Shown: piece after piece, positions 1 to 64,000 of the stretch | Layout of the letters: every line of letters begins with the position of its first letter | Numbering within the stretch: the first letter of the stretch is position 1 | Program-made: the position numbers and the translations under genes | Notes under the pieces: model-generated | The model's database searches: none | What the model was told of the DNA's origin: nothing | The model's input: only the letters and a program-made list of their open reading frames with translations | Assembly: GCA_902510055.1 (NCBI GenBank) | Contig: CABWZY010000001.1 | Coordinates: 212-64,211, forward strand | Source of the DNA: an uncultured Candidatus Actinomarina sp. | Lineage (GTDB): Bacteria; Actinomycetota; Acidimicrobiia; Actinomarinales; Actinomarinaceae | Direction of reading: 5' to 3' | Length of the DNA: 64,000 nt

Positions 1-1
1 A

Positions 2-118
2 AATTTAAGTTCATTAAGCAATCCTGCAAATTTAATACAGGCTCAAAGGGACTTTTTCGGAAGGCATAAAGTACAGTTAAGTGACTCTGAAGAGGATGTA
101 AATATAGATTGGGATTAA
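2..118 (+). CDS. gnd: 3' end of 6-phosphogluconate dehydrogenase (partial, starts outside the window)
   Basis: This frame translates to ...NPANLIQAQRDFFGRHKVQLSDSEEDVNIDWD and ends at TAA 116-118. NLIQAQRD(Y/F)FG.H is the conserved C-terminal motif of decarboxylating 6PGDH. It is absent from the ORF track because there is no start in the window. Confidence 0.6.
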   Translation, partial: NLSSLSNPANLIQAQRDFFGRHKVQLSDSEEDVNIDWD

Positions 119-127
119 GTTAATCTA

Positions 128-2689
128 ATGAGTAAAAATATACTACCAAAGACTTCGTTCCCTAAAAGATACGAAATAAAACTAGATGTTGACTTAGAAA
201 ATTTTTCATATATTGGAAATCAGACTGTAGATATGGAAATCTTGGAAAATACGAAGTCAATTTTCCTAAACAGTCTAGGAATTAAAATAAGTCATGCTTC
301 GTTAATAGATAAAAACGATCAAGCAATTAACCTCTCTATTGAATATTTTGAAGATGTTGAAAGAATATCTCTTTCTTCCAAAAATGAAATTCTCAAAGGC
401 AACTATAGACTTTGTTTAGAGTTTAAATCAGAAATTACAAATGATCTAAAAGGATTCTATAGAAGTAAATTCTTAAATAAAGATGATGAAGAAAAGTGGA
501 TTGCGACTACTCAATTTGAACCAACTGCTGCAAGAAATGCTTTCCCATGCTGGGATGAACCAGAATACAAAGCAGTATTTTCAATAACTATTATTGCTGA
601 TAAAAAATATCTCAGAGTAAGTAACGAAAAGGTCCTCTCAGAAAAAGAGCTTGAGAACAATAAGATAGAAACGATATTTGTTGATTCAATGAAAATGTCA
701 ACCTATCTAGTTGCTTTTGTTATAGGGGAATTAGAAGCTACTGAAATTGGTAAGGCAGGAGATACTAAAGTTCGAATAATCCATCGCCCAGGCTTCTCTG
801 ATCAAACAAAATATGCTGGAACAGCGGGTATTAAGCTACTTAATTTCTTTGAAGATTATTATAAAATTCCATATCCAGGATCCAAACTTGATTTAATTGC
901 AATTCCAGACTTTGCTATGGGTGCAATGGAAAATGTAGGTGCAGTTACATTTAGAGAAAACTTACTTCTAATAGATGAAGGGAAGGCAACTAGGCCAGAA
1001 TTAGATAGGTCTGTAAGTGTAATAGCTCATGAACTTGCACATATGTGGTTTGGTGATTTAGTAACTATGAAATGGTGGGATGGAATATGGTTAAATGAAG
1101 CTTTTGCAAGCTTGATGGAAGTTATCGCATCATATAATAAGTATCCAGAATTTAAACAATGGAATGCAATGAACTTATCAAGAAGTGCGGGCTTTTCTGT
1201 TGATTCATTAGAAAATTCTAGACCAATAGAATTTGAGGTTGAAACACCAGAAGAAGCTGAAGAGATGTTTGACGTTCTAACCTATGAAAAAGGTTCTACT
1301 GTTTTGAGAATGTTTGAAATTTTTATTGGTGAAGATGTGTTTCAAAAGGGTGTACAAGAATATTTAAATAAATTTAAATATGGTAATACTAATTCTTCAG
1401 ATCTTTGGGACAGTTTAAGTAAGGCTAGTGGGCAATCGTTAAATGAAATGCTCCCGTATTGGATAAAAGAAAAAGGCTACCCTTGTGTTGGTGTTTCAAT
1501 TAATGACTCATCCTTACATTTAGAGCAGAATAGATTTTTACTAAAAGATATTAAAACTAAAAATTCAAATAAACCCATACCATTAAGTATTAGATTTCTA
1601 GATACTGACAAAAAAATAAACATAGTTTTTGAAGAATCTAATAAAGATATAGATATTAAAAATAATGGTAATGTACCACTCATAAATAGTGGTGGTTGGG
1701 GCTTCTATCATGTTTTTTACGATGAAGAATCATTTAATAAAGTCTTAAATAATTTTGAAAAATTAGATGACTTAGAAAAATACAGGCTTCTTGAAGATCG
1801 ATGGATGCAATTTAAAAAGATTGGTAACGAAATGGTTGCTAATGAGGTAGAAAATTTTTTAAAGTTCCTTCTTTATTATAAAAATGAAAAGGATGAAGAT
1901 ATATGGACATATATTGGATCAATAATTACAACCCTTTCAAATATTGATAGCGAAAAAAATGGAAAAGTATTTAAAGAATTTATTGATAAGCTAACACTCC
2001 CTTTAAGCAAGGAGCTTGGGGTTGAAGTTAATCCAGATGATGATCCAGAGATAAAAGAACTTAGAGGCCTAATAAATAAAATAAGGGCTAAGAACTTAGA
2101 GGATGAATCATTTATAAAGTATTTTAGTGAAATTTTTAACAGTGAAGATTTTGAATCAATTTTAGAAGGTAGTTTTTTTAATACTGTTGTCTATATTGCA
2201 GCTTTAGATGAATCAAATAATGTTGAAATCTTTTTAGATAAATTCATGAATGCACCGTCGCCACAGATACAGGGAAGATATAGAGCAATATTAGGAATCA
2301 TTAAAGATAGAAATGCACCTAGCGAAATAGTGAAATATATGCTTGAGGAAAAAATCCGCGGCGCTGATTGCCCTTATATATTAGCTTCAATGATAATGAA
2401 CAAATATATAGGTAAAGAGTCATGGTTAGTTATAAAAGAAAACTTTGATGAACTATTAAAAGTAATGCCAGCATGGACAGCTTCAAGAATTCTTGATGCA
2501 CTTTCTTCTATCTATGATGAACAATTGGGAAATGATATAAAAGATTTTATTACAAAAAACCCTCTGCCTTCTTCAGAGAAAATCGCATCGCAAAAATTAG
2601 AAAGATTAGAAGCTAATATAGAGTTTGTATTAAATATTGAAAATAAATTCAATGCAGAAGTCATTGAAAAAGTATTAAAGGAGAGCTAA
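128..2689 (+). CDS. pepN: Aminopeptidase N (M1 family)
   Basis: It has the GAMEN exopeptidase motif, the HELAHMWFGD zinc motif and the downstream WLNEAFA glutamate. The 853 aa length is typical. Confidence 0.9.
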   Translation: MSKNILPKTSFPKRYEIKLDVDLENFSYIGNQTVDMEILENTKSIFLNSLGIKISHASLIDKNDQAINLSIEYFEDVERISLSSKNEILKGNYRLCLEFKSEITNDLKGFYRSKFLNKDDEEKWIATTQFEPTAARNAFPCWDEPEYKAVFSITIIADKKYLRVSNEKVLSEKELENNKIETIFVDSMKMSTYLVAFVIGELEATEIGKAGDTKVRIIHRPGFSDQTKYAGTAGIKLLNFFEDYYKIPYPGSKLDLIAIPDFAMGAMENVGAVTFRENLLLIDEGKATRPELDRSVSVIAHELAHMWFGDLVTMKWWDGIWLNEAFASLMEVIASYNKYPEFKQWNAMNLSRSAGFSVDSLENSRPIEFEVETPEEAEEMFDVLTYEKGSTVLRMFEIFIGEDVFQKGVQEYLNKFKYGNTNSSDLWDSLSKASGQSLNEMLPYWIKEKGYPCVGVSINDSSLHLEQNRFLLKDIKTKNSNKPIPLSIRFLDTDKKINIVFEESNKDIDIKNNGNVPLINSGGWGFYHVFYDEESFNKVLNNFEKLDDLEKYRLLEDRWMQFKKIGNEMVANEVENFLKFLLYYKNEKDEDIWTYIGSIITTLSNIDSEKNGKVFKEFIDKLTLPLSKELGVEVNPDDDPEIKELRGLINKIRAKNLEDESFIKYFSEIFNSEDFESILEGSFFNTVVYIAALDESNNVEIFLDKFMNAPSPQIQGRYRAILGIIKDRNAPSEIVKYMLEEKIRGADCPYILASMIMNKYIGKESWLVIKENFDELLKVMPAWTASRILDALSSIYDEQLGNDIKDFITKNPLPSSEKIASQKLERLEANIEFVLNIENKFNAEVIEKVLKES

Positions 2690-2691
2690 GA

Positions 2692-3510
2692 ATGAAGCCA
2701 AGAATTGCTGTTTTTTTACAACCCCAACATGCAGAATATGATCAAATAAGAAACGCTGCATTAGAGGCAGAGGAAATAGGTGCAGATGTTATTTATAACT
2801 GGGATCATTTCTACCCTTTATATAAAGAAGATGGAACTCAGTGGGCTGAAGGAGAAAGAAGAGAAGGAAAACATTTTGAGTGTTGGACAATGTTAGCTAG
2901 TTGGGCTGAAGCAACTAGTACAGTAGACATAGGTCCTCTTGTTACATGTAACTCATACCGAAATCCTGAGTTATTAGCAGACATGGCAAGAACTGTTGAT
3001 CATATATCAAACGGAAGAGCAATACTAGGAATAGGTTCTGGCTGGTTTGAACAAGATTATGATGAGTATGGTTATGAATTTGGTTCTGCAATTTGGAGAC
3101 TCCAAGAACTTGAGAAATCATTAGAAAGAATTGTTGAGAGAATGAAGAAGCTAGACCCTCAACCAACAAGAAAAATCCCAATACTAATTGGTGGTGGTGG
3201 TGAAAAAGTGACACTAAGGATAACTGCTCAATATGCTGATATTTGGCATGGTTTTGCAATGAGGACTGAAGAAAGATCCGGAGTTGAAACTGTAGCCCAT
3301 AAAAATAATGTACTAAATAATTGGTGTAAAGAAATTGGAAGAGATCCTAAAGAAATTGAAAGATCAATCGGAATTGACATCAATAGAATTGATAAGGCTG
3401 ATGACTTACTTGAGGCTGGAGCAACTGAATTAACGTTAGCTGTTAATGGTCCTAGTTATGATTTGTCACCTGTAAAAGAATGGATTTCCTGGAGAGATTC
3501 TAAAGGTTAA
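2692..3510 (+). CDS. Luciferase-like (LLM class) F420-dependent oxidoreductase
   Basis: The 272 aa TIM-barrel-like sequence resembles actinobacterial LLM/F420 oxidoreductases (N-terminal PRIAVF..., GRAILGIGSGW). This is a family-level call only. Confidence 0.6.
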   Translation: MKPRIAVFLQPQHAEYDQIRNAALEAEEIGADVIYNWDHFYPLYKEDGTQWAEGERREGKHFECWTMLASWAEATSTVDIGPLVTCNSYRNPELLADMARTVDHISNGRAILGIGSGWFEQDYDEYGYEFGSAIWRLQELEKSLERIVERMKKLDPQPTRKIPILIGGGGEKVTLRITAQYADIWHGFAMRTEERSGVETVAHKNNVLNNWCKEIGRDPKEIERSIGIDINRIDKADDLLEAGATELTLAVNGPSYDLSPVKEWISWRDSKG

Positions 3511-3516
3511 AAATCA

Positions 3517-4440
3517 ATGAGCCTTTACCTTACAATTTTTGGTTTAATTTTAGGATTTATTCTTCTCGTTAAAGGTGCGGAAGAGATGGTTCGCACTGCT
3601 ATTCAAATTGCAATGAAATTTAACATGCCTAATTCAGTAATTGGTGCAACCTTTATAGGTTTTGGAACATCAGCCCCTGAACTATTTGCAAGCTCTGGTG
3701 CAGCATTAAATGGAAACCTATCATTAGGTATAGGAAATATTATTGGTTCCAATATCGCTAACTCATTAGTTGCAATTTCTGTTTTATACTTAGCTTTAAA
3801 TAAAGATTTTAATAAAAAATTAAAGCTTAATAACACTTCTTCAACATGGATGATTATCGTAACAATTATATTTGTAAGTGCATATTTGGTTCTTAAAGAG
3901 TTCCCACTTTACCTTGGAATTGGTTTATTAGGATTAGTAGTTTTTGTTACCTATAAACTTGTTACAGAAGAAGCTGTTGATCAAGAGGATTTATTAATAG
4001 AAAAAAAAGATTATGTTTGGTTGAGAGCTATTGCTTCACTCACAGCAACAATTTTTGGTAGTACATTAGTAGTCAATAATGCCATTACTTTGGCTGAATA
4101 CTTTAATTTATCCTCAATAATTATTGGCGTTACTGTCGTTGCTTTAGGAACAAGTCTCCCAGAAATTGCTGGAACAATAGCAGCTGCGAAAATGAAAAAC
4201 CCAGATATAGTTTTTGGAAATATATTTGGTTCAAACTTATTTAATATTGCATTGGTTGGAGGTGTTTCGGTTTCTATTGCTCCTGGCGTTATTGAAACCG
4301 ATGTAACAAATGAAATGACGATGATGTTTATTGTGTCATTGCTAGTAGTTTTACTATCTAGGTCTGTAGTTAAAAAAAGCTATTTAATTGGATTTATTAC
4401 ATTAATTTCTTATTCAATTTTTATATATACTTTATTTTAA
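3517..4440 (+). CDS. Ca2+/Na+ antiporter (CaCA family, YrbG-like)
   Basis: It has two alpha-repeat signatures (GTSAPELFAS and GTSLPEIAGT) in a polytopic membrane protein. Confidence 0.8.
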   Translation: MSLYLTIFGLILGFILLVKGAEEMVRTAIQIAMKFNMPNSVIGATFIGFGTSAPELFASSGAALNGNLSLGIGNIIGSNIANSLVAISVLYLALNKDFNKKLKLNNTSSTWMIIVTIIFVSAYLVLKEFPLYLGIGLLGLVVFVTYKLVTEEAVDQEDLLIEKKDYVWLRAIASLTATIFGSTLVVNNAITLAEYFNLSSIIIGVTVVALGTSLPEIAGTIAAAKMKNPDIVFGNIFGSNLFNIALVGGVSVSIAPGVIETDVTNEMTMMFIVSLLVVLLSRSVVKKSYLIGFITLISYSIFIYTLF

Positions 4441-5256
4441 GTTTTTATTTCTTAGAAATATGAACAAACCAAGTAATGCAAGTAACAAACCGCCAATTTG
4501 ATTCCAAGTAAAGTTTCCAATCGTTGCGTCACCCATTCCAAATCTTAAAGTATCTAATATTGCTCTCTGAATCCCGTACCAAATAGCCCACAAACCAATC
4601 CATGAACCTTTGCCAAAGGTAAAATTACTTCTTAGTGATTTAAAGATAAAGAAAACAATAAGAGCAAAGAAAAGATCATACATTGCAACATGATGAAAAG
4701 TGCCACATGTAGTCAACGGCTCAGCACACTCTAAACTGTTATGCTGAGGTGCTACATCGTAGCCTGGTTTTATCTCATAACCTAACATAAAGCTGGTTGC
4801 CCTACCAAGGTGTTCTACTATTGCAAGATCTCCGATTCTTCCAATTACAGTACCAAGAATCAATCCTGTTGAAGCGTAATCTGAGTACTGTTTGAAATCC
4901 CCTTTTCCAATTAATTCTATTTTTAAATAAGCAGCAATAATACCTCCCGACATTCCTCCCATGATTGAATAGCTACCTACAGGAGAAAAGACATCATCTA
5001 AACCGTATCCTGGATCACCCAAATGGGCAGGAATAGTAAAAAATCTTGCTCCAATTATTGCTCCAAAAATTGCCCAAGTTAACCCTTGTTCAAAAAGTAC
5101 TGTATCTTTCTTATCTTTTTCGGCTAATTTAATTGCGTGATTAGCTCCAAAGTAAAATCCGAGAGCAGCAAAGACGCCGTGAAGTGAGAATGACACAGGT
5201 CCAATTTGTGTAATAGGTATTGGAGGATAAGTTATTGATAAAAATGATTCAAACAT
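4432..5256 (-). CDS. lgt: Prolipoprotein diacylglyceryl transferase
   Basis: The N-terminus (IGPVSFSLHGVFAALGFYFG) is Lgt-like and the protein is polytopic. It overlaps the CaCA gene end convergently. Confidence 0.75.
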   Translation of the reverse strand: MFESFLSITYPPIPITQIGPVSFSLHGVFAALGFYFGANHAIKLAEKDKKDTVLFEQGLTWAIFGAIIGARFFTIPAHLGDPGYGLDDVFSPVGSYSIMGGMSGGIIAAYLKIELIGKGDFKQYSDYASTGLILGTVIGRIGDLAIVEHLGRATSFMLGYEIKPGYDVAPQHNSLECAEPLTTCGTFHHVAMYDLFFALIVFFIFKSLRSNFTFGKGSWIGLWAIWYGIQRAILDTLRFGMGDATIGNFTWNQIGGLLLALLGLFIFLRNKNLK

Positions 5257-5259
5257 TAA

Positions 5260-6141
5260 CTAGATTCCTCTTAAAGTCCATAAAACATCTGCCACAATAC
5301 CTATGAATATAACAGCTAAGTATGTATTTGAAAATACAAAGTATTTTATTGGTAGAATCTTTCTCTTAAACAAGTTATATGATTTATACATTAAATTAGA
5401 ACCAAAGAAAATAGCAATAAACAAATAAATTACCCCTAGTTGCAAAATTGGTGCAGCAACAATTGAGACTATAACTGTTGCGCAAGAATATATAGCTATA
5501 AATATTGATGTCCTTTCATATGTTTCCTGTGTTGAAAGCATTGGAAAATCTGCTTCCTCATAATCTGACTTGTTTTCAATAGCAAATGCCCAAAAATGAG
5601 CAGGTGTCCAAGTAAAAACTAATAAAAATAAAACCCATGTACCTATCTCTAGTGAATTACCTGTTGCAGCCCAACCAATTAATACCGGTGCTGCACCTGA
5701 AGCTCCCCCAATAACAATATTCTGATTAGTTCTTGGTTTTAAAAAAAGTGTATAAATAAATGTATAAAATAAATTTGCTGATAAAGCTATCCATGCTGCT
5801 AGCTGAGTTGTAAAAATATAAAGAATTATAAAACCTGAGATACCACAAAATGCAGCATAGACAATTCCGTTTGTTTTGTTTAGCTCTCCTGTTACAAGAG
5901 GTCTGTCAGAAGTCCTTTCCATTAGCTTATCTCTATCAACTTCAAATACTTGATTCATAACATTCGCACTTATTGCAAGTAGCGTTCCCCCAGCTAACGT
6001 GTATAAAACCAAATCCAAAGGAGGCATACCATATATTGCAATAATCATCGAAGGAACAGTTGTGACTAAGAGTAGTTCGATCACTCTTAATTTAGAAAGC
6101 TTCATGTAGCTACTCAATTTTGAATTCAACTTTGCAACCAT
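5260..6141 (-). CDS. ctaB: Protoheme IX farnesyltransferase (heme O synthase)
   Basis: It has the UbiA-family motif NQVFEVDRDKLMERTSDRPL in a polytopic protein. It is divergent from ctaC. Confidence 0.85.
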   Translation of the reverse strand: MVAKLNSKLSSYMKLSKLRVIELLLVTTVPSMIIAIYGMPPLDLVLYTLAGGTLLAISANVMNQVFEVDRDKLMERTSDRPLVTGELNKTNGIVYAAFCGISGFIILYIFTTQLAAWIALSANLFYTFIYTLFLKPRTNQNIVIGGASGAAPVLIGWAATGNSLEIGTWVLFLLVFTWTPAHFWAFAIENKSDYEEADFPMLSTQETYERTSIFIAIYSCATVIVSIVAAPILQLGVIYLFIAIFFGSNLMYKSYNLFKRKILPIKYFVFSNTYLAVIFIGIVADVLWTLRGI

Positions 6142-6219
6142 AAAGACATAGTACTTATGATTACACTATATATATGTACGACGCTATCCTTAAAGATTAA
6201 TTGCAGGTTTTGTTAATTT

Positions 6220-7236
6220 ATGAATAAAAAAGGACTTTTTAAATATAAAAATTTTTCAGTACTTAGCTTAATCTTTTTAACAGCATGTATAGAAAATGCA
6301 CCTATGGACTCCTTAAGTCCTGCTGGTCCTTATGCTAGACAAATTGATGAGCTCTTTTGGTTAACTTTTTGGATAGCTGTAGGGGTATTTTTTCTTGTAA
6401 TGGGAGTATTGGTTTTTTCTGTCTTCTACTTTCGTGATATGCCTGGTAAACCAGAGCCAAAACAAATTCATGGAAACAATGTATTAGAACTTATGTGGAC
6501 AATTATCCCTGTTCTTATATTGGCTGCCATTGCAGTTCCAACAGTTAGAACTATTTTTGACTTAGCAAAAGAGCCTGAAGACGCATTAAAAATTGAGGTT
6601 ATTGGTCACCAATGGTGGTTTGAGTATAAGTATCCTGAATATGGAATTACTACAGCAAACGTAATGGTTATTCCTGAAGATACTCCAGTTAGATTAGAGA
6701 TGTGGTCAAATGATGTTTTACATAATTATTGGGTTCCAAAATTAAATGGTAAAAGATACTTGGTTCCTGGACAGAAAACATATTTGAACTTACATGCTGA
6801 TGGGGCTGATGAGTTTTGGGCTCAGTGTGGAGAATATTGTGGTCTCAGCCATTCAAAAATGAGAGGAAGGGTCTTATCTCTGACTCAAGAAGATTTTGAA
6901 AAATGGATTAATAATGAAAAATTAAATGCTGAAAAAGATTTACCTGAGTCTTCTCTAGCTGCAGAAGGCCAGCAGGTTTATTTAAATGCAGGATGTACAC
7001 AATGTCATGTAATCAATGGTGTTTGGGATATTCAAGGAGACAGGATTGCTCCAAACTTAACTCATTTTGCAAATAGAAATGTTTTTGCTGGGGCTGCATT
7101 AAAAAATAATAAAGAAAACCTAACAAAATGGTTAGCAAACCCTCCTGAGATAAAACCAGGTACTTTTATGCCTAATCTAGAATTGACTGAAAAGGAAATA
7201 GAAGCATTGATAGCTTATTTAGGAACTTTGAAATGA
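6220..7236 (+). CDS. ctaC: Cytochrome c oxidase subunit II with a C-terminal cytochrome c domain (caa3 type)
   Basis: The CuA site is H..CGEYCGLSHSKM, and the C-terminal CTQCH is a heme c motif. The N-terminus is lipoprotein-like (LTAC). Confidence 0.9.
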   Translation: MNKKGLFKYKNFSVLSLIFLTACIENAPMDSLSPAGPYARQIDELFWLTFWIAVGVFFLVMGVLVFSVFYFRDMPGKPEPKQIHGNNVLELMWTIIPVLILAAIAVPTVRTIFDLAKEPEDALKIEVIGHQWWFEYKYPEYGITTANVMVIPEDTPVRLEMWSNDVLHNYWVPKLNGKRYLVPGQKTYLNLHADGADEFWAQCGEYCGLSHSKMRGRVLSLTQEDFEKWINNEKLNAEKDLPESSLAAEGQQVYLNAGCTQCHVINGVWDIQGDRIAPNLTHFANRNVFAGAALKNNKENLTKWLANPPEIKPGTFMPNLELTEKEIEALIAYLGTLK

Positions 7237-9194
7237 CAAAAATAATCGAGCCAGCCAAAAGAACAAATATATTTAGAAGACCTTCTTCTGAATATGGATT
7301 CTGGAGTTGGGTAACTACAGTTGATCATAAGAAAATTGGAATCATGTATGGATATGCTGCTTTTTTCTTTTTATTAATTGGAGGTTTAGAAGCTTTAGTT
7401 CTGAGAATACAACTAGCACAACCTGATAATAGTTTTTTAAGTGCTGCTGAATATAATGCAATGTTTACTATGCATGGAACTACAATGGTTTTCCTTGCAA
7501 TAATGCCAATTAGTGCTGCATTCTTTAATTACTTACTTCCTCTTCAAATAGGAGCAAGAGATGTTGCATTCCCAAGACTGAATGCTCTTAGTTTTTGGTT
7601 GTGGGTTGCTGGAGGTCTATTTTTGTACTCAACATTTATATTTGGTACCGCAGGAGCTCCTGAGGGTGGCTATTTAGCTGAAGAAGTTGGGTGGCTTGGA
7701 AATGCACCTAACGGTGGTTGGTTTGGATATCAGCCTAATGCTGGGTTTAAATATTCTCCAGGTACAGCAATGGATTACTGGGCTTTAGGTTTGCAGATAC
7801 TAGGTATTTCTTCTCTTGTATCAGCATTTAATTTCATAGTCACAATTATAAATATGAGAACTAAGGGTATGAGATTTATGAGAATGCCTGTATTTACGTG
7901 GATGACTTTTGCTGTGGCTTTTCTTCTTGCTTTTTCTTTACCTATAATTGCAATTGCTCTTTTTTATGTTACTTTTGATAGACAATTTGGAACCACCTTC
8001 TTCTTAACCGAGGGTGGAGGAGACCCCGTATTGTGGCAACATTTATTTTGGTTGTTTGGTCATCCCGAAGTCTACATTCTTATTCTTCCAGCTTTTGGAG
8101 TTGTATCGGAAATCTTACCTACTTTCTCTAGAAAGCCATTGTTTGGTTATGCAGCAATAGTTTTTGCAGGATTTGGTATTGCTTTTATAGGTTTTGGTGT
8201 TTGGGCTCATCATATGTTTGCTTCTGCAATTAGTCCTGTAGCACAAGCTGGTTTTGGTTTATCGACAATGGTTATCGCTGTTCCCACGGGGGTAAAGATA
8301 TTTAATTGGTTAGGAACAATATGGGGAGGTAAATTAAACCTTAAAACCCCTATGTTGTTTGCTCTTGGTTTTATTGGAATGTTTGTTATTGGTGGTTTAA
8401 GTGGTGTAACACACTCAATAGTCCCAGCTGATACTCAGCAAACAGATACTTATTATATTGTTGCACACTTTCACTATGTTCTTTTTGGTGGAGCCATGTT
8501 TGGTATTTTTGGAGGTTTATATTATTGGTTTCCAAAAGTATGGGGAAGAATGTATAACGAAACGCTTGGACAAATACACTTTTGGACAATGATGATTGGT
8601 TTCAACTTAACATTTGGTCCTATGCATTGGTTGGGCCTTCAAGGACAAGTAAGAAGAACCTGGGTTTATGCTGAGGAGACAAATCTTGGTTTTTGGAATC
8701 TTATAGTTTCAATTGGTGCATTTATTATTGCATTATCAATACTCATATTTATGGCTAATTGGATTTACTCGAGAAGAAAAGGTGAAAAAGCTCCATTTGA
8801 TCCTTGGGATGCAAGAACAATAGAGTGGACTATTCCTTCTCCAACACCTGTTTGGAATTTCTCAAAAGCTCCTGAGGTTAAAGCTTTGGATGACTTCTGG
8901 CATGCAAAATATGATGAAGATGAAGAAGGAAGAGCTGTAAGAAGAGACACTGCTGATGCTTTACTTTTACAACTTGAGGAAGAAGGTTTGAACCCAGAAG
9001 AAGAAATTGAATTACCTAATCCTTCCTACTTCCCTATTATCCTTGCCTCAGGACTTCCATTTTTTGGATATGCTGTAATTTATAAATCAATCCCACTAGC
9101 ACTTATTGGTGCTGTTCTTTTATTAGTAGGATCTTTTGGTTGGGCTATAGAGCCTCTTGAAGAAGAATTTACTACGAAAGAGGAGGAAGAATGA
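7233..9194 (+). CDS. ctaD: Cytochrome c oxidase subunit I with a roughly 100 aa C-terminal extension
   Basis: It has HPEVYILILPAFG and other heme-copper oxidase motifs. The extra acidic linker plus two TM helices (LPNPSYFPIILASGLPFFG...) resemble the C-terminal half of actinobacterial subunit IV. The start overlaps ctaC in an ATGA junction. Confidence 0.95.
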   Translation: MTKIIEPAKRTNIFRRPSSEYGFWSWVTTVDHKKIGIMYGYAAFFFLLIGGLEALVLRIQLAQPDNSFLSAAEYNAMFTMHGTTMVFLAIMPISAAFFNYLLPLQIGARDVAFPRLNALSFWLWVAGGLFLYSTFIFGTAGAPEGGYLAEEVGWLGNAPNGGWFGYQPNAGFKYSPGTAMDYWALGLQILGISSLVSAFNFIVTIINMRTKGMRFMRMPVFTWMTFAVAFLLAFSLPIIAIALFYVTFDRQFGTTFFLTEGGGDPVLWQHLFWLFGHPEVYILILPAFGVVSEILPTFSRKPLFGYAAIVFAGFGIAFIGFGVWAHHMFASAISPVAQAGFGLSTMVIAVPTGVKIFNWLGTIWGGKLNLKTPMLFALGFIGMFVIGGLSGVTHSIVPADTQQTDTYYIVAHFHYVLFGGAMFGIFGGLYYWFPKVWGRMYNETLGQIHFWTMMIGFNLTFGPMHWLGLQGQVRRTWVYAEETNLGFWNLIVSIGAFIIALSILIFMANWIYSRRKGEKAPFDPWDARTIEWTIPSPTPVWNFSKAPEVKALDDFWHAKYDEDEEGRAVRRDTADALLLQLEEEGLNPEEEIELPNPSYFPIILASGLPFFGYAVIYKSIPLALIGAVLLLVGSFGWAIEPLEEEFTTKEEEE

Positions 9195-9775
9195 GTGGTG
9201 GCCATGATTATCCGCATGAACCAACTGGTGTTGAAACTAGAAAACTTGGTATGTGGGTTTTTCTTTCAACCGAGATATTATTTTTTGGCACTTTAATAAC
9301 TACATTTTTACTCTTTAAGGGTCGTGACTTTCCTGGAATTAAATTAACTGATGTTTACGATATTCCTTTTACTTCAATTAGCTCTTTTATCTTATTGATG
9401 AGTTCACTAACTATGGTCTTAGCTCACAATGCTTTAGAGAATGAAGATCAAGAAAAAACTAGAGTTTGGTTATTAGCTACTGCAATGTTGGGGGCAATAT
9501 TTCTTGCAGGCCAGATTTATGAATTTACTGAGTTTTATCATAAAGGATTTGAGCTCTCTACTAATATTTTTAGTTCAACTTTTTACGTTCTAACTGGATT
9601 TCATGGTCTTCACGTTTTTATTGGAGTTGTATTTCTAATTGGACTCTGGGCAATTGGTCAAAGACAACAAGGTCTTTCTTTAGATGGTGGGATGAACCTA
9701 GAGTTTATTGCATTATATTGGCACTTTGTTGATATTGTTTGGATAGTTCTCTTTACTGTGGTGTATTTAATCTAA
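9191..9775 (+). CDS. ctaE: Cytochrome c oxidase subunit III
   Basis: It is a 194 aa, 5-TM COX3-like protein (FYVLTGFHGLHVFIGV, YWHFVD). Confidence 0.85.
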   Translation: MSGGHDYPHEPTGVETRKLGMWVFLSTEILFFGTLITTFLLFKGRDFPGIKLTDVYDIPFTSISSFILLMSSLTMVLAHNALENEDQEKTRVWLLATAMLGAIFLAGQIYEFTEFYHKGFELSTNIFSSTFYVLTGFHGLHVFIGVVFLIGLWAIGQRQQGLSLDGGMNLEFIALYWHFVDIVWIVLFTVVYLI

Positions 9776-10080
9776 TGTCTGCTGACCATAAAGAACACCC
9801 AACACCAAAAAAATATGTTCAGATTGCTATTGTCCTTGGGGTCCTAACAGCACTTGAAGTGACACTCTATTATATCGAGGACCTCGTTGGGTCTTTTACT
9901 GACCCTTTGCTGATATTTTTAGCAGTTGGCAAATATATCATTGTTGTAGGTTGGTTTATGCATTTACGCTTTGAAAATAAAATGGTCAATAGATTTTTTG
10001 CTGGAGGAATGATATTAGCACTAGTACTTTTCACAATTGTCATGCTTGAAAGAGGAATGGCAAATTTCTTTTTTAATTAA
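9775..10080 (+). CDS. ctaF: Cytochrome c oxidase subunit IV (prokaryotic COX4 type)
   Basis: I place the start at ATG 9775, which overlaps the ctaE stop in a TAATG junction, giving MSADHKEHPTPKKYVQIAIVLGVLTALEV... The ORF-track start at 9739 lies inside ctaE. Confidence 0.6.
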   Translation: MSADHKEHPTPKKYVQIAIVLGVLTALEVTLYYIEDLVGSFTDPLLIFLAVGKYIIVVGWFMHLRFENKMVNRFFAGGMILALVLFTIVMLERGMANFFFN

Positions 10081-10859
10081 TGTCTTATATTTCTTGGCAT
10101 CCACATTTTGATGTATGGGCATTAATTTTTTCTTTAATAATATTTTTTGAATATACAACCGATAATAACTACTTAAAAAAAGAGAAAAGAAAATTTTGGT
10201 ACTCAGGACTTTTAATTTTATGGATTTTTACTGATTGGCCGATTCATGATATTGGTGAGAAGTATTTATTTTCTGTCCATTCAGTAGAGCACTTGGTTCT
10301 TGCATTGGTAACGCCTCCCCTCTTACTTATGGGGATGCATAGTGCACAAAAAAAAGTTATCTCAATCAAACCTTTCATTAATTTACTTAAGATAACAAGC
10401 CATCCCTTAATTGCCTTTATACTTTTCAATACAGTTATGGTTGGGATGCACTGGAGCTTAGTTGTAAACCTAATGGTGACTAATACAATATTTCACTTTT
10501 TCATACACTCTTTAATGCTTTTAGTTTCCTTAAATATGTGGGTTCCGGTAATTGGTTTTACAGATGACATAAAGAAACTTGGCTCACCAGCAAAAATAGG
10601 ATACCTTTTTTTGCAGTCCTTACTCCCAACAATTCCTGCTAGCTTTTTAGCTTTTGGAACAGAACCCCTTTATTCAGCCTACGTCGGTATAGATCAAGTA
10701 TTTAATATATCAACTATAGATGACCAGACCCTTGCAGGAGTAATACTTAAGCTTGGTGGAGGTCTGATTCTATGGTCTTTTATATTAGTTATATGGATGA
10801 AATGGTATAAAACAGAAAAAACGTTTGATGATGTAGTTAGAAACTCATCAAATGACTAA
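10080..10859 (+). CDS. ctaG: Cytochrome c oxidase assembly factor CtaG (caa3_CtaG family)
   Basis: It is a polytopic protein at the position of Bacillus ctaG and overlaps the ctaF stop in a TAATG junction. The call rests on family resemblance only. Confidence 0.7.
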   Translation: MSYISWHPHFDVWALIFSLIIFFEYTTDNNYLKKEKRKFWYSGLLILWIFTDWPIHDIGEKYLFSVHSVEHLVLALVTPPLLLMGMHSAQKKVISIKPFINLLKITSHPLIAFILFNTVMVGMHWSLVVNLMVTNTIFHFFIHSLMLLVSLNMWVPVIGFTDDIKKLGSPAKIGYLFLQSLLPTIPASFLAFGTEPLYSAYVGIDQVFNISTIDDQTLAGVILKLGGGLILWSFILVIWMKWYKTEKTFDDVVRNSSND

Positions 10860-10877
10860 AATTTAGAGAGAATCAAA

Positions 10878-11963
10878 ATGGATGAAAAACTTATAGAAGA
10901 AATTAGTAGCTCGACAGGTGTTCCTCAAGAGCTTGTTTCTAGATCTGCTCAAGCTAGAGCTGAGGCCAACGGAGTAGACATAAATAACATTTTAGCTAGT
11001 TGGTCATCTGGAGAAGCTGTTTCTGCGACTGCTGTAGTTAAAAGTACTGAGCCAGTTGTAGAAACTGTAGAAGAAGAACCTGTCGTTGTAGAAACTGTAG
11101 AAGAAGAACCTGTCGTTGTAGAAAGTAGTGTCCTAACAATAGAGGAAGTTGAACCTCCTGTTATGTTGTTTGAAAAGATTACAAAAGCTTTACAATATGG
11201 TTCACTTTTTGGAGTTGTAGCTGGATTTATACAAGCTTTCATTATGAGCTCTAATTTATATGAAGGTCTAGTACTAGAATCTGAAACACTTAAATTAATT
11301 GCAAATTACGAACAAAGGGATTTTATTTTGAACTTGGCTTTAACTACTACTTTCTTTGCAGTGTTAAACACAATAAACATTAAAAAAATTCTGGAAACAA
11401 ATTTTGATGGATTTGGTATCCACACTTCAGATAGAGAATCTATTTTTCTCGGTTTAGGTTTAGGTTTAATTTTTGGCTCCTCTAGTGCCTTTCTAATTAC
11501 TTCAAACATTGGTCAAACAATAGAAGGAATTCTCCCTGAAGATCCAACAACTTACTTAATACCCGTATTCGGTTCTTTTTGGAGAATAGTTTTATTTGGA
11601 GTAGTGTCGCAAAGTCTCATTACTTTAATAACAATGGTTTTAGGGGTTCCTAAAGGTCTTGATATTTACGAACAAGAACAAGCAGATATTGTAAGAAAAA
11701 GAATTACTGGATCCATTGTTGTACCAGTAGGTGCAATATTATCTGGAGGAGCTGTTGCTATATTTATTTCACAAGTCTTTATTAACTTTCATGACTATGC
11801 TCCTCTTTTTGCCCTAATAATTTCTGCTACTGTTTTATTGTTTGCTTCTATTATGAGCTCTGCTCCAAAAATAAAGATCACTAGAAATGAAGTACTTATT
11901 GCTGGTGCAGGAATATTAACTTTAATAATTATAATTGCCAGTGTTGCTGCTAGTCAGCATTAA
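10878..11963 (+). CDS. Membrane protein of unknown function with an acidic tandem-repeat linker
   Basis: It has a soluble N-terminal domain, then a VVETVEEEP repeat, then about 6-7 TM helices. I recognise no family. Confidence 0.5.
   Translation: MDEKLIEEISSSTGVPQELVSRSAQARAEANGVDINNILASWSSGEAVSATAVVKSTEPVVETVEEEPVVVETVEEEPVVVESSVLTIEEVEPPVMLFEKITKALQYGSLFGVVAGFIQAFIMSSNLYEGLVLESETLKLIANYEQRDFILNLALTTTFFAVLNTINIKKILETNFDGFGIHTSDRESIFLGLGLGLIFGSSSAFLITSNIGQTIEGILPEDPTTYLIPVFGSFWRIVLFGVVSQSLITLITMVLGVPKGLDIYEQEQADIVRKRITGSIVVPVGAILSGGAVAIFISQVFINFHDYAPLFALIISATVLLFASIMSSAPKIKITRNEVLIAGAGILTLIIIIASVAASQH
11055..11124 (+). repeat. 30-bp perfect tandem direct repeat (2.3 copies), in frame within the CDS
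   Basis: The unit gttgtagaaactgtagaagaagaacctgtc occurs at 11055-11084 and 11085-11114, with a partial third copy. It encodes VVETVEEEPV twice. Confidence 0.9.
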
Positions 11964-11969
11964 TAAGAG

Positions 11970-13232
11970 GTGAATAAAGTTAATTTTAGAGACAAAAAAA
12001 TCATCGAAGATTACCTAAGTAATAATAGGTGGGATGGGGTAAAAAGAAATTACACACCTGAAGATATTCTTTCACTAAGACCCCCATTTAAAGTTAGTAA
12101 TACAGTATCTGAGCAAGGTTCTAAATCTTTATGGGGGTTATTAAATAGAGATGATAAATGGGTTTCAGGACTCGGTGCTTCAACAATCCAGCAAGGTATC
12201 CAAATGTTAAAAGCTGGTCTTGAAATTATTTATATAAGTGGATGGCAAATAGCCGCTGAAAGTAATAACGGCGATAACACTTATCCTGATTTATCTTTAT
12301 ACCCTTCAAATAGTGGTCCTAACTTTATAAAAAAAATGAACAATACACTACTAAGAATTAGTGCTGAAGAAGAAATGGACAGCTTGCCACCTATTGTCGC
12401 CGATGCAGAGTCTGGTTTTGGTGGTATTTATAGTGTATTCGACCTAACTTCACAGTTTATTAATTCAGGTATTTCTGGTCTACATTTTGAAGACCAACTA
12501 GCATCAGAAAAAAAATGTGGGCATATGGGAGGAAAGGTCGTAATTCCTACTCATGAATTTATTAACAAACTTAGCGCAGCAAGGTTAGCAGCAGATGTGA
12601 GTGAATCACCAATTGTAATTATCGCAAGAACTGATGCTTATAGTGCAAAACTTATAACTTCAGATTTTGATGAAACCGATAAAGCTTATTTAAGCGGTAA
12701 AAGAACAGTTGATGGGTACTTTGAAATTAAGAACAACAAAGAATTTGCTTTGGCGAAATCTCTTTCTTATGCAGAATTTGCTGATGTTATATGGTGTGAA
12801 ACGAATGAGCCTGATTTAGGGTTTGCAAAAGAATTTGCTGATGAAATTAAAGCTAAATTTCCAAATAAACTTTTAGCTTATAATTGTTCTCCTTCTTTTA
12901 ATTGGACTGAAAAATTTAATGACAAAGAACTTGAAGAATTCCAAAGCAAACTTTCAGACTTAGGATATAAGTTACAGTTTGTTTCTCTAGCTGGTTTTCA
13001 TTCAATGGCTAGTTCTATGTATGAGCTTGCAAGCAACTATAAAGGTGGGAATATGAAAGCATTTGTTGACCTTCAAAAAAAAGAGATTGAATTGGAGAAA
13101 GAAGGGTACACAGCAACTAAACACCAACAAGAGGTCGGTTCTAATTATTACGAGAGATTAGGAGAAATAATCTTAGGAAAAGATTCTGAACTACTTTCTG
13201 AAAAAGACTCGACAGAAAATACACAATTTTAA
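11970..13232 (+). CDS. aceA: Isocitrate lyase
   Basis: It has the ICL signature KKCGHMGGK, a GTG start, and an N-terminus that aligns with actinobacterial Icl. Confidence 0.9.
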   Translation: MNKVNFRDKKIIEDYLSNNRWDGVKRNYTPEDILSLRPPFKVSNTVSEQGSKSLWGLLNRDDKWVSGLGASTIQQGIQMLKAGLEIIYISGWQIAAESNNGDNTYPDLSLYPSNSGPNFIKKMNNTLLRISAEEEMDSLPPIVADAESGFGGIYSVFDLTSQFINSGISGLHFEDQLASEKKCGHMGGKVVIPTHEFINKLSAARLAADVSESPIVIIARTDAYSAKLITSDFDETDKAYLSGKRTVDGYFEIKNNKEFALAKSLSYAEFADVIWCETNEPDLGFAKEFADEIKAKFPNKLLAYNCSPSFNWTEKFNDKELEEFQSKLSDLGYKLQFVSLAGFHSMASSMYELASNYKGGNMKAFVDLQKKEIELEKEGYTATKHQQEVGSNYYERLGEIILGKDSELLSEKDSTENTQF

Positions 13233-13244
13233 TAAAATATCTTA

Positions 13245-14093
13245 ATGAGTTTCTTTAAAGACAAAACAATAGTGATGAGTGGTGGCTCTAGAGGTGTTGG
13301 TCTTGAAATAGCAAAAGCACTTGGAAAAGATGGTGCAAATATAGCTATTTTAGCTAAAACAACTGAGCCTCATCCAAAACTTCCAGGAACTTTATACACT
13401 GCTGCAGAAGATATTGAAAAAGTTGGCGGTATTGCTCTTCCATTAGTATGTGATATAAGGTTTGAAGATCAAGTACAGGATTCAATAAAACAAGTTGTGG
13501 AAAAATTTGGTGGTATAGATATATGTATTAATAATGCAAGTGCCATACACCTTAGTGACACACTTAATACCCCCATGAAGAGATATGATTTAATGCATAA
13601 TATAAATGTCAGAGGAACATTCTTATTAAGCCAAACATGCATACCTCATCTTAAAAAAGGAAATAATCCACATATTTTAACGCTTGGACCTCCTATAGAT
13701 ATTGCAAGAAAATGGTTCGGAATGACCCTTGCTTATACAACAGCAAAATATGGAATGTCTCTTATTGCACATGGGCTTGCAGAAGAACTTGGAGAGTTTG
13801 GAATAGCATCTAATTGCTTGTGGCCAAGAACTGCTTTAGATACTGCTGCAGTACAAAATGTAATTGGTTCAGAACTAGTTAAAGGTTCAAGGAAACCAAC
13901 AATATATGCTGACGCTGCATACGCTGTCCTAAAAAGAGATTCTTCTAGTTGTACTGGTAACTTCTTCTTAGATCAAGATGTTTTAGAAGAAGAAGGTGTT
14001 ACTGATTTTGATCAATATGCAATTGAACCTGGTCAACAACTTGTATCAGATTTCTTTGTAGATGACAATCCTGAAGAATGGATGCAACTTTAG
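13245..14093 (+). CDS. Short-chain dehydrogenase/reductase (HSDL2 / MFE-2 dehydrogenase-like)
   Basis: It has the glycine-rich GGSRGVGLEIA motif, NNAS, and the catalytic YTTAK (YxxxK). Confidence 0.8.
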   Translation: MSFFKDKTIVMSGGSRGVGLEIAKALGKDGANIAILAKTTEPHPKLPGTLYTAAEDIEKVGGIALPLVCDIRFEDQVQDSIKQVVEKFGGIDICINNASAIHLSDTLNTPMKRYDLMHNINVRGTFLLSQTCIPHLKKGNNPHILTLGPPIDIARKWFGMTLAYTTAKYGMSLIAHGLAEELGEFGIASNCLWPRTALDTAAVQNVIGSELVKGSRKPTIYADAAYAVLKRDSSSCTGNFFLDQDVLEEEGVTDFDQYAIEPGQQLVSDFFVDDNPEEWMQL

Positions 14094-14105
14094 TATATTA
14101 AAATT

Positions 14106-15257
14106 ATGAGAAACGCTTTTATAGTAGACGGTTTAAGAACACCAATTGGTAAAAGAGGCGGTTCTCTTAAAGGAACCCATGCAATAGACTTATTAGGATT
14201 AGTAATTGAAAACCTAGTAAGCAGAAATTCTATAGATCCTGTTGATATTGATGATGTAATTGCAGGATGTGTTTCCCAACTCGGAGAACAAACAGGAAAT
14301 GTTGGAAGAAATGCTGCATTAGCTGCTGGACTCCCCGAATCAGTACCTGGAACTACCGTTGATCGGCAGTGTGGGTCTTCTCAGCAAGCTTTACATTTTG
14401 CAGCTCAAGGAATAATTGCTGGATCATATGATATTGCAATTGCATGTGGTGTAGAAATGATGTCAAGAGTGCCCATGGGATCAACATTTAGTTACGAAGG
14501 GCCCGAAGGTGTCTCAACAGCATTTGGTCCAAAAATGTACGATAGATACCCAGGCTTAGTTCCCCAAGGATTATCAGCTGAAATGATGGCAGAAAAATGG
14601 GATTTAAATAGAGATGAATTAGATGAAATAGCTTACTCTTCACACCAAAGAGCTCTTTTTGCTTCAGAGAATGGTCATCTTGATAACCAAATTCTCGAAA
14701 TTTCAGAAACTTTAGTTAAAGACGAAGGAGTTAGGCCAGAAACGACTAAAGAAATCCTTTCTCAGCTAGACCCAGCATTTAAACCCGATGGTGTAATTAC
14801 TGCTGGAAACTCTTCACAAATCTCCGATGGTGCTGCAGCTCTATTAGTTGTCTCAGAAGAAGCGATAAATAAGTACAACTTAGAACCAATGGTCAAAATA
14901 AATAGTATGTCCGTTGTAGGGACAGATCCTGTTTTAATGTTAAGTGGTCCGATCCCCGCAACAAATAAAGCTCTAGAACATGCAAAGTTGAAACCCGAAG
15001 ATATGGATCTTGTAGAAATAAATGAAGCATTTTCATCTGTAGTTGGTGCTTGGAGAAAAGAATTCCCAGGAATTAGTTATGAAAATGTAAATGCTAATGG
15101 AGGTTCTATAGCAATTGGACACCCACTTGGAGCAACAGGTGCAAGACTGATGACAAATCTTATACATGAAATGAAAAGAAATAAATTAAAATATGGCCTT
15201 CAAGCAATATGTGAAGGTGGCGGAACCGCAAACGCTACAATTGTTGAATTGGTTTAA
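14106..15257 (+). CDS. Acetyl-CoA C-acyltransferase (thiolase)
   Basis: It has the active-site Cys context DRQCGSSQQA, plus NANGGSIAIGHPLGATG and CEGGGTANA. Confidence 0.9.
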   Translation: MRNAFIVDGLRTPIGKRGGSLKGTHAIDLLGLVIENLVSRNSIDPVDIDDVIAGCVSQLGEQTGNVGRNAALAAGLPESVPGTTVDRQCGSSQQALHFAAQGIIAGSYDIAIACGVEMMSRVPMGSTFSYEGPEGVSTAFGPKMYDRYPGLVPQGLSAEMMAEKWDLNRDELDEIAYSSHQRALFASENGHLDNQILEISETLVKDEGVRPETTKEILSQLDPAFKPDGVITAGNSSQISDGAAALLVVSEEAINKYNLEPMVKINSMSVVGTDPVLMLSGPIPATNKALEHAKLKPEDMDLVEINEAFSSVVGAWRKEFPGISYENVNANGGSIAIGHPLGATGARLMTNLIHEMKRNKLKYGLQAICEGGGTANATIVELV

Positions 15258-15260
15258 TTA

Positions 15261-16373
15261 ATGAAACCGCTTGAAGGGGTTCGTGTTCTAGAGATCGCTT
15301 CTATTGGGCCTGGGCCTTTAGCGGCAAATACTTTTTTTGAACTTGGTGCTGAAGTAATCAGGGTAAATAATCCAAATATAGTAAATCTACTCCCTCCTAG
15401 TACTGATCCATCCTTAGAAAATAGAGTAAATGTAACAATAGATTTAAAAAACAAAGACGGAATAAAATTAATAAAAGAATTACTTCCTAGCGTTGATATT
15501 TTATTAGAAGGTAATCGGCCAAATGTAATGGAAAAAATTGGCTTAGGACCTGAAGAAGTTCATGCTGTAAATTCTAATACTGTCTATATAAGGCTTACTG
15601 GATGGGGACAAGAAGGCACTATGAAAGAAGATGCTGGACATGATATAAATTATCTTGCATTGTCAGGGATTTTAAGTTTATTAGGTAAAGAAGGAAATCC
15701 TCCTGAACCCCCAATAAATCTCTTAGCTGATTATGGCTCTGGAACTATGTTTGCAGTAATTTCTGGAATACTTGGAATCTACGAAGTAAAGAGTAATGAA
15801 AAGAAAAATCTAGTTTATGATGTTGCGATGTTCGAAGGGGCTTCATATCTTGGGTCATTATTATTTGGATTAAAAGATAGCGGAATGTGGAGTAAGTCAA
15901 GGGGAACCAACTTATTAGATGGTGGGGCTCCCTTTTATAGGTGTTATGAGACAAAAGATAGTAAATATGTAGCAGTAGGAGCGCTGGAAAATAAATTTTT
16001 CAAAGAATTGATTGCAACTTTAAACCTTCCAAGTGAAATGGTAAGTGACCAAATGAATTTTGAAAAATGGCCTAAACACGTAAATTTATTTAGTGAAATA
16101 TTTTTAAGTAAACCTAGAGATGAGTGGGCTGATATTTTTAATAATACTGACTGTTGTGTTACACCAGTACTTGATTTAGATGAAGCAAGAGTCCATCCTC
16201 ACCCTGTTTCTAGAAATTCGTATCACAACAACTTCCCTAGAAGTAACAATATTCTTATACAGAAAGAAGAAGAAAATACCTCAGGAGATATTAGATCTAT
16301 ATTTAATGAGTTAAATATAAGTAAAGAATTTATAGAAGAAGTTGAAAAAAGTGGGACACTTTCAATAGAATAA
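15261..16373 (+). CDS. Family III CoA-transferase (CaiB/BaiF), alpha-methylacyl-CoA racemase-like
   Basis: The N-terminal PLEGVRVLEIASIGPGP is typical of the family, and the 370 aa length fits. Confidence 0.8.
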   Translation: MKPLEGVRVLEIASIGPGPLAANTFFELGAEVIRVNNPNIVNLLPPSTDPSLENRVNVTIDLKNKDGIKLIKELLPSVDILLEGNRPNVMEKIGLGPEEVHAVNSNTVYIRLTGWGQEGTMKEDAGHDINYLALSGILSLLGKEGNPPEPPINLLADYGSGTMFAVISGILGIYEVKSNEKKNLVYDVAMFEGASYLGSLLFGLKDSGMWSKSRGTNLLDGGAPFYRCYETKDSKYVAVGALENKFFKELIATLNLPSEMVSDQMNFEKWPKHVNLFSEIFLSKPRDEWADIFNNTDCCVTPVLDLDEARVHPHPVSRNSYHNNFPRSNNILIQKEEENTSGDIRSIFNELNISKEFIEEVEKSGTLSIE

Positions 16374-16377
16374 ACTC

Positions 16378-17232
16378 ATGCCAATTAATCCAGAAATATT
16401 ATTAAACAAAGAACTAGAAGAGGTAGAAGGCTCTTGGTCAGAAGAACGAGTTATTTTATATAATATTGCTGTTGGAAGTAGTCAAGATCCTCTAAATAAA
16501 AGTGATCTTGAATTTACTTTAGGTCCTAATCCAAAAGTTATACCATCTTTTGCGGCGTGCATATACCCCATGGAGTCAGTCTTTTCAATTATTGGAACCG
16601 AGGGTCTTGAGGTTTCTTTAACCTCTCTTCTTCATGGTGAACAAAAAATAACAATACATAAAGATATTCCATCTAGTGGGACAGCCTTAACTAAAGCAAA
16701 AATTACAGCTGTTGAAGATTACAGAAAATTTGCATCGGTAACTATTGCCTCTGATTCTTATATAGGCGATGAAAAAATATCAACCGCAGAATCAGTAATG
16801 TTGTTTATTGGAGAAGGTGGTTTTGGCATAAAGCCAGAGAAGAAAGAAAAACTAACTTCCCCAAAAACTGACCCTGATAATGTAATTGAATATAAAACTC
16901 TTGAAAATCAAGCTATTCTCTACAGGGTTCCTTCTGGAGATAATAATCCCTTACATGTTGATCCTGACTTTGCAAAAGTTGCTGGGTTCGAAAGACCAAT
17001 ACTTCATGGATTGTGTACATATGGAATAACTTGTAAAAAATTAATTGAAAGTGAATTTGAAAATGACCCCCTAAAAGTTTCTGAAATTTCTGCTCGATTT
17101 AGCGGACCAGTAACTCCTGGAAATACATTGCAAATAAACAGCTGGGATCAAGATTCCTATACAATTGCAAATGTAATTGAAAAAGAAACAGAAACAGTAG
17201 TGCTTAAAGATTTTGTACTAAAAAGAAAATAA
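16378..17232 (+). CDS. MaoC-like (R)-specific enoyl-CoA hydratase, double hot-dog
   Basis: It carries the hydratase-2 motif YRVPSGDNNPLHVDPDFA. Confidence 0.8.
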   Translation: MPINPEILLNKELEEVEGSWSEERVILYNIAVGSSQDPLNKSDLEFTLGPNPKVIPSFAACIYPMESVFSIIGTEGLEVSLTSLLHGEQKITIHKDIPSSGTALTKAKITAVEDYRKFASVTIASDSYIGDEKISTAESVMLFIGEGGFGIKPEKKEKLTSPKTDPDNVIEYKTLENQAILYRVPSGDNNPLHVDPDFAKVAGFERPILHGLCTYGITCKKLIESEFENDPLKVSEISARFSGPVTPGNTLQINSWDQDSYTIANVIEKETETVVLKDFVLKRK

Positions 17233-17234
17233 AT

Positions 17235-17444
17235 TTAATTTCCTAAGAAATCTACAACGCTTTCCCAGCCTTTACTTGTCCCTTTGTAAAATTCTGTGTA
17301 TTGACATTTAGCACATGTAATTGAAGTGAATTTCCTATTTTGAATATTCATGAATCTAGACCATGATTTTCCAGTCATAGTTACAGTATCTTCTTCATAT
17401 TGCATATTCTTACACTTTGTGCAGTACCAAGTTTTATTCTCCAT
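17235..17444 (-). CDS. Small zinc-ribbon protein
   Basis: It is 69 aa with CTKC...CAKC pairs and resembles the predicted nucleic-acid-binding Zn-ribbon family. Confidence 0.6.
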   Translation of the reverse strand: MENKTWYCTKCKNMQYEEDTVTMTGKSWSRFMNIQNRKFTSITCAKCQYTEFYKGTSKGWESVVDFLGN

Positions 17445-17469
17445 ATGAATATTGTACTATTAAATAGTG

Positions 17470-19455
17470 ATGGAATTTAAAAATCATAAAAATCATAGAA
17501 TATTACTTTTTATTGGATTATCTATAATAATTGCTTCATGTGGCTCTCAAGAAGCTTCTGGGCCAGATCTCCAAATAATTAGAGTTGTTGATGATGAATT
17601 CTCTCCTAAGGTCCTAAAAATATCTGAAGGAACTACTGTTATTTGGGAGTCTGGTGGGTCAAATGACCATAATGTAATAGCTAGTGATGGGTCATGGCAG
17701 GCTGTCTCCTCTGATTATTTTGAATATGGAATAATTACTAAAGGCGATCAGTTTGAACACACCTTTAATGAAGCTGGCGTATACGAATATTATTGCCCAT
17801 ATCATGGAACTAACAATAAAGGCATGGTTGGAATCATTATTGTTGGAGATGCAGAATATATTCCTCCTGTAGAAGACGTAAATGTTGCTCTAACTAGTGA
17901 TGTTCTAGAAGTCGGCAAAGACTCTTCATTTTCAACAATACAAAGTGCTGTTGATGCAGCTAAACCGGGGAATTTAATTCTTATAAATAATGGCGTTTAC
18001 AACGAAACAATTACTGTTACCACTCCTTATCTAACAATCCGTGGAAGAGATAGAAATAATGTAATTATTGATGGTGAGTTTATGAGAGAAAATGGAATAA
18101 ATGTTTACGATACTGATGGAGTGAGTGTTGAGAACCTATCCGTTAGAAATTTCTCTCTAAATGGTGTTTACTGGAATGGTTCCAAAGGCTTTGCTGGTAG
18201 ATATTTAACAACTTATAACAATGGTGATTATGGTGTTTATGCATTTGGTTCGACAGACGGTATATTTGAGAATATATACGCTTCTGGACATCCTGATAGT
18301 GGTATCTATATTGGTCAATGCTACCCATGCAACTCCTTAATTTATGACAGTGTTGTTGAGGGCAATGCACTTGGGTACTCTGGAACAAATGCTGGTGGTC
18401 ATTTGTATATATTCAATAATATTTGGAGAGATAACATGTCAGGAGTTATTCCAAATACATTAGATTCTGAATTAGACCCCCCTGGAAGAGAAACAACTCT
18501 CGTTGGTAATTTAGTTGTAAACAATAATAACTATGAAGCACCTTCAAACCGTTTTGGTTTAGTAGCTAAAGGAATGGGTATTGTTGTGCCCGGTAGGGTT
18601 GGAGATATAATCGAAAAAAATATAGTAATTAACCATGATAAATATGGTCTTGTCGCAAGCCCAATGTTAGATGTAAACCTCTATTTCTCTCAACATGTGC
18701 AAGTTAAGAACAATCTAATAATGGATTCAGGTTATACGGACTTAGCATTAGCTGGCCCTTGGGGTCCTGGAAACTGTTTTGAAGGAAATATCTATCAAAC
18801 ATCTACTCCTCCCTTGCTTGAGCAACTTCATGATTGTGAATCAGTCGGGTCTGGTTCTCTTCTTTCAAGATTCCCATTACAGGGTGACGTATCAGGATTA
18901 ATGATGCTTGCAGGTTTATTTGCAGATGCAGCAAGCCAAGAAGCACCAAAAGCACGATACAAAGACTACCCGTGGCCTGAACCTCAAGATAATATGATTT
19001 TTGATGATATTAATAAACCATCACCAGCAATAAATTTATTTTATGTACCAGATATAAATTCAATTGGTCTTCCATTCCATCTTTTAGGTGGAGACAGTGT
19101 TGAAGATCTTATTGGAGCTAAAAAGGAGATAATTATGAGTGGAGTACCGATTACAAGCCCTAATGTTTGGCAATTGTTATTTCAACTTTACGGATATCTA
19201 ATGCCTTTTGTTTTGTATGCGGCTTGGGCTGCATTAGCAATTAAAGACATTGACTCTAATGATAAAGTTCAGGGAAGAAGCAAGTACATGTGGATAGCAA
19301 TAGTTTATCTTGTACCCTTCTTTGGTGTATTGATATACCACCTTGCAGGACCTAGCTTGATTTCAAGGAGTACAAAGATTGCAGCAATAGGTGGAGGATT
19401 AATTAGCTATATAGCAATACTTGTAGCTGGTGCCGTAATTAGTGGCTTAGTTTAA
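17470..19455 (+). CDS. Lipoprotein: cupredoxin domain, right-handed beta-helix (NosD-like) region and C-terminal PLDc_N-type 2-TM anchor
   Basis: It has a lipobox (IIASC) and type-1 Cu ligands (DHNVIA ... YYCPYHGTNNKGM). It also has repeated N/G-rich beta-helix-like turns and C-terminal YMWIAIVYLVPFFGVLIYHLAGP. ATG 17470 is preferred over GTG 17467. Confidence 0.7.
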   Translation: MEFKNHKNHRILLFIGLSIIIASCGSQEASGPDLQIIRVVDDEFSPKVLKISEGTTVIWESGGSNDHNVIASDGSWQAVSSDYFEYGIITKGDQFEHTFNEAGVYEYYCPYHGTNNKGMVGIIIVGDAEYIPPVEDVNVALTSDVLEVGKDSSFSTIQSAVDAAKPGNLILINNGVYNETITVTTPYLTIRGRDRNNVIIDGEFMRENGINVYDTDGVSVENLSVRNFSLNGVYWNGSKGFAGRYLTTYNNGDYGVYAFGSTDGIFENIYASGHPDSGIYIGQCYPCNSLIYDSVVEGNALGYSGTNAGGHLYIFNNIWRDNMSGVIPNTLDSELDPPGRETTLVGNLVVNNNNYEAPSNRFGLVAKGMGIVVPGRVGDIIEKNIVINHDKYGLVASPMLDVNLYFSQHVQVKNNLIMDSGYTDLALAGPWGPGNCFEGNIYQTSTPPLLEQLHDCESVGSGSLLSRFPLQGDVSGLMMLAGLFADAASQEAPKARYKDYPWPEPQDNMIFDDINKPSPAINLFYVPDINSIGLPFHLLGGDSVEDLIGAKKEIIMSGVPITSPNVWQLLFQLYGYLMPFVLYAAWAALAIKDIDSNDKVQGRSKYMWIAIVYLVPFFGVLIYHLAGPSLISRSTKIAAIGGGLISYIAILVAGAVISGLV

Positions 19456-19489
19456 TAACAAGCAAAATAATTTATCTTCAAAAACTTAT

Positions 19490-20338
19490 ATGAGTTATAA
19501 AAAAGTATTATCTTATGGAACCCTTAACCCAGATTTAATGTACTTTGTTGATGAAATACCTCCTGTAGGTGGTGATATTAGAAGCAAAGAATACAAAATC
19601 AGACCTGGTGGAACAGCAATCAACTGTGCAGAAAACATAAAAAACTGGGGTATAGAAACTTCTGTAATGGGAAACTGTATTGGTAAAGATCCTCTAGGTG
19701 ATTATTTATTATCCTATTTAAAAGAAAGCAAGATAGGTTATAAGGATGTTCTTATAAATGATTGCTTAACTCCCACCTGTTCAATTTATATTGACAAAAA
19801 CGGAGAAAGAACAATAATCTCATCTGGATATGAAAACTGTAATTGGAATAACTTAAATAAAGTTAAAGAATTTGATTCAATGATAATTGATAGGTACTCA
19901 ATTAAATATATTCGAGAAAACCTAAAAAATGAGGATTTCAGCAACGTCTTCATAACTCAAGCAGGATATGGTGAAACTATTGATTACAAAATAGATTTTT
20001 TAGTTGTTAGTAAGGATGAGATAGATGTCATCGAAGCAAACAGGCTTTTAAACGAAGATTTTGTCTCTTGGATTCTGCTGACCTCTGCTAACTTACCAGC
20101 TCGCCTGCTAAGTAAAGATGGTGTAGTGGAAATTACTCCTCCAGATTTTAAGACAATAAATTCAACCGGTGCAGGGGATGTTACTGCTGCTTATATTGGA
20201 GCACACGGTATAGATGATGTCATAACTACTACTAGAAATGCTTGTGCAGCAGGTGCAATAGTAGCTGGTACTTCTTCTCTCCCTTCTATAGAAAAAATTG
20301 AAGAAATTTCAAAATTAGTAGAGATAAAACCACGCTAA
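19490..20338 (+). CDS. PfkB-family carbohydrate/nucleoside kinase
   Basis: It has a ribokinase-like fold signature and the C-terminal NSTGAGDVTAAY motif. Confidence 0.75.
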   Translation: MSYKKVLSYGTLNPDLMYFVDEIPPVGGDIRSKEYKIRPGGTAINCAENIKNWGIETSVMGNCIGKDPLGDYLLSYLKESKIGYKDVLINDCLTPTCSIYIDKNGERTIISSGYENCNWNNLNKVKEFDSMIIDRYSIKYIRENLKNEDFSNVFITQAGYGETIDYKIDFLVVSKDEIDVIEANRLLNEDFVSWILLTSANLPARLLSKDGVVEITPPDFKTINSTGAGDVTAAYIGAHGIDDVITTTRNACAAGAIVAGTSSLPSIEKIEEISKLVEIKPR

Positions 20339-20379
20339 CTTTTTTTATTAATAAATACATATAGAGTAGAATATTATTT

Positions 20380-22170
20380 ATGGCTGTTGCGTATAAAGCT
20401 CCTGTTAAAGATATAGTTTTTGGTTACGAAGTAATTGATTCGTATAATATCTTAAATAAAATTTCTGCATTTAGTGATTTCTCTGAAGATATAGTCATTC
20501 CAACTATGGAAGAATGTGCAAAATTTGCTGAAGGGGTATTAGCTCCTATTAATGCAATAGGCGACCAAGAGGGTGCAACTATTAAAGACGGTGTTGTAAC
20601 TATGCCTAAAGGCTTTAAGGAAGCGTATAAGAGTTTTTCTGAGTCAGGGTGGGCTTCAATCTCTTTACCTGCTGATATTGGTGGTGGAGGTATGCCAATT
20701 TCACTATCTGGAGGAACCTTAGAGATACTAAGTACTGCTAATTTAGCTTTTGGCCTTGCACCAGGCCTTAGTGCTGGAGCAATTTCAGCAATGTATTTTC
20801 ATGGAAGTGAAGAACAAAAAGAAAAGTTTCTTCCTAAGTTAGTTTCCGGCGAATGGACTGGAACAATGAACCTCAGTGAACCTCAGTCTGGTTCTGACTT
20901 AGGGACAATAACAACTAAAGCTGAACCTCAAGAGGATGGAACATACAAAATAACTGGTACAAAAGTATGGATTACTTTTGGTGATCATGACATGACAGAA
21001 AATATAATCCATCTTGTATTAGCAAAAACTCCTGATTCTCCTGAAGGAACTAAGGGAATATCAATGTTTATAGTTCCAAAAATGCATGTAAATGATGATG
21101 GTTCTTTAGGTGAAAATAATAATGTAAATTGTATATCTATAGAAGAAAAACTAGGTATTCATGCAAGCCCAACTTGTGTAATGGAATACGATGGCTCAAC
21201 TGGTTATCTTGTTGGTGAAGAAAATAGAGGTTTAACATACATGTTTACCATGATGAACGAAGCTCGAGTGTGGGTTGGTGGACAAGGCTTAGCTTGTGCA
21301 AGTGGTGCTCTACAGGGGGCAGCACAATATGCAAGAGATAGGGTTCAAGGAAGGCCTGTTGGAATGTCAAAAGAAGATGCTAAGAACTCAACCATAATTG
21401 ACCATGCTGATGTAAGAAGAATGTTGATGACAATCAAAGCCTACACCGATGCAATGAGATATCTTATGTATGACAACCAATTAATGTTGGATCTTGAATA
21501 TTCTGCCGAAGATGAAGAATTGAAAGCTTTTGGTGAAGAAAGGTGTGGAATCTTAACACCAATTACAAAAGCATGGATTTCTGACTTAGGAGTTGAGCTC
21601 TCGTCGGTTGCCATTCAGGTTTATGGTGGAATGGGATATGTAGAAGAAACAGGTGTAGCCCAATATTTGAGAGATTCAAGAATTGCTCCTATATATGAAG
21701 GAACGAATGGAATCCAAGCTCTAGATTTAATGTTTAGAAAATTACCTTTAGATAATGGTCAGGCAATGCAGAGGCTCCTTGGTGATGTTAATAAAGTAAT
21801 TGAAGAAATGAAAAAAGAAGATGAAGTTGTAGCTTCAATGGCAGGAAAGCTTGAAACTGAGGTTACAAAGTTATCAGAAGTAACAATGTGGCTAGGTTCG
21901 AAAATGCTTGAGGGTGAAATTGTTGACGCAAGCGCTGCTGCAACTCCTTATCTAAAAATGTTTGGACAGGTATTAGGTGGATACTATATGGGTAAAGCTG
22001 CAATTATTGCAAATAAGAAGTATAAAGATACTAAAGATGAGTTTTATTCTGATAAATTAACTCTTTGTAATTTTTATATGGAACAATTATTACCGCTTGC
22101 TTCGGGATATGCATCTTCAATTACGGCCGGAAAAGATGATCTTTTTGCTATGAAAGCAGAAAATTTTTAA
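20380..22170 (+). CDS. Long acyl-CoA dehydrogenase (about 600 aa type with a C-terminal extension)
   Basis: It shows ACAD core motifs (LSEPQSGSDL, YEGTNGIQALDL). Confidence 0.85.
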   Translation: MAVAYKAPVKDIVFGYEVIDSYNILNKISAFSDFSEDIVIPTMEECAKFAEGVLAPINAIGDQEGATIKDGVVTMPKGFKEAYKSFSESGWASISLPADIGGGGMPISLSGGTLEILSTANLAFGLAPGLSAGAISAMYFHGSEEQKEKFLPKLVSGEWTGTMNLSEPQSGSDLGTITTKAEPQEDGTYKITGTKVWITFGDHDMTENIIHLVLAKTPDSPEGTKGISMFIVPKMHVNDDGSLGENNNVNCISIEEKLGIHASPTCVMEYDGSTGYLVGEENRGLTYMFTMMNEARVWVGGQGLACASGALQGAAQYARDRVQGRPVGMSKEDAKNSTIIDHADVRRMLMTIKAYTDAMRYLMYDNQLMLDLEYSAEDEELKAFGEERCGILTPITKAWISDLGVELSSVAIQVYGGMGYVEETGVAQYLRDSRIAPIYEGTNGIQALDLMFRKLPLDNGQAMQRLLGDVNKVIEEMKKEDEVVASMAGKLETEVTKLSEVTMWLGSKMLEGEIVDASAAATPYLKMFGQVLGGYYMGKAAIIANKKYKDTKDEFYSDKLTLCNFYMEQLLPLASGYASSITAGKDDLFAMKAENF

Positions 22171-22548
22171 TTGATAGAATCGCTTGAAGACAAAAATAAA
22201 TCGATTGCTTTAGTAGGTGCAAGTAACGACCCAAGTAAATATGGAAATAAAATCTTACTAAACCTTAAATCTAAAGGGTTTAATGTAATCCCAGTAAATA
22301 CTAAAGAAGAAGAAATAGATGGTTCACCTGTGTTTAAGAGTGTTTCAGATATTAAAGAATGCCCATCAATAATAAATTTTGTCGTGCCTCCAAGTGTGGG
22401 AATCAAAATTACAAAAGATCTAGTTGAAAAAGGTTATGATAACTTCTGGTATCAACCAGGAGCTGAGAGTGAAGAAATATCAAATTATTTAGAAAGTAAA
22501 AAGAAAAACTATATTGACGATCAGTGCATTATGGTTGTTGCAAATTAA
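22171..22548 (+). CDS. CoA-binding domain protein (YccU-like)
   Basis: It has SIALVGASNDPSKYGNKI and a TTG start directly after the ACAD stop. Confidence 0.7.
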   Translation: MIESLEDKNKSIALVGASNDPSKYGNKILLNLKSKGFNVIPVNTKEEEIDGSPVFKSVSDIKECPSIINFVVPPSVGIKITKDLVEKGYDNFWYQPGAESEEISNYLESKKKNYIDDQCIMVVAN

Positions 22549-22554
22549 TAATTA

Positions 22555-23577
22555 CTAATCGTCAGTATTTTTATTTACTTCATCTAGCTCTTCAAAAGAC
22601 TTTTCTAGTTTATTAACACGAGTACTCTTTAGTTTTTCAAAAGACTCAACAGTCTGATCTAATCTCTTAGTAACATCATCAAAAGATTCTATAAATTTTC
22701 TTACTTCATTCTTAACTTTTTCATGAGTAGCAAGAATATTCTTTGTGTCTGTTTGCAAACTAAAGAGCTTCATTGAGTGCCGTATAGTTTCTAGATAAGC
22801 CATCAAAGTTTGTGGGCTAACTAATATTACTTTTTTGCTGAAAGCATATTGAATAACAGGAACTCTATCTGCTCCTATTTCTGATGTAAGTAAAAAATGA
22901 TAGAGGCTTTCAAGAGGAACGTACATAAGCACAAAATCAACAGTTCCTTCTTCAGCTGATATATATCCGTCACGACCAGCTGTTTCATCAATTTTGGTTT
23001 TTATTGCTTTATCTATAAAATCTCTGTTCTTTGATTTTATTGATTCTGTTATTTGTTTTCTTGATACTTCGTCAAGAGTATCATCTTCAAGGTCTCTATT
23101 TAACTTTGCAATCTCCATATATATGGTCAAAGGAAATTTTGAATCCATATTTATTGTTTTATTATCTGGAAGGTAAAAAGTAAAGTCTGGCTTTGTTCCT
23201 TTCTCCATTATTTTTTGTGTTTCATAGTGAACACCGTCCTTATACTCCATAATTCCTAGAAGGTCTTCAACTTGAAGCTCTGCCCACTGGCCTCTACTTT
23301 GATTGTTGTTCAAAACAGAAATTAAATTTCTTGTTTGTTGATCAACGCCGCTTATGGAGCTTTTAATTTCTCCTGTTTTCTCTAAAAAATCTTTAACTGT
23401 TTGGTCTGATTTGTCTAGAAGTTTATAAATTTGTGACTCTTCATTCTCTATAATTTCACTAACAATACCTTTGATTAGGTACTCATCGTCATTATCTTTC
23501 TCATTATCTTTTTTTAATGAGAAATAAAGATTTGCCCCAAGAAGCAAAATAATTAAAACATAAAAGACAATTTCCAT
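22555..23577 (-). CDS. rmuC: DNA recombination protein RmuC
   Basis: It has an N-terminal TM helix and a coiled coil. The conserved RmuC C-terminal region (PDFTFYLP...VLMYVPLESLY...VILVSPQTLMAYL) is present. Confidence 0.85.
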   Translation of the reverse strand: MEIVFYVLIILLLGANLYFSLKKDNEKDNDDEYLIKGIVSEIIENEESQIYKLLDKSDQTVKDFLEKTGEIKSSISGVDQQTRNLISVLNNNQSRGQWAELQVEDLLGIMEYKDGVHYETQKIMEKGTKPDFTFYLPDNKTINMDSKFPLTIYMEIAKLNRDLEDDTLDEVSRKQITESIKSKNRDFIDKAIKTKIDETAGRDGYISAEEGTVDFVLMYVPLESLYHFLLTSEIGADRVPVIQYAFSKKVILVSPQTLMAYLETIRHSMKLFSLQTDTKNILATHEKVKNEVRKFIESFDDVTKRLDQTVESFEKLKSTRVNKLEKSFEELDEVNKNTDD

Positions 23578-23612
23578 AATTTAAGAATAGCAACTAGTAG
23601 GGACAATTTAAG

Positions 23613-23650
23613 AGATAAGAGGGTTCCCATCCTGGAGAAACCCCTTATCT
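23613..23650 (-). other. Strong 12-bp hairpin (one bulge) between the esterase gene and rmuC, with no U-tract
   Basis: AGATAAGAGGGTT (23613-23625) pairs with AACCCCTTATCT (23639-23650). It may be a transcript-end or processing structure. It is not a canonical intrinsic terminator. Confidence 0.3.
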
Positions 23651-23717
23651 AAAATAGACTATTTAAATTCCTCAAAATAGATAGTCTTATCAGATATTAA
23701 CAAAGATGCTGGTTTAA

Positions 23718-24692
23718 CTATAAAATATGATTTTTGAGAAAATCCAATTTAGCTTTATCAAAATCAATACCCATCTGAGTTCCCCCTGCATCAAAAGCAT
23801 GAATCGCTCCCGCAACTTCAACGTAAGTAACATCAACACCGGACTCTTTTAATCTTTTTGCATACTCTCTATCTTCATCTAAAAATAAGTCTGCTGTACC
23901 TATCCCAATCCAAGTAGTCGGAAGTCCTTTAAGATTTTCCCTTCTTCCTGGAACAGCATATGGTTGTACCTCACCACCGGGTTCTTGTCCCAGATAACTT
24001 GACCAGCCAAATAAGTTGCTTCGATTATTCCAAACCCTATGTGCACGATCATCCAACTCCCTTTTTGCTGCTACTCGATCATCTAACATTGGATATATCA
24101 GTAATTGTGCTGCTGGTTGGATGCCCCCTTCATCGTGGAGTCTTTGTACTAGACCAGCAGCTATACCACCACCCGCACTAATACCTCCAACAACTATTTT
24201 TGAAGGGTCAATATTAAATGAAGCTGCTTCTTTTTGAAGCCAATGCCATGTTTCATGTAGATCATCTAAACCTTCAGGAAAGGGCTCTTCTGGTCCAAGT
24301 GAATAACCAGGACTAACTACTGTTACTCCCAATTCTCTTGCAGTATTACATGCATATCCTAAATTATCTTTGTAGTTTCCAACAACATATCCACCACCGT
24401 GGATAATAAATAAAGCACCTTCTCCTTTTTGAACTTCAGGCTGGACAATAAGCACTCCTCTTCCAATATTTTTTTCGTCTCTTATAGTCACCCCAGTTTT
24501 ATCAGGTTTTGGTGTGAGAAGACTCCCTAAAAATTTAGACATAAATCTAGCTACTTTAAAAGTATTTTTGTCTATAGAGATACCTCCCATTTTTTTATCA
24601 ATCGATGCTAGTTCTTCAGCAGTTTCAACCTGTGTTGCTGAATTGATGTTGTAATCAGGTTCAGAGCTGAATGCTTTATTTTTTATGCTCAT
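23718..24692 (-). CDS. Alpha/beta hydrolase, HSL-type esterase/lipase
   Basis: It has the oxyanion-hole HGGG motif (FIIHGGGYVVG) and the nucleophile elbow GGISAGG. Confidence 0.8.
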   Translation of the reverse strand: MSIKNKAFSSEPDYNINSATQVETAEELASIDKKMGGISIDKNTFKVARFMSKFLGSLLTPKPDKTGVTIRDEKNIGRGVLIVQPEVQKGEGALFIIHGGGYVVGNYKDNLGYACNTARELGVTVVSPGYSLGPEEPFPEGLDDLHETWHWLQKEAASFNIDPSKIVVGGISAGGGIAAGLVQRLHDEGGIQPAAQLLIYPMLDDRVAAKRELDDRAHRVWNNRSNLFGWSSYLGQEPGGEVQPYAVPGRRENLKGLPTTWIGIGTADLFLDEDREYAKRLKESGVDVTYVEVAGAIHAFDAGGTQMGIDFDKAKLDFLKNHIL

Positions 24693-24810
24693 TAGCTCAC
24701 TTTAAGAGATGCTACTTTGTATTTCAAACATAATTAATAATTTAAATTTTATAAAAATTAAATACATGATACCTACTATTATTGAAATTAGGTAATAAGC
24801 CTGTTACCTC

Positions 24811-24842
24811 AAAAAAGAGTTCAGGAAACTGGACTCTTTTTT
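24811..24842 (-). terminator. Rho-independent terminator ending the nadE-selD-GT operon (bidirectional shape)
   Basis: The stem pairs 24815-24824 with 24829-24838 (AAGAGTTCAG/CTGGACTCTT, one G-U) around a GAAA loop. A/T runs lie on both sides, and it starts at the stop codon of the 171 aa gene. Confidence 0.65.
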
Positions 24843-25356
24843 ATTTTATTTTTTTTGCAAGATTAACAACGTCATGCATAGTTTTTACAATCTCTTCTGG
24901 ATTGAAATATTTTTTAAATAAAATTTTTCTAGAATTTACATATGTGTCAGTTATTTTTAATCGTCTAAGTTTCTTCTTCTGGCTTTCAATAAGACCTAAG
25001 TTTCTCTCTATGAAAAGATTTGCTACATAGTCATCGTCTCCTTCAAACTGTCCCCTCCAATTAATCTTTATTCCCATATTTAAACTATCTGGAAAGTAAG
25101 TAAAGAAAGAAATATAAGTTGATGATGATTCACCGTGGCTTTGTGTGTATACAATTATTTCACACTTATAACCATCTATTGTTCCAGACGTAGTTTTTTT
25201 CTTGAAAAGCCTGTCTGAAGGGCTGTAAAGAAAATTTAATTTCTCTGATGCTTTAATTAATGCTTCATTAATCTTTCTATTAGAGCTTTTAATAAGCCAT
25301 ATAATTCCTCCAATAAAAATTATTGGTAAAATTATAGATACTAATGTTCTTAACAT
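24841..25356 (-). CDS. Membrane-anchored hypothetical protein, last gene of the selD operon
   Basis: It has one N-terminal TM helix and no recognisable family. It lies 7 nt downstream of the GT gene. Confidence 0.5.
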   Translation of the reverse strand: MLRTLVSIILPIIFIGGIIWLIKSSNRKINEALIKASEKLNFLYSPSDRLFKKKTTSGTIDGYKCEIIVYTQSHGESSSTYISFFTYFPDSLNMGIKINWRGQFEGDDDYVANLFIERNLGLIESQKKKLRRLKITDTYVNSRKILFKKYFNPEEIVKTMHDVVNLAKKIK

Positions 25357-25363
25357 TACAAAC

Positions 25364-26494
25364 TCATGCAGTATCGAAGAGCTTTTGAAAACTAAACTTA
25401 AAATTATCTGCTGAATAATTGCTTAATATAAAATCTTTTGCATTGTTACCAACATGTATTGCTTCTTCATAGTTGTTTTTAATTTCTTGTATTTTGTTGG
25501 TGAGGCTTTCAAGATTATTACTTTCAAATATATACCCAGTCTGTCCATCAATGACAATATCACCCATCCCTGGAGCATCTGTTACGAGCACAGGACAAGC
25601 AGCTACCTGTGACTCGAATATTACTCTTGCTAAGCCTTCAGAAACTGATGGTAAAATCATCAAATTTGTCTCTGCATAATGTTCCATGACTGATTTTCTA
25701 TCTACAGAACCAGTAAATATTACCTGCTCTTCTAGGCTATATCTCTTAACAAGCTCTTTTAATTTAGTTAAATAACTTTCATTAGGCATTGGCCCAACAA
25801 TAAATAACTTTATCTCTTTGCTTTTAATATTATTTAATGCTTCGACAATCAAGTGGGGTTTTTTTCTATCAGTTACACTACCTATGAATAAAATTTTAAA
25901 ATCTTTATTGTTCTCTCGAACTGGTTCAATATCTTTATAATTATCAAAATCTACCCAAGCTGGAAACCTAGTTATTTCCTTATTTTGATTTATTTCCCTT
26001 ACCTGGGCTTCTGTAGATGAGGAAACGGCTCTAAGTTTGTCCGCTTTGTCTAGTGTGTATTTAGCCATGCTTATAAACACTTTCTTATAAATACTTGGAA
26101 ATAATAAATTCTTCTCAAGGCTTAATGTTTCAATAAAATCGCCATGAGTTTCAATAATTATTTTTGTTTTTATATTCCTTAGTCTTAAAACAAAAATAGA
26201 AAAAAAACTAGATACTGGATCCTGGTATGAGATTATCTCTATATTGTTTTCTTTAATAACTGATGGGAGCATAAAAACTGACAAAAAAAATATTTTTAAA
26301 TAATTTAATATTCTATTTTTAAATTTCTTATAAAGATAGAGTTTTGTATCTCCAATTTTAAGATGATTTTTTTCATTGGAAAAAGCAAAAATATGTAAGT
26401 TACAAATTTCACTCAAGTATTTAAATTTTTTTTCTATATTTTCAGTTAAAGGTATTTGATATGTAGTTGGAGCAACAAAAAGTACATTTTTCAT
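25364..26494 (-). CDS. GT-B fold glycosyltransferase (GT4-like)
   Basis: The C-terminal region LPSVSEGLARVIFESQVAACPVLVTD..G..DIVIDGQTGYIF carries the GT4 E-x7-E type motif. The start overlaps the hydrolase stop in an ATGA junction. Confidence 0.85.
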   Translation of the reverse strand: MKNVLFVAPTTYQIPLTENIEKKFKYLSEICNLHIFAFSNEKNHLKIGDTKLYLYKKFKNRILNYLKIFFLSVFMLPSVIKENNIEIISYQDPVSSFFSIFVLRLRNIKTKIIIETHGDFIETLSLEKNLLFPSIYKKVFISMAKYTLDKADKLRAVSSSTEAQVREINQNKEITRFPAWVDFDNYKDIEPVRENNKDFKILFIGSVTDRKKPHLIVEALNNIKSKEIKLFIVGPMPNESYLTKLKELVKRYSLEEQVIFTGSVDRKSVMEHYAETNLMILPSVSEGLARVIFESQVAACPVLVTDAPGMGDIVIDGQTGYIFESNNLESLTNKIQEIKNNYEEAIHVGNNAKDFILSNYSADNFKFSFQKLFDTA

Positions 26495-27405
26495 ATCTCA
26501 AAAAATCTATCTAACTCATCAGAAAGCTCTTGGTCGTGAGTCCATGGAATTCCGTGTGTCGCATCGATAAAGATCTTAGACTCAACATTCGGCAAGCCAT
26601 CTATTATTTCAGTAGAGACCTGTTCTGGGACTAAGCTATCTTTGCCACCAGTTAGTACAAGTGTTTCAGTATTAATTTCACCTAACCATGGCCTTGCATC
26701 AAAAGGGACTACAAACCTACCTCCGTCAGCATAAATAAAATTATCTTTTGATTTATGTAGATTATTCCAAGCCCAATCAGAATATTCGTTCTTTACAGCT
26801 TTTGATTTCCTTAGAAATGAATACTTTGATTGTGGATTTGAATTAGGAAAAAGTCTTTCTCTTACTCTTACTCCTGCTACAAATATTTTAAATAAAGGTG
26901 ACTCCGTGCTAAAACCTTGCCAGCTGAAAGGAGTTATTAAAACTAATTTTTTTACAAGATCTCGATTTTTTCTTGTCACGCTTAGAGCAACTGCACTCCC
27001 CATAGACCAGCCAACTAAATAGCATTCTGATATATTCAAATCTTTCAAAACACTGATTACAATATCTGCATTTTCATCAATGTCCCATCTCTCCCAGCTT
27101 GCATCTGATTTGCCATGATTTTTTAGGTCAATAGCTACAAAGGAGTTTTTTGTTTTATATTTTGGTAAAACTTTAAACCAACTGCCTAATGAGTCGGATC
27201 CCCAGCTATGTAAAAAAACTATTGGGGTTGTGCCATCAACAAAGGCTTCTCTAATAAAATATTCTTTTTCGCGAATAAAAATTGTTCTTCCAGAAATTTT
27301 TGAAGGATGAAGTTGTGTTACTCCTTCTGTCTTGCTTTTTTTTGTCCCAACTAAATTTTTTATAATCGTAGTAAAAGCAAATATTTTGGTGAGTGTTTTA
27401 ATCAT
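26491..27405 (-). CDS. Alpha/beta hydrolase
   Basis: It has FLHSWGSD, the nucleophile elbow GWSMGS and a C-terminal His region (ATHGIPW). Its start lies 3 nt after the selD stop. Confidence 0.75.
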   Translation of the reverse strand: MIKTLTKIFAFTTIIKNLVGTKKSKTEGVTQLHPSKISGRTIFIREKEYFIREAFVDGTTPIVFLHSWGSDSLGSWFKVLPKYKTKNSFVAIDLKNHGKSDASWERWDIDENADIVISVLKDLNISECYLVGWSMGSAVALSVTRKNRDLVKKLVLITPFSWQGFSTESPLFKIFVAGVRVRERLFPNSNPQSKYSFLRKSKAVKNEYSDWAWNNLHKSKDNFIYADGGRFVVPFDARPWLGEINTETLVLTGGKDSLVPEQVSTEIIDGLPNVESKIFIDATHGIPWTHDQELSDELDRFFEI

Positions 27406-27408
27406 TAA

Positions 27409-28434
27409 TTAAATAATATTTATCTTTTCATTATATTGTGTAGTTATTTCGCCTATTTCCCAGATATCAATTCCGTAATTATCTCTTGCTTCTTTAAGGT
27501 TGATATTTCCTTTATCGGGTAGTGAAATTAGCAAACCTCCGCTTGTTTGGGCATCACAAAATATTTTAATTTTCTCTTCCTCAACTTCATATATTAATTT
27601 ATCTTTTATAGAGGCTAGGTTTCTTTCGCTCCCTGAAGGGTAAATGCCTTTATTAAGAAGATCATGTACTCCCTTAATTACTGGAATATTGTCTGAATTT
27701 ATAACTGCTGATAGCTTTGTCCCGTTTATCATTTCTGTTAAATGACCGAGTAATCCGAAACCAGTTATGTCTGTCAGTGCGTTTGCATTATTATCTTTTG
27801 CAAACTTAAGTGCATTTTTATTTAATGCAACCATGTTATTTGTAGCTTCTAGGATTTCTTCCTCTGAAGCCATGTCTTTTTTTATTGCTGTTGCAATGAT
27901 TCCTGTGCCTAGTGGTTTTGTAATATATAGTTTGTCTTTATCTGAAATGCTGTTGTTAAGTAATGGATTGTCTTTTATTACTCCTGTTACGGAAAAACCA
28001 TACTTCGGTTCTTTGTCGTCAATACTATGACCGCCAATAACGGTACAACCTGCTTCACCCATAACGTCAAGGCCTCCATTAATCACTTCAGCCAAGATAT
28101 CAAAACTTATATCTTCTCTGGGCCAACAAACTAGTTGAAGTGCAGATATAGGGTCTCCTCCCATTGCATAAATATCAGACAAGGCATTAGCAGCTGCGAC
28201 TCTTCCCCAGTCATAAGGATTGTCGAGAATTGGTGTAAAGAAATCTACAGTTTGTATAATTTTTGTTTCACCAATGTTGATCACTCCACCATCATCTGGG
28301 TTTTCTAAACCAACAATTAAGTTTTCAGATTTTAGTGCTTTATGTTGTTCAAATTGCTTCAAAACTTGAGCAAGCTCGCTTGGTGCGAGTTTACAAGCTC
28401 AGCCAGAGCCGTGAGAGTATTGAGTTAGTCTCAT
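27409..28434 (-). CDS. selD: Selenide, water dikinase (selenophosphate synthetase) containing selenocysteine (TGA at 28399-28401)
   Basis: The ORF-track version starts at an internal TTG (28362). Upstream in the same frame lie GGAGG, then 4 nt, then ATG (28434), giving MRLTQYSHGSG-TGA-ACKLAPSELAQV. This matches the E. coli SelD N-terminus RLTQYSHGAGCGCK, with TGA at the Cys17 position. Confidence 0.85.
28364..28398 (-). promoter_or_regulatory. Candidate bacterial SECIS hairpin immediately 3' of the selD UGA
   Basis: In the mRNA GCUUGUAAACUCGCACCAAGCGAGCUUGCUCAAGU, the apical stem is CUCGC/GCGAG with loop ACCAA. The lower stem is GCUUGUAA/UUGC(UC)AAGU with a bulge. I folded it by hand only. 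Confidence 0.45.
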
Positions 28435-28448
28435 TGCACCTCCTAGTC

Positions 28449-29276
28449 TTAAAGTTTTCCACTCTTTTCTTTTTCGATTTCTATTTTAAAAGAATCTTTA
28501 ATCACGCCGACAAGAGGGTCTTCTGAATACTCTGCTTCATCAATTCTTTTAACAAAGATTGCATGCTTTGCAGTAGATAAAACAAAAACTGTATCAACTT
28601 TGTAAAGTTCATCAATTGATATTCTCCCTACCCCTATATCAAATGCCCCGCTTTCTCCAATTTCAATTAAACACCTTCTAGTTACAGAATCTAATATTCC
28701 AAGATCTAAATCAGGAACAAAAACTTTACCTTCTTTTACCCAGCCTATTGAGAATGATGGACCTTCAAGCACTACTCCTTCTCTGTTTACTAATAAAGCA
28801 TCTGTAAATCCCTTTTTCTCAGCAAGTCTTGTTTCGTTCATATTCATTGCATAAGAAGTTGTTTTTGCTGCTATGTTATGGATTTCGTTTATTCCAAAAT
28901 CCCCACCTGCCATCCAGTGTGCTTTCTGTGATTGTAAGGAATAAGATTCTGGAAAAGAAACTGGTTCTTGATGAAAAATATACACATTAAATTCATCTAC
29001 AGAAACACCACGACCAATTATTACTCTGACATAACCGGTATCAAAATTTGAAGCTAATTTAATTAAATCTTGCTGTATTTTATTAAAATCAATATTTTCA
29101 AAATACATTTTTTTTGCAGAGTTCTTAAATCTATCCATATGCTTTTCTAGTGCAAATAAAAAGCCTCCGTGAATTCTTATAGCTTCAAAAATTCCATCGC
29201 CTCGCCAGACTACTAAATCTTGAACAGGAATACTGAAGTCCTCTTTTTTAACTACTTTTCCATTAAGTAAATACAT
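28449..29276 (-). CDS. Class IV aminotransferase (branched-chain / D-amino acid / ADC-lyase family)
   Basis: It shows family-level resemblance (RGDGIFEAIR..., VRVIIGRG). Its stop lies 14 nt upstream of the selD start. Confidence 0.75.
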   Translation of the reverse strand: MYLLNGKVVKKEDFSIPVQDLVVWRGDGIFEAIRIHGGFLFALEKHMDRFKNSAKKMYFENIDFNKIQQDLIKLASNFDTGYVRVIIGRGVSVDEFNVYIFHQEPVSFPESYSLQSQKAHWMAGGDFGINEIHNIAAKTTSYAMNMNETRLAEKKGFTDALLVNREGVVLEGPSFSIGWVKEGKVFVPDLDLGILDSVTRRCLIEIGESGAFDIGVGRISIDELYKVDTVFVLSTAKHAIFVKRIDEAEYSEDPLVGVIKDSFKIEIEKEKSGKL

Positions 29277-29279
29277 TTT

Positions 29280-30986
29280 CTAGTACCGATCTCTTATGTA
29301 GGTATTTGTTATAGGCATTCTTCTGTCTTTTCCAAAAGCCCTACTCGTTAATTTTACACCTGGAGCAACTTGCTTACGCTTATATTCATTTCTATCTATT
29401 TTTTCAAGAATATCAAATACAACATCTTTTTCAATTCCCGACTTTATTATTTTTTCAGATGAGTAGTCAAGCTCTATATACATCTTCAATATTTTGTCTA
29501 GTAAGTCATATTCTGGAAGTGTGTCAGAGTCATATTGACCTTCACTAAGCTCGGCACTTGGTTTTTTACTAATAATATTTTTTGGTATTACCTTTGAGAT
29601 TGAATTTCTATAATTAGAAAGTTTATAAACCTCTGTTTTATATACATCCTTCAATAAGGCGAAACCCCCAACTAAATCACCATATAAAGTTGAGTAACCA
29701 ACAGCCATTTCTGATTTATTCCCTGTTGAAACAACCATTGCTCCTAACTGGTTTGACAAAGCCATCAATATATTGCCTCTTATCCTGGCCTGTATGTTTT
29801 CTTTCACAACACTTTCTAAGCTCTCATCAATATTTGATCCTATAAGTTCTCTAAATTTTTCAGCAGTTTCTTCAATATTTATAGTCTTTAGCTCTATATT
29901 TAAATTTTTTGCCAAAGCTTCTGCGTCTTTTAGAGAGGACTCTGGATTAAATCTTGATGGCATGGCAACTCCAATAACATTCTCTGAAGATAAGGAGTCA
30001 ACTGCAATAGTAGCTGTCAAGGCAGAATCTATTCCTCCAGAAATACCTACTAGAACTTTTTTAAACTTATTTTTTCTAACATAATCAGATAACCCAAGTT
30101 TTAAGGCAGAATACATTGATTCAAGTTCTTCTAAGGGTTTTGTGCTTTCAATTGAAGGTAGGTCGGAATTTTTTTCATTTATTATAAGTTTATTTTCTGT
30201 ATTTATATCTTTGATCTCTAGGTCAATGTCAAAACTAAAAACTTCTTCAACAAATTGAGATGCTTCATGAATTATATTTCCATCAGAATCAACAACAAAA
30301 GAACCTCCGTCAAAAACTAACTCGTCCTGCCCCCCAACCATATTCAAATAAATTATCGGAACATTTAGTTTCTTAGCTTTATAAATTACTTTTTCTTTTC
30401 TTGATTTAGTTTTATCTATATCAAATGGGGAAGCATTTATATTTATTATTAAAGAAGCTCCTCTTTTAACTTGTTCTTCTGCTGGACCTTCATCAATCCA
30501 GATATCTTCACATACATTTATTCCTACGCCTACATCCTCATACCAAAATATTTCTTCTGGTTTTGTTCCTTTTGCAAAATATCTGGCTTCATCAAATACT
30601 GAATAATTTGGTAGATAACATTTATGATAAATTCCTTTAACATCACCATTCTGAACTATTGCTGCTGCATTAGTAATTTTTCTATCAACATTATCTGTTG
30701 TTTGCTCTTCTAGGCTTCTATCTACAAAACCAATTATCCCGCTTGTTCTACCAGAAAACTCTGCAATCTCTTCTAAAACTGCGAAATTTTTTCCTACAAA
30801 GCTTTCTCTTAAAAGTAAATCTTCAGGAGGATAACCTGTAATGCAGAGTTCTGGAAAAACAACTATATCTGAATTAATTTTTTCTGCTTGTTCTAAGGTG
30901 TTTAAAATTTTTGACTTATTTTCTTGAATTGCCCCAACTGAAAAAGATAATTGTGCACCAGTTATTCGTATTTTTTTTGTACCCAC
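29280..30986 (-). CDS. nadE: Glutamine-dependent NAD+ synthetase
   Basis: It has an N-terminal CN-hydrolase domain and a C-terminal synthetase domain with the GISGGIDSAL P-loop. Confidence 0.9.
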   Translation of the reverse strand: MGTKKIRITGAQLSFSVGAIQENKSKILNTLEQAEKINSDIVVFPELCITGYPPEDLLLRESFVGKNFAVLEEIAEFSGRTSGIIGFVDRSLEEQTTDNVDRKITNAAAIVQNGDVKGIYHKCYLPNYSVFDEARYFAKGTKPEEIFWYEDVGVGINVCEDIWIDEGPAEEQVKRGASLIININASPFDIDKTKSRKEKVIYKAKKLNVPIIYLNMVGGQDELVFDGGSFVVDSDGNIIHEASQFVEEVFSFDIDLEIKDINTENKLIINEKNSDLPSIESTKPLEELESMYSALKLGLSDYVRKNKFKKVLVGISGGIDSALTATIAVDSLSSENVIGVAMPSRFNPESSLKDAEALAKNLNIELKTINIEETAEKFRELIGSNIDESLESVVKENIQARIRGNILMALSNQLGAMVVSTGNKSEMAVGYSTLYGDLVGGFALLKDVYKTEVYKLSNYRNSISKVIPKNIISKKPSAELSEGQYDSDTLPEYDLLDKILKMYIELDYSSEKIIKSGIEKDVVFDILEKIDRNEYKRKQVAPGVKLTSRAFGKDRRMPITNTYIRDRY

Positions 30987-31011
30987 AATTTAATGATAGA
31001 TAGTTGGTTAA

Positions 31012-31431
31012 CTAAGAAGAGACCTTAATATCGATATCTTTTGATTCGTCTATCCATTTAGCAACTCTTTTGAGTGAAGGCACCCTGTCAACGATTTCTT
31101 GCTTACTATTCATTGCCGACATTGACTCATGAAGTGATTCTGGATTTCTTCTTTTAAGCTCTGAAACACTTTCTACACCTACAGCCTCTAGTAAGTCAGA
31201 ATAATCCCTTCCAAGGTCTCTTATTTTCATTAATTCAGCTCTTTTTGCCCAATGAAGAAGTTTTGGAGAACTAATTCCTGTTTCTTTTGTTAATAATGCT
31301 CTTCCTGATCTTGATGATGCTATCTGTAAAAATGTTACGGTTGTTCGAACTCTTGCTCTTCTTAATTTTGTAGCCTCTATGTGAGTCATACCGTTTATCG
31401 AATCTATTGAAGTCATTATTAAATTGTACAA
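31012..31431 (-). CDS. DUF4332-like helix-hairpin-helix protein
   Basis: The call rests on resemblance only (LMKIRDLGRDYSDLLEAVGVESVSEL). Confidence 0.45.
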   Translation of the reverse strand: MYNLIMTSIDSINGMTHIEATKLRRARVRTTVTFLQIASSRSGRALLTKETGISSPKLLHWAKRAELMKIRDLGRDYSDLLEAVGVESVSELKRRNPESLHESMSAMNSKQEIVDRVPSLKRVAKWIDESKDIDIKVSS

Positions 31432-31478
31432 AATATTATTTATAAGTGAAAAAGTTTTTTAATGAGATTTTCCCACTC

Positions 31479-32075
31479 TCAAAAATCTTTCTGCTCGTCA
31501 TAATCTGTTGGTTCTAGAAAATTAAAATTTACAACCTTAGATTTATACTCTGATGAGCCAAAAAAGTCTACCAAGTCAAAATTTTTGAATAAAGAGTCGT
31601 CTTCACCAAGAAGATTGTCATAAGTAAGAAGCTCAAGCTTATTCCAGAAGAATCTTGGGACAATAATTGGATAATTCATCTTATAACGGTATTTTGAAAT
31701 CACTACTTCGTCTTCTTTTTTTTTCGTTTTTATTAATTTATCAATAATTTTATTATTAACAGATGGCTGATCAGCCATAAAAATCATTGCGCTTTCAATT
31801 TCTTTATTTTCACTTAAATAAAATAATGCTGTTCTAATAGATGAAACTATTCCTTCCTCCCAGTTTTCATTTATTAAGATTGTGCTGTCTTTAAAATCTA
31901 GTTTTTCTGTAATTGTGTCATTCTCATGACCTAGGACTACTACTGCTTCTTCAAATTTAGAAGTTACAGTATCGACAACTGTCTCAAGGATTGTTTTTCC
32001 TTTATATTCTGCTAATTGTTTTGGAAAACCCATCCTTGAAGAATCTCCCGCAGCAAGAATTACGCCAGCTATCAT
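31479..32075 (-). CDS. MobA-like NTP transferase (MocA / YgfJ type nucleotidyltransferase)
   Basis: It has the N-terminal motif GVILAAGDSSRMGFPKQL. Confidence 0.65.
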   Translation of the reverse strand: MIAGVILAAGDSSRMGFPKQLAEYKGKTILETVVDTVTSKFEEAVVVLGHENDTITEKLDFKDSTILINENWEEGIVSSIRTALFYLSENKEIESAMIFMADQPSVNNKIIDKLIKTKKKEDEVVISKYRYKMNYPIIVPRFFWNKLELLTYDNLLGEDDSLFKNFDLVDFFGSSEYKSKVVNFNFLEPTDYDEQKDF

Positions 32076-32693
32076 TTAAAAACCTTCTAACAAAAAAGAG
32101 CTTGCAATGCTTGATCCAAGAACCAGTAATATGATTTCAAAATTTCTTAAATAGTAAACCTGTTTCAACCCAGACCCTAAACAAACTAAAGAATATATAC
32201 CTGTAAAAAAGACTATCGTTAACTTAAATCCAAATGAATTAATAAATAGTATTGGAATGTTTAAAAGGCCTACCACAGATGAGAATCCAAAAATAACAAC
32301 TATGTGTATAAAATTTGGATCTTTTCTAAATAAATATTTAATGAGGACAAAAATAAAACTTATACCAATAAGTGAAGAGACTAAACCTGTTCCTAAAGTT
32401 GCAAGCAGCCCAGTGAAAGTAGTTTCAGAACTAAATGTTATCTCTAATGCAGAAATAACATTTCTTAATTCAAGTAACGAAGCCTCTGGAAGTTGGGGTG
32501 CTAAAAAAGATAGGTTATTCTTTAAAAAATTAGCAAAATCCCTAAACAATGTAAATATGACCAGAACACTTGTTAAATAACTTACAGCCCATATTGCAAC
32601 TGCTCTCTGAACAGATGAACTATCGGTAATGAGCTCATTGTAAATGCTTTTGTCCAGTTTTAAAATTCTATAAAATATATTATTGTTTCGCAT
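32076..32693 (-). CDS. Yip1-family membrane protein
   Basis: It has 5 TM helices and a Yip1-like N-terminus. The family call is weak. Confidence 0.5.
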   Translation of the reverse strand: MRNNNIFYRILKLDKSIYNELITDSSSVQRAVAIWAVSYLTSVLVIFTLFRDFANFLKNNLSFLAPQLPEASLLELRNVISALEITFSSETTFTGLLATLGTGLVSSLIGISFIFVLIKYLFRKDPNFIHIVVIFGFSSVVGLLNIPILFINSFGFKLTIVFFTGIYSLVCLGSGLKQVYYLRNFEIILLVLGSSIASSFLLEGF

Positions 32694-32723
32694 ATAACTA
32701 CTCTCTACTTTAAAATCTACTGT

Positions 32724-33041
32724 ATGACTATAACAAAGGTAATATCTTATTTTATTTCTTTCGCAATGGCGAGCGTTATTCTATGGGCGCAAAATCAAAC
32801 AAGTTTATTTGATTCTCTAATACCTTCATTGCCTTGGGGTATAGTTTCATTAGTTGATTTATATTCCGGTTTTTTACTTATTGCGATTTGGATGATCTAT
32901 AGAGAAGGGAACTATTCTTCAATACTTTGGGTCTTCTTTCTTATGACTTTAGGTAACCTAACGACTGCAATTTATGTAATCTATTGTATAAATACTTCCA
33001 ATAACGATGTAAAAAAATTCTTCTTAGGTAAAAATATTTAA
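32724..33041 (+). CDS. Small 3-4 TM membrane protein (possibly DUF1475-like)
   Basis: It is a hydrophobic 105 aa ORF not overlapped by a better gene. The family guess is weak. Confidence 0.4.
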   Translation: MTITKVISYFISFAMASVILWAQNQTSLFDSLIPSLPWGIVSLVDLYSGFLLIAIWMIYREGNYSSILWVFFLMTLGNLTTAIYVIYCINTSNNDVKKFFLGKNI

Positions 33042-35197
33042 TCTTTCTTTAAGTTGTCTAACAAAATTAAGGATACGTCGCGAACTCTAACGTTATCTCC
33101 TTCACCCAGTTCTTTAACGCCATCGTCCATCATAATGTAACAAAAAGGACAGGCTACAGCAACTTCGTCTGCTCCTGTCTCAATAGCTTCTTGAGATCTT
33201 TCTATATTAACTTTCTTACCCGTATTCTCTTCCATCCACATTCTTCCGCCACCAGCACCGCAACAAAAGCTTTTGGTTCCTTGGCGTTTCATTTCTCTAA
33301 TCTCTATGCCTCCGATAGATCCTACTATTTCTCTTGGTGCTGTGTAAATGTCATTATGCCTACCCAGATAGCAAGAATCATGATATGTAATTGAGTAAGG
33401 CTTTTCAGCGTTTCCAACTTCTATTTTCCCAGACTGCACAAGTTCCGTTAATAATTGGCTATGGTGAATTACCTCAAAATTTCCACCTAATTGAGGATAT
33501 TCATTAGCAATAGTATTGAAACAATGAGGACACTGAGTTATGACTTTTTTAACATTCAGATTGTTCATATTTTCAATATTTTGAATTGCAAGTTGTTGAA
33601 ATACAAACTCATTTCCTGTTCTTCTTGCTGAATCACCTGTACATATTTCCTTTGGACCTAAAACTGCATATGATACATTTGCTCTTTTAAGTAAGGTTGC
33701 TACTGCTTTAGTAACGGGAATATTTCTATCATCAAATGCTCCTGCACATCCAATCCAGTAAAGATACTCTACTTCTTCTTTGTTATTTTCTTCTAATAGG
33801 GCGACATCGAAATCTAAATCTTCTGACCATTTCATTCTGTCATTCTGTGAAGCACCCCAAGGATTTGATGAATTCTCCATTGCAACATAAGCCTTCCCTA
33901 ACTCAGTTGGGAAATCCGAAGCCATTAATGCGAGATGTCTTCTCATGTCTAATATTTTGTCCAATATTTCAATATTTACAGGACAAATTTCATCACAAGC
34001 TTTACATGAAGTACAAGCCCATAACTCTTCTGTCGTTACTCTTTCAAATACACTCGAAGCTTTTACTTTAAGATCAATCGGTGTAGTTACTGTAGAAGGA
34101 ACAGGTGGATCGCCAGTCTCTGACATTACTTGTCCTACTTTAAGAATTATTTCTCTTGGATCTAATGGCTTACCTGTTAAATTTGCAGGACAAACCGATG
34201 TACATCTACCGCAAGCTGTACAAGCATCTAAATCTACAAGTTGTTTCCAAGTGAAATTTTCAATAAGTTCAACTCCTACAGTGTCTATATCTTCTAGCTC
34301 CATAAGGTTGCCTATGTCTTTCATAGCTCCTTTTGGTCTTTCATTTGGACTCAGGTACATATTCACAGGTGAAGTCACAATATGGCGCAGCTTGGACTGA
34401 GGAAGAACAATTAAAAATACAAAGAATGAAGCTACATGCAGTATCCAAGAAACTCTATGAAATAGAACACCACTTTCTATAGGTAATAACTCTGCAATGA
34501 AATAACCTACAAAGCTCCATTTTTCATAATTAGGAAAGCCTTCCACTATGATTCTTCCAGCTTCAGTAGTTAGACCAGACAGACCCATAAATCCTAGAAG
34601 AAGGAGGGTTAAATAATCATCCATCTTAGTTTTAGTTTTTAGCCTATCTTCTGTACCAAAAATTCTTCTGTATAAAGCCCAAGCTATACCTCCTAAGTAG
34701 ACCAAGGAAGCGAGCTCTAAAGCAAATGAATAAACTAGATAAGTAGTACCCTGTAAGAATTTTAATGATGGTGGCATCAAATGATGTATTTCGAGAGTTA
34801 TTGTCCCAGCAAACAGTCCTAAAAAGCCAATATAAATCATTGAATGCATTAATCCAGCAGCTTTAAATCTAAGTAATGTCTTCATTAGAAGTCCATCAAA
34901 TAAATTTATAATTCTTTGACTTAGCTTTACTTTTCTCTTCTCTTCAGTCCCTCTTGACCAGTTCTTAGCTCTTAAAGAGAATAAATAACCGCAGATGAAA
35001 ACTGAAGAAGCACTAAGTAAATAGAACAAATATTGGAGATACTTTGGTATATTTTCAAATACTCTTCTACCTTCTACTATTTCTCCTTCTGGAAATATAT
35101 AGCTTGCTCCCCATAAGAATAATGTTCCAAGTGCTGCCCCTGCTGAAAATAACAAAACATAATCATTTACTTGTCTATCTTTTTTTTGGCTATTCAT
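33038..35197 (-). CDS. Membrane-anchored Fe-S oxidoreductase (NarI/DsrM-like TM domain, 2x[4Fe-4S] and two CCG domains; HdrD/GlpC-like)
   Basis: It has CTACGRCTSVCP and CTSCKACDEICP ferredoxin motifs and CCG-type clusters (CPHC, CCGAGGG). I place the start at ATG 35197 (MNSQKK...), which overlaps the proC end by 8 nt. The longer track ORF runs into proC. Confidence 0.8.
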   Translation of the reverse strand: MNSQKKDRQVNDYVLLFSAGAALGTLFLWGASYIFPEGEIVEGRRVFENIPKYLQYLFYLLSASSVFICGYLFSLRAKNWSRGTEEKRKVKLSQRIINLFDGLLMKTLLRFKAAGLMHSMIYIGFLGLFAGTITLEIHHLMPPSLKFLQGTTYLVYSFALELASLVYLGGIAWALYRRIFGTEDRLKTKTKMDDYLTLLLLGFMGLSGLTTEAGRIIVEGFPNYEKWSFVGYFIAELLPIESGVLFHRVSWILHVASFFVFLIVLPQSKLRHIVTSPVNMYLSPNERPKGAMKDIGNLMELEDIDTVGVELIENFTWKQLVDLDACTACGRCTSVCPANLTGKPLDPREIILKVGQVMSETGDPPVPSTVTTPIDLKVKASSVFERVTTEELWACTSCKACDEICPVNIEILDKILDMRRHLALMASDFPTELGKAYVAMENSSNPWGASQNDRMKWSEDLDFDVALLEENNKEEVEYLYWIGCAGAFDDRNIPVTKAVATLLKRANVSYAVLGPKEICTGDSARRTGNEFVFQQLAIQNIENMNNLNVKKVITQCPHCFNTIANEYPQLGGNFEVIHHSQLLTELVQSGKIEVGNAEKPYSITYHDSCYLGRHNDIYTAPREIVGSIGGIEIREMKRQGTKSFCCGAGGGRMWMEENTGKKVNIERSQEAIETGADEVAVACPFCYIMMDDGVKELGEGDNVRVRDVSLILLDNLKKD

Positions 35198-35981
35198 TGT
35201 TAATTTCTTTTGATATCTCCATTGATCTTTCTGTTGCAGAATTGATTGCGTTGAAAATAATCTTATCAAAAGAATCATGCGTAAGCGAATTGATACCTGC
35301 CTCTGTTGTACCTTTGGGTGATTTTATTTTCTCTACAGTATCACTAAACTCCTCTTCATTGACTAATGCTGGTAGAGATTTGATAAGTTCCTTTACAATT
35401 TTGTTTGATTCTGATTTAGAAAGTCCTAATTCTAAAGCAGCCTCCACAATCTTTGAAGAAAGTTCTAGATACCAAGCTGGGCCACTTCCATATATTGATG
35501 TGATTATATGAAATAATTCTTCGTCGTATTCAGATATAGATCCTAAACCATTGAGTACTTCAAGAAATGATAAATAATCTTTCTCATAATTTTTTGTATA
35601 TGGAATAAAACCATTGTTATCTTTTATAGATAAATTTGGCATAAGACGAATAATTTTATTATTAATAAATTTTGATATATACGATGTGTTCACACCAGCT
35701 AATACTGTACAAATTAATACATCTTCTGAAATCTTTTCTTTATTTGTCTTTATAAAAAGATTTAAATCCTTTGGTTTAATACAGAGAACAAGAACTCCAT
35801 TTTCAATAACATCAATCTCTGTTTTTGGGTCAAGCTCAAATTGTTTTTTAATAAAATCAATAATTTTTGTTTCTTTTTCATAAAGATGAAATGTTAAGTT
35901 TTTATCAAGATTAATTAAACCCTGCAAAAGTGCTGAACCAAGGTTTCCTAGACCTACTATGTGTATATCCAAATTATTCAT
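35190..35981 (-). CDS. proC: Pyrroline-5-carboxylate reductase
   Basis: It has the N-terminal Rossmann motif IHIVGLGNLGSAL and P5CR C-terminal dimerisation motifs (SPKGTTEAG). Confidence 0.85.
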   Translation of the reverse strand: MNNLDIHIVGLGNLGSALLQGLINLDKNLTFHLYEKETKIIDFIKKQFELDPKTEIDVIENGVLVLCIKPKDLNLFIKTNKEKISEDVLICTVLAGVNTSYISKFINNKIIRLMPNLSIKDNNGFIPYTKNYEKDYLSFLEVLNGLGSISEYDEELFHIITSIYGSGPAWYLELSSKIVEAALELGLSKSESNKIVKELIKSLPALVNEEEFSDTVEKIKSPKGTTEAGINSLTHDSFDKIIFNAINSATERSMEISKEINNE

Positions 35982-36047
35982 TATTCAATAATATCAGCAT
36001 TAAAAGTAATGAAAGAATAGCTTTTTTTAGTAAAAAATAAAAAAAGT

Positions 36048-36075
36048 TTGTATTAAAACAGAAATATAGTATATT
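36048..36075 (+). promoter_or_regulatory. Possible sigma-70-type promoter of the heat-shock operon
   Basis: TTGTAT (36048-36053), 16 nt, then TATATT (36070-36075), just upstream of the palindrome. The AT-rich background makes this weak. Confidence 0.3.
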
Positions 36076-36081
36076 TATATT

Positions 36082-36107
36082 AAATCTAAGTAGATTTACT
36101 TAGATTT
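36082..36107. promoter_or_regulatory. Perfect 11-bp inverted repeat, candidate HspR operator (HAIR-like position)
   Basis: AAATCTAAGTA-GATT-TACTTAGATTT. The inner CTAAGT/ACTTAG recalls the HAIR half-sites CTTGAGT/ACTCAAG, but the spacing differs. It lies 37 nt upstream of the first cistron of an operon that ends in hspR. Confidence 0.55.
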
Positions 36108-36143
36108 TATTACTAAATAAAGTTAGATAAGAAAGGAATTATT

Positions 36144-36335
36144 ATGAGTTCTACATTAACAGCTTCTTCAGTGAAGCCTGGTGTCAGAAGATCTAAGAGC
36201 TACACATCAGGTCGTATCTGTGATTTTTCCGGATGCGCGACTGTAATAAGCATTTACAACAAAAAGAAACTATGTTTTCTTCACTCTCCAGTCTCTTATC
36301 CAAGGGTTAGAGGGCATTTACCAAGAGAACAATAA
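36144..36335 (+). CDS. 63 aa C-x4-C-x12-C-x2-H mini-protein, first cistron of the dnaK operon (paralog of 58137-58331)
   Basis: A purine-rich RBS (AAAGGAA) precedes the ATG. About half of its positions are identical to the second copy, including all four putative metal ligands and the SIYNK and YPRVRG blocks. Confidence 0.6.
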   Translation: MSSTLTASSVKPGVRRSKSYTSGRICDFSGCATVISIYNKKKLCFLHSPVSYPRVRGHLPREQ

Positions 36336-36368
36336 TCTCAAAAACTTTATTAGGAAAGGAAATCATCA

Positions 36369-38183
36369 ATGGGAAAAGCAGTAGGTATTGATTTAGGCAC
36401 TACGAATAGCGTAGTTGCTGTTTTAGAAGGCGGCGAGCCAACTGTAATAGCTAACGCAGAAGGTAATAGAACAACTCCTTCTATTGTTGCTTTTAAAGGC
36501 GAAGAAGTATTGGTCGGTGAATTAGCTAAAAGACAAGCAATTACAAATCCAGATAATACTGTAAGGTCAATAAAAAGAAAAATTGGCTCGAATTGGAAAG
36601 AAAAGTTTGAAAATAAAGAATATACACCTCAAGAAGTTTCTGCAAGGATTCTTCAAAAATTAAAAAGAGATGCTGAAAGCTATATAGGTGAAGATGTCAC
36701 AGATGCTGTAATAACAGTTCCAGCATATTTCAACGATGCGGAAAGACAAGCTACTAAAGAAGCTGGGCAAATCGCAGGATTAAATGTATTAAGAATTATT
36801 AATGAACCTACTGCGGCGGCTTTAGCCTATGGATTAGAAAATAATGAAGATCAAAAAATTTTAGTCTATGACTTAGGTGGAGGAACGTTTGATGTTTCTG
36901 TATTAGAGATTTCAGAAGGAGTTTTTGAAGTTAAGTCAACATCAGGTGATTCAAAACTAGGTGGAGATGACTGGGATGAAAGAGTAATGGACTGGTTAGT
37001 TGAAAAATTTAAGTCTTCAACAGGAATTGATATTTCAAAAGATAAAATGGCAATGCAGAGAATAAAAGAAGGTGCTGAAAAAGCAAAAATAGAGCTTTCT
37101 TCAACAACTGAAACTGAAATTAACTTGCCTTTCATTACAGCTAACGATTCAGGCCCGCAGCACTTGCTAGAAAAGTTATCAAGAAGTGAATTTGAAAAAA
37201 TTACATCAGATCTTGTAGATAGAACAAAAGACCCTGTAAATAAAGCTGTAAAAGACGCTGGATTATCTTTTTCAGATATTGAACACATAGTCTTAGTTGG
37301 TGGTTCAACTAGAATTCCTGCTGTACAAACACTTGTAAAATCTATAACTGGAAAAGATCCCTCTAAAGGTGTTAACCCCGATGAAGTAGTAGCTTCAGGT
37401 GCTGCTATTCAAGCAGGTGTACTAAAAGGTGATGTTAAAGATGTCTTGCTTCTTGATGTTACTCCCTTAACTCTTGGTGTTGAAACAAAGGGTGGAATTA
37501 TGACAAAAATGATTGAAAGAAACACAACAATACCAACAAAAAGGTCTGAAACATTTTCAACGGCTGACGACGGACAGACTCAAGTAGAAATTCATGTACT
37601 TCAAGGCGAAAGAGAAATGGCTTCTGGTAATAAGTCATTAGGTAAATTTAATTTAACTGATATCCCTTCAGCAAAAGCTGGAACACCCCAGATTGAAGTT
37701 ACTTTTGATATTGATGCTAACGGAATTGTTAATGTTAATGCAAAAGATCTTGGTACTGGTAAGGAACAAGCTATAACAATAACTGGTGGTACTGCTCTCG
37801 AAGAAGATGAAATAGAGAGAATGGTTAAGGATGCTGAGGAGCATGCAAATGAAGATGCTAAAAAGAAAGAGCTTGTTGAGACAAGAAACTTAGCTGAAAG
37901 CATGGTTACATCTACAGAAAAAATGCTTGAAGAGAATAAAGATAAAGCTACTGATGAGGAAATTAAAGCTATCAATGAAAGTAAAGATAACTTATCAAAA
38001 GTACTTGAAAATCAAGAAGCAAGTCTTGATGAAATGAAGAATTCAATTGAGGAGTTAACAAAAGCTAGTCAATCATTTGCAGAAAAACTTTATGCTGAAG
38101 CTCAACAAAGTAATGAAGTTTCTGAAAATGAAGAAACTAATGATGATGTTGTTGATGGTGAAGTCGTAGAAGAAGATGAGTAA
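36369..38183 (+). CDS. dnaK: Chaperone DnaK (Hsp70)
   Basis: It has [17 protein letters not shown] and the full Hsp70 architecture. Confidence 0.97.
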
Positions 38184-38667
38184 AAAAAAGGCATCATCTA
38201 AGAAAAAAGATGATGAAAAAAATGAAGATAATTCTACAGAAGAAGAATCGCCCTCTATCCCTTTAGAAGATTACGAAAAAATAAAAGATGACTACTTAAG
38301 ACTTGCTGCAGATTTTGACAATTTTAAAAAAAGAACCGAAAAAGATAAAGAAAATCAATTAGTAGGGTCGCTATCAATTATATTGACTGGACTTTTCCCT
38401 CTTATAGATAACTTTGAAATAGCAATGGGCCAAGAAGAAGTTCCTAAAGAACTTGAGGCATTATATAAATTAGTGCTAACTTTTCTTGAAAATTTAAATA
38501 TTACTGAAGTGCCAGGAGTAGGAGAAAAATTTGACCCCTCATACCATGAAGCAATAGAACACTCGGGTGAAGGTGACGACCAAATAGTTGAAGAGGTTTT
38601 ACGAAAAGGTTATAAATTAGAAGATAGATTGATAAGGCCAGCAATGGTTAAAGTTCAAAGTGAATAG
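38176..38667 (+). CDS. grpE: Nucleotide exchange factor GrpE
   Basis: It has the GrpE core ([10 protein letters not shown]..., HEAIEH..., [16 protein letters not shown]) and overlaps dnaK. Confidence 0.9.
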
Positions 38668-39739
38668 AGACTGGCTAGAAAAAGATTTTTATGCCATTCT
38701 TGGTGTTTCAAAAGATGCAAGTACTGATGACATTAAGAAAGCTTACAAAAAATTAGCAAGAGAAAATCATCCTGATCTAAACCCTGGAGATACAGAGGCA
38801 GAGAAAAAATTCAAAGAAATATCAGAAGCTAGTGCTATCTTGTCTGATGAAGGAAAACGTCAAGAGTATGATCAAGTTAGAACAATGGGTGCTTCCGGAT
38901 TCTCTGGATTTTCAGGTGGTCAAGGCTTCAATGTAGATATTGGAGATATTTTTGGTGATATATTCGGATTTGGAGGAGCTGGCAGAAGAAAGGGTCAAAC
39001 ATATCAAACAAATCTTACAATCTCATTTACTGATGCTGCATCAGGGATAGAAACTAATGTCCCTCTTAGAAAAGAAGTTGTTTGTGAAGACTGTAAAGGT
39101 AATGGATCAGAAAATGGTAACGCCTTTCATACATGTAATATTTGTAGCGGAAGTGGACAAACAGCATCTAACCAAGGTTTCTTTTCTTTTGCGCAACCTT
39201 GTTCAGCCTGTAAGGGTCAGGGGAATGTAATAGATAAGGAATGTAAAGCGTGTAGAGCACAAGGGTCTGTAATAAAAAATGAAACTATAAAAGTGAAGGT
39301 ACCTGCTGGTGTTGATAATGGAACTGTAATTAGATTAAGAGGCTATGGAGGTCCAGGAGATGCCGGTGCTCCAGATGGTGACTTATTAGTTCAAGTAGGA
39401 GTAGAGCCACATAAATTTTTTAAACGAAATGGTAGCGATTTAATATTAGAAGTTCCTTTGCTTTTCTCTGAAGCTGCGCTCGGAGCTACAATAAAAATTC
39501 CAACACTTAAAAAAACAGTTAGTCTAAAAATACCTCAAGGTACACCAAGTGGTAAATCCTTCAAAATAAAAGGAGAAGGTATCTCCCCTCAAGGTAGAAG
39601 GTCTGGAGACTTATATATAAGAGTAGCTATAAAGCCCCCTTCAAAACTATCAAGAACTGGGAAAAAGAAACTAGAAGAATTTAGAGATGAAGGATATGAA
39701 GGGACACCTGAAGAGTATCGAGGATACTTATATGAATGA
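38660..39739 (+). CDS. dnaJ: Co-chaperone DnaJ
   Basis: It has a J domain with HPD, a G/F region and four CxxCxGxG zinc motifs. It uses a GTG start. Confidence 0.95.
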   Translation: MNRDWLEKDFYAILGVSKDASTDDIKKAYKKLARENHPDLNPGDTEAEKKFKEISEASAILSDEGKRQEYDQVRTMGASGFSGFSGGQGFNVDIGDIFGDIFGFGGAGRRKGQTYQTNLTISFTDAASGIETNVPLRKEVVCEDCKGNGSENGNAFHTCNICSGSGQTASNQGFFSFAQPCSACKGQGNVIDKECKACRAQGSVIKNETIKVKVPAGVDNGTVIRLRGYGGPGDAGAPDGDLLVQVGVEPHKFFKRNGSDLILEVPLLFSEAALGATIKIPTLKKTVSLKIPQGTPSGKSFKIKGEGISPQGRRSGDLYIRVAIKPPSKLSRTGKKKLEEFRDEGYEGTPEEYRGYLYE

Positions 39740-40121
39740 TAAAAAAACCATTTCTTTATACTTCATTTCAGTAGCATCTACTTTATCTGGGATACACCCC
39801 CAAACAATCAGAACATATGAAGAAAAGGGCTTAATTAAACCTTATAGAACAAAAGGTGGAACCAGAAGATATTCTCAAGAAGATGTTGATAAATTAATAC
39901 AAATTGCAAATCTTTCACAAAGGGGGATTAAATTAGAGGGAATAAAAATTATTTATGAGATGAGAGACAAAATAGAAGAAATGCAAGAGAAAATAGATTT
40001 CCTACAAGAAGAAATTAGTAGCGAAAAGTCAGCTAGAGCTAAAAAGGAAAATGAAATTCATAAAAGTTACAAAAATGAAATTGTTAAAAAATCAAATAAG
40101 GATTTACGTAAAAAGCTTTAA
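39732..40121 (+). CDS. hspR: MerR-family heat-shock repressor HspR
   Basis: It has a MerR HTH (YFISVASTLSGIHPQTIRTYEEKGLIKPYRTKGGTRRY) at the end of the dnaK operon. ATG 39732 overlaps the dnaJ stop by 8 nt. Confidence 0.85.
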   Translation: MNDKKTISLYFISVASTLSGIHPQTIRTYEEKGLIKPYRTKGGTRRYSQEDVDKLIQIANLSQRGIKLEGIKIIYEMRDKIEEMQEKIDFLQEEISSEKSARAKKENEIHKSYKNEIVKKSNKDLRKKL

Positions 40122-40333
40122 TATTCTTCTTCGTAGCTTTTATTAAACATCCGGACAATAGTGTACGTTAAAGCTAACGCAAAAATATAATAATTAAAAC
40201 TAGGTATTTCTCTAATTCCTAAGCTAAATATTACATCAAGTATGGCAGCAAATACTCTTAACCATATCCCAGACCAAATTAATCTCCATATACTAAACTT
40301 TTTAAAGAATGCGATACTATTTCCACTGTCCAT
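40118..40333 (-). CDS. Small 2-TM hypothetical protein
   Basis: It is a hydrophobic 71 aa ORF filling the only gap here. I see no family. Confidence 0.35.
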   Translation of the reverse strand: MDSGNSIAFFKKFSIWRLIWSGIWLRVFAAILDVIFSLGIREIPSFNYYIFALALTYTIVRMFNKSYEEEY

Positions 40334-40359
40334 GAACTTAATTTTACTAAAATTAATAC

Positions 40360-42051
40360 TTAGCTTTTATGTTTCTCAATAAAAGCTTTAATTTTGTTTT
40401 CTAAAATAGGTAGGGTTATTCCGCCATCACATAACACTTCATCATGAAAATATCGGATATCAAACTTATCACCAAGCTCATTTTCAGCTTGTCTTCTTAG
40501 TTCTTCAATTTTTAATTGTCCCATTTTATAAGCACAAGCTTGACCAGGCCATGCAATATACCTATCAGTCTCAATGTTTGCATTAATTTCTTCAATAGGA
40601 GAATTTGATCTAAAAAAATCAATAGCTTCATTTCTTGACCAACCCATGCCATGCATGCCTGTATCAAGTACTAAACGACACGCTCTCCATGCATCATTTC
40701 CAAGACGCCCTAACTGCTGAACATCATTTGAATAGAGCCCCATCTCATTTGCTAATTGTTCAGAGTAAAGACCCCAGCCTTCAACAAATGCTGTTGAAGC
40801 AACATATCTTTGAAAGTTGGGAACACCCTGTAATTCAACGGCAATTGTTCTGTCGAGATGATGGCCAGGTATTGCTTCATGAAAAGCTACACTCTCAGCT
40901 TCGAATATACTTTTTGTTTCCGCTTTATAAGTATTGAGAAAATAGGTACCATCTCTGGACCCGTCTGGCAATGGCGGAAAATAATAAGCTGGGGGTGCAT
41001 GTTTTTCTGATTGCGTAGGTACTGGTAACACCTTACAGGGAGCTTTAGGGAATACAGTAAACCATTCTTCAAGAGGTTTATATGCTCTCTCAATAGTATC
41101 TTCTGCTAATTGAAGCATTTGTTCCTTGCTCTCATACCGCATAGAAGGTTCGGTTTGCATCTTATGAATTACATCTTCAGGGCTTTTAACACCATCGAAA
41201 ACATCTTTTCCTATTTGAAGGAATTCTTTTTTTAGTCTCTCAACTTCTGATAAGCCAATCTCATGAACTTCTTTTACTGTCGTTTCTCTATGTCCGGTAT
41301 ATTTCCTAAGACTTCTTAAATAAACCTCTTCTCCACCATCAATCCACATAATTCCAGGATTTTCATCAGTTCTTCCCTTTGGTAAGTGTTCAGTTCGTAA
41401 TTGGTCTAAATAACTCATTACACTTGGACGAACGTATTTTTCTATTACTCCCTTTGCTTTTTCTTTCCATTCAGAAATTTCTTTTTCAGATACTGTTGGA
41501 GCAAAGTTAACAAGAAGTAACGGATCATTATCTAAAGATGTCTCTAAGTAGCTTTCAAGTTGATCAATGCTTCTGTTCAGGTTTCTTTGTGTAGCAACTC
41601 TTTTGTTCTCAAGCCCTTTTTTTTGAACATTTGAAATCTGACTATAGAATCTTTGATAAAGCTCTAATCTTCTTAAAAGCATATCCGCAGACTCATTATC
41701 ACGCACAAACATTTGCTGGTTGTAATCAATCAAAAAACCCTCAAATCCAGCAACACCTGCAGAAAATTCCCAACTTTTATCAATCAGTGAATCACTATTT
41801 GAGTCTAAAGCGAATTCAAGCATCCCATAAGTAACTCTTTCTTTACTAGTTAATGAATCAAAATCTAACTCATTTAATCTGTGTTTAAAACTTTTTACTT
41901 TTTCACTCTCATTTTCAAATTTTTCTTCAGTTAATTCTTCAATTTGATCAAAATATTTTTTGTGGCCACGCATAATTGCAGAAGTTGGTGATGATTCAAG
42001 AGACTCTTGGAAGAAATCTTCTGCCAATTGGTCTAAAGCCTTATTACTCAT
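40360..42051 (-). CDS. DUF885-family protein (putative metallopeptidase-like)
   Basis: It has the HEAIPGHH motif. I place the start at ATG 42051, which is preceded by GGGAGGGGAAAA. It overlaps the channel gene stop. Confidence 0.8.
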   Translation of the reverse strand: MSNKALDQLAEDFFQESLESSPTSAIMRGHKKYFDQIEELTEEKFENESEKVKSFKHRLNELDFDSLTSKERVTYGMLEFALDSNSDSLIDKSWEFSAGVAGFEGFLIDYNQQMFVRDNESADMLLRRLELYQRFYSQISNVQKKGLENKRVATQRNLNRSIDQLESYLETSLDNDPLLLVNFAPTVSEKEISEWKEKAKGVIEKYVRPSVMSYLDQLRTEHLPKGRTDENPGIMWIDGGEEVYLRSLRKYTGHRETTVKEVHEIGLSEVERLKKEFLQIGKDVFDGVKSPEDVIHKMQTEPSMRYESKEQMLQLAEDTIERAYKPLEEWFTVFPKAPCKVLPVPTQSEKHAPPAYYFPPLPDGSRDGTYFLNTYKAETKSIFEAESVAFHEAIPGHHLDRTIAVELQGVPNFQRYVASTAFVEGWGLYSEQLANEMGLYSNDVQQLGRLGNDAWRACRLVLDTGMHGMGWSRNEAIDFFRSNSPIEEINANIETDRYIAWPGQACAYKMGQLKIEELRRQAENELGDKFDIRYFHDEVLCDGGITLPILENKIKAFIEKHKS

Positions 42052-42790
42052 TTTTCCCCTCCCTAAGCTCATCTAATTCTTTATCTATTTCTTCAAGTTT
42101 TATTAGAACATCTTCTAGTGTAGTTTGTTTATCTCCAAAATTAGACAGAAAATAAGCAGAAACTGCAGCAGTTAATGTAGCTATGAAGCCAATTCCAAGA
42201 ATCATCAATGTGCTTGCAACTATCCTACCTAGTGTTGTCAATGGAGTTATGTCACCATAACCTACAGTCGTTATTGTCACCAGTGCCCACCAAATTCCAT
42301 CTCCAAAAGATTCAACATCTGGCTCCGCGATATAAAACAAAAAACCAAAAAATATAATCAAAAATACTGTTGCATAAACAATAAATCTAAGTCCGCGGCT
42401 GTTGAAAATAGTTTTTATTGCAGTGCCAAAACGAACAAGAACTGCAGCTAATCTAAACAATTGAAAAAATCGCAACAACCTTGGAAGCCTGGCGAATCTT
42501 AAGAATCTTGATGATTCAAATCCCTTTGGTACGAAAGGAATTGATACAACAACAATAAAGAGTTCTAGTTTGTGGCTCAAAACATACTCTTTTTTGCTTT
42601 CTGAAAGAAAAAACAGATGAGCATATTCAAGTAGAAATATAATCCAGATGCCCCAATTTATATAATTAGCAATTTCTTTATACGCTGAATCTGAATACTC
42701 AATAACAATTACTGGAATTAATAATATTACAGCAATAAGTACTGGTATTTCGTAGAATTTTTCAACTTTTAGATATCTTGAATTAGACAT
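42044..42790 (-). CDS. Voltage-gated-type K+ channel (6-TM, S4-like arginine repeat)
   Basis: It has the selectivity filter TTVGYGD and the S4-like repeat RFLRFARLPRLLRFFQLFR. Confidence 0.8.
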   Translation of the reverse strand: MSNSRYLKVEKFYEIPVLIAVILLIPVIVIEYSDSAYKEIANYINWGIWIIFLLEYAHLFFLSESKKEYVLSHKLELFIVVVSIPFVPKGFESSRFLRFARLPRLLRFFQLFRLAAVLVRFGTAIKTIFNSRGLRFIVYATVFLIIFFGFLFYIAEPDVESFGDGIWWALVTITTVGYGDITPLTTLGRIVASTLMILGIGFIATLTAAVSAYFLSNFGDKQTTLEDVLIKLEEIDKELDELREGKNE

Positions 42791-42853
42791 AGAAGTATTA
42801 TAAATAAATATTTAAGACTTTAATTCCAAAAAAATTCTATTTAAATTAAGAAT

Positions 42854-44134
42854 GTGAAGAGGGTTATTGGACTTACAATTTTACTTATTGGTACATACGT
42901 ATTGGAGTTTTTATTACTATACGAAGGAAACATTGTTGATGAAGTCGGTTTTTATGAATCACCAAGTGAAATTTCAGTAACTAACACAACAATAAGTAAA
43001 GAAAGTATTCAACATTACTATAAAGTAGTAAAACAACTTGAAGAAATAAATTTTGAATCTTTAGATGAAACTATCACACTAAATGAAGAAAATTTTATAA
43101 GAGACTATATAAAATCTATTGATTCAATTGTGAATGAAATAAACGTTGATCTTCTTTTTCATAATTTTAATAACTTTAGAGAATCAAATAACGGAGTTAA
43201 GGGTATATACCTAAATGGATATTACATGAATCAAGAAGCAAAAATTAATCATATAAAAGAAATACTTACTAAAACAAACGTTAACACTTTAGTAATTGAC
43301 GCAAAAACAGATAACGGTCACATAATGTTTGATAGTAATTCTTCTCAGACAGATTTATTAAAAAATGAAAGAATAAAATATGATGCTCAAACATTAGCTG
43401 AGTTAAGAGAAATAAAAGATATACATTTAATTGCACGGATTGTTGTATTCCAAGACCCTTTGTTTGCAAAAACCTTTAAAGAAGAGGCTATTTTTGATTC
43501 AAAAAATAATAAAATTTATTCCCAAGATGGGCAATATTTTTTGGACCCTAGCAGCGAACTAGCAAAAGAGTACATGATTAACATTGCAATTGAATCTTGT
43601 AGATTAGGTTTTAATGAAATTCAATTTGATTATATTAGATATCCTGATTCCAACTATCAATATATGGTCTTTAAAGAAAAAAGTGATTATGAAACTAGAG
43701 TTAACACTATAAATAGTTTCTTGGAGGAAGCGAAAACAAGATTGCATCTCGAGGGGTGTCTAGTCTCAGCAGATATTTTTGGATATATTTTAACTAATAC
43801 TGAAGATGGAGGAATAGGCCAAAACCTTGAAACAATAATAAAGAACGTAGATTTTATTTCCCCAATGGTTTACCCATCTCATTACTCTAAGGGTTCCTTT
43901 GGCTATCAGTATCCTAATAACCATCCATATGAAGTCGTTTCTGCAGCCTTGGCTGACGGACTTGAAAGAGGTGTTCCAGAAATACAACTAAGGCCCTTCT
44001 TGCAAGGGTTTTGGCATTCAATCACAGATGTTCAAGAAAACATAAAAGCAGCTGAAAGCAAAAATCTGGATTGGATAATTTGGAACATTTTAAGCACGTA
44101 TGAATTAGATTATTTTACTAAACTCGAGTCATGA
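42854..44134 (+). CDS. Putative glycoside-hydrolase-like TIM-barrel protein (DUF4015/COG1306-like)
   Basis: It has a signal anchor and shows family resemblance only (IKGIYLNGY..., LVIDAKTDNG, IQFDYIRYP). It uses a GTG start. Confidence 0.5.
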   Translation: MKRVIGLTILLIGTYVLEFLLLYEGNIVDEVGFYESPSEISVTNTTISKESIQHYYKVVKQLEEINFESLDETITLNEENFIRDYIKSIDSIVNEINVDLLFHNFNNFRESNNGVKGIYLNGYYMNQEAKINHIKEILTKTNVNTLVIDAKTDNGHIMFDSNSSQTDLLKNERIKYDAQTLAELREIKDIHLIARIVVFQDPLFAKTFKEEAIFDSKNNKIYSQDGQYFLDPSSELAKEYMINIAIESCRLGFNEIQFDYIRYPDSNYQYMVFKEKSDYETRVNTINSFLEEAKTRLHLEGCLVSADIFGYILTNTEDGGIGQNLETIIKNVDFISPMVYPSHYSKGSFGYQYPNNHPYEVVSAALADGLERGVPEIQLRPFLQGFWHSITDVQENIKAAESKNLDWIIWNILSTYELDYFTKLES

Positions 44135-45270
44135 GTATTAAAGATACATTTAAAAAAGAGCTTGAATCTATTCATAAGGACTTAATTAAAGTTAGTGACT
44201 GGATGTATGAAAACCCTGAACTTGGTTTTGAAGAATATAAAACCTCAGAATATTTAGTTAAGTTTATAAATTCTTTTGAAGATAATGTTGTCTTTCCTAC
44301 AAATGAATTAGAAACGGCATTTGAAATAACTTTTGGTAAGGAAGGTCCCCTTGTTGTCCTCTGTGTTGAGTATGATGCTCTTCCTGAAATTGGACATGCT
44401 TGTGGACACAATGTAATTGCTACAGCTTCAATAGGCGCTGGTTTAGCATTAAGGAGTTTAGCTGATGATCTTGGTATAAGAGTAAAACTACTTGGCACTC
44501 CTGCTGAAGAGGGTGGTGGTGGCAAAATTATATTGCTAGATAGAGGAGCTTTCGAAGATGCTAAATGTTCAATGATGATTCATCCTGGACCTTTAAATGT
44601 TGCGAATCCTACATTTACTACTATTCAACAATACAAAGTCGAATTTTTTGGTAAAGACGCTCATGCTGCTGGTGCACCAGAGAAAGGGCGTAATGCCTTA
44701 GATGCTCAAATACAGCTGTTTGTAAATGCATCAACATACAGACAACAAATGGTTCAATCAAATAGGATGCATGGAGTCATAAAAGATGGTGGTTTTAAAC
44801 CAAATATCATTCCATCTTATACAAGCTCAGAATGGTATTTAAGATCTCTAAATGAAGACGGTCTTAATATTCTTGAAAAAGATTTTTTAAATTGTGTAAA
44901 TGCTGCTGCTTTAGCAACAAAATGTGAGGTAAAGGTAAACTCTCCTGACTATAAATATCGTGAAATATTAAATAATAAAACTATGTATCAATTATTCATG
45001 GAAAACTCTGAAAGTATTGGTAGAGAAATGCCTCTTGAAGACCCTCTTAGGCCCGGCTTAGGTTCAACAGATATGGGAAATATCTCCCTTGCTATGCCTT
45101 CAATCCATCCTATGTTAGATATAGATGCGGGAGATGCTGTAAACCACCAACCAGAATACGCTGCAGCCACTATAAAGCCTGGGGGTCATAAAGCTATTTT
45201 TGATGGAGCTTATGGAATGGGGGCAACCATTATTGATTTAGCTGAAAAAAACCTTTGGGATGGACTTTAA
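44131..45270 (+). CDS. M20-family amidohydrolase/peptidase (M20D, AbgB/PM20D2-like)
   Basis: It has [15 protein letters not shown] and [11 protein letters not shown] motifs. Confidence 0.8.
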
Positions 45271-45995
45271 AGTATCTGGCTTAAGAAAAGTTTAGTTCTA
45301 TCATTCTTTGGGTTGTCAAAGAACTCAACAGGAGTATTTTCCTCAACCATCATTCCTTCGTCAAACAACATTACTCTATCTGCAACCTCTTTAGCAAAAC
45401 CCATTTCATGAGTAACAACAATCATAGTCATTCCAGATTTTGCTAGTTCTTTCATTGCATCGAGTACTTCTTTAATCATTTCTGGATCTAATGCTGATGT
45501 AGGCTCATCAAAAAGCATTATTTTTGGATCCATTGCCAAAGCCCTTGCTATAGCAACTCTTTGTTGTTGACCACCAGATAATTGTCCTGGAAATTTATCA
45601 GCCTGTTCAGGTATACCTACTCTATTTAGTAGCTCCATGGCCTTTTCTTCCGAGTCACTTCTGCTTTTCTTTCTTACCCAAATTGGTGCAAGAGTAATAT
45701 TTTGCATAACTGTTAAGTGAGGGAAAAGATTAAAGCTCTGAAATACCATTCCAACTTCAGCTCTAATTGTTTCAATATTTTTTAAATCATTGGTTAGCTC
45801 TGTGCCGTCAACAACTATTTCACCCTCTTGGTGTTGTTCAAGTCTGTTTATACACCTAATGAAGGTTGACTTGCCTGAGCCAGAAGGGCCACAAATGACC
45901 AATACTTCACCTTCAGCAATTTCCATTGATATACCCTTAAGGGCTTGGAAATCACCAAACCATTTCTTCACGCCTTTAGCTTGAATTATGCTCAT
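45267..45995 (-). CDS. aapP: Amino-acid ABC transporter ATP-binding protein
   Basis: It has Walker A (GPSGSGKST), the signature [15 protein letters not shown] and Walker B ([11 protein letters not shown]). Confidence 0.95.
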
Positions 45996-46002
45996 AATTT
46001 AA

Positions 46003-47805
46003 TTACCTTTCTCCTAATCCTAATCTTTTTTCTATTTTCATGCTTCGTCTAGATAGTGTAAATGTAAATATCCAATAGACAACAGCAACGAATATTAAAT
46101 TTTCTCTTTGGTGTCCTACAAAATTTACTGGTACAGATTGATTATCAATAACAGTTTTACCTATTGTAAGGAAGTCAAATAATCCGATGATAGTAACAAG
46201 GCTTGAATCTTTAAACGCCGTGATTGCGCTGCTAACAAGAGTTGGTATAACGGCTCTAAGTGCTTGCGGTAAGACTATTAAACCTATTTTTTGAAATGGG
46301 CTCATTCCAATTGCATCTGCGGCTTCGTACTGTCCTTTTGGAATTGATTGCAGACCTCCTCTTATGTTCTCTGCAAAATATGCTCCACTAAAGAAAGCTG
46401 TAACCATCAAGACTCTTACTATTAAGTTAAACTCTACCCCTGCTGGCAAGAAGACAGCTAAGGTTACGCTTGCGAAAAATAACCATGTTATATATGGAAC
46501 TGACCTTACTAATTCAATAATCCCAGTACAAATTATCCTAACAATAGGAAGTTTTGAGTTTCTGCCTAAAGCAAGTAGTACACCTAAAGGAAAAGAAACA
46601 TAGGTACCAAAAATTGCAAGCAACCATGTCAAAGAGAAGCCTCCAAAAATACTTGACCCTGGTACAACAATTCCTGTTTCTGATGCTCCACCTCTTAATA
46701 GGAATGTTAAAGTTACTAGAGCTACAGCCCATATAATTATCAAACTTTTCTTCCCTTGTTGTGAAGTTGAAACAGCAGGTACAACCGTTACAAACAATCC
46801 AAGTAATAATAAGCAAGCCTTTGCTAGCATCGGAATACTTATAAATACTCCAGCTATTGTTGCAACTATTACAACCCCTATATAAATTGAGTAGTATTTT
46901 TTCACAATTGGGTTATTTATTAATAAAACCGTTCCTAAACCTACTGCAAAAAATATAAGAAATATAGGTATATCACCTGTTAAGACTTCGGCCATTTCAA
47001 TCTGCGGCTTTTTAAATATCCACGAGAAAATAAGCAAAGGTAGTAAAAACCAAGAAATTGACATAATATTCTTTAACCTCTTCACTTCTTTAAAGTAAAT
47101 TCCAATAAAATATGACAAAAGAAATAAAACAAAAATTACAGTCCAAGGAACTTTAGTTGTATTAGCAATAGGCATTAATGGATCGGGGATTATCCTATCT
47201 TTGTTTTGATCAAGCTGTATTGTTGGTAACTCAATAATCCAGATCAAAGCAATTGGAATAGACAAATAAAGAAAAACAGCATCAGAATTATTAAATGAAA
47301 AATTAATTTTTCTATTTTTTAATAGAAAAAACCCTACTGTTATAACAAGAACTGGGATTAACATTCCTATTCTTGAACTTCTAGAAAATACTTCTTCCGT
47401 TATTACAGATCCATCATTTCCCATATAACTTGTAAAAGTTGGTGCAACAATTGTAAAGAATAAAACACCTAGCCCCAATTTATAAAATCTATCAAACATA
47501 ACACTTATATTTGAGCGATCATCACTTCTCCATAACCCAATAGAAATTCCTGAAAATACAAAAGTAAGTCCTACTGAGATCCAAACTCGTATAAAGTCAC
47601 TTTCTGGATAGGCTTGAACCATATATAATTGCATATTATTTAATACTGCTAACCAATCTTTATCAGAAGACATAACAAAACCGAACATGCCTCTAAAGAA
47701 ATTGAGTACTAAGTAACTTGTTCCAATTGTTAGCACAGAAGAACCTACTGATGAAAATAAACTTTCTTGTACTGCTTTGGCGTTCTTTTTAATTACATCA
47801 ACCAT
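46003..47805 (-). CDS. aapM: Amino-acid ABC transporter permease (expanded, 600 aa)
   Basis: The C-terminal HEQRo-family permease core carries an EAA-like loop (AADAIGMSPFQKIGLIVLPQALR). About 380 aa of extra N-terminal TM region precede it. Confidence 0.8.
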   Translation of the reverse strand: MVDVIKKNAKAVQESLFSSVGSSVLTIGTSYLVLNFFRGMFGFVMSSDKDWLAVLNNMQLYMVQAYPESDFIRVWISVGLTFVFSGISIGLWRSDDRSNISVMFDRFYKLGLGVLFFTIVAPTFTSYMGNDGSVITEEVFSRSSRIGMLIPVLVITVGFFLLKNRKINFSFNNSDAVFLYLSIPIALIWIIELPTIQLDQNKDRIIPDPLMPIANTTKVPWTVIFVLFLLSYFIGIYFKEVKRLKNIMSISWFLLPLLIFSWIFKKPQIEMAEVLTGDIPIFLIFFAVGLGTVLLINNPIVKKYYSIYIGVVIVATIAGVFISIPMLAKACLLLLGLFVTVVPAVSTSQQGKKSLIIIWAVALVTLTFLLRGGASETGIVVPGSSIFGGFSLTWLLAIFGTYVSFPLGVLLALGRNSKLPIVRIICTGIIELVRSVPYITWLFFASVTLAVFLPAGVEFNLIVRVLMVTAFFSGAYFAENIRGGLQSIPKGQYEAADAIGMSPFQKIGLIVLPQALRAVIPTLVSSAITAFKDSSLVTIIGLFDFLTIGKTVIDNQSVPVNFVGHQRENLIFVAVVYWIFTFTLSRRSMKIEKRLGLGER

Positions 47806-49604
47806 TATCTCTCCACTATTTTCATTTTTCTGTTGTAATAATTAATTATTGATGAAATTGTCAAACTTACAGAACTATAAAATGCCATCCATATCAAGAA
47901 AACTGGTAATGTCTGGCCTTCCTGGTTATATAAGGTTTGACCAACAGCAACTATTTCTGGATACGCAACGGCAATACCTAATGATGTATTCTTGGCTAAA
48001 TTTAAATACTGATTACCCATTGGGGGCAACATAACTCTAATCGCTTGAGGAAGTACTACTAATCTCAATAATGCGCCTCTCCTTAATCCGAGAGACATCC
48101 CAGCTTCTGATTGACCTTTAGAAACAGCCATTATTCCTGCTCTAACTACTTCAGAAATAAATATTGCAGTGTATAAGACAACTCCTAGCCATATAGCAAA
48201 ATATCCAACTGAAAGACTTTTTCCATGTCCTTTTGCATATCTCTTAAACTTTGATGTTTCATTAACCTTTTCAACTTTAGGCCTAGAAAAAACAAACGGT
48301 GCTGCGTCGGTAACTTCCAACTCATAAAAAGGAATTCCTATTTTTATTGCTTTACCTTCTTCAACAATCAAAGATTCCACTTTGCCTGTATACTCTGCTT
48401 TCAGTTCTACTTCTTGCTTGCCAATTTTATTTCCAGTTGCGTAGGCTGTAGCAACAACTTGTCCTTCTGTAATGTTGTCTCCTGGCTTAATTAACCAATT
48501 TGTAATTTCAGCTTTTTTCATTCCTTCAATTACTTCATATATTTCAAGATCTATATGTGGATACCAATCTAATTTATTTTCAATACCATGAAATAACTGA
48601 GGCAATCCCCAGTCTGCTTTAAATGTTATTTCATCACCAACTAAAAAACCCGCAAAACCAGCACCAATAGATGAAAACATAAGAAGTACTATTAACAGAA
48701 CTACTACAACATTTAATATGATCTTAAAATAATCATCATCACTGTATATCCCTTGAGCTTCTTCTGATTTTTTACTATCTATAAATGCCTTAGTTACTTT
48801 AAAGCCAATATAAATAGCAACACCTGAAACCAGGCCCTGATAAACGATTGCTGGAACACTTTCTAGGCCAAGAGAAATGTAGCCTGCTAAAAAGCCAAAC
48901 ACCCCTGCAGCTCTGAAACCTCCATACCAACCTATAACTAATAGTGATCCTAAAATACCTAGTGACCATAAAAATGGCTTTGTATCTCTTCCTTCTTTTT
49001 CTAATAATTCAACTCGCCATTTATAGATTTTATTAGCAATATATATGACAATTAATGTATACACCATAAGCAAGTATGCATTTGGGCCTCTGTTGAACCA
49101 TGGAAAAGCAAGTCCTTTTGCACTTATGTGAATAAAATATTCCCCAACTTCAAAAACTTCAAGCCTAGGAAATGACAGAACAAAAGCTTGAAAGAAATAT
49201 ATTTGAACTAAAAGTGGAACATTTCTAACTACTTCTAATAGACCGGTTGAGCTTTTTTCAACTATATAATTACTTGAAAGCCTAGCAATCCCTAAAAAAG
49301 TACCTAATAAGGTTGCTGCCAATATCCCTGTTAATGTGATTCTAAACATATTGATCATCCCAGTTTGAATCATTTGCAACCCTGAATTTGGTAACGTATA
49401 CATTCCTTCTGCTACAGAAACCCCAGGGGTTTCTCCTAACCATCCCCAAGAAAATGCAATATTTGTATCTGCTAAATTAACAATTGCATTTTGAATATAA
49501 TTCCAAATTATTGACAATATTCCAAAAAGGAAAATAACTTGAAAAGCCCATTTTAGAAAAACTACATTTCTGAAGAAAAGAAGATATTTCATTGCGTTTT
49601 TCAT
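47805..49604 (-). CDS. aapQ: Amino-acid ABC transporter permease (expanded, 599 aa) with an inserted lipoyl/biotinyl-like domain
   Basis: The permease core is split between residues about 80-140 and 470-599 (EAGMSLGLRRGALLRLVVLPQAIR). The insert includes EITNWLIKPGDNITEGQVVA...ELKAEYTGKVESLIVEEGKAIKIGIPFYELE. Confidence 0.8.
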   Translation of the reverse strand: MKNAMKYLLFFRNVVFLKWAFQVIFLFGILSIIWNYIQNAIVNLADTNIAFSWGWLGETPGVSVAEGMYTLPNSGLQMIQTGMINMFRITLTGILAATLLGTFLGIARLSSNYIVEKSSTGLLEVVRNVPLLVQIYFFQAFVLSFPRLEVFEVGEYFIHISAKGLAFPWFNRGPNAYLLMVYTLIVIYIANKIYKWRVELLEKEGRDTKPFLWSLGILGSLLVIGWYGGFRAAGVFGFLAGYISLGLESVPAIVYQGLVSGVAIYIGFKVTKAFIDSKKSEEAQGIYSDDDYFKIILNVVVVLLIVLLMFSSIGAGFAGFLVGDEITFKADWGLPQLFHGIENKLDWYPHIDLEIYEVIEGMKKAEITNWLIKPGDNITEGQVVATAYATGNKIGKQEVELKAEYTGKVESLIVEEGKAIKIGIPFYELEVTDAAPFVFSRPKVEKVNETSKFKRYAKGHGKSLSVGYFAIWLGVVLYTAIFISEVVRAGIMAVSKGQSEAGMSLGLRRGALLRLVVLPQAIRVMLPPMGNQYLNLAKNTSLGIAVAYPEIVAVGQTLYNQEGQTLPVFLIWMAFYSSVSLTISSIINYYNRKMKIVER

Positions 49605-49674
49605 AAATGAATTTTATCAGAATTATCTGCTTTATGCCTAGAAGAAGGACTATATATGTCGAAGTATATAAAGT

Positions 49675-49698
49675 AAAAGGGGCTTTTCAGCCCCTTTT
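49675..49698 (-). terminator. Intrinsic terminator/attenuator between the binding-protein and permease genes
   Basis: AAAAGGGGC-TTTTCA-GCCCCTTTT forms a GC-rich 9-bp stem followed by a U-rich tract on the minus-strand transcript. Confidence 0.7.
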
Positions 49699-49720
49699 AC
49701 AAAATTAGTAAGGTAATTAA

Positions 49721-50785
49721 TTACCTTGCTGGAGGTGCGTAAACCAATCCTCCGTTGTTCCAATAGTCGTTATAACTACCTTCTCTGTAGAGACCTAATG
49801 GATTTAGGTTTCTTGAAAAGATTTCGTCATAGTTTCCTATTTGCTTTACAACGTTGTAGTAAGCATCTGCACTTAGACCCATCTTTGTTTGAAGCTCTCC
49901 ATCGTTCTTACCGAACAATCTACCCATTTCTGGGGCAGCATCATAATCAAATGAATCAATGTTAGCTCTAGTTACACCATACTCATCAGCGATGATTGTA
50001 GCGTAAACAGTCCAGTTAACAATGTCAGCCCATTGGCTATCATTTGATCTATATGTTGGACCTAATGGCTCTTTAGAAATTGGTGATGCTGGGAAAATTG
50101 CCCAGTCATTAAGAGCGTCATTAACTGCTCTTCTACCAACTAATCCTGAACCGTCAGTTGTTACTATGTCGCACTCACCTGCGATGAACTTGTCAATAGC
50201 TTCTGAGAAAGCTTCAACTGTTACTAGTTCAATTGTTGCTCCTACAAGTCCAGCACCTTCTGTAATATTCTTTTCAGTTGTGGTACCAGCGTTTGTACAT
50301 ACTCTTAATCCATCAACGTCAGCAAGAGTTGAGCTATCTGACAATCCGTCAGACTTTCTACCCATCAATTGTTGACCATCATAGTAAGTGGTCGGACCAA
50401 AGTCATTACCCAATTCGGTATCACGGCTTTGAGTCCAAGTTGTATTTCTAATCAATACGTCTATTTCACCAGCGCTAAGTGCTGTAAATCTTTCAGCAGC
50501 AGTAAGTTGCTTAAATTCAACTTTACTGTAATCACCGAAAACAGCAGCAGCAACTGCATAGCAATAGTCAACGTCGAATCCTGAATAAGATCCGTCGTCA
50601 GCTACTTCTGTAAATCCAGTTGCACCGGTGCTAACACCACACTTAAGAAATCCTCTAGCTTGGACCTCTTCGAGTGTAGTCATAGCGACTTCTTCAACTA
50701 CTTCTTCAACAGCGTCATCTGTGCCTCCACAAGCGACAGCTATCATTGAAAGAACTAGCAAAGAAACGATTGCTTTTTTACTCAA
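49721..50785 (-). CDS. aapJ: General L-amino-acid ABC transporter substrate-binding lipoprotein (AapJ/BztA-like)
   Basis: It has a lipobox (IAVACGG) and an AapJ-like core (GFLKCGVS..., IDVLIRNTTWT). It has a TTG start after GGAGAAAACA. Confidence 0.85.
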   Translation of the reverse strand: MSKKAIVSLLVLSMIAVACGGTDDAVEEVVEEVAMTTLEEVQARGFLKCGVSTGATGFTEVADDGSYSGFDVDYCYAVAAAVFGDYSKVEFKQLTAAERFTALSAGEIDVLIRNTTWTQSRDTELGNDFGPTTYYDGQQLMGRKSDGLSDSSTLADVDGLRVCTNAGTTTEKNITEGAGLVGATIELVTVEAFSEAIDKFIAGECDIVTTDGSGLVGRRAVNDALNDWAIFPASPISKEPLGPTYRSNDSQWADIVNWTVYATIIADEYGVTRANIDSFDYDAAPEMGRLFGKNDGELQTKMGLSADAYYNVVKQIGNYDEIFSRNLNPLGLYREGSYNDYWNNGGLVYAPPAR

Positions 50786-50918
50786 TGTTTTCTCCTTTTA
50801 TATAAAAGTTGACAAGTCCATCGAACCGCCCTGTTAAAGTCGGTTGAACCGTCATATGTTTAATTTAATGATATTTCAGCATAGTTCAACACTAAATCAA
50901 CTAATCTTTTGAAATTTG

Positions 50919-50948
50919 TTGCAAATATCCTATAAAACCATGTATTAT
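50919..50948 (+). promoter_or_regulatory. Possible purA promoter
   Basis: TTGCAA (50919-50924), 18 nt, then TATTAT (50943-50948). The RBS AAGGAGA lies at 50964-50970, before GTG 50974. Confidence 0.35.
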
Positions 50949-50973
50949 CGAATGTTGTAATCTAAGGAGAAAC

Positions 50974-52251
50974 GTGTCTACTACCGTTGTTTTAGGAGCC
51001 CAGTGGGGTGATGAGGGCAAAGGTAAAGTCACAGATTTTTTCGCTTCAAATGCCGATATGGTGGTCCGATTTCAAGGTGGTAATAATGCTGGTCACACTA
51101 TTGTCGTAAAAGATGAAACAATAAAACTTTCATTAACTCCCTCTGGTGTTTTGTATCCAGACTGTATACCTGTTATCGCTTCTGGCTGTGTTGTAGACCT
51201 TGGTTTCCTTATGGACGAACTAAAGATGCTCAAAGAGAAAAATGTTGATACTTCAAAATTAAAACTTTCATCAAATGCACATCTTATTATGCCTTACCAC
51301 AAACTCTTAGATGAGTTAATAGAAAACAAACTTGGTAAAAACATGATTGGAACAACAAAAAGAGGAATAGGTCCATGCTATGGAGATAAAATCCAAAGAT
51401 TAGGAATCAGAGTACAAGACTTGTTCGATGAAAAAATTTTTGAAGAAAAGGTTTCAGCAATTTTAGAAGAGAAAAATGAAATTATTACAAAAATATATAA
51501 TTCTACACCCTTCACTCTTGAAGGGATTTTAGAAGAATTTAACAGCTATAGAGATACTGTTAAAAAAATCATGATAGATACCTCTTTATTAATTTCAAAT
51601 GCAGTCAATGAAGGAAAAAATATACTTTTTGAAGGAGCGCAGGGAACATTGTTGGACATTGATCACGGAACTTACCCTTTTGTAACAAGTTCAAATACCA
51701 CATCTGGAAATGCTGCAATAGGCTCTGGGATTGGACCTCGTGATATTGAAAGAATTGTAGGAGTTACTAAAGCATACATATCAAGAGTAGGAACAGGACC
51801 TTTCTTGACCGAACAAGAAAACGAAATTGGTGATTACTTAATTGATAAAGGCGCTGAATATGGAGTAGTAACTGGGAGAAAAAGAAGATGCGGATGGTTA
51901 GACCTTGTCTCACTAAAGTATTCTGTAAGAGTTAACTCATTAACTGAATTATTTATTACAAAACTTGATGTACTTTCAGGCTTGAATGAATTAAAAGTAA
52001 ACGTTGCTTACGATATAAATGGCTCAGAAGTAAAAGATTTTCCAAGACAACAAAGAGTGTTACATGATGGTAAACCAATTTATAAAGCTTTAAAAGGTTG
52101 GGATGAAGATATAACAAATATAACGTCTTTTGAAGACCTTCCTGAAGAAGCTAAAGATTATATAAAGTTTATTGAAGATTTTATAAAAGTACCTATTACT
52201 TTTATTTCTGTTGGACCTGAAAGAAATCAAAATATAATAAGAGAGCAATGA
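50974..52251 (+). CDS. purA: Adenylosuccinate synthetase
   Basis: It has the QWGDEGKGK P-loop, GGNNAGHT, and full-length similarity. Confidence 0.95.
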   Translation: MSTTVVLGAQWGDEGKGKVTDFFASNADMVVRFQGGNNAGHTIVVKDETIKLSLTPSGVLYPDCIPVIASGCVVDLGFLMDELKMLKEKNVDTSKLKLSSNAHLIMPYHKLLDELIENKLGKNMIGTTKRGIGPCYGDKIQRLGIRVQDLFDEKIFEEKVSAILEEKNEIITKIYNSTPFTLEGILEEFNSYRDTVKKIMIDTSLLISNAVNEGKNILFEGAQGTLLDIDHGTYPFVTSSNTTSGNAAIGSGIGPRDIERIVGVTKAYISRVGTGPFLTEQENEIGDYLIDKGAEYGVVTGRKRRCGWLDLVSLKYSVRVNSLTELFITKLDVLSGLNELKVNVAYDINGSEVKDFPRQQRVLHDGKPIYKALKGWDEDITNITSFEDLPEEAKDYIKFIEDFIKVPITFISVGPERNQNIIREQ

Positions 52252-53525
52252 TAGAAAGATATTCTTCTGAAGAAATGTCCTCGATTTGGAGTGAGGACAA
52301 TAAAGTAGCGAAATGGGTAGATGTTGAAAAAGCAGTAATTGAAGTACTTGAAAAAGAAGAAATTACTCCAAAGGGACTGTCCAAACAACTAAATGAAGTT
52401 TCTGTATCTCATAATGAAGTCTTAGAAAGAGAGGCTGTTACAAACCATGATTTGGCTGCTTTTGTAGATGTATTACAAAGTAAGGTAAAAAATGACTCTA
52501 ATTGGATACATTATGGATTAACTAGTTCAGATATTGTTGATACTGCAAATGCTTTATTAATTAGAGACTCAATTAAGGTTCTCTCTGAAAAAATAAGTGA
52601 ACTAGTAAATTCATTAAAAAATAAAGCAATAAGTGAATCTGAAACAATTATTATTGGCAGAACTCACGGTGTTTATGCTGAACCTACAACTTTAGGTAAT
52701 ATATTTGGAAATTGGTGTCTTGAAGTTTCAAGAGGTTTGAGTAGGTTAAATTCAAGTTTAGAAATAATTAGTTATGGAAAAATTAGTGGTGCTGTCGGTA
52801 ATCATTCTCTAGTTTCTGAAGAACTAGAAAGTAAAATTCTTGAAAATCTGTCTCTAAAATCAGAGCCCCTTGCTTCACAGGTAGTTAGTAGGGACAGGTA
52901 TGCAGATTTATTTTCGAGTTTTTCAATAATTGCTGGTACATATGAAAGAATTGCAACAAATATAAGACATTATCAAAGATCTGAAGTTGGTGAAATGTTT
53001 GAATCATTCCAGGAAGGACAAAAAGGCTCTTCAGCAATGCCTCATAAAAAAAACCCAATTGGTTCTGAAAGAATTTGTGGATTAGCAAGAGTGGTTAGAG
53101 GAAATACACAAGCAAGTTACGAGACTATGGCACTTTGGCATGAAAGAGATATATCAAATTCTTCGGTTGAAAGAATTATTCTTCCGGATACATTTAAATT
53201 GATTGATTTTATGACAAGAGACTTGATTAATATTATTAACGACCTTGTTATTAATCATGAGAATATTGAATCAAACTTAAATTCTGCAAAAACACAACTT
53301 GGATCTCAAAAACTTCTTTCATTAATTGTGAGTAAAGGTAACTCACGTGATGAAGGTTATAAGTTTGTTCAAAATATTACACAAAATAATTTTTCTATAG
53401 ATGCAATTATTGAATCTACTTTGTCAGAATTTGATGATATATCAAAAGATGAAATTGAAAACTGTTTTAACTTAACAACGAATATAGATTCTAAAATAAT
53501 TGAAAAGAAGCTTAAAGAACTTTAA
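52248..53525 (+). CDS. purB: Adenylosuccinate lyase
   Basis: It has the fumarate-lyase signature GSSAMPHKKNP and an ATGA overlap with purA. Confidence 0.95.
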   Translation: MIERYSSEEMSSIWSEDNKVAKWVDVEKAVIEVLEKEEITPKGLSKQLNEVSVSHNEVLEREAVTNHDLAAFVDVLQSKVKNDSNWIHYGLTSSDIVDTANALLIRDSIKVLSEKISELVNSLKNKAISESETIIIGRTHGVYAEPTTLGNIFGNWCLEVSRGLSRLNSSLEIISYGKISGAVGNHSLVSEELESKILENLSLKSEPLASQVVSRDRYADLFSSFSIIAGTYERIATNIRHYQRSEVGEMFESFQEGQKGSSAMPHKKNPIGSERICGLARVVRGNTQASYETMALWHERDISNSSVERIILPDTFKLIDFMTRDLINIINDLVINHENIESNLNSAKTQLGSQKLLSLIVSKGNSRDEGYKFVQNITQNNFSIDAIIESTLSEFDDISKDEIENCFNLTTNIDSKIIEKKLKEL

Positions 53526-54210
53526 ATTGTTTAACTCTTTCAAAAAAAAATTTGAAGCTATAAAAAAAGACTATCAAGACTTGCCCATAGCAAATGAAAA
53601 TTTTATTGATGCTATTCTTGCACCTGTTTTTTTTGTAACAATTTCAAGATTTCAAGAACTACAAACTTCAATTTTGTTAACTGTAGGACTGATAGTGATT
53701 ACATTCTCATATAGAATCTTTAGAAAAGAATCATTAAAGAACTCTTTGATTGGTGTTGCTGGTACATCGATTGCACTTTTGATTGCTCAAATTCAAGGTT
53801 CTGCATCTGGATTTTTTCTTCCAGGAATAATTAGAGACTTAAGCGTTGCTGCAATTGGTTTTTTCTCTATTTTATTTGGAAGGCCTTTTACAATATACAC
53901 ATCAAAATCAATAAGGGGTTGGCCTTTAGAATGGTTTTTACACAAAAATGTAAAGCCAGCGTATAGAGAGGTTGCCCTTATATGGGTTGTTTTTCTAGGT
54001 ATTAAGGGTTTATTGCAGCTATATTTCTTTAATTCGCCTGAAATACTTGCAGTTATTAAATTAGCAACATCTAATCAAACAACTATATTTCTTCTTGTTG
54101 TGACATATATATATGGACAGAGGAGGTTGTTAAAACTTGGTGGTCCTAGCGTAGATGAGTTCTTAAATAAAACACCTCCTCCTTGGTCAAGCCAACAATC
54201 AGGATTCTAA
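53500..54210 (+). CDS. DUF3159-like actinobacterial membrane protein (start uncertain)
   Basis: It has 5-6 TM helices. The track start overlaps purB by 26 nt, so a downstream start is possible. Confidence 0.45.
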   Translation: MKRSLKNFKLFNSFKKKFEAIKKDYQDLPIANENFIDAILAPVFFVTISRFQELQTSILLTVGLIVITFSYRIFRKESLKNSLIGVAGTSIALLIAQIQGSASGFFLPGIIRDLSVAAIGFFSILFGRPFTIYTSKSIRGWPLEWFLHKNVKPAYREVALIWVVFLGIKGLLQLYFFNSPEILAVIKLATSNQTTIFLLVVTYIYGQRRLLKLGGPSVDEFLNKTPPPWSSQQSGF

Positions 54211-54229
54211 AAGTAGTAAAATTAAAATT

Positions 54230-55423
54230 ATGAATGAAGAACTATTAACAATATTATATTTTTTTGGGATAGGTTTCGGAGTATACGTTCTCTGCAGATA
54301 TGCATTCTTCCCAGGAATAAAGTTTTTAGCAAAAAAAACAACCACTATTCTCGATGATATTCTATTAGACAAAAAGTTTTTGAATAGATTTTCTCTTGTA
54401 ATAGTATTTTCTTCATTAAAAGTGTATATGGAGACAAGTGTTGGTTTGCCTTATTTCGATAGTTTTTCAGATAGAATAATTAATATTCTTTTAGCTATTT
54501 TTATAGGTCTAAGTATCTCAGAGTTTTTAACTTTAATAAATAAAATTTCTACACATTATGAAGCATTGAAAGACAAGCCAATTAAGGGCTACATACAAAT
54601 AGTAAAAATTGTACTCAATGCTTTTATCGTGATAATAATATTTGCTATTGGAACAGGCCAGTCAGTAGCTTATTACATAAGTGGACTTGGTGCTATTACT
54701 GCAATACTTCTATTAGTTTTTCAAGACACAATACTTTCATTTGTTGCTTCAGTTCAAATTGGACAAAATGACATTATAAATTTAGATGATTGGATTGAAG
54801 TTCCTGAGTATGGAGCTGATGGAGATGTAATAGACATCTCACTCCATACTGTAAAGGTTCAAAATTGGGATAAAACAATAACAACTATTCCAACTTCAAA
54901 AATAGTTACTAGTTCAGTAAAAAACTGGCGAGGTATGTCAGATTATGGAGGGAGAAGAATAAAAAGATCTATCTTGATTGATATATCTAGTGTTAGGTTT
55001 ATGGAAGAAAAAGATATTGATAAATTGAAACAACTTCCATCAATAAATAAATACTTGTCTGAAAAAATAAATGACATTGAAAATTACAATAATTCAGTAG
55101 ATGAAGAAAAAGAAAAAAGAAGACTTACTAATCTAGGAACCTTGAGAGCGTATCTTGTAAGCTATCTAAAAAATCATAATGATCTTAATACTGAAAGCAT
55201 GACTTTAATAGTTAGGCAGCTCTCCCCAACTTCTGAAGGTGTTCCTTTAGAGATCTATACATTTACAAATACAATTGATTGGGTTGAGTATGAAGGTATT
55301 CAATCTGATATTTTTGACCATATTTTTGCTGTATTGCCTAAATTTGGATTAAGAGCTTTCCAAGGTGGTACAGTAGAAGCTGCTGCTTCAAGAGGCCTTT
55401 CTATTAACGAACCTGAAATATAG
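54230..55423 (+). CDS. Mechanosensitive ion channel (MscS family)
   Basis: It has TM helices followed by the MscS beta-domain pattern (GDVIDISLHTVKVQNWDKTITTIPTS). Confidence 0.8.
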   Translation: MNEELLTILYFFGIGFGVYVLCRYAFFPGIKFLAKKTTTILDDILLDKKFLNRFSLVIVFSSLKVYMETSVGLPYFDSFSDRIINILLAIFIGLSISEFLTLINKISTHYEALKDKPIKGYIQIVKIVLNAFIVIIIFAIGTGQSVAYYISGLGAITAILLLVFQDTILSFVASVQIGQNDIINLDDWIEVPEYGADGDVIDISLHTVKVQNWDKTITTIPTSKIVTSSVKNWRGMSDYGGRRIKRSILIDISSVRFMEEKDIDKLKQLPSINKYLSEKINDIENYNNSVDEEKEKRRLTNLGTLRAYLVSYLKNHNDLNTESMTLIVRQLSPTSEGVPLEIYTFTNTIDWVEYEGIQSDIFDHIFAVLPKFGLRAFQGGTVEAAASRGLSINEPEI

Positions 55424-55441
55424 ACTTATTTTGCTCTTTCT

Positions 55442-57022
55442 TTAGTTCCAAGAGATATGATTCTGAATATGGTGATTATTCCAGGTTGAAGTCTTTTTCT
55501 TTGGAAAAGAGTAAATAATAAAACCTATTGCAATCATTATATAATTTAAATAATTTCCCCAAAGTGAATAAGGGGTGGAGTTAGTATATGCAATAAGTCT
55601 TCTAGTAGAAACAGCATTTGTGAATAATTCAGTTGAAGAATAAACTTTGCCATCAAACCCACTAATAAAAGCTGACTTACCTGTTATTGCAGCATGAACA
55701 ATATCACGATGATTCGAAACAGCATTAGCTCTAGACATAAGAATGAACTGATCAGACATCCCACTTTCTCCATAGCTTGCTTGATTTGTCAAAATAACAA
55801 TAACCTCTGCTCCTTCTTGGACACTTCTCCTTATATATCTTTCAAACGAACCTTCAAAAGAAATTACAGATGAAATTTTTATATTATTTTTACCAATAGA
55901 AAATATCTCCTGACCATTCCCACGAATCATATCTCTTGGAACTAAAGAAAGAGGAGGTATCCAGTCTAAATACTTCCTAAAAGGAATATATTCTCCAAAT
56001 GGTACTGGGTGTTGTTTTAAATACTCACCTGCTATTTTTCCTTTTTCATCAATATAAATTCCATAATTTTCAAAATAACTTGAGTCGACAGGCCTGTCTC
56101 CTCCAATCAAAAAAGAAGCATTAAGTCTTTTTACTTCCTGAGATATCTCATCTAATGTTTTTGCACTAATTCCTGGATCATTTCCAAAACCACTTGAACT
56201 CTCTGGCCAAACAATTAATCGAGGTTTTATTAATTCCTCTTCTAATGCTTCATAAGGAAATAACTGTTCTTTGCTTAATGACTTAGTTAAATTCAAATGA
56301 CTTTCATAAATCCTTTGTCTCTCATTTTCACATCTATTCTTTGCTCCAGGACATGGGCTGTTTCCTTGAATTATTGAAATCTCAATATCCCCTTGCTCTA
56401 CATCTCCTTTTCTTACTTCTCCCTCTGCAGCAAATCCGATCTCATAAACAAAAGACATAATTAATAGAAAAACTAAAATATTTCTACCCCTTAAAAATGA
56501 TTGTCTGTCATATTCATATTTTTTATTTTTGAAAGAAGTTATAAAGTTTAAAACCAAAGATAAAACTATAGATTGAATAACGAGCGAAAATCCTATTGGT
56601 CCAAATATTTTAAATGGTTGTTGAATAAAATCTATTAAAACAGTTGAGGGATACCCCCAAGGAAAGCCTCCAAATGGAAAATAAGCTCTTATTAAGTCAA
56701 ATACACTAATCACTGCTACCAAAATGAAAAAATTATTATCTGTTTTAAATCCAAAATAGGAAAGTGTTTTTCCAAAAACTCCATACATTAATCCCATTAA
56801 TATCGTTAACGGGACCCAGGCTTCGTAACCTATCGATTGAATACCAAATAAAATAACTCCATACGAAACAGAGCCAAATATAAACCCTGATAAAAAAGAC
56901 TTTTTGCTTCTTAGAACTGCTCCGAAGAAAATCCATAAAGCAGGAAATATCAAATACCAATAACCAAAAGGAGGAAAGCTCAAAAAGTACAAGACTCCAG
57001 AAAGTAATGATGAAATTAACAT
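55442..57022 (-). CDS. lnt: Apolipoprotein N-acyltransferase homolog (Ser at the catalytic Cys position)
   Basis: It has 8 TM helices plus a CN-hydrolase domain. The E (VWPES) and K (YLKQHPVPFGEYIP) triad members are present, but the ICYE motif reads ISFE (TCT at 55859-55861). Confidence 0.75.
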   Translation of the reverse strand: MLISSLLSGVLYFLSFPPFGYWYLIFPALWIFFGAVLRSKKSFLSGFIFGSVSYGVILFGIQSIGYEAWVPLTILMGLMYGVFGKTLSYFGFKTDNNFFILVAVISVFDLIRAYFPFGGFPWGYPSTVLIDFIQQPFKIFGPIGFSLVIQSIVLSLVLNFITSFKNKKYEYDRQSFLRGRNILVFLLIMSFVYEIGFAAEGEVRKGDVEQGDIEISIIQGNSPCPGAKNRCENERQRIYESHLNLTKSLSKEQLFPYEALEEELIKPRLIVWPESSSGFGNDPGISAKTLDEISQEVKRLNASFLIGGDRPVDSSYFENYGIYIDEKGKIAGEYLKQHPVPFGEYIPFRKYLDWIPPLSLVPRDMIRGNGQEIFSIGKNNIKISSVISFEGSFERYIRRSVQEGAEVIVILTNQASYGESGMSDQFILMSRANAVSNHRDIVHAAITGKSAFISGFDGKVYSSTELFTNAVSTRRLIAYTNSTPYSLWGNYLNYIMIAIGFIIYSFPKKKTSTWNNHHIQNHISWN

Positions 57023-57059
57023 ATGCTCATATCTTAGTAATTACAGATAACGAAATAAA

Positions 57060-57794
57060 TTAAAAAATATTTCTAGATATAACAACTAATCCTGAAATGA
57101 TTGAAAACCAAATAACTCCATTAGAAATTACTTTGTCTGAAACCTTCATGAATAATTTAGACGAGAGGCTTATTCCAAGAAATGTTGGAATAATCATATA
57201 TAAAAACAAAAAAAAGTGATCTTGATATATTCGACCATCTATTAGTAAAAGAGTTAATGTAATAAGTATCCCGAATGTAAAAACCGCATTCAAAGATGGT
57301 CTAAATTCTTTCCCTTTTGTATCTCTATATAATATTGCTATAGGAGGTCCTCCAACACCTGCAATCATTGCAAAAATGCCTGAAAACATTCCTGCATTAA
57401 ATGAATTCCTAAAATTCCTTTCTAAAGTCCAGCCAAAATAAGAAGCAAGACCAGCAAATAAGACTATCGCACCAACAGTTATTGATAAGATTCTTTGTTC
57501 TAAATAGATTAAACAAAGTAGTCCTAAAGGACCTCCAACAAGCCTTCCAATTAATAAATACTTCATTGGAGACCATATAACCTGTGATCGTTCTCTTCTA
57601 AATATTTTTATCGTTAAGGGAAAAGCTAATAAGCTAAGTAAAGCTGGGACAAGTACAGGATCTATTTGGACAAGAATTGGAGAAGATATTACAGCAAAAC
57701 CATAGCCTAAAAGTCCTTGTATGTATGATGCAATAAATAATAAGGATGCAATAAAGACTAGTTCAAATATTGTTAAGTCGAATGGAATGTTCAA
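57060..57794 (-). CDS. TauE/SafE-family anion permease (DUF81)
   Basis: It is a polytopic 244 aa protein with duplicated glycine-rich TM motifs. Its TTG start overlaps the stop of the upstream selenoprotein gene in a TTGA junction. Confidence 0.75.
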   Translation of the reverse strand: MNIPFDLTIFELVFIASLLFIASYIQGLLGYGFAVISSPILVQIDPVLVPALLSLLAFPLTIKIFRRERSQVIWSPMKYLLIGRLVGGPLGLLCLIYLEQRILSITVGAIVLFAGLASYFGWTLERNFRNSFNAGMFSGIFAMIAGVGGPPIAILYRDTKGKEFRPSLNAVFTFGILITLTLLLIDGRIYQDHFFLFLYMIIPTFLGISLSSKLFMKVSDKVISNGVIWFSIISGLVVISRNIF

Positions 57795-58027
57795 CTAAGC
57801 GCTTTTTCGATTAAACCCAGTATCTCTCCGTCTTCAGTGTGCCTATCTGTTTCTATTTTTGAATAGAGCAAATCACCATTTAAATAAAATTCAAATTTGC
57901 CACCTGAAGTAGGTATTAAGTCGATAGATTTCACTTCTTGACCATATTTTTCTAAAATGTCTTCAACCGTACTAACTGCACGGGGTGTGTAGTTTCAGAC
58001 TACACAGAATTCTAGTTTGATTTCCAT
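57791..58027 (-). CDS. SelW/Rdx-family selenoprotein (CxxU), 78 codons, TGA = Sec at 57995-57997
   Basis: It translates to MEIKLEFCVV-TGA-NYTPRAVSTVEDILEKYGQEVKSIDLIPTSGGKFEFYLNGDLLYSKIETDRHTEDGEILGLIEKALS. The CxxU follows beta-1, and SGG.FE....G.L.YSK is the Rdx/SelW pattern. It is absent from the ORF track because the TGA splits it. A TGATAGTAT extended -10-like element ends 6 nt before the ATG, so the mRNA may be leaderless. Confidence 0.8.
57986..58006 (-). promoter_or_regulatory. 8-bp perfect hairpin presenting the Sec UGA in its loop, with a longer imperfect hairpin downstream (SECIS candidate region 57960-58006)
   Basis: The mRNA UGUGUAGU-CUGAA-ACUACACA has the UGA inside the 5-nt loop. 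Downstream, AACUAC...GUA(CG)GUU and CCGU...ACGG can pair in alternative ways. I folded it by hand only. Confidence 0.35.
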
Positions 58028-58076
58028 AATGAAATACTATCACAAGAAGATAGTAAATATAAAGTTTTGTAAAAGC

Positions 58077-58105
58077 TTGCATGCTACAAGTAAAGTTGTT
58101 AATCT
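58077..58105 (+). promoter_or_regulatory. Possible promoter of the mini-protein/copZA operon
   Basis: TTGCAT (58077-58082), 17 nt, then TAATCT (58100-58105). The palindrome would then cover the transcription start region. Confidence 0.35.
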
Positions 58106-58122
58106 TGTGAATATATTCACAA
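58105..58122. promoter_or_regulatory. 18-bp perfect palindrome containing an exact TGTGA-N6-TCACA core; candidate operator
   Basis: TTGTGAATATATTCACAA lies 14 nt upstream of ATG 58137, in the divergent region shared with the selW-like gene. Confidence 0.55.
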
Positions 58123-58136
58123 AGTAAAGGGAAGAA

Positions 58137-58331
58137 ATGACTGACGGACTAAAAGCTAGTCAAATAAAAGGTGGCATTAGGCCATCAAAAAGTTTTGAAC
58201 AGGGTCGTACTTGTAACGATGAGTCTTGCGAAACAAAATTGAGTATTTATAACAAGAGAAATCATTGTTTTAATCATGCTCCAGTTAAGTATCCAAGAGT
58301 TAGAGGAAGAATACTTCAAGAAACAGCTTAA
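58137..58331 (+). CDS. 64 aa C-x4-C-x12-C-x2-H mini-protein, first cistron of the copper operon (paralog of 36144-36335)
   Basis: The RBS AAGGGAAG precedes the ATG. It aligns without gaps to the dnaK-operon copy, with all Cys/His ligands and the SIYNK and YPRVRG blocks conserved. Confidence 0.6.
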   Translation: MTDGLKASQIKGGIRPSKSFEQGRTCNDESCETKLSIYNKRNHCFNHAPVKYPRVRGRILQETA

Positions 58332-58396
58332 GTATCTCAACTCGACTAAAAAAATAAGAATTCTCAATATAAGTCTTTAATTATTATCATTACTAT

Positions 58397-58600
58397 ATGG
58401 AATTAAAATTTAAAGTACCTGAAATAAGTTGTGAACATTGTAAAAATACAATTGAAACAATTCTTAATAATGAAAATAATATAATTTCTGCTTTTGTAGA
58501 TATTGAAAAAAAAGAAGTATTAATAAATTCAGATACCGAAGTCTCAATCAGTGCAATAGGAACATTGCTTGACGATCATGGTTACACAGTTGTCGAATGA
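58397..58600 (+). CDS. copZ: Copper chaperone CopZ (HMA domain)
   Basis: It is 67 aa with the metal-binding loop SCEHCK in a ferredoxin-like fold pattern. Confidence 0.8.
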   Translation: MELKFKVPEISCEHCKNTIETILNNENNIISAFVDIEKKEVLINSDTEVSISAIGTLLDDHGYTVVE

Positions 58601-60635
58601 AAGCAAGCCTCTAACTCTCTCAATTGAGGGAATGACCTGTGCTGCCTGTGCATCAAGAATTGAGAGAGTCTTAGATAAAGAAACTTCAATAAAAAATGCG
58701 GTAGTTAATTTCCCATTGAAAAAAGCTATTGTAGAGTTTCATGAATCTATTGATACGAATAAAGTTATTGAAAAAATTAAATCAATTGGCTATTCAGCAG
58801 TTGTATTCGAAGAAAACATTGTTGACGAAAAGAAAATAACAAAATTTATTAAACCTGTTCTATCTTTAATACTAACAATACTTCTAAAACCACTTTTTAT
58901 TGAGAATGGTTTTACAATTCAAGCAATTAGTATCGCTATAGTTGTAATTTTTGTATTTGGCTATAAATTTCACATATCTGCAATAAAGAATTTAGTGAGA
59001 CTTAGCTTTAATATGGATACCTTGATTTCAATTGGTAGTCTTTCTTCTTTCATTTTTGCCATATTATCAACAAAGCAACCCTTGATGTTTCTTGAAACAG
59101 GTGCGTATATTGTTTCATTTATATTAATTGGAAAAACTATTGAAGAAGTATCAATTAAATCTTCGGTAGAAATATCTGAAGCCCTTTTAGAGCTAATCCC
59201 TAAAGATGTAAGAGTTTATAACGGGGAATACGTAATGAAAAATATAGATGAAATATCAAAAGATGAAGAAATAGTTGTTCTTCCAGGAGAAGTTATACCT
59301 TTAGACGGTCATATACAAACAGGAGCATCGACTATTGACGAAAGTATTATTACAGGCGAATCAGTTCCTGTTGAAAAAAATAAAGACAGCTTAGTTATAG
59401 CGGGGACAATAAATCTTACTGGCGAAATAAAAATTAAAGTATCAAAAATAAGTGGTGAAACGACTTTTAATTTAATTGAAGATATGATATTTAAAGCTCA
59501 AACAACAAAGCCCTCCGTTCAAAAAAATATAGATAAAGTGACTCAAATTTTTGTACCTACTGTACTTATTATTAGTTTGTTCACTTTTTTCATGAGGTTA
59601 ATTTATTTTGAGCAAGAAACTTTTGTAGCATTAAAGATAGCTATATCTATTCTTGTTATTGCATGCCCTTGTGCTTTAGGTCTAGCAATTCCAATAGTCC
59701 TTTTTAGATCAGTTTCTATATCCAATAAAAAAGGTTTCATATTTAAAAACTTTGATTACTTACAAAAGCTTACAAAAGTGACAACCATTATATTTGATAA
59801 AACTGGAACAATAACAACTGGCGTTTTTAAGATTAAATCAATTATCGCTAAAAACGGAGGAAGCACTGATTTAGTATTGCAATATATAGCAAGCCTAGAA
59901 CAAAAGTCCAACCACCCAATTGCAAAAAGTATATTGCTTGAAGCAGAAAATAAAAATATACCCCTATTTGAAGTAGAGAATTTTGTCGAAAAAGAAGGAG
60001 TTGGTGTTGAGGGAAAGGTAAATGAGAAAAAAGTATCTATAAAAAAAGCTTCCGTAAATGAAGGCACTTTAACTATCTTGGATGTCAAGATAAATGAAAA
60101 TATGTTTTCTATAGAACTAGAAGAAGAAGTCAGAATTAATTCTCAATTTATAAATACTCTTTCAGATAGTTACGAAGTTTCAATCTTATCAGGAGATAGT
60201 AGTAAAAAAGTTCAGGATTTTGGAAAATCTCTAGGAGTTTCGGAATCTATTGGAAGTCAGATGCCTGAAGATAAAGTTAAATATGTAAAAGAAAAACAAA
60301 TAAACAATACGGTTGCTTTTGTGGGAGATGGGATTAATGATTCGCCTGCTTTAAAGCAAGCTGATGTAGGGATAGCAAGTTCACATAGTACACAAATAGC
60401 ACAGAGTGCTGGAGACATAATTATTCATAAAGGCGATATATCTAAAATTATTGACATAATTGATCTAGCAAAGAAATCTCAAAAAAGAATAAATCAGAAT
60501 CTATTCTTAGCTTTTATTTATAACACAGCAATGATACCAATTGCTATAACGGGAAATATATCGCCAAATATGGCTGCGTTAGCAATGGCTGCTTCTAGTA
60601 TTTCAGTTGTGTTTAACTCGTCAAGAAATCTGTAA
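58569..60635 (+). CDS. copA: Copper-translocating P1B-type ATPase
   Basis: It has the HMA motif GMTCAACASRIE, the TM CPC motif, DKTGT and GDGINDSPAL. The start is uncertain (TTG 58569, ATG 58578 or TTG 58590), and all options overlap copZ. Confidence 0.9.
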   Translation: MTIMVTQLSNESKPLTLSIEGMTCAACASRIERVLDKETSIKNAVVNFPLKKAIVEFHESIDTNKVIEKIKSIGYSAVVFEENIVDEKKITKFIKPVLSLILTILLKPLFIENGFTIQAISIAIVVIFVFGYKFHISAIKNLVRLSFNMDTLISIGSLSSFIFAILSTKQPLMFLETGAYIVSFILIGKTIEEVSIKSSVEISEALLELIPKDVRVYNGEYVMKNIDEISKDEEIVVLPGEVIPLDGHIQTGASTIDESIITGESVPVEKNKDSLVIAGTINLTGEIKIKVSKISGETTFNLIEDMIFKAQTTKPSVQKNIDKVTQIFVPTVLIISLFTFFMRLIYFEQETFVALKIAISILVIACPCALGLAIPIVLFRSVSISNKKGFIFKNFDYLQKLTKVTTIIFDKTGTITTGVFKIKSIIAKNGGSTDLVLQYIASLEQKSNHPIAKSILLEAENKNIPLFEVENFVEKEGVGVEGKVNEKKVSIKKASVNEGTLTILDVKINENMFSIELEEEVRINSQFINTLSDSYEVSILSGDSSKKVQDFGKSLGVSESIGSQMPEDKVKYVKEKQINNTVAFVGDGINDSPALKQADVGIASSHSTQIAQSAGDIIIHKGDISKIIDIIDLAKKSQKRINQNLFLAFIYNTAMIPIAITGNISPNMAALAMAASSISVVFNSSRNL

Positions 60636-60672
60636 AAATATTTTCTTATTAAAACCTCACAAAGGTTAATCT

Positions 60673-61530
60673 TTGGATATGGATGACGTAATTTGGTATA
60701 GAAAACCATTACTATCAGAGCCTGTTGCTGTTCTAGCTTTTGAAGGATGGAGTGATGCAGGTAATACAGCTAGTGGATGTGTGGAAAATTTATCTGGAAC
60801 TTTTGATATTGAACCATTTGCTGAATTAAATTCAGAAGGATTCTACAACTACCAAATGAGAAGACCGATAGTAGAAGTAAAAGATATTGGTCAAAGAGAA
60901 TTTCACTGGCCACAAACATCATTTTATTCAATAGAAGATTACAAATTAAAAAATGATTTAATTTTGGTTTTTGGAGAAGAGCCTTCAATGAAATGGAAAA
61001 ACTACTCTGAAAATATTTCAAATACTTTATTAGACCTGGGAGTGAAGAGAGCAGTCACACTAGGTGCCTTTTTTGGTCAAGTTGCTCATACTCTTCCTGT
61101 TCCAATATTTGGAGTAAGTGATGATCCTACTTTTCATGCAAGATTTAATGTATTATCTACAAACTACTCTGGACCAACTGGGATAACAAGCGTAGTTGGC
61201 CATGATTTAAGAAAAAATGGTATTGAAACTTCTGGTTTATGGGCTGCTGTTCCTCATTACTTAAGCTCAGGAGGGTATCCAAAAGGAATAAGTGCTTTAT
61301 TAAATAAAACAGCCGAAATATTAGATATAGAAGTTGATGACACCGGAATACAAACCGAAGGTCAGCAGTTTGAAGTACGAATTAACAAAGCAATGGAAAA
61401 TTCTAAAGATCTTGCGGAATATGTCTCTAAATTAGAAGAAGCAGAAGTAAATATTGAAGATAATTTCTCAGAAGAGAACCTAGTTCAACAGATTGAAGAT
61501 TTTTTAAATAACGAAGGAAGAGAAAGCTAG
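60673..61530 (+). CDS. PAC2-family (proteasome assembly chaperone-like) protein
   Basis: It shows the actinobacterial PAC2 pattern (VAVLAFEGWSDAGNTAS ... YSGPTGITSVV). Confidence 0.7.
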   Translation: MDMDDVIWYRKPLLSEPVAVLAFEGWSDAGNTASGCVENLSGTFDIEPFAELNSEGFYNYQMRRPIVEVKDIGQREFHWPQTSFYSIEDYKLKNDLILVFGEEPSMKWKNYSENISNTLLDLGVKRAVTLGAFFGQVAHTLPVPIFGVSDDPTFHARFNVLSTNYSGPTGITSVVGHDLRKNGIETSGLWAAVPHYLSSGGYPKGISALLNKTAEILDIEVDDTGIQTEGQQFEVRINKAMENSKDLAEYVSKLEEAEVNIEDNFSEENLVQQIEDFLNNEGRES

Positions 61531-61622
61531 ACGCTCTTCTTCTTATGTCTATTTGATTTACGACGTTTTCTGTACTTATGTTTCGACATTTTTTTACGTC
61601 GTTTCTTTATCAAAGATCCCAT
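61527..61622 (-). CDS. Actinobacterial ribosomal protein bS22 (31 aa)
   Basis: It translates to MGSLIKKRRKKMSKHKYRKRRKSNRHKKKSV. This matches my memory of the mycobacterial bS22 N-terminus, MGSVIKKRRKRMSKKKHRK. It is too short for the ORF track, and its stop overlaps the PAC2 stop (CTAG). Confidence 0.75.
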   Translation of the reverse strand: MGSLIKKRRKKMSKHKYRKRRKSNRHKKKSV

Positions 61623-61671
61623 AAATCGTATTTATTCCTTTTTTTCCGGACTGAAGAAGTGTAGTCGATTT

Positions 61672-62577
61672 TTAATATTTACGTGAAAGATGTTTTTCAA
61701 AATTTTCAGTACTTACAGCCTCAAATACAGACTTAATCTTATTTTTTCCAAGATTCAGATAATCTTTATCAGTTTCCTCATCTAAAACTCCTTTTCTTGT
61801 AGCCCATAAGCCCCAGGTCAGAGAACTAAGATATCTATATAAATTCCATAAAACTTGGTCATCTCCCCCTTCTTCAAGTTCTAGTTCTAGAAATAACTGT
61901 TTTCTTTGATCTTCTTCAATGTTTTGTTGCAAACATAAATCTCCATAATCAAAAAATTTGCTTTCCATTCCTGAATATTCCCAATCAATTAAATACATAT
62001 CACCACCTAAAAGAACAAAGTTTGGACCATACATATCTTTATGGCATGGAACTAATTTTTGATTAATTGATTTTATTTTTTCAAGTAAATAATTTCCTAT
62101 TTCTGCCATCTCTTTATATTCTTCTTCTTTCTGAATCTCGTTAAAGAATGCGTAGTGATCAAAACACTGCTCGAAACTAATATTGCTTTGGTGTAGTTCA
62201 TTTAGCGTAATTAAAGCTGTATTAATATACTCTTTACTTTTTAATTGGTCAGGTTCAAGAGCAACTAAATTACTTTCAAAATCTGAAATCTTTATTCCAG
62301 TATTCTCATCAAAATATAAAAAAGGTAATGTTAGCCCTGCTTCTGCAGCTAAGGTTTGGTTTATCTTTTCTGCTTTTCTATTAATTAAATCCGGGTTTTT
62401 ACCAGGAAGTCTCAGTACAAAATACCTATCAGAGACGCCTACTTTATAACTATCGTTTGTTATTCCTCCTAACTTTGATATCGAATACATCTCAGGATCA
62501 GAAATATTAGTTATTTCGGAACTTAAAAATATATCTACTATTTCTTTTGTGTTTGTCATCTTATTAACATAACACAT
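61672..62577 (-). CDS. Choline/ethanolamine-kinase-like phosphotransferase (APH fold)
   Basis: It has the Brenner motif HKDMYGPNF and the IDWEYSG motif. The true start may be the M at codon 7. Confidence 0.7.
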   Translation of the reverse strand: MCYVNKMTNTKEIVDIFLSSEITNISDPEMYSISKLGGITNDSYKVGVSDRYFVLRLPGKNPDLINRKAEKINQTLAAEAGLTLPFLYFDENTGIKISDFESNLVALEPDQLKSKEYINTALITLNELHQSNISFEQCFDHYAFFNEIQKEEEYKEMAEIGNYLLEKIKSINQKLVPCHKDMYGPNFVLLGGDMYLIDWEYSGMESKFFDYGDLCLQQNIEEDQRKQLFLELELEEGGDDQVLWNLYRYLSSLTWGLWATRKGVLDEETDKDYLNLGKNKIKSVFEAVSTENFEKHLSRKY

Positions 62578-62583
62578 GAAGCT

Positions 62584-62784
62584 ATGAATGACCCATTTGC
62601 ATTAAATTTAACAATCAATCTACTCTTACTTGGAGTTGGCGCTGCAATGTTTTTTGGAAATCTATTCGCTTATATTAATAAAAACAAAGAAAGCAAAGAA
62701 ATCTATTTATCAAGAACTATTTTTCTTGGAACTATAGGTTTCTTTATAACTTTATGGTCTGTTGCATCTATTTTAAATGGATAA
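62584..62784 (+). CDS. Small 2-TM hypothetical protein
   Basis: It is a hydrophobic 66 aa ORF in an otherwise empty gap. I see no family. Confidence 0.35.
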   Translation: MNDPFALNLTINLLLLGVGAAMFFGNLFAYINKNKESKEIYLSRTIFLGTIGFFITLWSVASILNG

Positions 62785-62829
62785 AAAAATGAGAATGATG
62801 ACTATTATATTCAAAGGACAGAAGGAATT

Positions 62830-63396
62830 ATGCTTTCAGATGTAGATATAAAAAAAGCTCTTGAAGAAAAGTCAATTGAGGTTAACCCTTTAGATGAAAG
62901 CTACATCCAGCCGTCAAGTATTGACTTAAGAGTTGGTTCTGAGTTTAGAGTTTTTGAAAATCATAAATATAGCCATATAGACCCTAAAGCTGAACAAGAT
63001 GATCTAACCACTCTAGTTACAGCATCAATAGAGGAGCCTTTTGTTCTACATCCTGGTGAATTTGTTCTTGGTACAACTTTTGAAAGAGTAACTTTATCAA
63101 ATAAAGTTGTTGCAAGGCTTGAGGGAAAATCTTCTTTAGGGAGAATTGGGTTATTAATACATTCTACTGCTGGGTTTGTTGACCCTGGTTTTGCTGGGTA
63201 TTTAACTTTGGAACTTTCTAATGTTGCGAATCTACCAATAATGATTTATCCAGAAATGAAAATAGGCCAAATTTCTTTCTATTATTTGAACTCTCCATCA
63301 GAATCTGAATATGGTTCTGAAACCTACGGAAGTAAATATCAAGGGCAAGAAGGACCAACTCCAAGTAAAAGCCACTCAGATTTTAATAAGAAATGA
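62830..63396 (+). CDS. dcd: dCTP deaminase
   Basis: It has IQPSSIDLRVG, GKSSLGRIGL and the overall Dcd pattern. Confidence 0.9.
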   Translation: MLSDVDIKKALEEKSIEVNPLDESYIQPSSIDLRVGSEFRVFENHKYSHIDPKAEQDDLTTLVTASIEEPFVLHPGEFVLGTTFERVTLSNKVVARLEGKSSLGRIGLLIHSTAGFVDPGFAGYLTLELSNVANLPIMIYPEMKIGQISFYYLNSPSESEYGSETYGSKYQGQEGPTPSKSHSDFNKK

Positions 63397-64000
63397 TTCC
63401 TGGAATTGGAACAATTGTTAATGGAGTAAGTGTATTATTTGTTGGCATTTTATCTCGCATAGTATTCAAAAAAGAGCTGAAAAATTTTGAAGACAATTTA
63501 CTTCCTTTAGGTTTATTAGTTTTAGCTCTAGGTTTGAGAGAATCATTAAAAAGTCCCGATTATGTTAGGTTCATGAGCTTTGAGGTGTCAGGTTTTATAT
63601 TTACTATTTTCGCAGTAATCGTAGGCGCTGTAATTGGAAACCTGTTAAAAATTGAGGAGAGAATTAAAAAATTTGGTGATTACCTATACAGAAAATTTGA
63701 AAAATCTGACCCTGATCAAAGTAAGTTTATTGAAAGCTACTTAACTACAACCTTGATAGTTATAACAGGTCCCTTAGCAATTATTGGTCCTTTTTTTGAT
63801 GTTGTTGAATCAAATTTAGAGTTGCTTCTAATCAAAACTGCACTTGATTGTTTTTTGGTTATATTTATTACAGCTAGTGGTGGTAAAGGAGCTGTATATT
63901 CAGGAGTTTCAATATTAATTTATCAAGGCTTTTTTACTCTATGCGCTTTATTAATAAATTCAAGAATTGATCCATTAATTTCTGAATCAATAGCAGGAAT
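63393..64000 (+). CDS. DUF554-family membrane protein (YdfK/YqgA-like), 5' part, runs off the window end
   Basis: ATG 63393 overlaps the dcd stop in an ATGA junction, and the frame stays open to the window end (MIPGIGTIVNGVSVLFVGIL...). It is not in the track because there is no stop. Confidence 0.6.
   Translation, partial: MIPGIGTIVNGVSVLFVGILSRIVFKKELKNFEDNLLPLGLLVLALGLRESLKSPDYVRFMSFEVSGFIFTIFAVIVGAVIGNLLKIEERIKKFGDYLYRKFEKSDPDQSKFIESYLTTTLIVITGPLAIIGPFFDVVESNLELLLIKTALDCFLVIFITASGGKGAVYSGVSILIYQGFFTLCALLINSRIDPLISESIAG

Follow-up and report, generated by a model that had tools for sequence, protein, structure and literature searches.

The window analysed here, a 64,000-nucleotide stretch of Actinomarina DNA, contains a chaperone gene unit that opens with a small gene, mini1 (positions 36144-36335, forward strand). 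It encodes a basic protein of 63 amino acids (pI 10.2, net charge +9), the ATG start of which lies 6 nt downstream of a sequence-predicted ribosome-binding site, AAAGGA (36132-36137, forward strand). Four genes follow on the same strand: dnaK, which encodes Hsp70 (36369-38183; the L001 ortholog carries Pfam HSP70); grpE (38176-38667; Pfam GrpE in L001), which shares 8 nt with the end of dnaK; dnaJ (38660-39739), which overlaps the end of grpE and shows a J-domain and CxxCxGxG repeats in its translation; and, as the last gene of the unit, hspR (39687-40121). The product of hspR is a MerR-family heat-shock repressor (Pfam MerR_1) that passes the NCBIfam HeatShock_HspR equivalog model with 108.5 bits (cutoff, 105). 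Between the mini1 stop at 36335 and the dnaK start at 36369 is a gap of 33 nt, in which a scan found no terminator-like or promoter-like sites. The order mini-dnaK-grpE-dnaJ-hspR recurs in 6 other genomes and on 45 metagenome contigs, with hspR in the same place within the operon in L024, L040 and L090. Judged by gene order, mini1 is thus the first cistron of a mini1-dnaK-grpE-dnaJ-hspR unit in Actinomarina, as a first-pass annotation of this DNA had proposed; that annotation had also given the 63-residue ORF, its good ribosome-binding site and its distance from dnaK correctly.

The region 36144-36335 is a real protein-coding gene. Across 21 pairs of mini1 orthologs, pN/pS was 0.00-0.25 (0.07-0.25 without one near-identical pair) at pS values of 0.10-0.78 (0.5-0.78 without that pair), with synonymous sites near saturation, and these ratios rule out a non-coding ORF or a leader peptide. 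An exhaustive profile search with the family retrieved 1157 cluster representatives (50% identity) at E ≤ 1e-3; at 90% identity, the family comprises 843 clusters at E ≤ 1e-6. The ORF had been put forward as conserved and coding; ratios that never exceed 0.25 in the 21 pairs speak against non-coding substitution, and the 1157 representatives against a gene private to this genome.

Two alignments, one of 39 and one of 28 diverse sequences, share the invariant pattern R-x-C-x4-C-x4-S-x-Y-N-x4-C-x2-H-x8-R-G, which in mini1 corresponds to R24, C26, C31, S36, Y38, N39, C44, H47, R56 and G57. Family members are 60-70 amino acids long, with a median pI of 10.0 and a median net charge of +8; longer members have either a second uncharacterised CxxC...H...C module or mis-called starts, and no other fusions were found. 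AlphaFold2 models mini1 with a mean pLDDT of 81.6 (around 90 for residues 21-40) as a beta-hairpin knuckle only, devoid of helices. The putative zinc ligands C26, C31, C44 and H47 are invariant in both alignments and confidently modelled, as expected of a generic zinc knuckle, and their pattern suggests a zinc site. An HNH or beta-beta-alpha-Me finger was considered and rejected, as mini1 is too short, has no predicted helix and lacks the catalytic His.

The family occurs in Acidimicrobiia, Actinomarinales, unclassified Actinomycetota MAGs and marine phages. A single genome may hold several paralogs, the neighbourhood being constant within an orthologous group and particular to it. A degenerate DNA pattern written by hand yielded 120 genome matches, all 120 of which encode bona fide members. 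Wherever a source names a member, the label is ‘hypothetical’. Profile searches of Pfam, NCBIfam, PHROGs and PDB sequences with the window proteins and 39 members gave no significant match, in keeping with the failure of the first-pass annotation to assign a named family, and Foldseek found nothing at E ≤ 0.001 in PDB or BFVD, including no recognisable DNA-binding or RNA-polymerase-binding fold. Literature searches returned no match to the motif string and, among the results listed, nothing relevant for Actinomarina together with HspR or dnaK. The resemblance to FCS/TRASH-type fingers that had been suggested is unsupported: the spacing is C-x4-C-x12-C-x2-H, and no Pfam FCS, TRASH or MYM match appeared for the window proteins at E ≤ 1 or for the 39 members at E ≤ 0.1.

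Among known small metal-binding proteins, those of the Wbl family are likewise confined to actinobacteria and their phages, exist as several paralogs, bind metal through cysteines, have basic C-terminal tails and are linked to stress. This likeness is a lead only. Wbl proteins hold a [4Fe-4S] cluster through four cysteines (C-xn-C-x2-C-x5-C) and have a G[V/I]WGG turn, both absent from the mini family, and the mini proteins have no match to Pfam Whib. The ligand pattern R-x-C-x4-C...C-x2-H is shared with the EsV-1-7, WRKY19-type and CxC6 domains (PF19114, PF24906 and PF18721), which are eukaryotic or giant-virus repeats; the mini loop is shorter. Matches to EsV-1-7, Zf_WRKY19 and CxC6 among the 39 members (3, 2 and 9, respectively; E 0.008-0.09) reach 13-16 bits against gathering thresholds of 25-27.5 and mostly span only the C-x4-C part, a resemblance in pattern only; the function of EsV-1-7 is itself not known (PMC7457493). 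The mini family is therefore a large one without a name or curated annotation.

A second member, mini2 (58137-58331, forward strand), lies in the same window. This 64-amino-acid paralog, also noticed in the first pass, shares 32 identities over 62 ungapped positions with mini1 (E 2e-24), and the C-x4-C-x12-C-x2-H pattern reported earlier is present in both. It is followed by genes for a copZ-like heavy-metal-associated protein (58397-58600, forward strand; Pfam HMA, E 3.7e-9) and a copA-like P-type ATPase (58569-60635, forward strand; orthologs carry Pfam HMA, E1-E2_ATPase and Hydrolase), and gene order makes mini2 the first cistron of a mini2-copZ-copA unit in Actinomarina. Upstream (58077-58122, forward strand), a promoter-like TTGCAT-17-TAATCT is followed by a perfect 18-bp palindrome, TTGTGAATATATTCACAA (58105-58122), that is kept in 6 other Actinomarina cop loci. 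In high-GC relatives, the region in front of cop-type mini genes was found to have neither this palindrome nor any other conserved one.

The upstream region of mini1 is organized in the same way. A sigma-70-type promoter-like region (36047-36081, forward strand) comprises a -35-like TTTGTA (36047-52) and, from sequence and scan, two overlapping TATATT -10-like hexamers (36070-75 and 36076-81), and orthologous mini-dnaK promoter regions have TTTGCA/TTGCAT and TATATT in the same place. Directly 3' of the hexamers is the operator-like inverted repeat AAATCTAAGTA-GATT-TACTTAGATTT (36082-36107), perfect and with 11-bp arms, as the first-pass annotation had stated, the conserved core of which is ATCTAAGT-N6-ACTTAGAT (36084-36105). 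By sequence, then, mini1 and mini2 both stand behind a sigma-70-like promoter with a conserved palindrome in the +1 region, a different one for each gene.

At 33% GC, chance should produce about 0.8 perfect repeats per 64 kb if the arms must measure 11 bp or more and the loop no more than 8 nt; 2 loci were observed, so that the dnaK repeat alone is unremarkable in the window. The other perfect repeat is a terminator at 49673. The significance of the dnaK repeat comes instead from its conservation: in 7 of 7 Actinomarina-type genomes, which were retrieved by protein and not by DNA, the 8-bp arms ATCTAAGT and ACTTAGAT are kept except for one base in L024, whereas the 6-nt spacer varies. Conservation of this kind directly after the -10 box argues for a real operator, and invariant arms without compensatory changes around a free spacer speak for DNA bound by a protein and against an RNA hairpin. 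We conclude from these comparisons that the repeat is a conserved operator-like element at the promoter. No second copy with up to 2 mismatches was found within the window. Among exact matches in metagenomes, 45 of 120 sit about 105-128 nt upstream of a mini-dnaK pair; the 22 other matches examined fall in unrelated contexts or within ORFs, none of them upstream of a recognisable heat-shock gene.

The HAIR consensus for HspR is CTTGAGT-N7-ACTCAAG (PMC6102357). In this register the dnaK repeat reads TCTAAGT-N6-ACTTAGA; each half-site agrees with HAIR in 4 of 7 bases and the spacer is one nucleotide short (6 rather than 7), so the repeat is HAIR-like only. Like known HspR-HAIR systems, the Actinomarina unit has hspR closing dnaK-grpE-dnaJ and a single repeat with AGT/ACT inner half-sites that lies across the promoter/+1 region and has been retained in relatives; it differs in its extra cistron before dnaK. 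Of the HspR operator proposed earlier, the presence of hspR in the unit and the promoter position stand; its departure in spacing from the consensus had been noted there. We infer that HspR is the likeliest binder of the repeat, although no second HspR-type target with such a repeat turned up in Actinomarina-like contigs.

Across the family, the main genomic context is a different one. Of the 120 genome loci, 42 have the arrangement SigH-like sigma factor, RsrA-type anti-sigma factor, mini, Zincin_2 and tilS, the mini gene lying downstream of a SigH_actino-type sigma factor (246.8 bits). An ORF for a ZAS anti-sigma factor lies between the sigma and mini genes in 38 of the 40 assessable cases (median gap, 39 nt), and that of L053 reaches 77.6 bits with the RsrA model (cutoff, 62.5). 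The second context, in about 25 loci, is peptidase M3, mini and copZ-copA; in the corresponding sequence group of 35 members, copA adjoins 24 and peptidase M3 adjoins 26. In one such locus (L122), a MerR-type regulator, recognised by eye from its N-terminal sequence, apparently stands between mini and copZ. In 33-39 loci the mini gene is linked to tilS-hpt-ftsH, a cluster that is itself widely conserved, and DnaK, FtsH, Zincin_2, M3 peptidase and PAC2 are the proteostasis genes near the family. At the start of the window itself, an ORF considered as a candidate ClpB gene proved to encode aminopeptidase N.

Because sigma linkage is spread over at least four sequence groups, it is likely to be ancestral, and the sigH-rsrA operon is probably the original home of the family. 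Adjacency to dnaK is, on the loci compared, specific to Actinomarina and its relatives: dnaK-linked mini genes account for 6 of the 120 scanned loci plus L001, all in Actinomarina-type genomes, and the corresponding sequence group has 7 members, with dnaK visible beside 6. The proposal of an actinobacterial heat-shock trait was accordingly too broad.

Phages also carry the gene. Copies of mini are present on no fewer than 95 phage contigs, in a conserved position beside the terminase gene, which is more what one would expect of a regulator or nucleic-acid binder than of a general chaperone. No conserved palindrome was found upstream of the phage copies, and phage relatives with a near-identical core lack the dnaK-type repeat, which argues that the repeat is not an obligatory target of mini proteins. 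In one phage subclade, the mini gene and an exact dnaK-type repeat do occur together, with an estimated chance of about 1e-3 or less. A tblastn search of GenBank phages and PLSDB plasmids gave no mini match, and we know of no isolated phage of Actinomarina.

We hypothesize, with a probability of roughly 40%, that mini proteins are small basic zinc-thiolate factors of stress regulons that act on nucleic acid or the transcription machinery. One Zn(II) on four ligands would form the entire fold, and contacts to nucleic acid or to the sigma/RNA-polymerase machinery would be made by the conserved R15, K18, R24, R54 and R56 together with the P-R-x-R-G tail; the basic charge and the confident helix-free model suggest a partner-binding protein. 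The zinc-thiolate centre would be labile: with zinc displaced by thiol oxidation or by Cu(I), the protein would lose its fold and its output would change. This part of the proposal draws on the analogy with the neighbouring RsrA, which has the same Cys3-His chemistry. In RsrA and RshA, a Cys3-His zinc-thiolate is a thiol-oxidation switch, and the genes adjoin in 38 of 40 sigma-linked loci. The mini proteins are nonetheless not ZAS proteins themselves, as the H-x3-C-x2-C motif and matches to the zf-HC2 and RsrA profiles are absent, the ligand order is reversed and ZAS proteins are helical, unlike the AlphaFold2 model of mini1; the true ZAS gene is the neighbour of the sigH-type mini gene. If the dnaK palindrome is an HspR operator, a divergent HAIR, mini1 would be made together with Hsp70 when HspR releases, and the dnaK and cop copies may be later recruits to other stress regulons in a streamlined genome. 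The mechanism is proposed from context and composition for a family that has no homology to a characterised protein. Adjacency to sigH-rsrA may in part reflect vertical inheritance, because the cluster (...Zincin_2-tilS-hpt-ftsH) is stable, and a chaperone-type role would fit the neighbourhoods equally well, because they are rich in proteostasis genes.

Such a role is the main rival reading, although we consider it unlikely: mini1 would be a redox-activated holdase or co-chaperone like Ruc (Rv0991c) or Hsp33, inactive when reduced and zinc-bound, from which oxidation or copper would free zinc so that the basic peptide, now unfolded, could capture clients that are losing their own fold and pass them to DnaK-DnaJ-GrpE. 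Ruc of M. tuberculosis is SigH-induced, HrcA-repressed and DnaK-binding, holds zinc via cysteines and cooperates with DnaK (PMC7448276). The mini family parallels this regulatory logic in that its genes sit in sigH-rsrA operons and the HspR-linked dnaK operon, near those for FtsH, Zincin_2, M3 peptidase and PAC2; Ruc is likewise a small cytoplasmic cysteine-zinc protein transcribed with or alongside Hsp70 or Hsp60 genes under SigH and a heat-shock repressor (PMC7448276), and the copper link would suit thiol-directed proteotoxic stress. The proteins themselves differ, however. Ruc is a Cys4 CxxC...CxxC ribbon of about 110 amino acids with a long disordered C terminus, whereas mini proteins have only three cysteines, with one His completing the C-x4-C-x12-C-x2-H ligand set, and, at 60-70 residues, neither such a tail nor a long disordered or hydrophobic client-binding region. 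They have no Zn-ribbon_8/FmdB match, and Pfam, NCBIfam and PDB searches show no sequence relation to Ruc/FmdB; Hsp33 is equally unrelated. Conservation of nearly the whole core, including Arg, Asn and Tyr residues, suggests one specific partner; the paralogs form distinct orthologous groups bound to particular operons, and the phage copies are fixed beside the terminase gene. Ruc matters in another respect: the first-pass annotation had presented mini1 as a new component of the heat-shock regulon, and although the family is indeed unnamed, the concept is less new than claimed because Ruc is a precedent for a zinc-cysteine protein co-regulated with Hsp70.

Improbable, in our estimate, is the stronger proposition that the family is a new class of transcription factor, pared down to a single zinc-finger knuckle in about 60 amino acids, the members of which repress the palindromes of their own stress operons, with mini1 acting on ATCTAAGT-N6-ACTTAGAT, mini2 on TTGTGAATATATTCACAA and the Zn(Cys3His) site serving as the sensor. 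In the CopY system, the regulator gene leads a copZ-copA operon and Cu(I) delivered by CopZ displaces zinc at a cysteine site. By analogy, the zinc-cysteine site of mini2 could lose its zinc to CopZ-delivered Cu(I), although mini2 lacks both a winged-helix domain and CxCx4CxC, and its palindrome is not the TACAnnTGTA cop box. If this reading were true, oxidants or Cu(I) would strip the zinc and release mini1 from the dnaK operator and mini2 from the cop operator, and phage copies, in one subclade together with the host operator, would tap the stress circuitry of the host. The very basic proteins, the position of both Actinomarina paralogs at the head of operons directly behind differing, strongly conserved palindromes that overlap +1, the absence of another regulator gene from the Actinomarina cop unit and the mini-repeat pairing in the phage subclade would all suit it. 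The dnaK unit, however, has HspR and just one palindrome, with HAIR-like inner half-sites (PMC6102357), phage relatives with an almost identical core do without the repeat, and high-GC cop-type relatives have no conserved upstream palindrome and, in L122, an apparent MerR-type regulator. The SigH-type copies, moreover, are third cistrons and not leaders.

Small, basic, extended and zinc-knuckled proteins also occur in the ribosome (L32, L33 and L36), and mini could similarly be a constitutive structural knuckle for a housekeeping partner (the ribosome, RNA or the tilS/tRNA neighbourhood) that senses nothing, its operon positions reflecting convenience of expression or inherited gene order. The frequent tilS-hpt-ftsH linkage would accord with this. 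We nevertheless find it doubtful for a family of narrow taxonomic range in which genomes hold several diverged paralogs, each bound to a different stress operon, phages have their own copies and the Actinomarina members stand directly behind repressor-type operators. Least credible is a very unlikely role of the dnaK repeat as an RNA element, a 5'-terminal hairpin that would act on the stability of the dnaK-operon mRNA or as a thermometer, for although the repeat lies at or just past the predicted +1 and folds as an 11-bp stem within a structure of MFE -13.4 kcal/mol, the z-score is just -1.55, the ribosome-binding site is not sequestered and the arms are conserved base for base, the single change in L024 being uncompensated.

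Few details are known of stress regulation in Actinomarina and other Acidimicrobiia, which are abundant bacteria with streamlined genomes and for the most part uncultured. Three classic stress circuits have mini genes within or next to them: the thiol-oxidative switch of SigH/RsrA, the CopZ/CopA copper exporter and the HspR/DnaK heat-shock operon. A Pfam or NCBIfam model is merited and would give a common name to thousands of small ‘hypothetical’ ORFs. The phage copies, accompanied by a host-type operator in one subclade, may provide a virus-host link for Actinomarina. Should the zinc site prove to be a switch, RsrA, Hsp33 and Ruc would be joined by a fourth kind of zinc-thiolate stress sensor, and one of the smallest.

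The 63-amino-acid ORF mini1 (36144–36335, + strand) starts with ATG, has a ribosome-binding site (AAAGGA) 6 nt upstream and is followed, after a 33-nt gap in which we found no terminator-like or promoter-like site, by dnaK (36369–38183, + strand), grpE, dnaJ and a MerR-type gene. This last gene, which ends the operon, passes the NCBIfam HspR equivalog model (108.5 versus a cutoff of 105 bits). Because the upstream gene (35190–35981, − strand) is divergent, the control region comprises 35982–36143. It has −35-like TTTGTA and −10-like TATATT hexamers, and directly 3′ of the latter lies a perfect inverted repeat, AAATCTAAGTA-GATT-TACTTAGATTT (36082–36107). The ORF, its ribosome-binding site, the 33-nt gap and the perfect repeat are all present as the first-pass annotation described. 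Substitutions among seven mini1 orthologs are of the coding type (pN/pS 0.07–0.25 at a near-saturated pS of 0.5–0.78, barring one near-identical pair), and both the gene status of mini1 and its operon position hold. The proposed paralogy with mini2 (58137–58331) was likewise borne out: aligned without gaps, the two proteins are identical at 32 of 62 positions (E 2e-24). At 33% GC the window is rich in A+T. It comes from a Candidatus Actinomarina-type genome, the name that NCBI gives to close orthologs of mini2, and marine metagenomes contain nearly identical contigs (L187 and L214).

Relatives of mini1 are plentiful. When 1.84 billion cluster representatives were searched exhaustively with a HMMER profile, 1157 proteins matched at E<=1e-3 (125 at E<=1e-10), nearly all of them 60–120 amino acids long. 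Sources that name a family member all call it ‘hypothetical protein’. Ten positions are invariant in alignments of diverse members (R24, C26, C31, S36, Y38, N39, C44, H47, R56 and G57); R15 is nearly so, as are P53 and R54 in the first alignment. A degenerate DNA pattern built from the invariant residues matched at least 120 places in one-genome-per-species GTDB contigs, and every match listed (120/120) encodes a true family member. The record titles of these 120 genome matches are mostly Acidimicrobiia, Actinomarinales and unclassified Actinomycetota or Actinomycetes MAGs, with no named cultured genus among them; the few other taxon labels we take to be mis-binned. Named members from other sources are also MAGs, and tblastn gave no match in 50,697 GenBank phages or 72,556 plasmids.

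Neither the window proteins nor 39 members gave a significant match in profile searches of Pfam-A, NCBIfam, PHROGs and PDB sequences, and the FCS/TRASH-type finger suggested earlier gains no support. The recurring sub-threshold Pfam matches (EsV_1_7_cys, Zf_WRKY19 and CxC6; 13–16 bits against cutoffs of 25–27.5) are other C-x4-C...C-x2-H cysteine motifs, and we treat the likeness as a resemblance of pattern; the function of EsV-1-7 is not known (PMC7457493). AlphaFold2, given a 39-sequence alignment, modelled mini1 confidently, with a mean pLDDT of 81.6 (about 90 over residues 21–40). Apart from a short beta-hairpin that surrounds the first two cysteines, the model has no regular element, and we therefore predict a zinc knuckle with extended arms. 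Foldseek gave no significant PDB match for this model; its BFVD matches were all short and local, to uncharacterised proteins of Caudovirales. The proteins are strongly basic (family median pI 10.0, net charge +8; mini1 pI 10.2, charge +9). A subfamily of 105–120 amino acids (proteins P0125, P0137, P0155, P0158, P0162, P0167, P0168, P0183 and P0189) carries an extra CxxC...H...C module after the P-R-x-R-G tail, with the pattern C-x2-C ... (V/I)H(R) ... (A/S)xLCE and likewise no known family.

After orienting the 120 listed loci on the mini gene, clustering neighbouring ORFs and annotating representatives, we found that the family divides into orthologous groups, each with a distinct neighbourhood. 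In the largest, 42 of the 120 loci, the mini gene lies downstream of an ECF sigma factor gene of the SigH_actino type (246.8 bits), with an H-x3-C-x2-C anti-sigma ORF in between in 38 of 40 assessable cases. This ORF ends a median of 39 nt before the mini gene (4 nt in locus L129); in locus L053 it scores 77.6 bits, above the cutoff of 62.5, with the RsrA ‘mycothiol system anti-sigma-R’ model. Downstream follow a Zincin_2/DUF2342 metalloprotease gene, tilS, hpt and ftsH. In L128 (6268–6528) and L129 (6267–6527), an 86-amino-acid ORF with no Pfam match lies between the mini and Zincin_2 genes and possibly adds another unannotated gene to the sigH-type operon. Sigma-linked loci span at least four sequence groups, which suggests that the sigH–rsrA-type linkage is the ancestral position of the family. 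A further 17 members lie downstream of an enoyl-CoA hydratase gene, and the remaining listed loci fall into smaller groups. The dnaK group comprises seven members, all Actinomarina-type; the first-cistron position in the dnaK operon is a lineage-specific recruitment rather than a trait of the family or of actinobacteria.

The copper-linked group (35 members; peptidase M3, mini, optional copZ, copA, PAC2) takes in mini2 and at least 13 non-Actinomarina loci. The mini2 control region has the same architecture as that of mini1: a promoter-like TTGCAT-17-TAATCT, a palindrome, a ribosome-binding site and then the gene. The perfect 18-bp palindrome TTGTGAATATATTCACAA (58105–58122) overlaps the predicted +1 of the mini2–copZ–copA unit; six further Actinomarina cop loci conserve it, although high-GC relatives do not. 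Its TGAA-N4-TTCA core is reminiscent of ArsR/SmtB-type operators. The window unit has no regulator gene. In the high-GC Acidimicrobiia locus L122, an apparent MerR/CueR-like regulator (MKIGELAGRTGVSTKAIRYYENMGVL...), called by eye from its N-terminal sequence, lies at about 2600–3030 (oriented) between mini and copZ–copA, so in at least some cop-type loci the mini-protein seems to be accompanied by a conventional copper regulator. In loci L039 (AAGCCCCTAT-GAAA-ATAGGGGCTT, then Ts) and L100, a terminator-like hairpin separates the mini2 ortholog from copZ, and the mini gene there may form its own transcription unit or an attenuated one; the mini2–copZ stretch of the window has no such hairpin. 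Divergent from and adjoining the mini2 promoter is a SelW/SelT/SelH-family ORF (57791–58027, − strand; NCBIfam E 3e-9 for the C-terminal 47 amino acids). It extends upstream through an in-frame TGA (MEIKLEFCVV*NYTPRAV..., a C-x-x-U redox motif) surrounded by a perfect 8-bp hairpin (57986–58006), and probably encodes a 78-amino-acid selenoprotein with a SECIS-like element.

About 0.8 perfect inverted repeats of the size found before dnaK are expected per 64 kb of such sequence, and within the window alone the repeat is no more than chance. We count it as real because it is conserved across genomes. Six others, chosen through the protein rather than the DNA, retain the arms ATCTAAGT/ACTTAGAT, save for a single base in L024 that has changed without compensation, whereas the six bases between them vary freely; the promoter hexamers stay in register. 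A metagenome scan with the 16 specified bases matched at least 120 places, and in 45 of the 120 matches listed the repeat lies 105–128 nt 5′ of a mini–dnaK pair. Arms kept base for base without compensatory pairs argue for a protein-binding DNA site. The repeat can also fold as RNA within a structure of −13.4 kcal/mol, but with invariant arm bases and a predicted structure that leaves the ribosome-binding site free, action as an RNA hairpin at the 5′ end is highly improbable.

For a protein-binding site, HspR is the obvious candidate binder: hspR is the last gene of the operon, the control region has no other strong palindrome, the position of the repeat over the predicted +1 is typical of repressor sites, and the inner half-sites AAGT/ACTT resemble GAGT/ACTC of HAIR. 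Compared with the published HAIR consensus, CTTGAGT-N7-ACTCAAG (PMC6102357), each arm matches at 4 of 7 positions and the spacer is one base shorter. We found no second target, either elsewhere in the window or among 22 other examined matches, which lie in unrelated organisms or within ORFs. For both reasons we file the repeat as a HAIR-like operator (not a HAIR by the published consensus), to which we infer that HspR binds. The only other perfect inverted repeat of at least 11 bp in the window, the G+C-rich hairpin AGTAAAAGGGGCTTTTCAGCCCCTTTTAC (49673–49700) downstream of a minus-strand gene (49721–50785), looks like an ordinary intrinsic terminator.

Among the listed metagenome matches outside the dnaK context, three are phage contigs that encode a terminase large subunit (PHROG 38, E 5e-65) and a 68-amino-acid mini family member that shares 50% identity with mini1 across 46 residues. 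About 645 nt downstream of the phage gene, directly after TATATT, lies an exact copy of the repeat, ATCTAAGT-N6-ACTTAGAT (in contig L218, gene 2882–3088, + strand; repeat 3730–3751). At least 95 IMG/VR contigs carry the phage gene, always adjoining the terminase gene (phage contigs with it also include L169, L249 and L252–L331). The repeat is confined to one subclade; relatives with a nearly identical mini core lack it, so it is not the phage protein’s obligatory target. By our estimate, a 16-base match would arise at random in so small a group of phages with a probability of about 1e-3 or less, and the simplest reading is that one Actinomarina phage lineage copied a host operator. The phage gene and host repeat together possibly link phage and host, and possibly reflect a hijack of the host heat-shock circuit.

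The mini-proteins are thus real, conserved, basic Cys3His proteins, with paralogs within or right behind the SigH/RsrA, CopZ/CopA and HspR/DnaK stress circuits. We tentatively favour, at a probability of roughly 0.4, a role in gene expression through binding of nucleic acid or of the sigma/RNA-polymerase machinery, given how tightly the operons tie the family to a sigma/anti-sigma pair, the strong positive charge and the near-total conservation of the core. The fold would be held together by one zinc per protein; conserved Arg, Asn and Tyr residues and the P-R-x-R-G tail would contact one specific macromolecular partner; and the zinc–thiolate centre, by analogy with the neighbouring RsrA, would be sensitive to oxidants and Cu(I). 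The main rival, an unlikely one, is a redox-activated holdase resembling Hsp33 or Ruc, the zinc–cysteine protein of M. tuberculosis that is SigH-induced, repressed by a heat-shock repressor and works with DnaK (PMC7448276). Proteostasis-rich neighbourhoods fit a holdase, whereas small size, the lack of a disordered client-binding region and conservation at the residue level do not; operon-specific orthologous groups and the fixed phage position would be more expected of a regulator than of a general chaperone. Somewhat less probable again is that the mini-proteins are themselves repressors acting at their own palindromes and that they respond to the loss of zinc. A structural role in housekeeping is, like the RNA-hairpin role of the repeat, graded among the less likely readings.

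Of the earlier interpretation, the gene and its operon position stand; the FCS/TRASH likeness, the actinobacterial generality and the idea that the concept is wholly new are not upheld. RsrA, Ruc and Hsp33 are precedents, so a small zinc–thiolate protein wired into SigH and heat-shock regulons is not categorically new. The family itself is new in that it has neither a description nor a relation to any curated family; it is large, clean, linked to stress and carried by phages, occurs in abundant marine bacteria and is open to concrete experiments.

Follow-up and report, generated by a model that had tools for sequence, protein, structure and literature searches.

An interval of 342 bp in the 64-kb stretch of Candidatus Actinomarina DNA analysed here (the window, 64,000 nucleotides) very probably holds a genuine gene for a functional SelW-like selenoprotein of 78 residues. 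A UGA at codon 11, predicted to encode selenocysteine (Sec), hides this gene from gene callers. An earlier note on this DNA had claimed an unannotated selenoprotein gene at this site; the claim of a real gene stands. The gene is not of a new kind, SelW-like proteins being already named in IMG and abundant in the ocean (PMC2398784). The family itself has long been known among bacterial selenoproteins, and the gene is a newly named member of it. New here are the assignment to the Rdx/SelW family of an Actinomarina selenoprotein hitherto called "uncharacterized", a defined SECIS candidate backed by comparison among orthologues, the invariant overlap of the gene with the gene for a TSUP permease, and the observation that public protein catalogues contain the protein in mistranslated form.

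Reading frame and protein family

The minus-strand frame begins with ATG GAA ATC AAA CTA GAA TTC TGT GTA GTC TGA AAC TAC ACA, and its sole internal stop is the TGA at codon 11 (Table 1). If this TGA is decoded, the frame stays open for 78 codons up to the stop, as the earlier note had claimed; translation of the minus strand between 57791 and 58027 agrees, giving MEIKLEFCVV, the in-frame stop, NYTPRAVSTVEDILEKYGQEVKSIDLIPTSGGKFEFYLNGDLLYSKIETDRHTEDGEILGLIEKALS and the terminal stop, with NYTPRAV directly after the internal TGA and KALS-TGA at the end. In this frame the standard ORF list contains only a C-terminal fragment of 47 aa (57791-57934, starting from GTG 57934). The gap around the gene was correctly described as about 340 bp long, but it does not border directly on the copper operon: its far edge is a conserved 64-aa ORF (58137-58331, plus strand), which is followed by copZ/copA.

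Table 1. Coordinates of the features discussed, in positions of the window.
Feature	Position	Strand	Remarks
selD (selenophosphate synthetase), itself a selenoprotein gene	27409..28434	minus	Sec TGA at 28399-28401
TauE/SafE (TSUP) family permease gene	57060..57794	minus	Pfam TauE, 82.5 bits; TTG start
SelW-like (Rdx family) selenoprotein, predicted CDS	57791..58027	minus	ATG 58025-58027; stop TGA 57791-57793
H2, candidate bacterial SECIS	57967..57983 (CDS nt 45-61)	minus	starts 11 nt after UGA
H1, perfect 8-bp hairpin UGUGUAGU-CUGAA-ACUACACA	57986..58006	minus	Sec UGA in 5-nt loop
CxxU redox motif, Cys8-Val-Val-Sec11	57995..58006	minus	Sec codon TGA at 57995-57997
Extended -10-like element TGATAGTAT	58034..58042	minus	ends 6 nt before ATG; from ortholog alignment

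For profile searches the translation was used with U replaced by C. Pfam Rdx (PF10262) was matched at 61.3 bits against a cutoff of 22.6 (E=1.1e-16), residues 3-74 lying on profile positions 2-73 of 74, and NCBIfam TIGR02174 (CXXU_selWTH) at 53.9 bits (cutoff 34.2), both in agreement with the Rdx membership that the earlier note had proposed. For the NCBIfam equivalog NF041051 (SelTWH_Campy) the score was 73.3 bits, below the cutoff of 88; by this score the protein is a relative of that subfamily and not a member of it.

Five sequences in the PDB (2FA8, 2P0G, 2OJL, 3DEX and 2OBK) were matched with E values from 8e-7 to 9e-3. FCVVUNY is aligned with YCTQCNW in 2FA8 and with YCRQCNW in 2P0G, and the TGA therefore falls on the second Cys of the Rdx redox motif. 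The CxxU motif named in the earlier note is thus recovered, with C8 and U11 on the CxxC of both proteins, and it is invariant across the orthologues. Owing to the stop in the window translation, AF2 was run on a proxy, a database homologue with 97% identity. The model, of moderate quality (pLDDT 70.8), shows, of the beta-alpha-beta-beta-beta-alpha order expected for the thioredoxin-like fold, a helix at 15-27, strands at 35-39, 45-49 and 52-56 and a helix at 68-76, and is without the first strand, which is the strand that bears the redox motif. The best 21 PDB matches obtained with this model by Foldseek were all Rdx-family proteins, at a TM score of about 0.52 and weak E values of 0.03-0.5. 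Taking the profile and PDB matches as the measure, the predicted protein is shown to belong to the Rdx/SelW-like family.

Conservation of the in-frame UGA

Orthologues were scanned with one genome taken per species, giving a total of 50 loci. All but one are from Ca. Actinomarina / OCS155 marine actinobacteria (49 loci, 68-97% identity), the remaining one (L050) being from a Gemmatimonadetes MAG (44% identity). Codon 11 is TGA at all 50 loci, and the stop at codon 79 is TGA at the 49 Actinomarina loci and in the window. Variation on either side of the TGA is of the coding type and concentrated at third positions, which are variable in 8 of the 9 codons from 2 to 10 and in 60 of the 67 codons from 12 to 78, and synonymous differences outnumber non-synonymous ones over codons 2-30. 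The comparison of related genomes suggested in the earlier note thus shows the UGA and the reading frame on both sides of it to be conserved at 50 of 50 aligned loci, down to 44% identity.

The protein database gave the same picture in disguise. The search yielded 110 clusters, which together with six further cluster members made 116 proteins, the N-terminus being included in 113 of them. In every one of these 113 homologues the Sec site is read as W (CVVW), that is, TGA is miscalled as Trp, and Cys at this site was found in none; all 113 also run past the terminal TGA (…KALSWTFHST), and the resulting read-through tails are not conserved between loci. These W calls are best explained if genes on short contigs were called with translation table 4. 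As miscalled TGA codons, they independently confirm the TGA in the environmental population.

The window also contains selD, located 29.6 kb from the SelW-like gene. Its product starts with MRLTQYSHGSGU-ACK and, in the U-to-C form, reaches 380.8 bits on TIGR00476 (cutoff 125); this bears out the earlier note, which counted two Sec codons within about 30 kb, the in-frame TGA of selD being the second. When 24 window ORFs and the reconstructed selD (U replaced by C) were scanned with Pfam or NCBIfam models, selD was the only Sec-pathway gene detected; selA and selB were not found among these ORFs, and no tRNA genes, tRNA-Sec included, are present in the 64 kb. A preprint on 84 complete Actinomarina genomes reports that every one of them has selA, selC, selD and a divergent selB; it also reports about five deep-Sep-predicted selenoproteins per genome and a Sec form of selD with the MRLT prefix, as in the window selD (bioRxiv 10.64898/2026.04.03.716425). 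The Sec machinery, on which the earlier note had made its reading depend, is represented in the window by the Sec-containing selD and is reported for the genus with selA, selB and selC.

Two other readings of the in-frame TGA can be set against this record. The gene might be dead, a nonsense mutation having hit a former Cys-type Rdx gene and left at most the 47-aa ORF from GTG 57934, which is indeed the only product of standard ORF calling and is matched by some database entries that are truncated likewise (P0106). Such a fragment, however, has no redox motif and lacks half of the Rdx domain, the TGA is invariant at 50 loci that range from 44 to 97% in identity, codons 2-10 ahead of it are under coding-type constraint, and neither Cys nor any other sense codon occurs at the Sec site in the 113 homologues; we regard a dead gene as very improbable. 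Many public gene calls imply instead an alternative genetic code in which TGA stands for an amino acid (Trp or Gly), and the 113 database proteins, with CVVW and with the terminal TGA also read through, would fit such a code. Yet TGA is the ordinary stop for 8 of the 48 long ORFs in the window and ends the SelW-like gene itself at 49 Actinomarina loci and in the window, the tails past this stop are unconserved, and both in-frame TGAs coincide with the very positions at which Rdx and SelD are known to have Cys/Sec. With table-4 calling on short contigs as the best account of the W calls, a sense TGA is scarcely conceivable. Since the TGA and the coding pattern are conserved, TGA stops other ORFs and the tails are not conserved, a pseudogene and an alternative code can both be regarded as excluded for practical purposes. 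We infer that selenocysteine is inserted at codon 11 of the SelW-like gene.

Two hairpins at the UGA codon

Two hairpins, H1 and H2, are predicted near the UGA by single-sequence folding, and RNAalifold, run on an alignment of 49 sequences, predicts both independently. Of the two, H2, located at 57967-57983, is most likely the functional SECIS, and not H1, which holds the UGA in its loop.

In the single-sequence fold H2 consists of a 6-bp stem (CCGUGC/GUACGG) and a 5-nt apical loop (AGUUA), beginning 11 nt after the UGA, where further pairing potential had been noticed before. In the bacterial SECIS model a stem of 4-16 bp carries a loop of 3-9 nt, a G stands among the first two loop nucleotides, mostly with G or U after it, the loop lies 16-37 nt from the UGA, and the MFE is <= -7.5 kcal/mol (PMC13188914). 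H2, with G at loop position 2 and then U, a UGA-to-loop distance of 17 nt and an MFE of -8.2 kcal/mol, satisfies every constraint listed in that model (PMC13188914); its stem is short and its energy only just within the criterion.

Comparison among orthologues points in the same direction. The six pairs of H2 are standard pairs in 168 of 168 cells (6 pairs x 28 distinct sequences). The outer pair 45-61, which joins the third base of the Pro15 codon with the first base of codon 21 (Val, Ile or Leu), is C-G in 14 distinct sequences, U-A in 13 and G-C in 1, and one further pair alternates between G-U and G-C, this covariation representing a few evolutionary events among closely related genomes. 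Codon usage was compared over the 17 codons that are four- or six-fold degenerate and encode an invariant amino acid. Only Arg16 (CGU), Ala17 (GCA) and Val18 (GUU) are codon-invariant; the three are consecutive and all lie within H2, a placement expected by chance with a probability of 1/680. Although the genome is A+T-rich, Thr20, also in H2, is encoded by ACG in 41 of 42 sequences. Judged from these frozen synonymous sites, the alignment shows that an RNA-level constraint acts on H2 on top of the protein constraint.

No match was obtained when the whole window was scanned with Rfam at gathering thresholds, and a permissive scan of 57700-58200 gave only chance-level matches; coverage of bacterial SECIS elements in Rfam is poor. 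The fold of selD contained no obvious element resembling H2.

H1 is a real feature. The perfect 8-bp hairpin with UGA in its loop, described in the earlier note, was found at 57986-58006 with a fold energy of -8.2 kcal/mol. Perfect hairpins of this kind are expected about 12 times per 64 kb from shuffles and were seen 30 times, so that one centred exactly on codon 11 is unlikely to be there by chance. Across the 28 distinct sequences 95% of its cells are paired, and the replacement of Val9 by Ile (GUA to AUA/AUU) is accompanied by UAC to UAU at Tyr13 in 14 of 15 distinct sequences, a double change between GC and AU that amounts to essentially one evolutionary event.

On these grounds (a perfect stem predicted by both methods, high pairing, an accompanying change and a telling position) H1, rather than H2, could be taken as the recoding or regulatory element, perhaps acting by keeping release factor 2 away from the UGA or by pacing the ribosome. 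H1 is, however, outside the bSECIS geometry, which places the loop 16-37 nt from the UGA. It is mismatched in L003, L004, the L006 clade and the L022 clade, disrupted in L017 and missing in the Gemmatimonadetes homologue, and its covariation comes down to about one event. Since the residues specified by its arms (C, V, N, Y and T) are invariant, the symmetry may partly be a by-product of coding. Moreover, a ribosome with the UGA in its A site holds both arms of H1 in its mRNA channel, where they must be unwound. We hold a recoding or regulatory role for H1 in place of H2 to be quite improbable. The SECIS role is given to H2 because H1 is mismatched, broken or absent in these lineages and its arms are inside the ribosome at the UGA. 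The earlier note had pointed to 57950-58006 for SECIS prediction; an element is indeed predicted in this segment, the best candidate being H2 and not the UGA-in-loop hairpin.

Overlap with the permease gene and comparison with known selenoproteins

No Shine-Dalgarno sequence is present upstream of the SelW-like ATG, and a sigma-70 consensus scan of the upstream region detected no promoter. A -10-like motif becomes evident only when orthologous upstream regions are aligned: in every clade, even where the remaining upstream DNA is unrelated, TGATAGTAT or TATGATACTAT is found with its end 6-7 nt from the start codon, and all upstream alignments have TA(G/C)TAT or TAGTAA at this site. Because of this conserved element 6-7 nt before the ATG and the lack of a Shine-Dalgarno sequence, the SelW-like mRNA is probably leaderless or nearly so. 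Leaderless mRNAs are common in actinobacteria.

At the other end of the gene, the SelW-like stop codon overlaps with the TTG start of the permease gene as TTGA. The TTG is considered to be the start because the permease protein is conserved from residue 2 onward, with synonymous variation, and a stop codon is located just upstream in frame. A Sec-containing upstream extension of the permease was also considered and is ruled out by TAG (or TGA/TAA without a start codon) directly upstream. The TTGA is present at 49 of 49 Actinomarina loci, and the alignment of these loci shows the predicted overlap of the two genes to be conserved. Such an arrangement is typical of translational coupling, and suggests that the SelW-like and permease genes are coupled. 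No Shine-Dalgarno sequence was found before the permease gene. This cannot be used as proof of coupling, since Shine-Dalgarno cores are rare in the window, being found in only 10 of 48 long ORFs. The TauE neighbour is absent at the Gemmatimonadetes homologue, which keeps the TGA, and no report of a SelW-TSUP/TauE functional module was found in the literature searched. The Sec codon may even gate the permease by selenium, permease translation from its weak, overlapping TTG start hanging on ribosomes that have decoded UGA as Sec; we consider this rather unlikely. If true, it would tie permease expression to the selenium supply, and H1 could tune the decision.

The following sequence of events is proposed. 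Translation of the probably leaderless mRNA would start at ATG 58027, and at codon 11 the UGA would be decoded as selenocysteine by SelB, carrying Sec-tRNA and bound to the H2 SECIS, the 6-bp stem and 5-nt loop that begin 11 nt downstream. The product would be a small cytoplasmic redox protein of the thioredoxin fold, in which the Cys8-x-x-Sec11 pair is expected to cycle between the selenol/thiol and selenenylsulfide states. The SelW-like protein and the TSUP/TauE permease are probably co-translated as one module, the protein probably working with the permease or on the permease substrate.

The result fills an annotation gap in a bacterium that ranks among the most abundant in the ocean. With standard calls the SelW-like gene is missed, or the wrong code leads to Trp at the Sec site and a false tail of 6 residues. 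The family assignment, the SECIS candidate and the fixed overlap also offer a starting point for asking why an Actinomarina genome of about 1.1 Mb retains the entire selenocysteine pathway, and the gene may explain some of the very large signal of SelW-like proteins that ocean metagenomes have shown since 2005. General knowledge of selenoproteins is unchanged by this result, which is ordinary for marine bacteria.

Within the genus, the commonest selenoprotein is a deep-Sep family of 78 aa described as "uncharacterized", without UniRef90 or KofamScan assignment and without a SECIS by Rfam models ("Actinomarina, resolved", bioRxiv 10.64898/2026.04.03.716425). This family shares genus, length and a single Sec with the SelW-like gene; it differs in that the Rdx/SelW-like assignment and the SECIS candidate are supplied here. 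From the agreement in genus, length and frequency, the two are most likely the same. The "K07090" group of the same preprint was considered as the SelW-like gene mapped onto the TSUP gene, which does not hold for all cases on the counts (59+35+49 vs 113).

Among marine selenoprotein families the SelW-like one is the most abundant, and in GOS it comprised 427 Sec and 56 Cys sequences (PMC2398784); bacterial SelW-like CxxU proteins have been noted for their few Cys homologues (PMC2398784; PMC1794560). In IMG, two homologous clusters are labelled "selenoprotein W-related protein", one of them seen on 892 contigs. The Actinomarina protein shares with the Sargasso Sea/GOS family the small single domain, the N-terminal CxxU, the GG.FE block, the predominance of the Sec form over the Cys form and the marine surface habitat. 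It differs from that family in its own motif context, FCVVUNYTPRAV, and in the fixed overlap with the TSUP permease gene, and in nothing fundamental otherwise. In the solved Cys-type homologues, including Atu0228 (2FA8), the SelW-related protein of V. cholerae (2P0G), 2OJL, 3DEX and 2OBK, CxxC is aligned on CxxU, and these structures are also the ones that the AF2 model matches best. They have Cys in place of Sec and 15-23% identity, and at about 105 aa, against 78 aa in Actinomarina, they are about 25 residues longer. To our knowledge, none of them has a demonstrated function.

With respect to the recoding signal, the minimal upper stem-loop of E. coli fdhF is located 11 nt after the UGA. H2 resembles the fdhF-type SECIS and the bSECISearch consensus in being a coding-region stem-loop directly 3' of the UGA, with the stem spacing of 11 nt and a small loop with G and then U, and its energy and size are within the bSECISearch consensus. 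In contrast to the fdhF SECIS, H2 has no bulged U in the stem and no sequence similarity to it, and the SelW-like gene carries an additional upstream hairpin, H1, around the UGA.

Divergent ORF and palindrome next to the SelW-like gene

The 64-aa Cys-rich protein encoded divergently from the SelW-like gene was without match in the Pfam and NCBIfam scans. Of 48 Actinomarina loci inspected, 47 have the protein, at about 90% conservation; the one exception is L034, a locus with a short upstream flank lacking the ORF. The ORF adjoins the SelW-like gene in one clade, while in the other clade it lies about 2 kb off. Between the two genes, about 23 nt ahead of the ORF start, a perfect palindrome was detected that corresponds to the CRP/GlxR-type consensus. 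In the upstream alignments, this palindrome is kept in all loci in which the SelW-like gene and the 64-aa ORF are adjacent.

Features of the window discussed in this part
Feature	Position	Strand	Description
selD	27409-28434	-	selenoprotein; in-frame TGA 28399-28401; N-terminus MRLTQYSHGSGU-ACK
64-aa Cys-rich protein ORF	58137-58331	+	…C-x4-C-x-T-x-LS-x-YN…C-x2-H…
Palindrome	58105-58122		TTGTGAATATATTCACAA (TGTGA-N6-TCACA)
SelW-like gene	57791-58027	-	
TSUP (TauE) gene	57060-57794	-	no in-frame TGA
Start preceded by TA(C/G)TAT	17467	+	
Start preceded by TA(C/G)TAT	14106	+	
Start preceded by TA(C/G)TAT	6141	-	minus-strand ORF start; reverse-complement index 57859

Translation starts across the window

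Several further genes of the window carry TA(C/G)TAT directly ahead of the start codon and have no Shine-Dalgarno sequence. Because of these starts, and because a Shine-Dalgarno core was detected for only 10 of the 48 long ORFs, the window suggests that leaderless or Shine-Dalgarno-independent initiation is common in this Actinomarina genome.

SelW-like protein and TSUP gene in public records

In public protein catalogues, the SelW-like selenoprotein is stored with TGA read as Trp (database homologues P0001-P0116). The catalogue entries are 84 aa long; W takes the place of Sec, and a spurious tail of 6 residues follows the true stop, evidently as a result of table-4 gene calling on short contigs. 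Two contigs with a typical Actinomarina SelW-TauE locus, L016 (NYXO01000052.1) and L030 (NZKG01000031.1), belong to MAGs labelled 'Methanobacteriota archaeon' and 'Marinoscillum sp.', respectively; both placements are probably binning errors. In the single-cell assembly L009, the TauE ORF (about 3234-3970) is shortened to 77 codons by a frameshift, probably due to a sequencing error, whereas the ORF is intact in the near-identical locus L008.

A preprint on Actinomarina (bioRxiv 10.64898/2026.04.03.716425) reports selenoproteins forming a group 'matching K07090', and in its supplement K07090 is given as a TSUP family transporter. The TSUP gene of the window, devoid of in-frame TGA, overlaps by 4 nt with the SelW-like ORF on the same strand, and some of the K07090 group may be artefacts of mapping, assigned on the basis of overlap.

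selD as a second selenoprotein gene

The selD gene is preceded by a strong Shine-Dalgarno sequence, AGGAGG. The fold predicted downstream from the selD UGA has the loop ACCAA at a distance of 14 nt from the UGA and is unlike the candidate SECIS in the SelW-like gene.

Follow-up and report, generated by a model that had tools for sequence, protein, structure and literature searches.

The known targets of the Rex repressor in Streptomyces, Staphylococcus and Bacillus are respiratory, fermentative and heme genes. Two studies give the operator consensus as TTGTGAA-W4-TTCACAA (PMC2883068, PMC5355995); the S. aureus operator is TTGTGAAWWWWTTCACAA (PMC2883068), and the S. avermitilis operator TTGTGAANNNNTTCACAA has been validated by EMSA and footprinting (PMC5355995). 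Footprinted Rex sites of S. avermitilis overlap the -35 element, lie in the -35/-10 spacer or extend from -3 to +25 (PMC5355995). Stress promoters of the sigma-H/sigma-R/sigma-E type, on the other hand, follow the consensus GGAAT/C-N18-19-GTT in Actinobacteria and include those of dnaK, dnaJ2 and clgR in C. glutamicum (PMC10012870). The order Actinomarinales has only two sigma factors (PMC7771536).

Within the window, i.e., the whole 64-kb stretch of Actinomarina DNA analyzed here, an 18-bp perfect palindrome, TTGTGAATATATTCACAA, occupies positions 58105..58122 (not assigned to a strand). Judged by consensus match and conservation, it is a site of the Rex-operator (ROP) type that shows no mismatch to the S. 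aureus and S. avermitilis operators. As in the Rex regulon of Streptomyces, Staphylococcus and Bacillus, the 18-bp consensus is identical, the predicted core promoter is overlapped and a second copy of the box is found at the nuo operon beside rex in the lineage. The palindrome is the sole such site in the window, even when up to three mismatches are allowed; our own arithmetic, based on the base composition of the window, puts the expected number of sites that match all 14 specified positions at about 0.015 in 1.1 Mb. These 14 consensus positions are invariant in 57/57 Actinomarina loci (TTGTGAA-N4-TTCACAA, zero mismatches), and only the four bases at the center differ in a few species, by one substitution each. 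Conservation of the 18 bp among 45 distinct upstream sequences is 90% or higher, whereas the -35 element, the spacer and the ribosome-binding site vary. A sequence-only reading of this DNA had placed a perfect palindrome at exactly these coordinates and had considered it unlikely to be due to chance. Both statements hold, the latter in view of 14 positions that stay fixed in all 57 loci between varying promoter and ribosome-binding flanks, and a chance palindrome is ruled out by this conservation. One property is not accounted for by the Rex assignment: the central ATAT is nearly as conserved as the arms, and no Rex model demands this.

The palindrome ends 14 nt before the ATG at 58137 of a gene for a mini-protein of 64 amino acids with a pI of 9.7 (58137..58331, + strand; derived from the ORF list and conservation). 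The promoter inferred for this gene from the sequence comprises a -35 hexamer, TTGCAT (58077..58082, + strand), a 17-nt spacer and an extended -10 element, TGT-TAATCT (58097..58105, + strand; TGn at 58097-58099, hexamer at 58100-58105), such that T58105 is common to the -10 hexamer and the palindrome. In most Actinomarina species TTGnnn is present 17 nt upstream of the -10 element, and the extended -10 consensus TGTTAagCT is at least 90% conserved among the 45 distinct upstream sequences. A consensus promoter scan did not include this promoter among its predictions because the -10 element has a C at position 5. The Shine-Dalgarno region AAAGGGAAG (58125..58133, + strand; read from the sequence) corresponds to an A/G-rich block that also occurs at this position in relatives. 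The palindrome fits the range of positions of Rex sites in S. avermitilis. Its location 14 nt before the ATG and beside the -10 sequence TAATCT had been described from the outset, and both details are correct; the operator-like placement proposed on this basis agrees with a palindrome that is conserved and overlaps both the -10 element and the predicted transcription start.

The neighbor outside this unit is a divergent Rdx/SelW-like gene (57791..58027, - strand; PF10262, E 1e-16 with TGA read as Cys). It contains an in-frame TGA at 57995-57997, which is kept in 69/69 loci. Control of the selW-like/TauE unit by the same site had been envisaged. In most Actinomarina, however, a peptidase M3 gene intervenes, and the box travels with the mini-protein gene irrespective of which of the two genes, Rdx or peptidase M3, lies upstream, so that shared control with Rdx/TauE is discarded.

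A degenerate DNA pattern scan of metagenomes identified Rex genes on contigs of 30-35% GC. The encoded proteins contain PF06971 and PF02629, carry the JGI name 'redox-sensing transcriptional repressor' and are about 51% identical to Rex from S. coelicolor and about 38% identical to Rex from B. subtilis. By eye, the neighbors of rex approximate disA, carD, ispF, cysS and rlmB, an order that we take to be that of actinobacteria. The same Rex protein is encoded on marine actinobacterial contigs of 1.07 and 1.14 Mb with 33% GC, values that match genome size and GC content of Actinomarinales (PMC7771536). Tetranucleotide correlation with the window amounts to 0.90-0.93 for three rex loci and 0.83-0.89 for bona fide Actinomarina loci, figures to be read together with 0.887 for an unrelated low-GC control (L174) and 0.843 and 0.796 for the rex loci L219 and L173. 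Directly upstream of nuoA and two genes from rex, the sequence cTTGTGAAATTTTTCACAAat is present (L218-L220, L128, L134), the only other perfect copy of the box found in the lineage, and its layout repeats that at the mini-protein gene, i.e., a -10-like sequence, the box, a ribosome-binding site and a start codon. A rex gene and a nuoA Rex box exist in Actinomarina-like genomes. Look-ups with Rex variants led to metagenome contigs only, a look-up with bS22 led to Actinomarina assemblies among which the rex-bearing contigs did not occur, and tblastn for Rex yielded nothing in the 64-kb window or the first 97 loci.

Downstream of the mini-protein gene, copZ (58397..58600, + strand) encodes an HMA-domain copper chaperone (PF00403, E 3.7e-9; the NCBIfam CopZ models match below their cut-offs). 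Its end overlaps the 5' end of copA (58569..60635, + strand; start TTG 58569 or ATG 58578), the gene for a P1B-type copper ATPase with HMA, E1-E2_ATPase and Hydrolase domains (TIGR01511, E 6e-134; TIGR01525, E 6e-140). The arrangement of the two genes is that of the classic CsoR- or CueR-regulated copZ-copA operons. High-GC Acidimicrobiia resemble these systems also in that copZ is directly preceded by merR or by csoR, the latter with a CsoR-type box rich in GC, the gene orders being mini-protein gene, csoR and copZ-copA (L009, L011-L013, L079) or mini-protein gene, merR-family gene and copZ-copA (L015, L016). In contrast, Actinomarina has no such regulator gene in any of 56 species (56/56), copZ appears to be leaderless and the small gene upstream is no homolog of CsoR, CopY or CueR. 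That the window lacks a CsoR, CopY or CueR gene had been noted before and is borne out (ORFs by eye, Pfam on local genes), and a check of the Actinomarina locus detected no copper regulator in 56 species representatives. The accompanying idea that the mini-protein occupies the csoR slot is not tenable, as its high-GC orthologs sit upstream of csoR or merR; the regulator was deleted rather than replaced. With the copper regulator deleted, copZ-copA would therefore be left apparently unregulated.

A candidate copZ promoter, TTCTCA-18-TATCAT (58361..58390, + strand; inferred from a consensus scan), has a -10 element that ends 7 nt before the ATG, and the copZ mRNA would therefore be leaderless. 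Among 51 distinct Actinomarina intergenic regions between the mini-protein gene and copZ, which span 49-106 nt and contain no ORF, TANNNT ends 7 (±1) nt ahead of the start codon of copZ in 43, and a Shine-Dalgarno-like motif precedes copZ in one. Strong hairpins (dG <= -12 kcal/mol, mostly -18 to -32) were predicted in 27 of the 51 regions, and those inspected resemble terminators in their G+C richness and in the T-run behind them; the window's own intergenic region has no strong hairpin. The proposal that the mini-protein heads the copZ-copA operon is not supported, given this candidate -10 element of copZ itself and the hairpins between the genes. From these sequence features, the mini-protein gene and copZ-copA probably belong to different operons.

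All residues of a CCCH motif, R-x-C-x4-C-x4-S-x-YN-x4-C-x2-H-x5-PR-x-RG, are shared by the mini-protein and its high-GC orthologs, which are 57-67% identical to it. Between Actinomarina species the mini-protein is 87-97% identical, whereas CopA of the same species reaches only 45-80%. Variable sites of the ORF are distributed over the three codon positions as 14/4/61, and with 61 of 64 third positions varying, neutral sites are therefore saturated; the ORF is undisrupted in all species representatives, as would be required of the gene postulated initially. The family comprises 1172 sequence clusters without annotation; a 1316-aa match in the representative search (P0123) was left out as a false positive caused by a repetitive protein. 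Pfam and NCBIfam searches with both mini-proteins of the window assigned no family at cut-off, and when 47 family members were scanned with Pfam, only cysteine-motif matches below threshold appeared, namely to CxC6 in 31/47 (best E 7e-4) and to EsV_1_7_cys in 18/47; the curated thresholds of the Pfam families SBP, EsV_1_7_cys, CxC6 and zf-C3H1 were not reached. The best match in a profile search against PDB sequences was an SBP zinc finger (E 0.57). AlphaFold2, run on a 47-sequence alignment, predicted coil over most of the chain and a single short hairpin (pLDDT 70), and Foldseek against the PDB returned no match at E <= 0.001 and nothing below E 4, such that the fold gave no functional lead. 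A literature search retrieved nothing on the family. In zinc knuckles of the type C-x4-C...C-x2-H (first finger of plant SBP, EsV-1-7 motif, CxC6) the ligand spacing is the same as in the mini-proteins, but the bacterial proteins are stand-alone, 60-70 amino acids long and set apart by invariant S-x-YN and PR-x-RG motifs. Our working guess for the mini-protein is a stress protein that relies on zinc or thiols.

A paralogous mini-protein of 63 amino acids (36144..36335, + strand; tblastn, gene order), 52% identical to that encoded at 58137 (tblastn, E 1e-19), is encoded by the first gene before dnaK-grpE-dnaJ-hspR, and in 15/15 Actinomarina loci the paralog is located 30-45 nt before dnaK. The assumption that the two paralogs form one small cysteine/histidine family at stress loci is corroborated. 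Upstream of the paralog lies an inverted repeat, AATCTAAGT-N6-ACTTAGATT (36079..36110, not assigned to a strand), that is conserved in L083-L097 and is a candidate, HAIR-like operator for HspR, the sole regulator recognized in the window.

The conservation expected of the palindrome before orthologous cop operons is seen within Actinomarina, but the palindrome is absent before the high-GC orthologs. All 13 of these orthologs (L009-L012, L015, L074-L081) have GGAA[CTG]-N18-GTT upstream, as does one member of the third paralog class (L014), and in this they resemble genes with sigma-H/sigma-R/sigma-E promoters. The Actinomarina copies differ in lacking GGAA...GTT, and no sigma-H/E-type motif was found in the window; they have instead a sigma-A-type promoter combined with the Rex box or, in the case of the dnaK copy, the HAIR-like repeat. 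Tentatively, and with considerable doubt, the CCCH mini-proteins can be viewed as an undescribed family of small zinc proteins of stress regulons in Acidimicrobiia, with two to three paralogs per genome and a rewiring from ECF sigma factor to Rex control as the Actinomarina genome was streamlined. Its members would be found at the head of dnaK, beside the cop genes and at an ECF sigma/anti-sigma pair upstream of tilS-hpt-ftsH, and might serve as redox switches based on thiols and zinc or cooperate with the proteostasis machinery. On this reading, if true, the reach of Rex would extend beyond its known metabolic regulon to a stress protein and, through read-through, to copper export.

Several other explanations of the palindrome have to be weighed. 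Its TGTGA-N6-TCACA core is exactly that of CRP/GlxR sites and as such counts against Rex, many Actinobacteria have Crp/GlxR proteins, and repression from promoter-overlapping sites is frequent for GlxR; a CRP/FNR-family regulator would tie the gene to cAMP or a related signal. We nevertheless consider a GlxR-like site unlikely, because the additional Rex-box positions T1, A7, T12 and A18 match and are invariant (chance about 0.1 by composition alone), the only other perfect copy in the lineage precedes nuoA beside rex, a classic Rex target, and neither the window nor the fetched loci contain a Crp-family gene. The earlier assignment to a CRP/FNR or ArsR-type operator accordingly gives way to the full 18 bp of the Rex consensus and the identical box at nuoA, and none of the window's ORFs stood out as ArsR-like, the ArsR/SmtB type of operator being an imperfect 12-2-12 repeat. 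Binding by the mini-protein itself, in the sense of autoregulation, or by some other factor is less probable still. Small autoregulators often head their own units, the mini-protein is basic (pI 9.7) and its C-x4-C...C-x2-H knuckle bears a faint similarity to zinc finger 1 in the DNA-binding domain of plant SBP proteins (E 0.57); yet the high-GC orthologs, with 57-67% identity and the motif kept, have a sigma-H/E-type promoter in place of the palindrome, the dnaK paralog has a different upstream inverted repeat, the same box stands at nuoA beside rex, and in the predicted structure (pLDDT 70) a single short hairpin stands out from what is otherwise largely coil. At the RNA level, a 5'-leader hairpin with an effect on stability or translation could be formed from a 7-bp stem and a 4-nt loop. 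The fold is weak, however (-5.6 kcal/mol, z -1.66, 14/200 shuffles as good), compensatory changes are missing, the loop is as conserved as the stem, no Rfam family matches the window or the upstream regions of relatives and, with the predicted start inside the palindrome, the left arm would therefore not be transcribed. On grounds of weak fold and lacking covariation we reject this reading, which is the most improbable of those considered.

Whether the mini-protein regulates copZ-copA or senses copper for them in place of the absent regulator, i.e., as functional replacement of CsoR, was also evaluated. Throughout Acidimicrobiia the mini-protein gene has kept its place beside the cop genes, also where an inversion has taken place (L079), the Cys and His ligands of the protein could bind Cu(I), and the Actinomarina locus has no other regulator. 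In every high-GC relative examined, however, the mini-protein coexists with CsoR or MerR and is therefore no alternative to them; paralogs occur at dnaK and near ftsH, and copZ has its own predicted promoter without a visible conserved operator. The block from lnt to PAC2 is syntenic, and the adjacency of the mini-protein and cop genes may therefore be plain inherited gene order. On account of the coexistence with CsoR/MerR, the mini-protein is rejected as a CsoR substitute, a role that we rate as very unlikely.

Rather probable, in our judgment, is that the palindrome is a Rex-type operator gating the mini-protein gene, with copZ-copA forming a mostly separate unit. According to this Rex-based model, derived from sequence comparison, the sigma-A-type promoter TTGCAT-17-TGnTAATCT carries a Rex-type site that would cover the predicted start at about 58110-58113. 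While the NADH/NAD+ ratio is low, Rex on its site would keep transcription of the mini-protein gene from starting; upon NADH build-up, Rex would be released and the gene expressed along with the nuo operon. The unit under control would be first of all the 64-aa CCCH mini-protein, while copZ-copA would most likely use their own leaderless promoter just downstream and, in the clade of the window, where the intergenic hairpin is missing, may also receive read-through. Actinomarina would have lost the csoR or merR gene that parts the mini-protein gene from copZ-copA in high-GC relatives and would have exchanged the sigma-H/E-type stress promoter of these relatives for a Rex-gated housekeeping promoter. 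Compared with the respiratory, fermentative and heme genes of known Rex regulons, an unannotated 64-aa zinc-finger-like protein is a different putative target. Literature searches found no small zinc-finger protein or copper ATPase as a Rex target, and nothing on Rex in Actinomarinales or on Rex control of copA. By its sequence the site is of a known operator type, while the putative regulon member, an uncharacterized stress-linked small protein, is new.

Candidatus Actinomarinales, bacteria of high abundance in the ocean, have hardly any regulatory genes, with two sigma factors and no two-component systems. Assignment of a conserved Actinomarina operator to Rex would point to a minimal redox regulon consisting of nuo and a small protein. 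The locus would also be an example of regulatory rewiring in streamlined genomes, in which a repressor-gated housekeeping promoter took the place of an ECF-sigma stress promoter. The mini-protein, better conserved than its neighbors, is a specific candidate for a so far undescribed small protein related to stress.

The palindrome TTGTGAATATATTCACAA occupies positions 58105-58122 and is, with three mismatches tolerated, the sole site of its kind in the window, the G+C content of which is 33.4%. A -35 element (TTGCAT, 58077-58082) is predicted upstream of it, with a 17-nt spacer to an extended -10 (TGT-TAATCT, 58097-58105) whose last T is common to both elements, while downstream an A/G-rich ribosome-binding site leads up to the 64-aa mini-protein ORF (58137-58331, starting with ATG), succeeded by copZ (HMA domain) and copA (P1B copper ATPase). 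A paralog (36144-36335, 52% identity, E 1e-19) is the first gene before dnaK-grpE-dnaJ-hspR. The observation made in the sequence-only reading is confirmed, and its statement that the window lacks a canonical copper regulator also holds: no CsoR, CopY or CueR gene was found among the window ORFs. Close relatives of the window genes are Candidatus Actinomarina genomes, a marine lineage of the Acidimicrobiia with genomes of ~1.1 Mb. In most Actinomarina species, a peptidase M3 gene (633 aa) separates the mini-protein gene from the SelW-like gene Rdx. The window's clade does not have it (58028-58136 compared with loci L001, L023-L033 and others), and its loss there accounts for the divergent intergenic region noticed earlier. 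The Rdx gene itself (57791-58027, minus strand) has an in-frame TGA (57995-57997) within a C-x-x-U motif (EFCVV*NYTPRA); this TGA falls in the loop of a hairpin with an 8-bp stem, after which comes another hairpin. As this TGA is retained in 67 low-GC and two high-GC loci, Rdx is probably a selenoprotein; a selD-like ORF was identified by eye at 27409-28362 (minus strand).

A species-level scan with one genome per species covered 56 Actinomarina cop-type, nine high-GC Acidimicrobiia and 15 dnaK-type paralog loci. None of the 14 palindrome consensus positions is altered in any of the 57 Actinomarina sequences (the 56 loci and the window), nor in the earlier loci L001-L008. Conservation across 45 distinct upstream sequences is at least 90% for the 18-bp palindrome and the adjoining TGTTAAnCT, while the -35, spacer and ribosome-binding site region are variable; changes inside the palindrome are single substitutions, confined to the central four bases and to few species. 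Variable sites in the mini-protein ORF number 14, 4 and 61 of 64 at the three codon positions, which means that synonymous sites are saturated, that the ORF is truly protein-coding and that the palindrome is strongly constrained. From base composition, we calculate ~0.015 expected perfect matches to the 14 specified positions per 1.1 Mb.

Over its full sequence, the palindrome matches the published operator of Rex, an NADH-sensing repressor, with zero mismatches. Rex operators are TTGTGAAWWWWTTCACAA in Staphylococcus aureus (PMC2883068) and TTGTGAANNNNTTCACAA in Streptomyces avermitilis, validated by EMSA and footprinting (PMC5355995). The TGTGA-N6-TCACA core emphasized in the sequence-only reading is indeed present and would suit a CRP/GlxR site, but it sits inside a full Rex box, and the four Rex positions beyond the CRP core (T1, A7, T12, A18) all match and are all invariant, which makes a CRP/GlxR site doubtful. 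With respect to the predicted promoter, the palindrome is arranged like a repressor site, overlapping both the -10 and the predicted start (~58110-58113), and its position falls within the range of footprinted Streptomyces Rex sites (PMC5355995). Binding of the same palindrome by another factor, or by the mini-protein itself, is unlikely. Action as an RNA hairpin is extremely improbable, given that the transcribed palindrome folds weakly (-5.6 kcal/mol, z -1.66) and that no compensatory variation in it was seen across relatives. We therefore consider the palindrome best read as, and probably being, a Rex-type operator on the mini-protein gene promoter; the operator is of a known kind, and the mini-protein gene would be a new target.

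That the mini-protein is itself a copper regulator is very unlikely, as it coexists with csoR or merR in high-GC Acidimicrobiia. The gene order there is peptidase M3, mini-protein, regulator, copZ, copA and PAC2, the regulator being csoR with a GC-rich CsoR-type box upstream (L009, L011-L013) or a merR-family gene (L015, L016). The same coexistence speaks against the mini-protein as a stand-in for CsoR and against its proposed placement in the csoR slot. An ORF between the mini-protein gene and copZ is absent in 56/56 Actinomarina species; since high-GC relatives have both genes, the regulator was lost next to a small gene that was already there. In L079 (OZ244213.1, a complete Acidimicrobiia chromosome), an inversion has left csoR-copZ-copA divergent to the mini-protein gene, and the mini/cop adjacency outlasts this rearrangement (5200-6200). 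Next to PAC2, the window contains a highly basic 31-aa ORF, MGSLIKKRRKKMSKHKYRKRRKSNRHKKKSV (61527-61622, minus strand), which is identical across many Actinomarina assemblies and has related copies matching Pfam COX24_C; we take it to resemble the actinobacterial small ribosomal protein bS22.

A rex gene was found neither in the window nor in the first 97 loci. For a scan of metagenome contigs, the Rex motif R-[RK]-D-[FL]-S-Y-[FL]-G..G..G.GY was turned into a degenerate DNA pattern, in which AGR arginine codons create a bias towards low-GC genomes. Among 120 Rex-bearing stretches, six at 30-35% GC share one Rex type that is ~51% identical to S. coelicolor and ~38% to B. subtilis Rex (approximate values), contains PF06971 and PF02629 and carries the JGI product name 'redox-sensing transcriptional repressor'. 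By eye, its neighbors on contig L155 resemble disA, carD, ispF, cysS and rlmB, presumably in the actinobacterial order. The same Rex type occurs on contigs 1.07 and 1.14 Mb long with 33% GC, matching size and GC reported for Actinomarinales genomes (PMC7771536). Tetranucleotide correlation with the window is 0.90-0.93 for three rex loci and 0.80-0.84 for two others, compared with 0.83-0.89 for named Actinomarina loci and mostly 0.29-0.77 for low-GC controls, one of which reaches 0.887. The nuoA-N genes of these Actinomarina-like genomes come after a geranylgeranyl-reductase-like gene that is divergent from rex, and a perfect Rex box, cTTGTGAAATTTTTCACAAat, lies directly upstream of nuoA (L218-L220 ~8558-8575; L128 708-725; L134 5476-5493) in the layout of the mini-protein gene, i.e., -10-like sequence, box, ribosome-binding site and start. 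The nuo genes are a canonical Rex target (PMC5355995). Upstream of rex itself there is no perfect box, only a TTGTGCA half-site. These contigs, Actinomarina-like in size, GC and composition, suggest that the lineage of the window may have a rex gene.

The earlier view that the mini-protein gene heads a copZ-copA operon could not be upheld. In 43/51 distinct intergenic regions, a TANNNT hexamer ends 7(±1) nt ahead of the copZ start codon, and a Shine-Dalgarno-like motif occurs in only one of the 51; as a sequence pattern, this combination is characteristic of leaderless mRNAs made from a promoter of their own. For the window, such a promoter is predicted at 58361-58390 (TTCTCA-18-TATCAT, also listed by a consensus scan); TATCAT ends 7 nt before the ATG without a Shine-Dalgarno sequence (58361-58397), so that copZ is probably translated from a leaderless mRNA. 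Strong hairpins, mostly of -18 to -32 kcal/mol, are present in 27/51 intergenic regions, those inspected including a G+C-rich stem followed by a T-run, e.g., AAGCCCCTA...TAGGGGCTTATTTT, and a hairpin after the small gene was also read in high-GC orthologs. The mini-protein gene and copZ-copA are thus probably not one operon. Two hairpins occur here in roughly half of the Actinomarina species, GAAATCTC...GAGATTTC and the terminator-like AAGCCCCTA...TAGGGGCTT with a T-run after it (L024, L027, L029, L042, L049, L061, L062, L065 and others). The window's clade has neither (mini-copZ region -1.4 kcal/mol), and no terminator was found by a scan of 57700-58700; read-through into copZ-copA is possible in this clade and is not the general rule.

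Upstream of 13/13 high-GC orthologs (L009-L012, L015, L074-L081) we found GGAA[CTG]-N18-GTT. GGAAT and GGAAC are the sigma-H and sigma-H/E consensus of stress promoters, which also drive dnaK, dnaJ2 and clgR in Corynebacterium glutamicum (PMC10012870). The last ~30 nt before the ATG of high-GC orthologs form a conserved leader block, GCAGGCTTCTC(G/C)AGAAAGGGGCCC, including the ribosome-binding site and a short palindrome, TTCTCGAGAA (L009, L074, L075, L077, L078, L080-L082). A third paralog class adjoins an ECF sigma and zf-HC2 anti-sigma pair (L014 5001-5198; L017 736-930), has the GGAA-N18-GTT promoter type in L014, and precedes an uncharacterised 104-107-aa gene, Zincin_2, tilS, hpt and ftsH. 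Actinomarinales have two sigma factors only and no two-component systems (PMC7771536), and the Actinomarina cop-side copy uses a putative sigma-A-type promoter with the Rex box. Upstream of the dnaK-side paralog lies a conserved inverted repeat, AATCTAAGT-N6-ACTTAGATT (36079-36110; ~60 nt upstream in L083-L097), which is similar to the HAIR element of HspR except for its spacer of 6 nt; with hspR as the last gene of that operon, it is a candidate HspR site.

An exhaustive profile search with the mini-protein retrieved 1172 clusters at E ≤ 0.001, typically of 60-80 aa; the named members seen are all labeled 'hypothetical', their names pointing to Actinomycetota or Acidimicrobiia. R24, C26, C31, N39, C44, H47, R56 and G57 are invariant in a 32-sequence alignment, to which a 47-sequence alignment adds R15, S36, P49 and P53, giving the family motif R-x-C-x4-C-x4-S-x-YN-x4-C-x2-H-x5-PR-x-RG. 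The protein is basic (pI 9.7-10.2) and 87-97% identical across Actinomarina species, compared with 42-76% for CopZ (a near-identical relative apart), 43-80% for CopA and ~70-96% for PAC2. Its predicted promoter contexts (sigma-H/E, HAIR-like and Rex), together with the neighbors dnaK, ftsH and cop, point to a stress-linked role, and the interest of the locus centers on an extremely conserved, unannotated small protein and its putative rewiring from ECF to Rex control.
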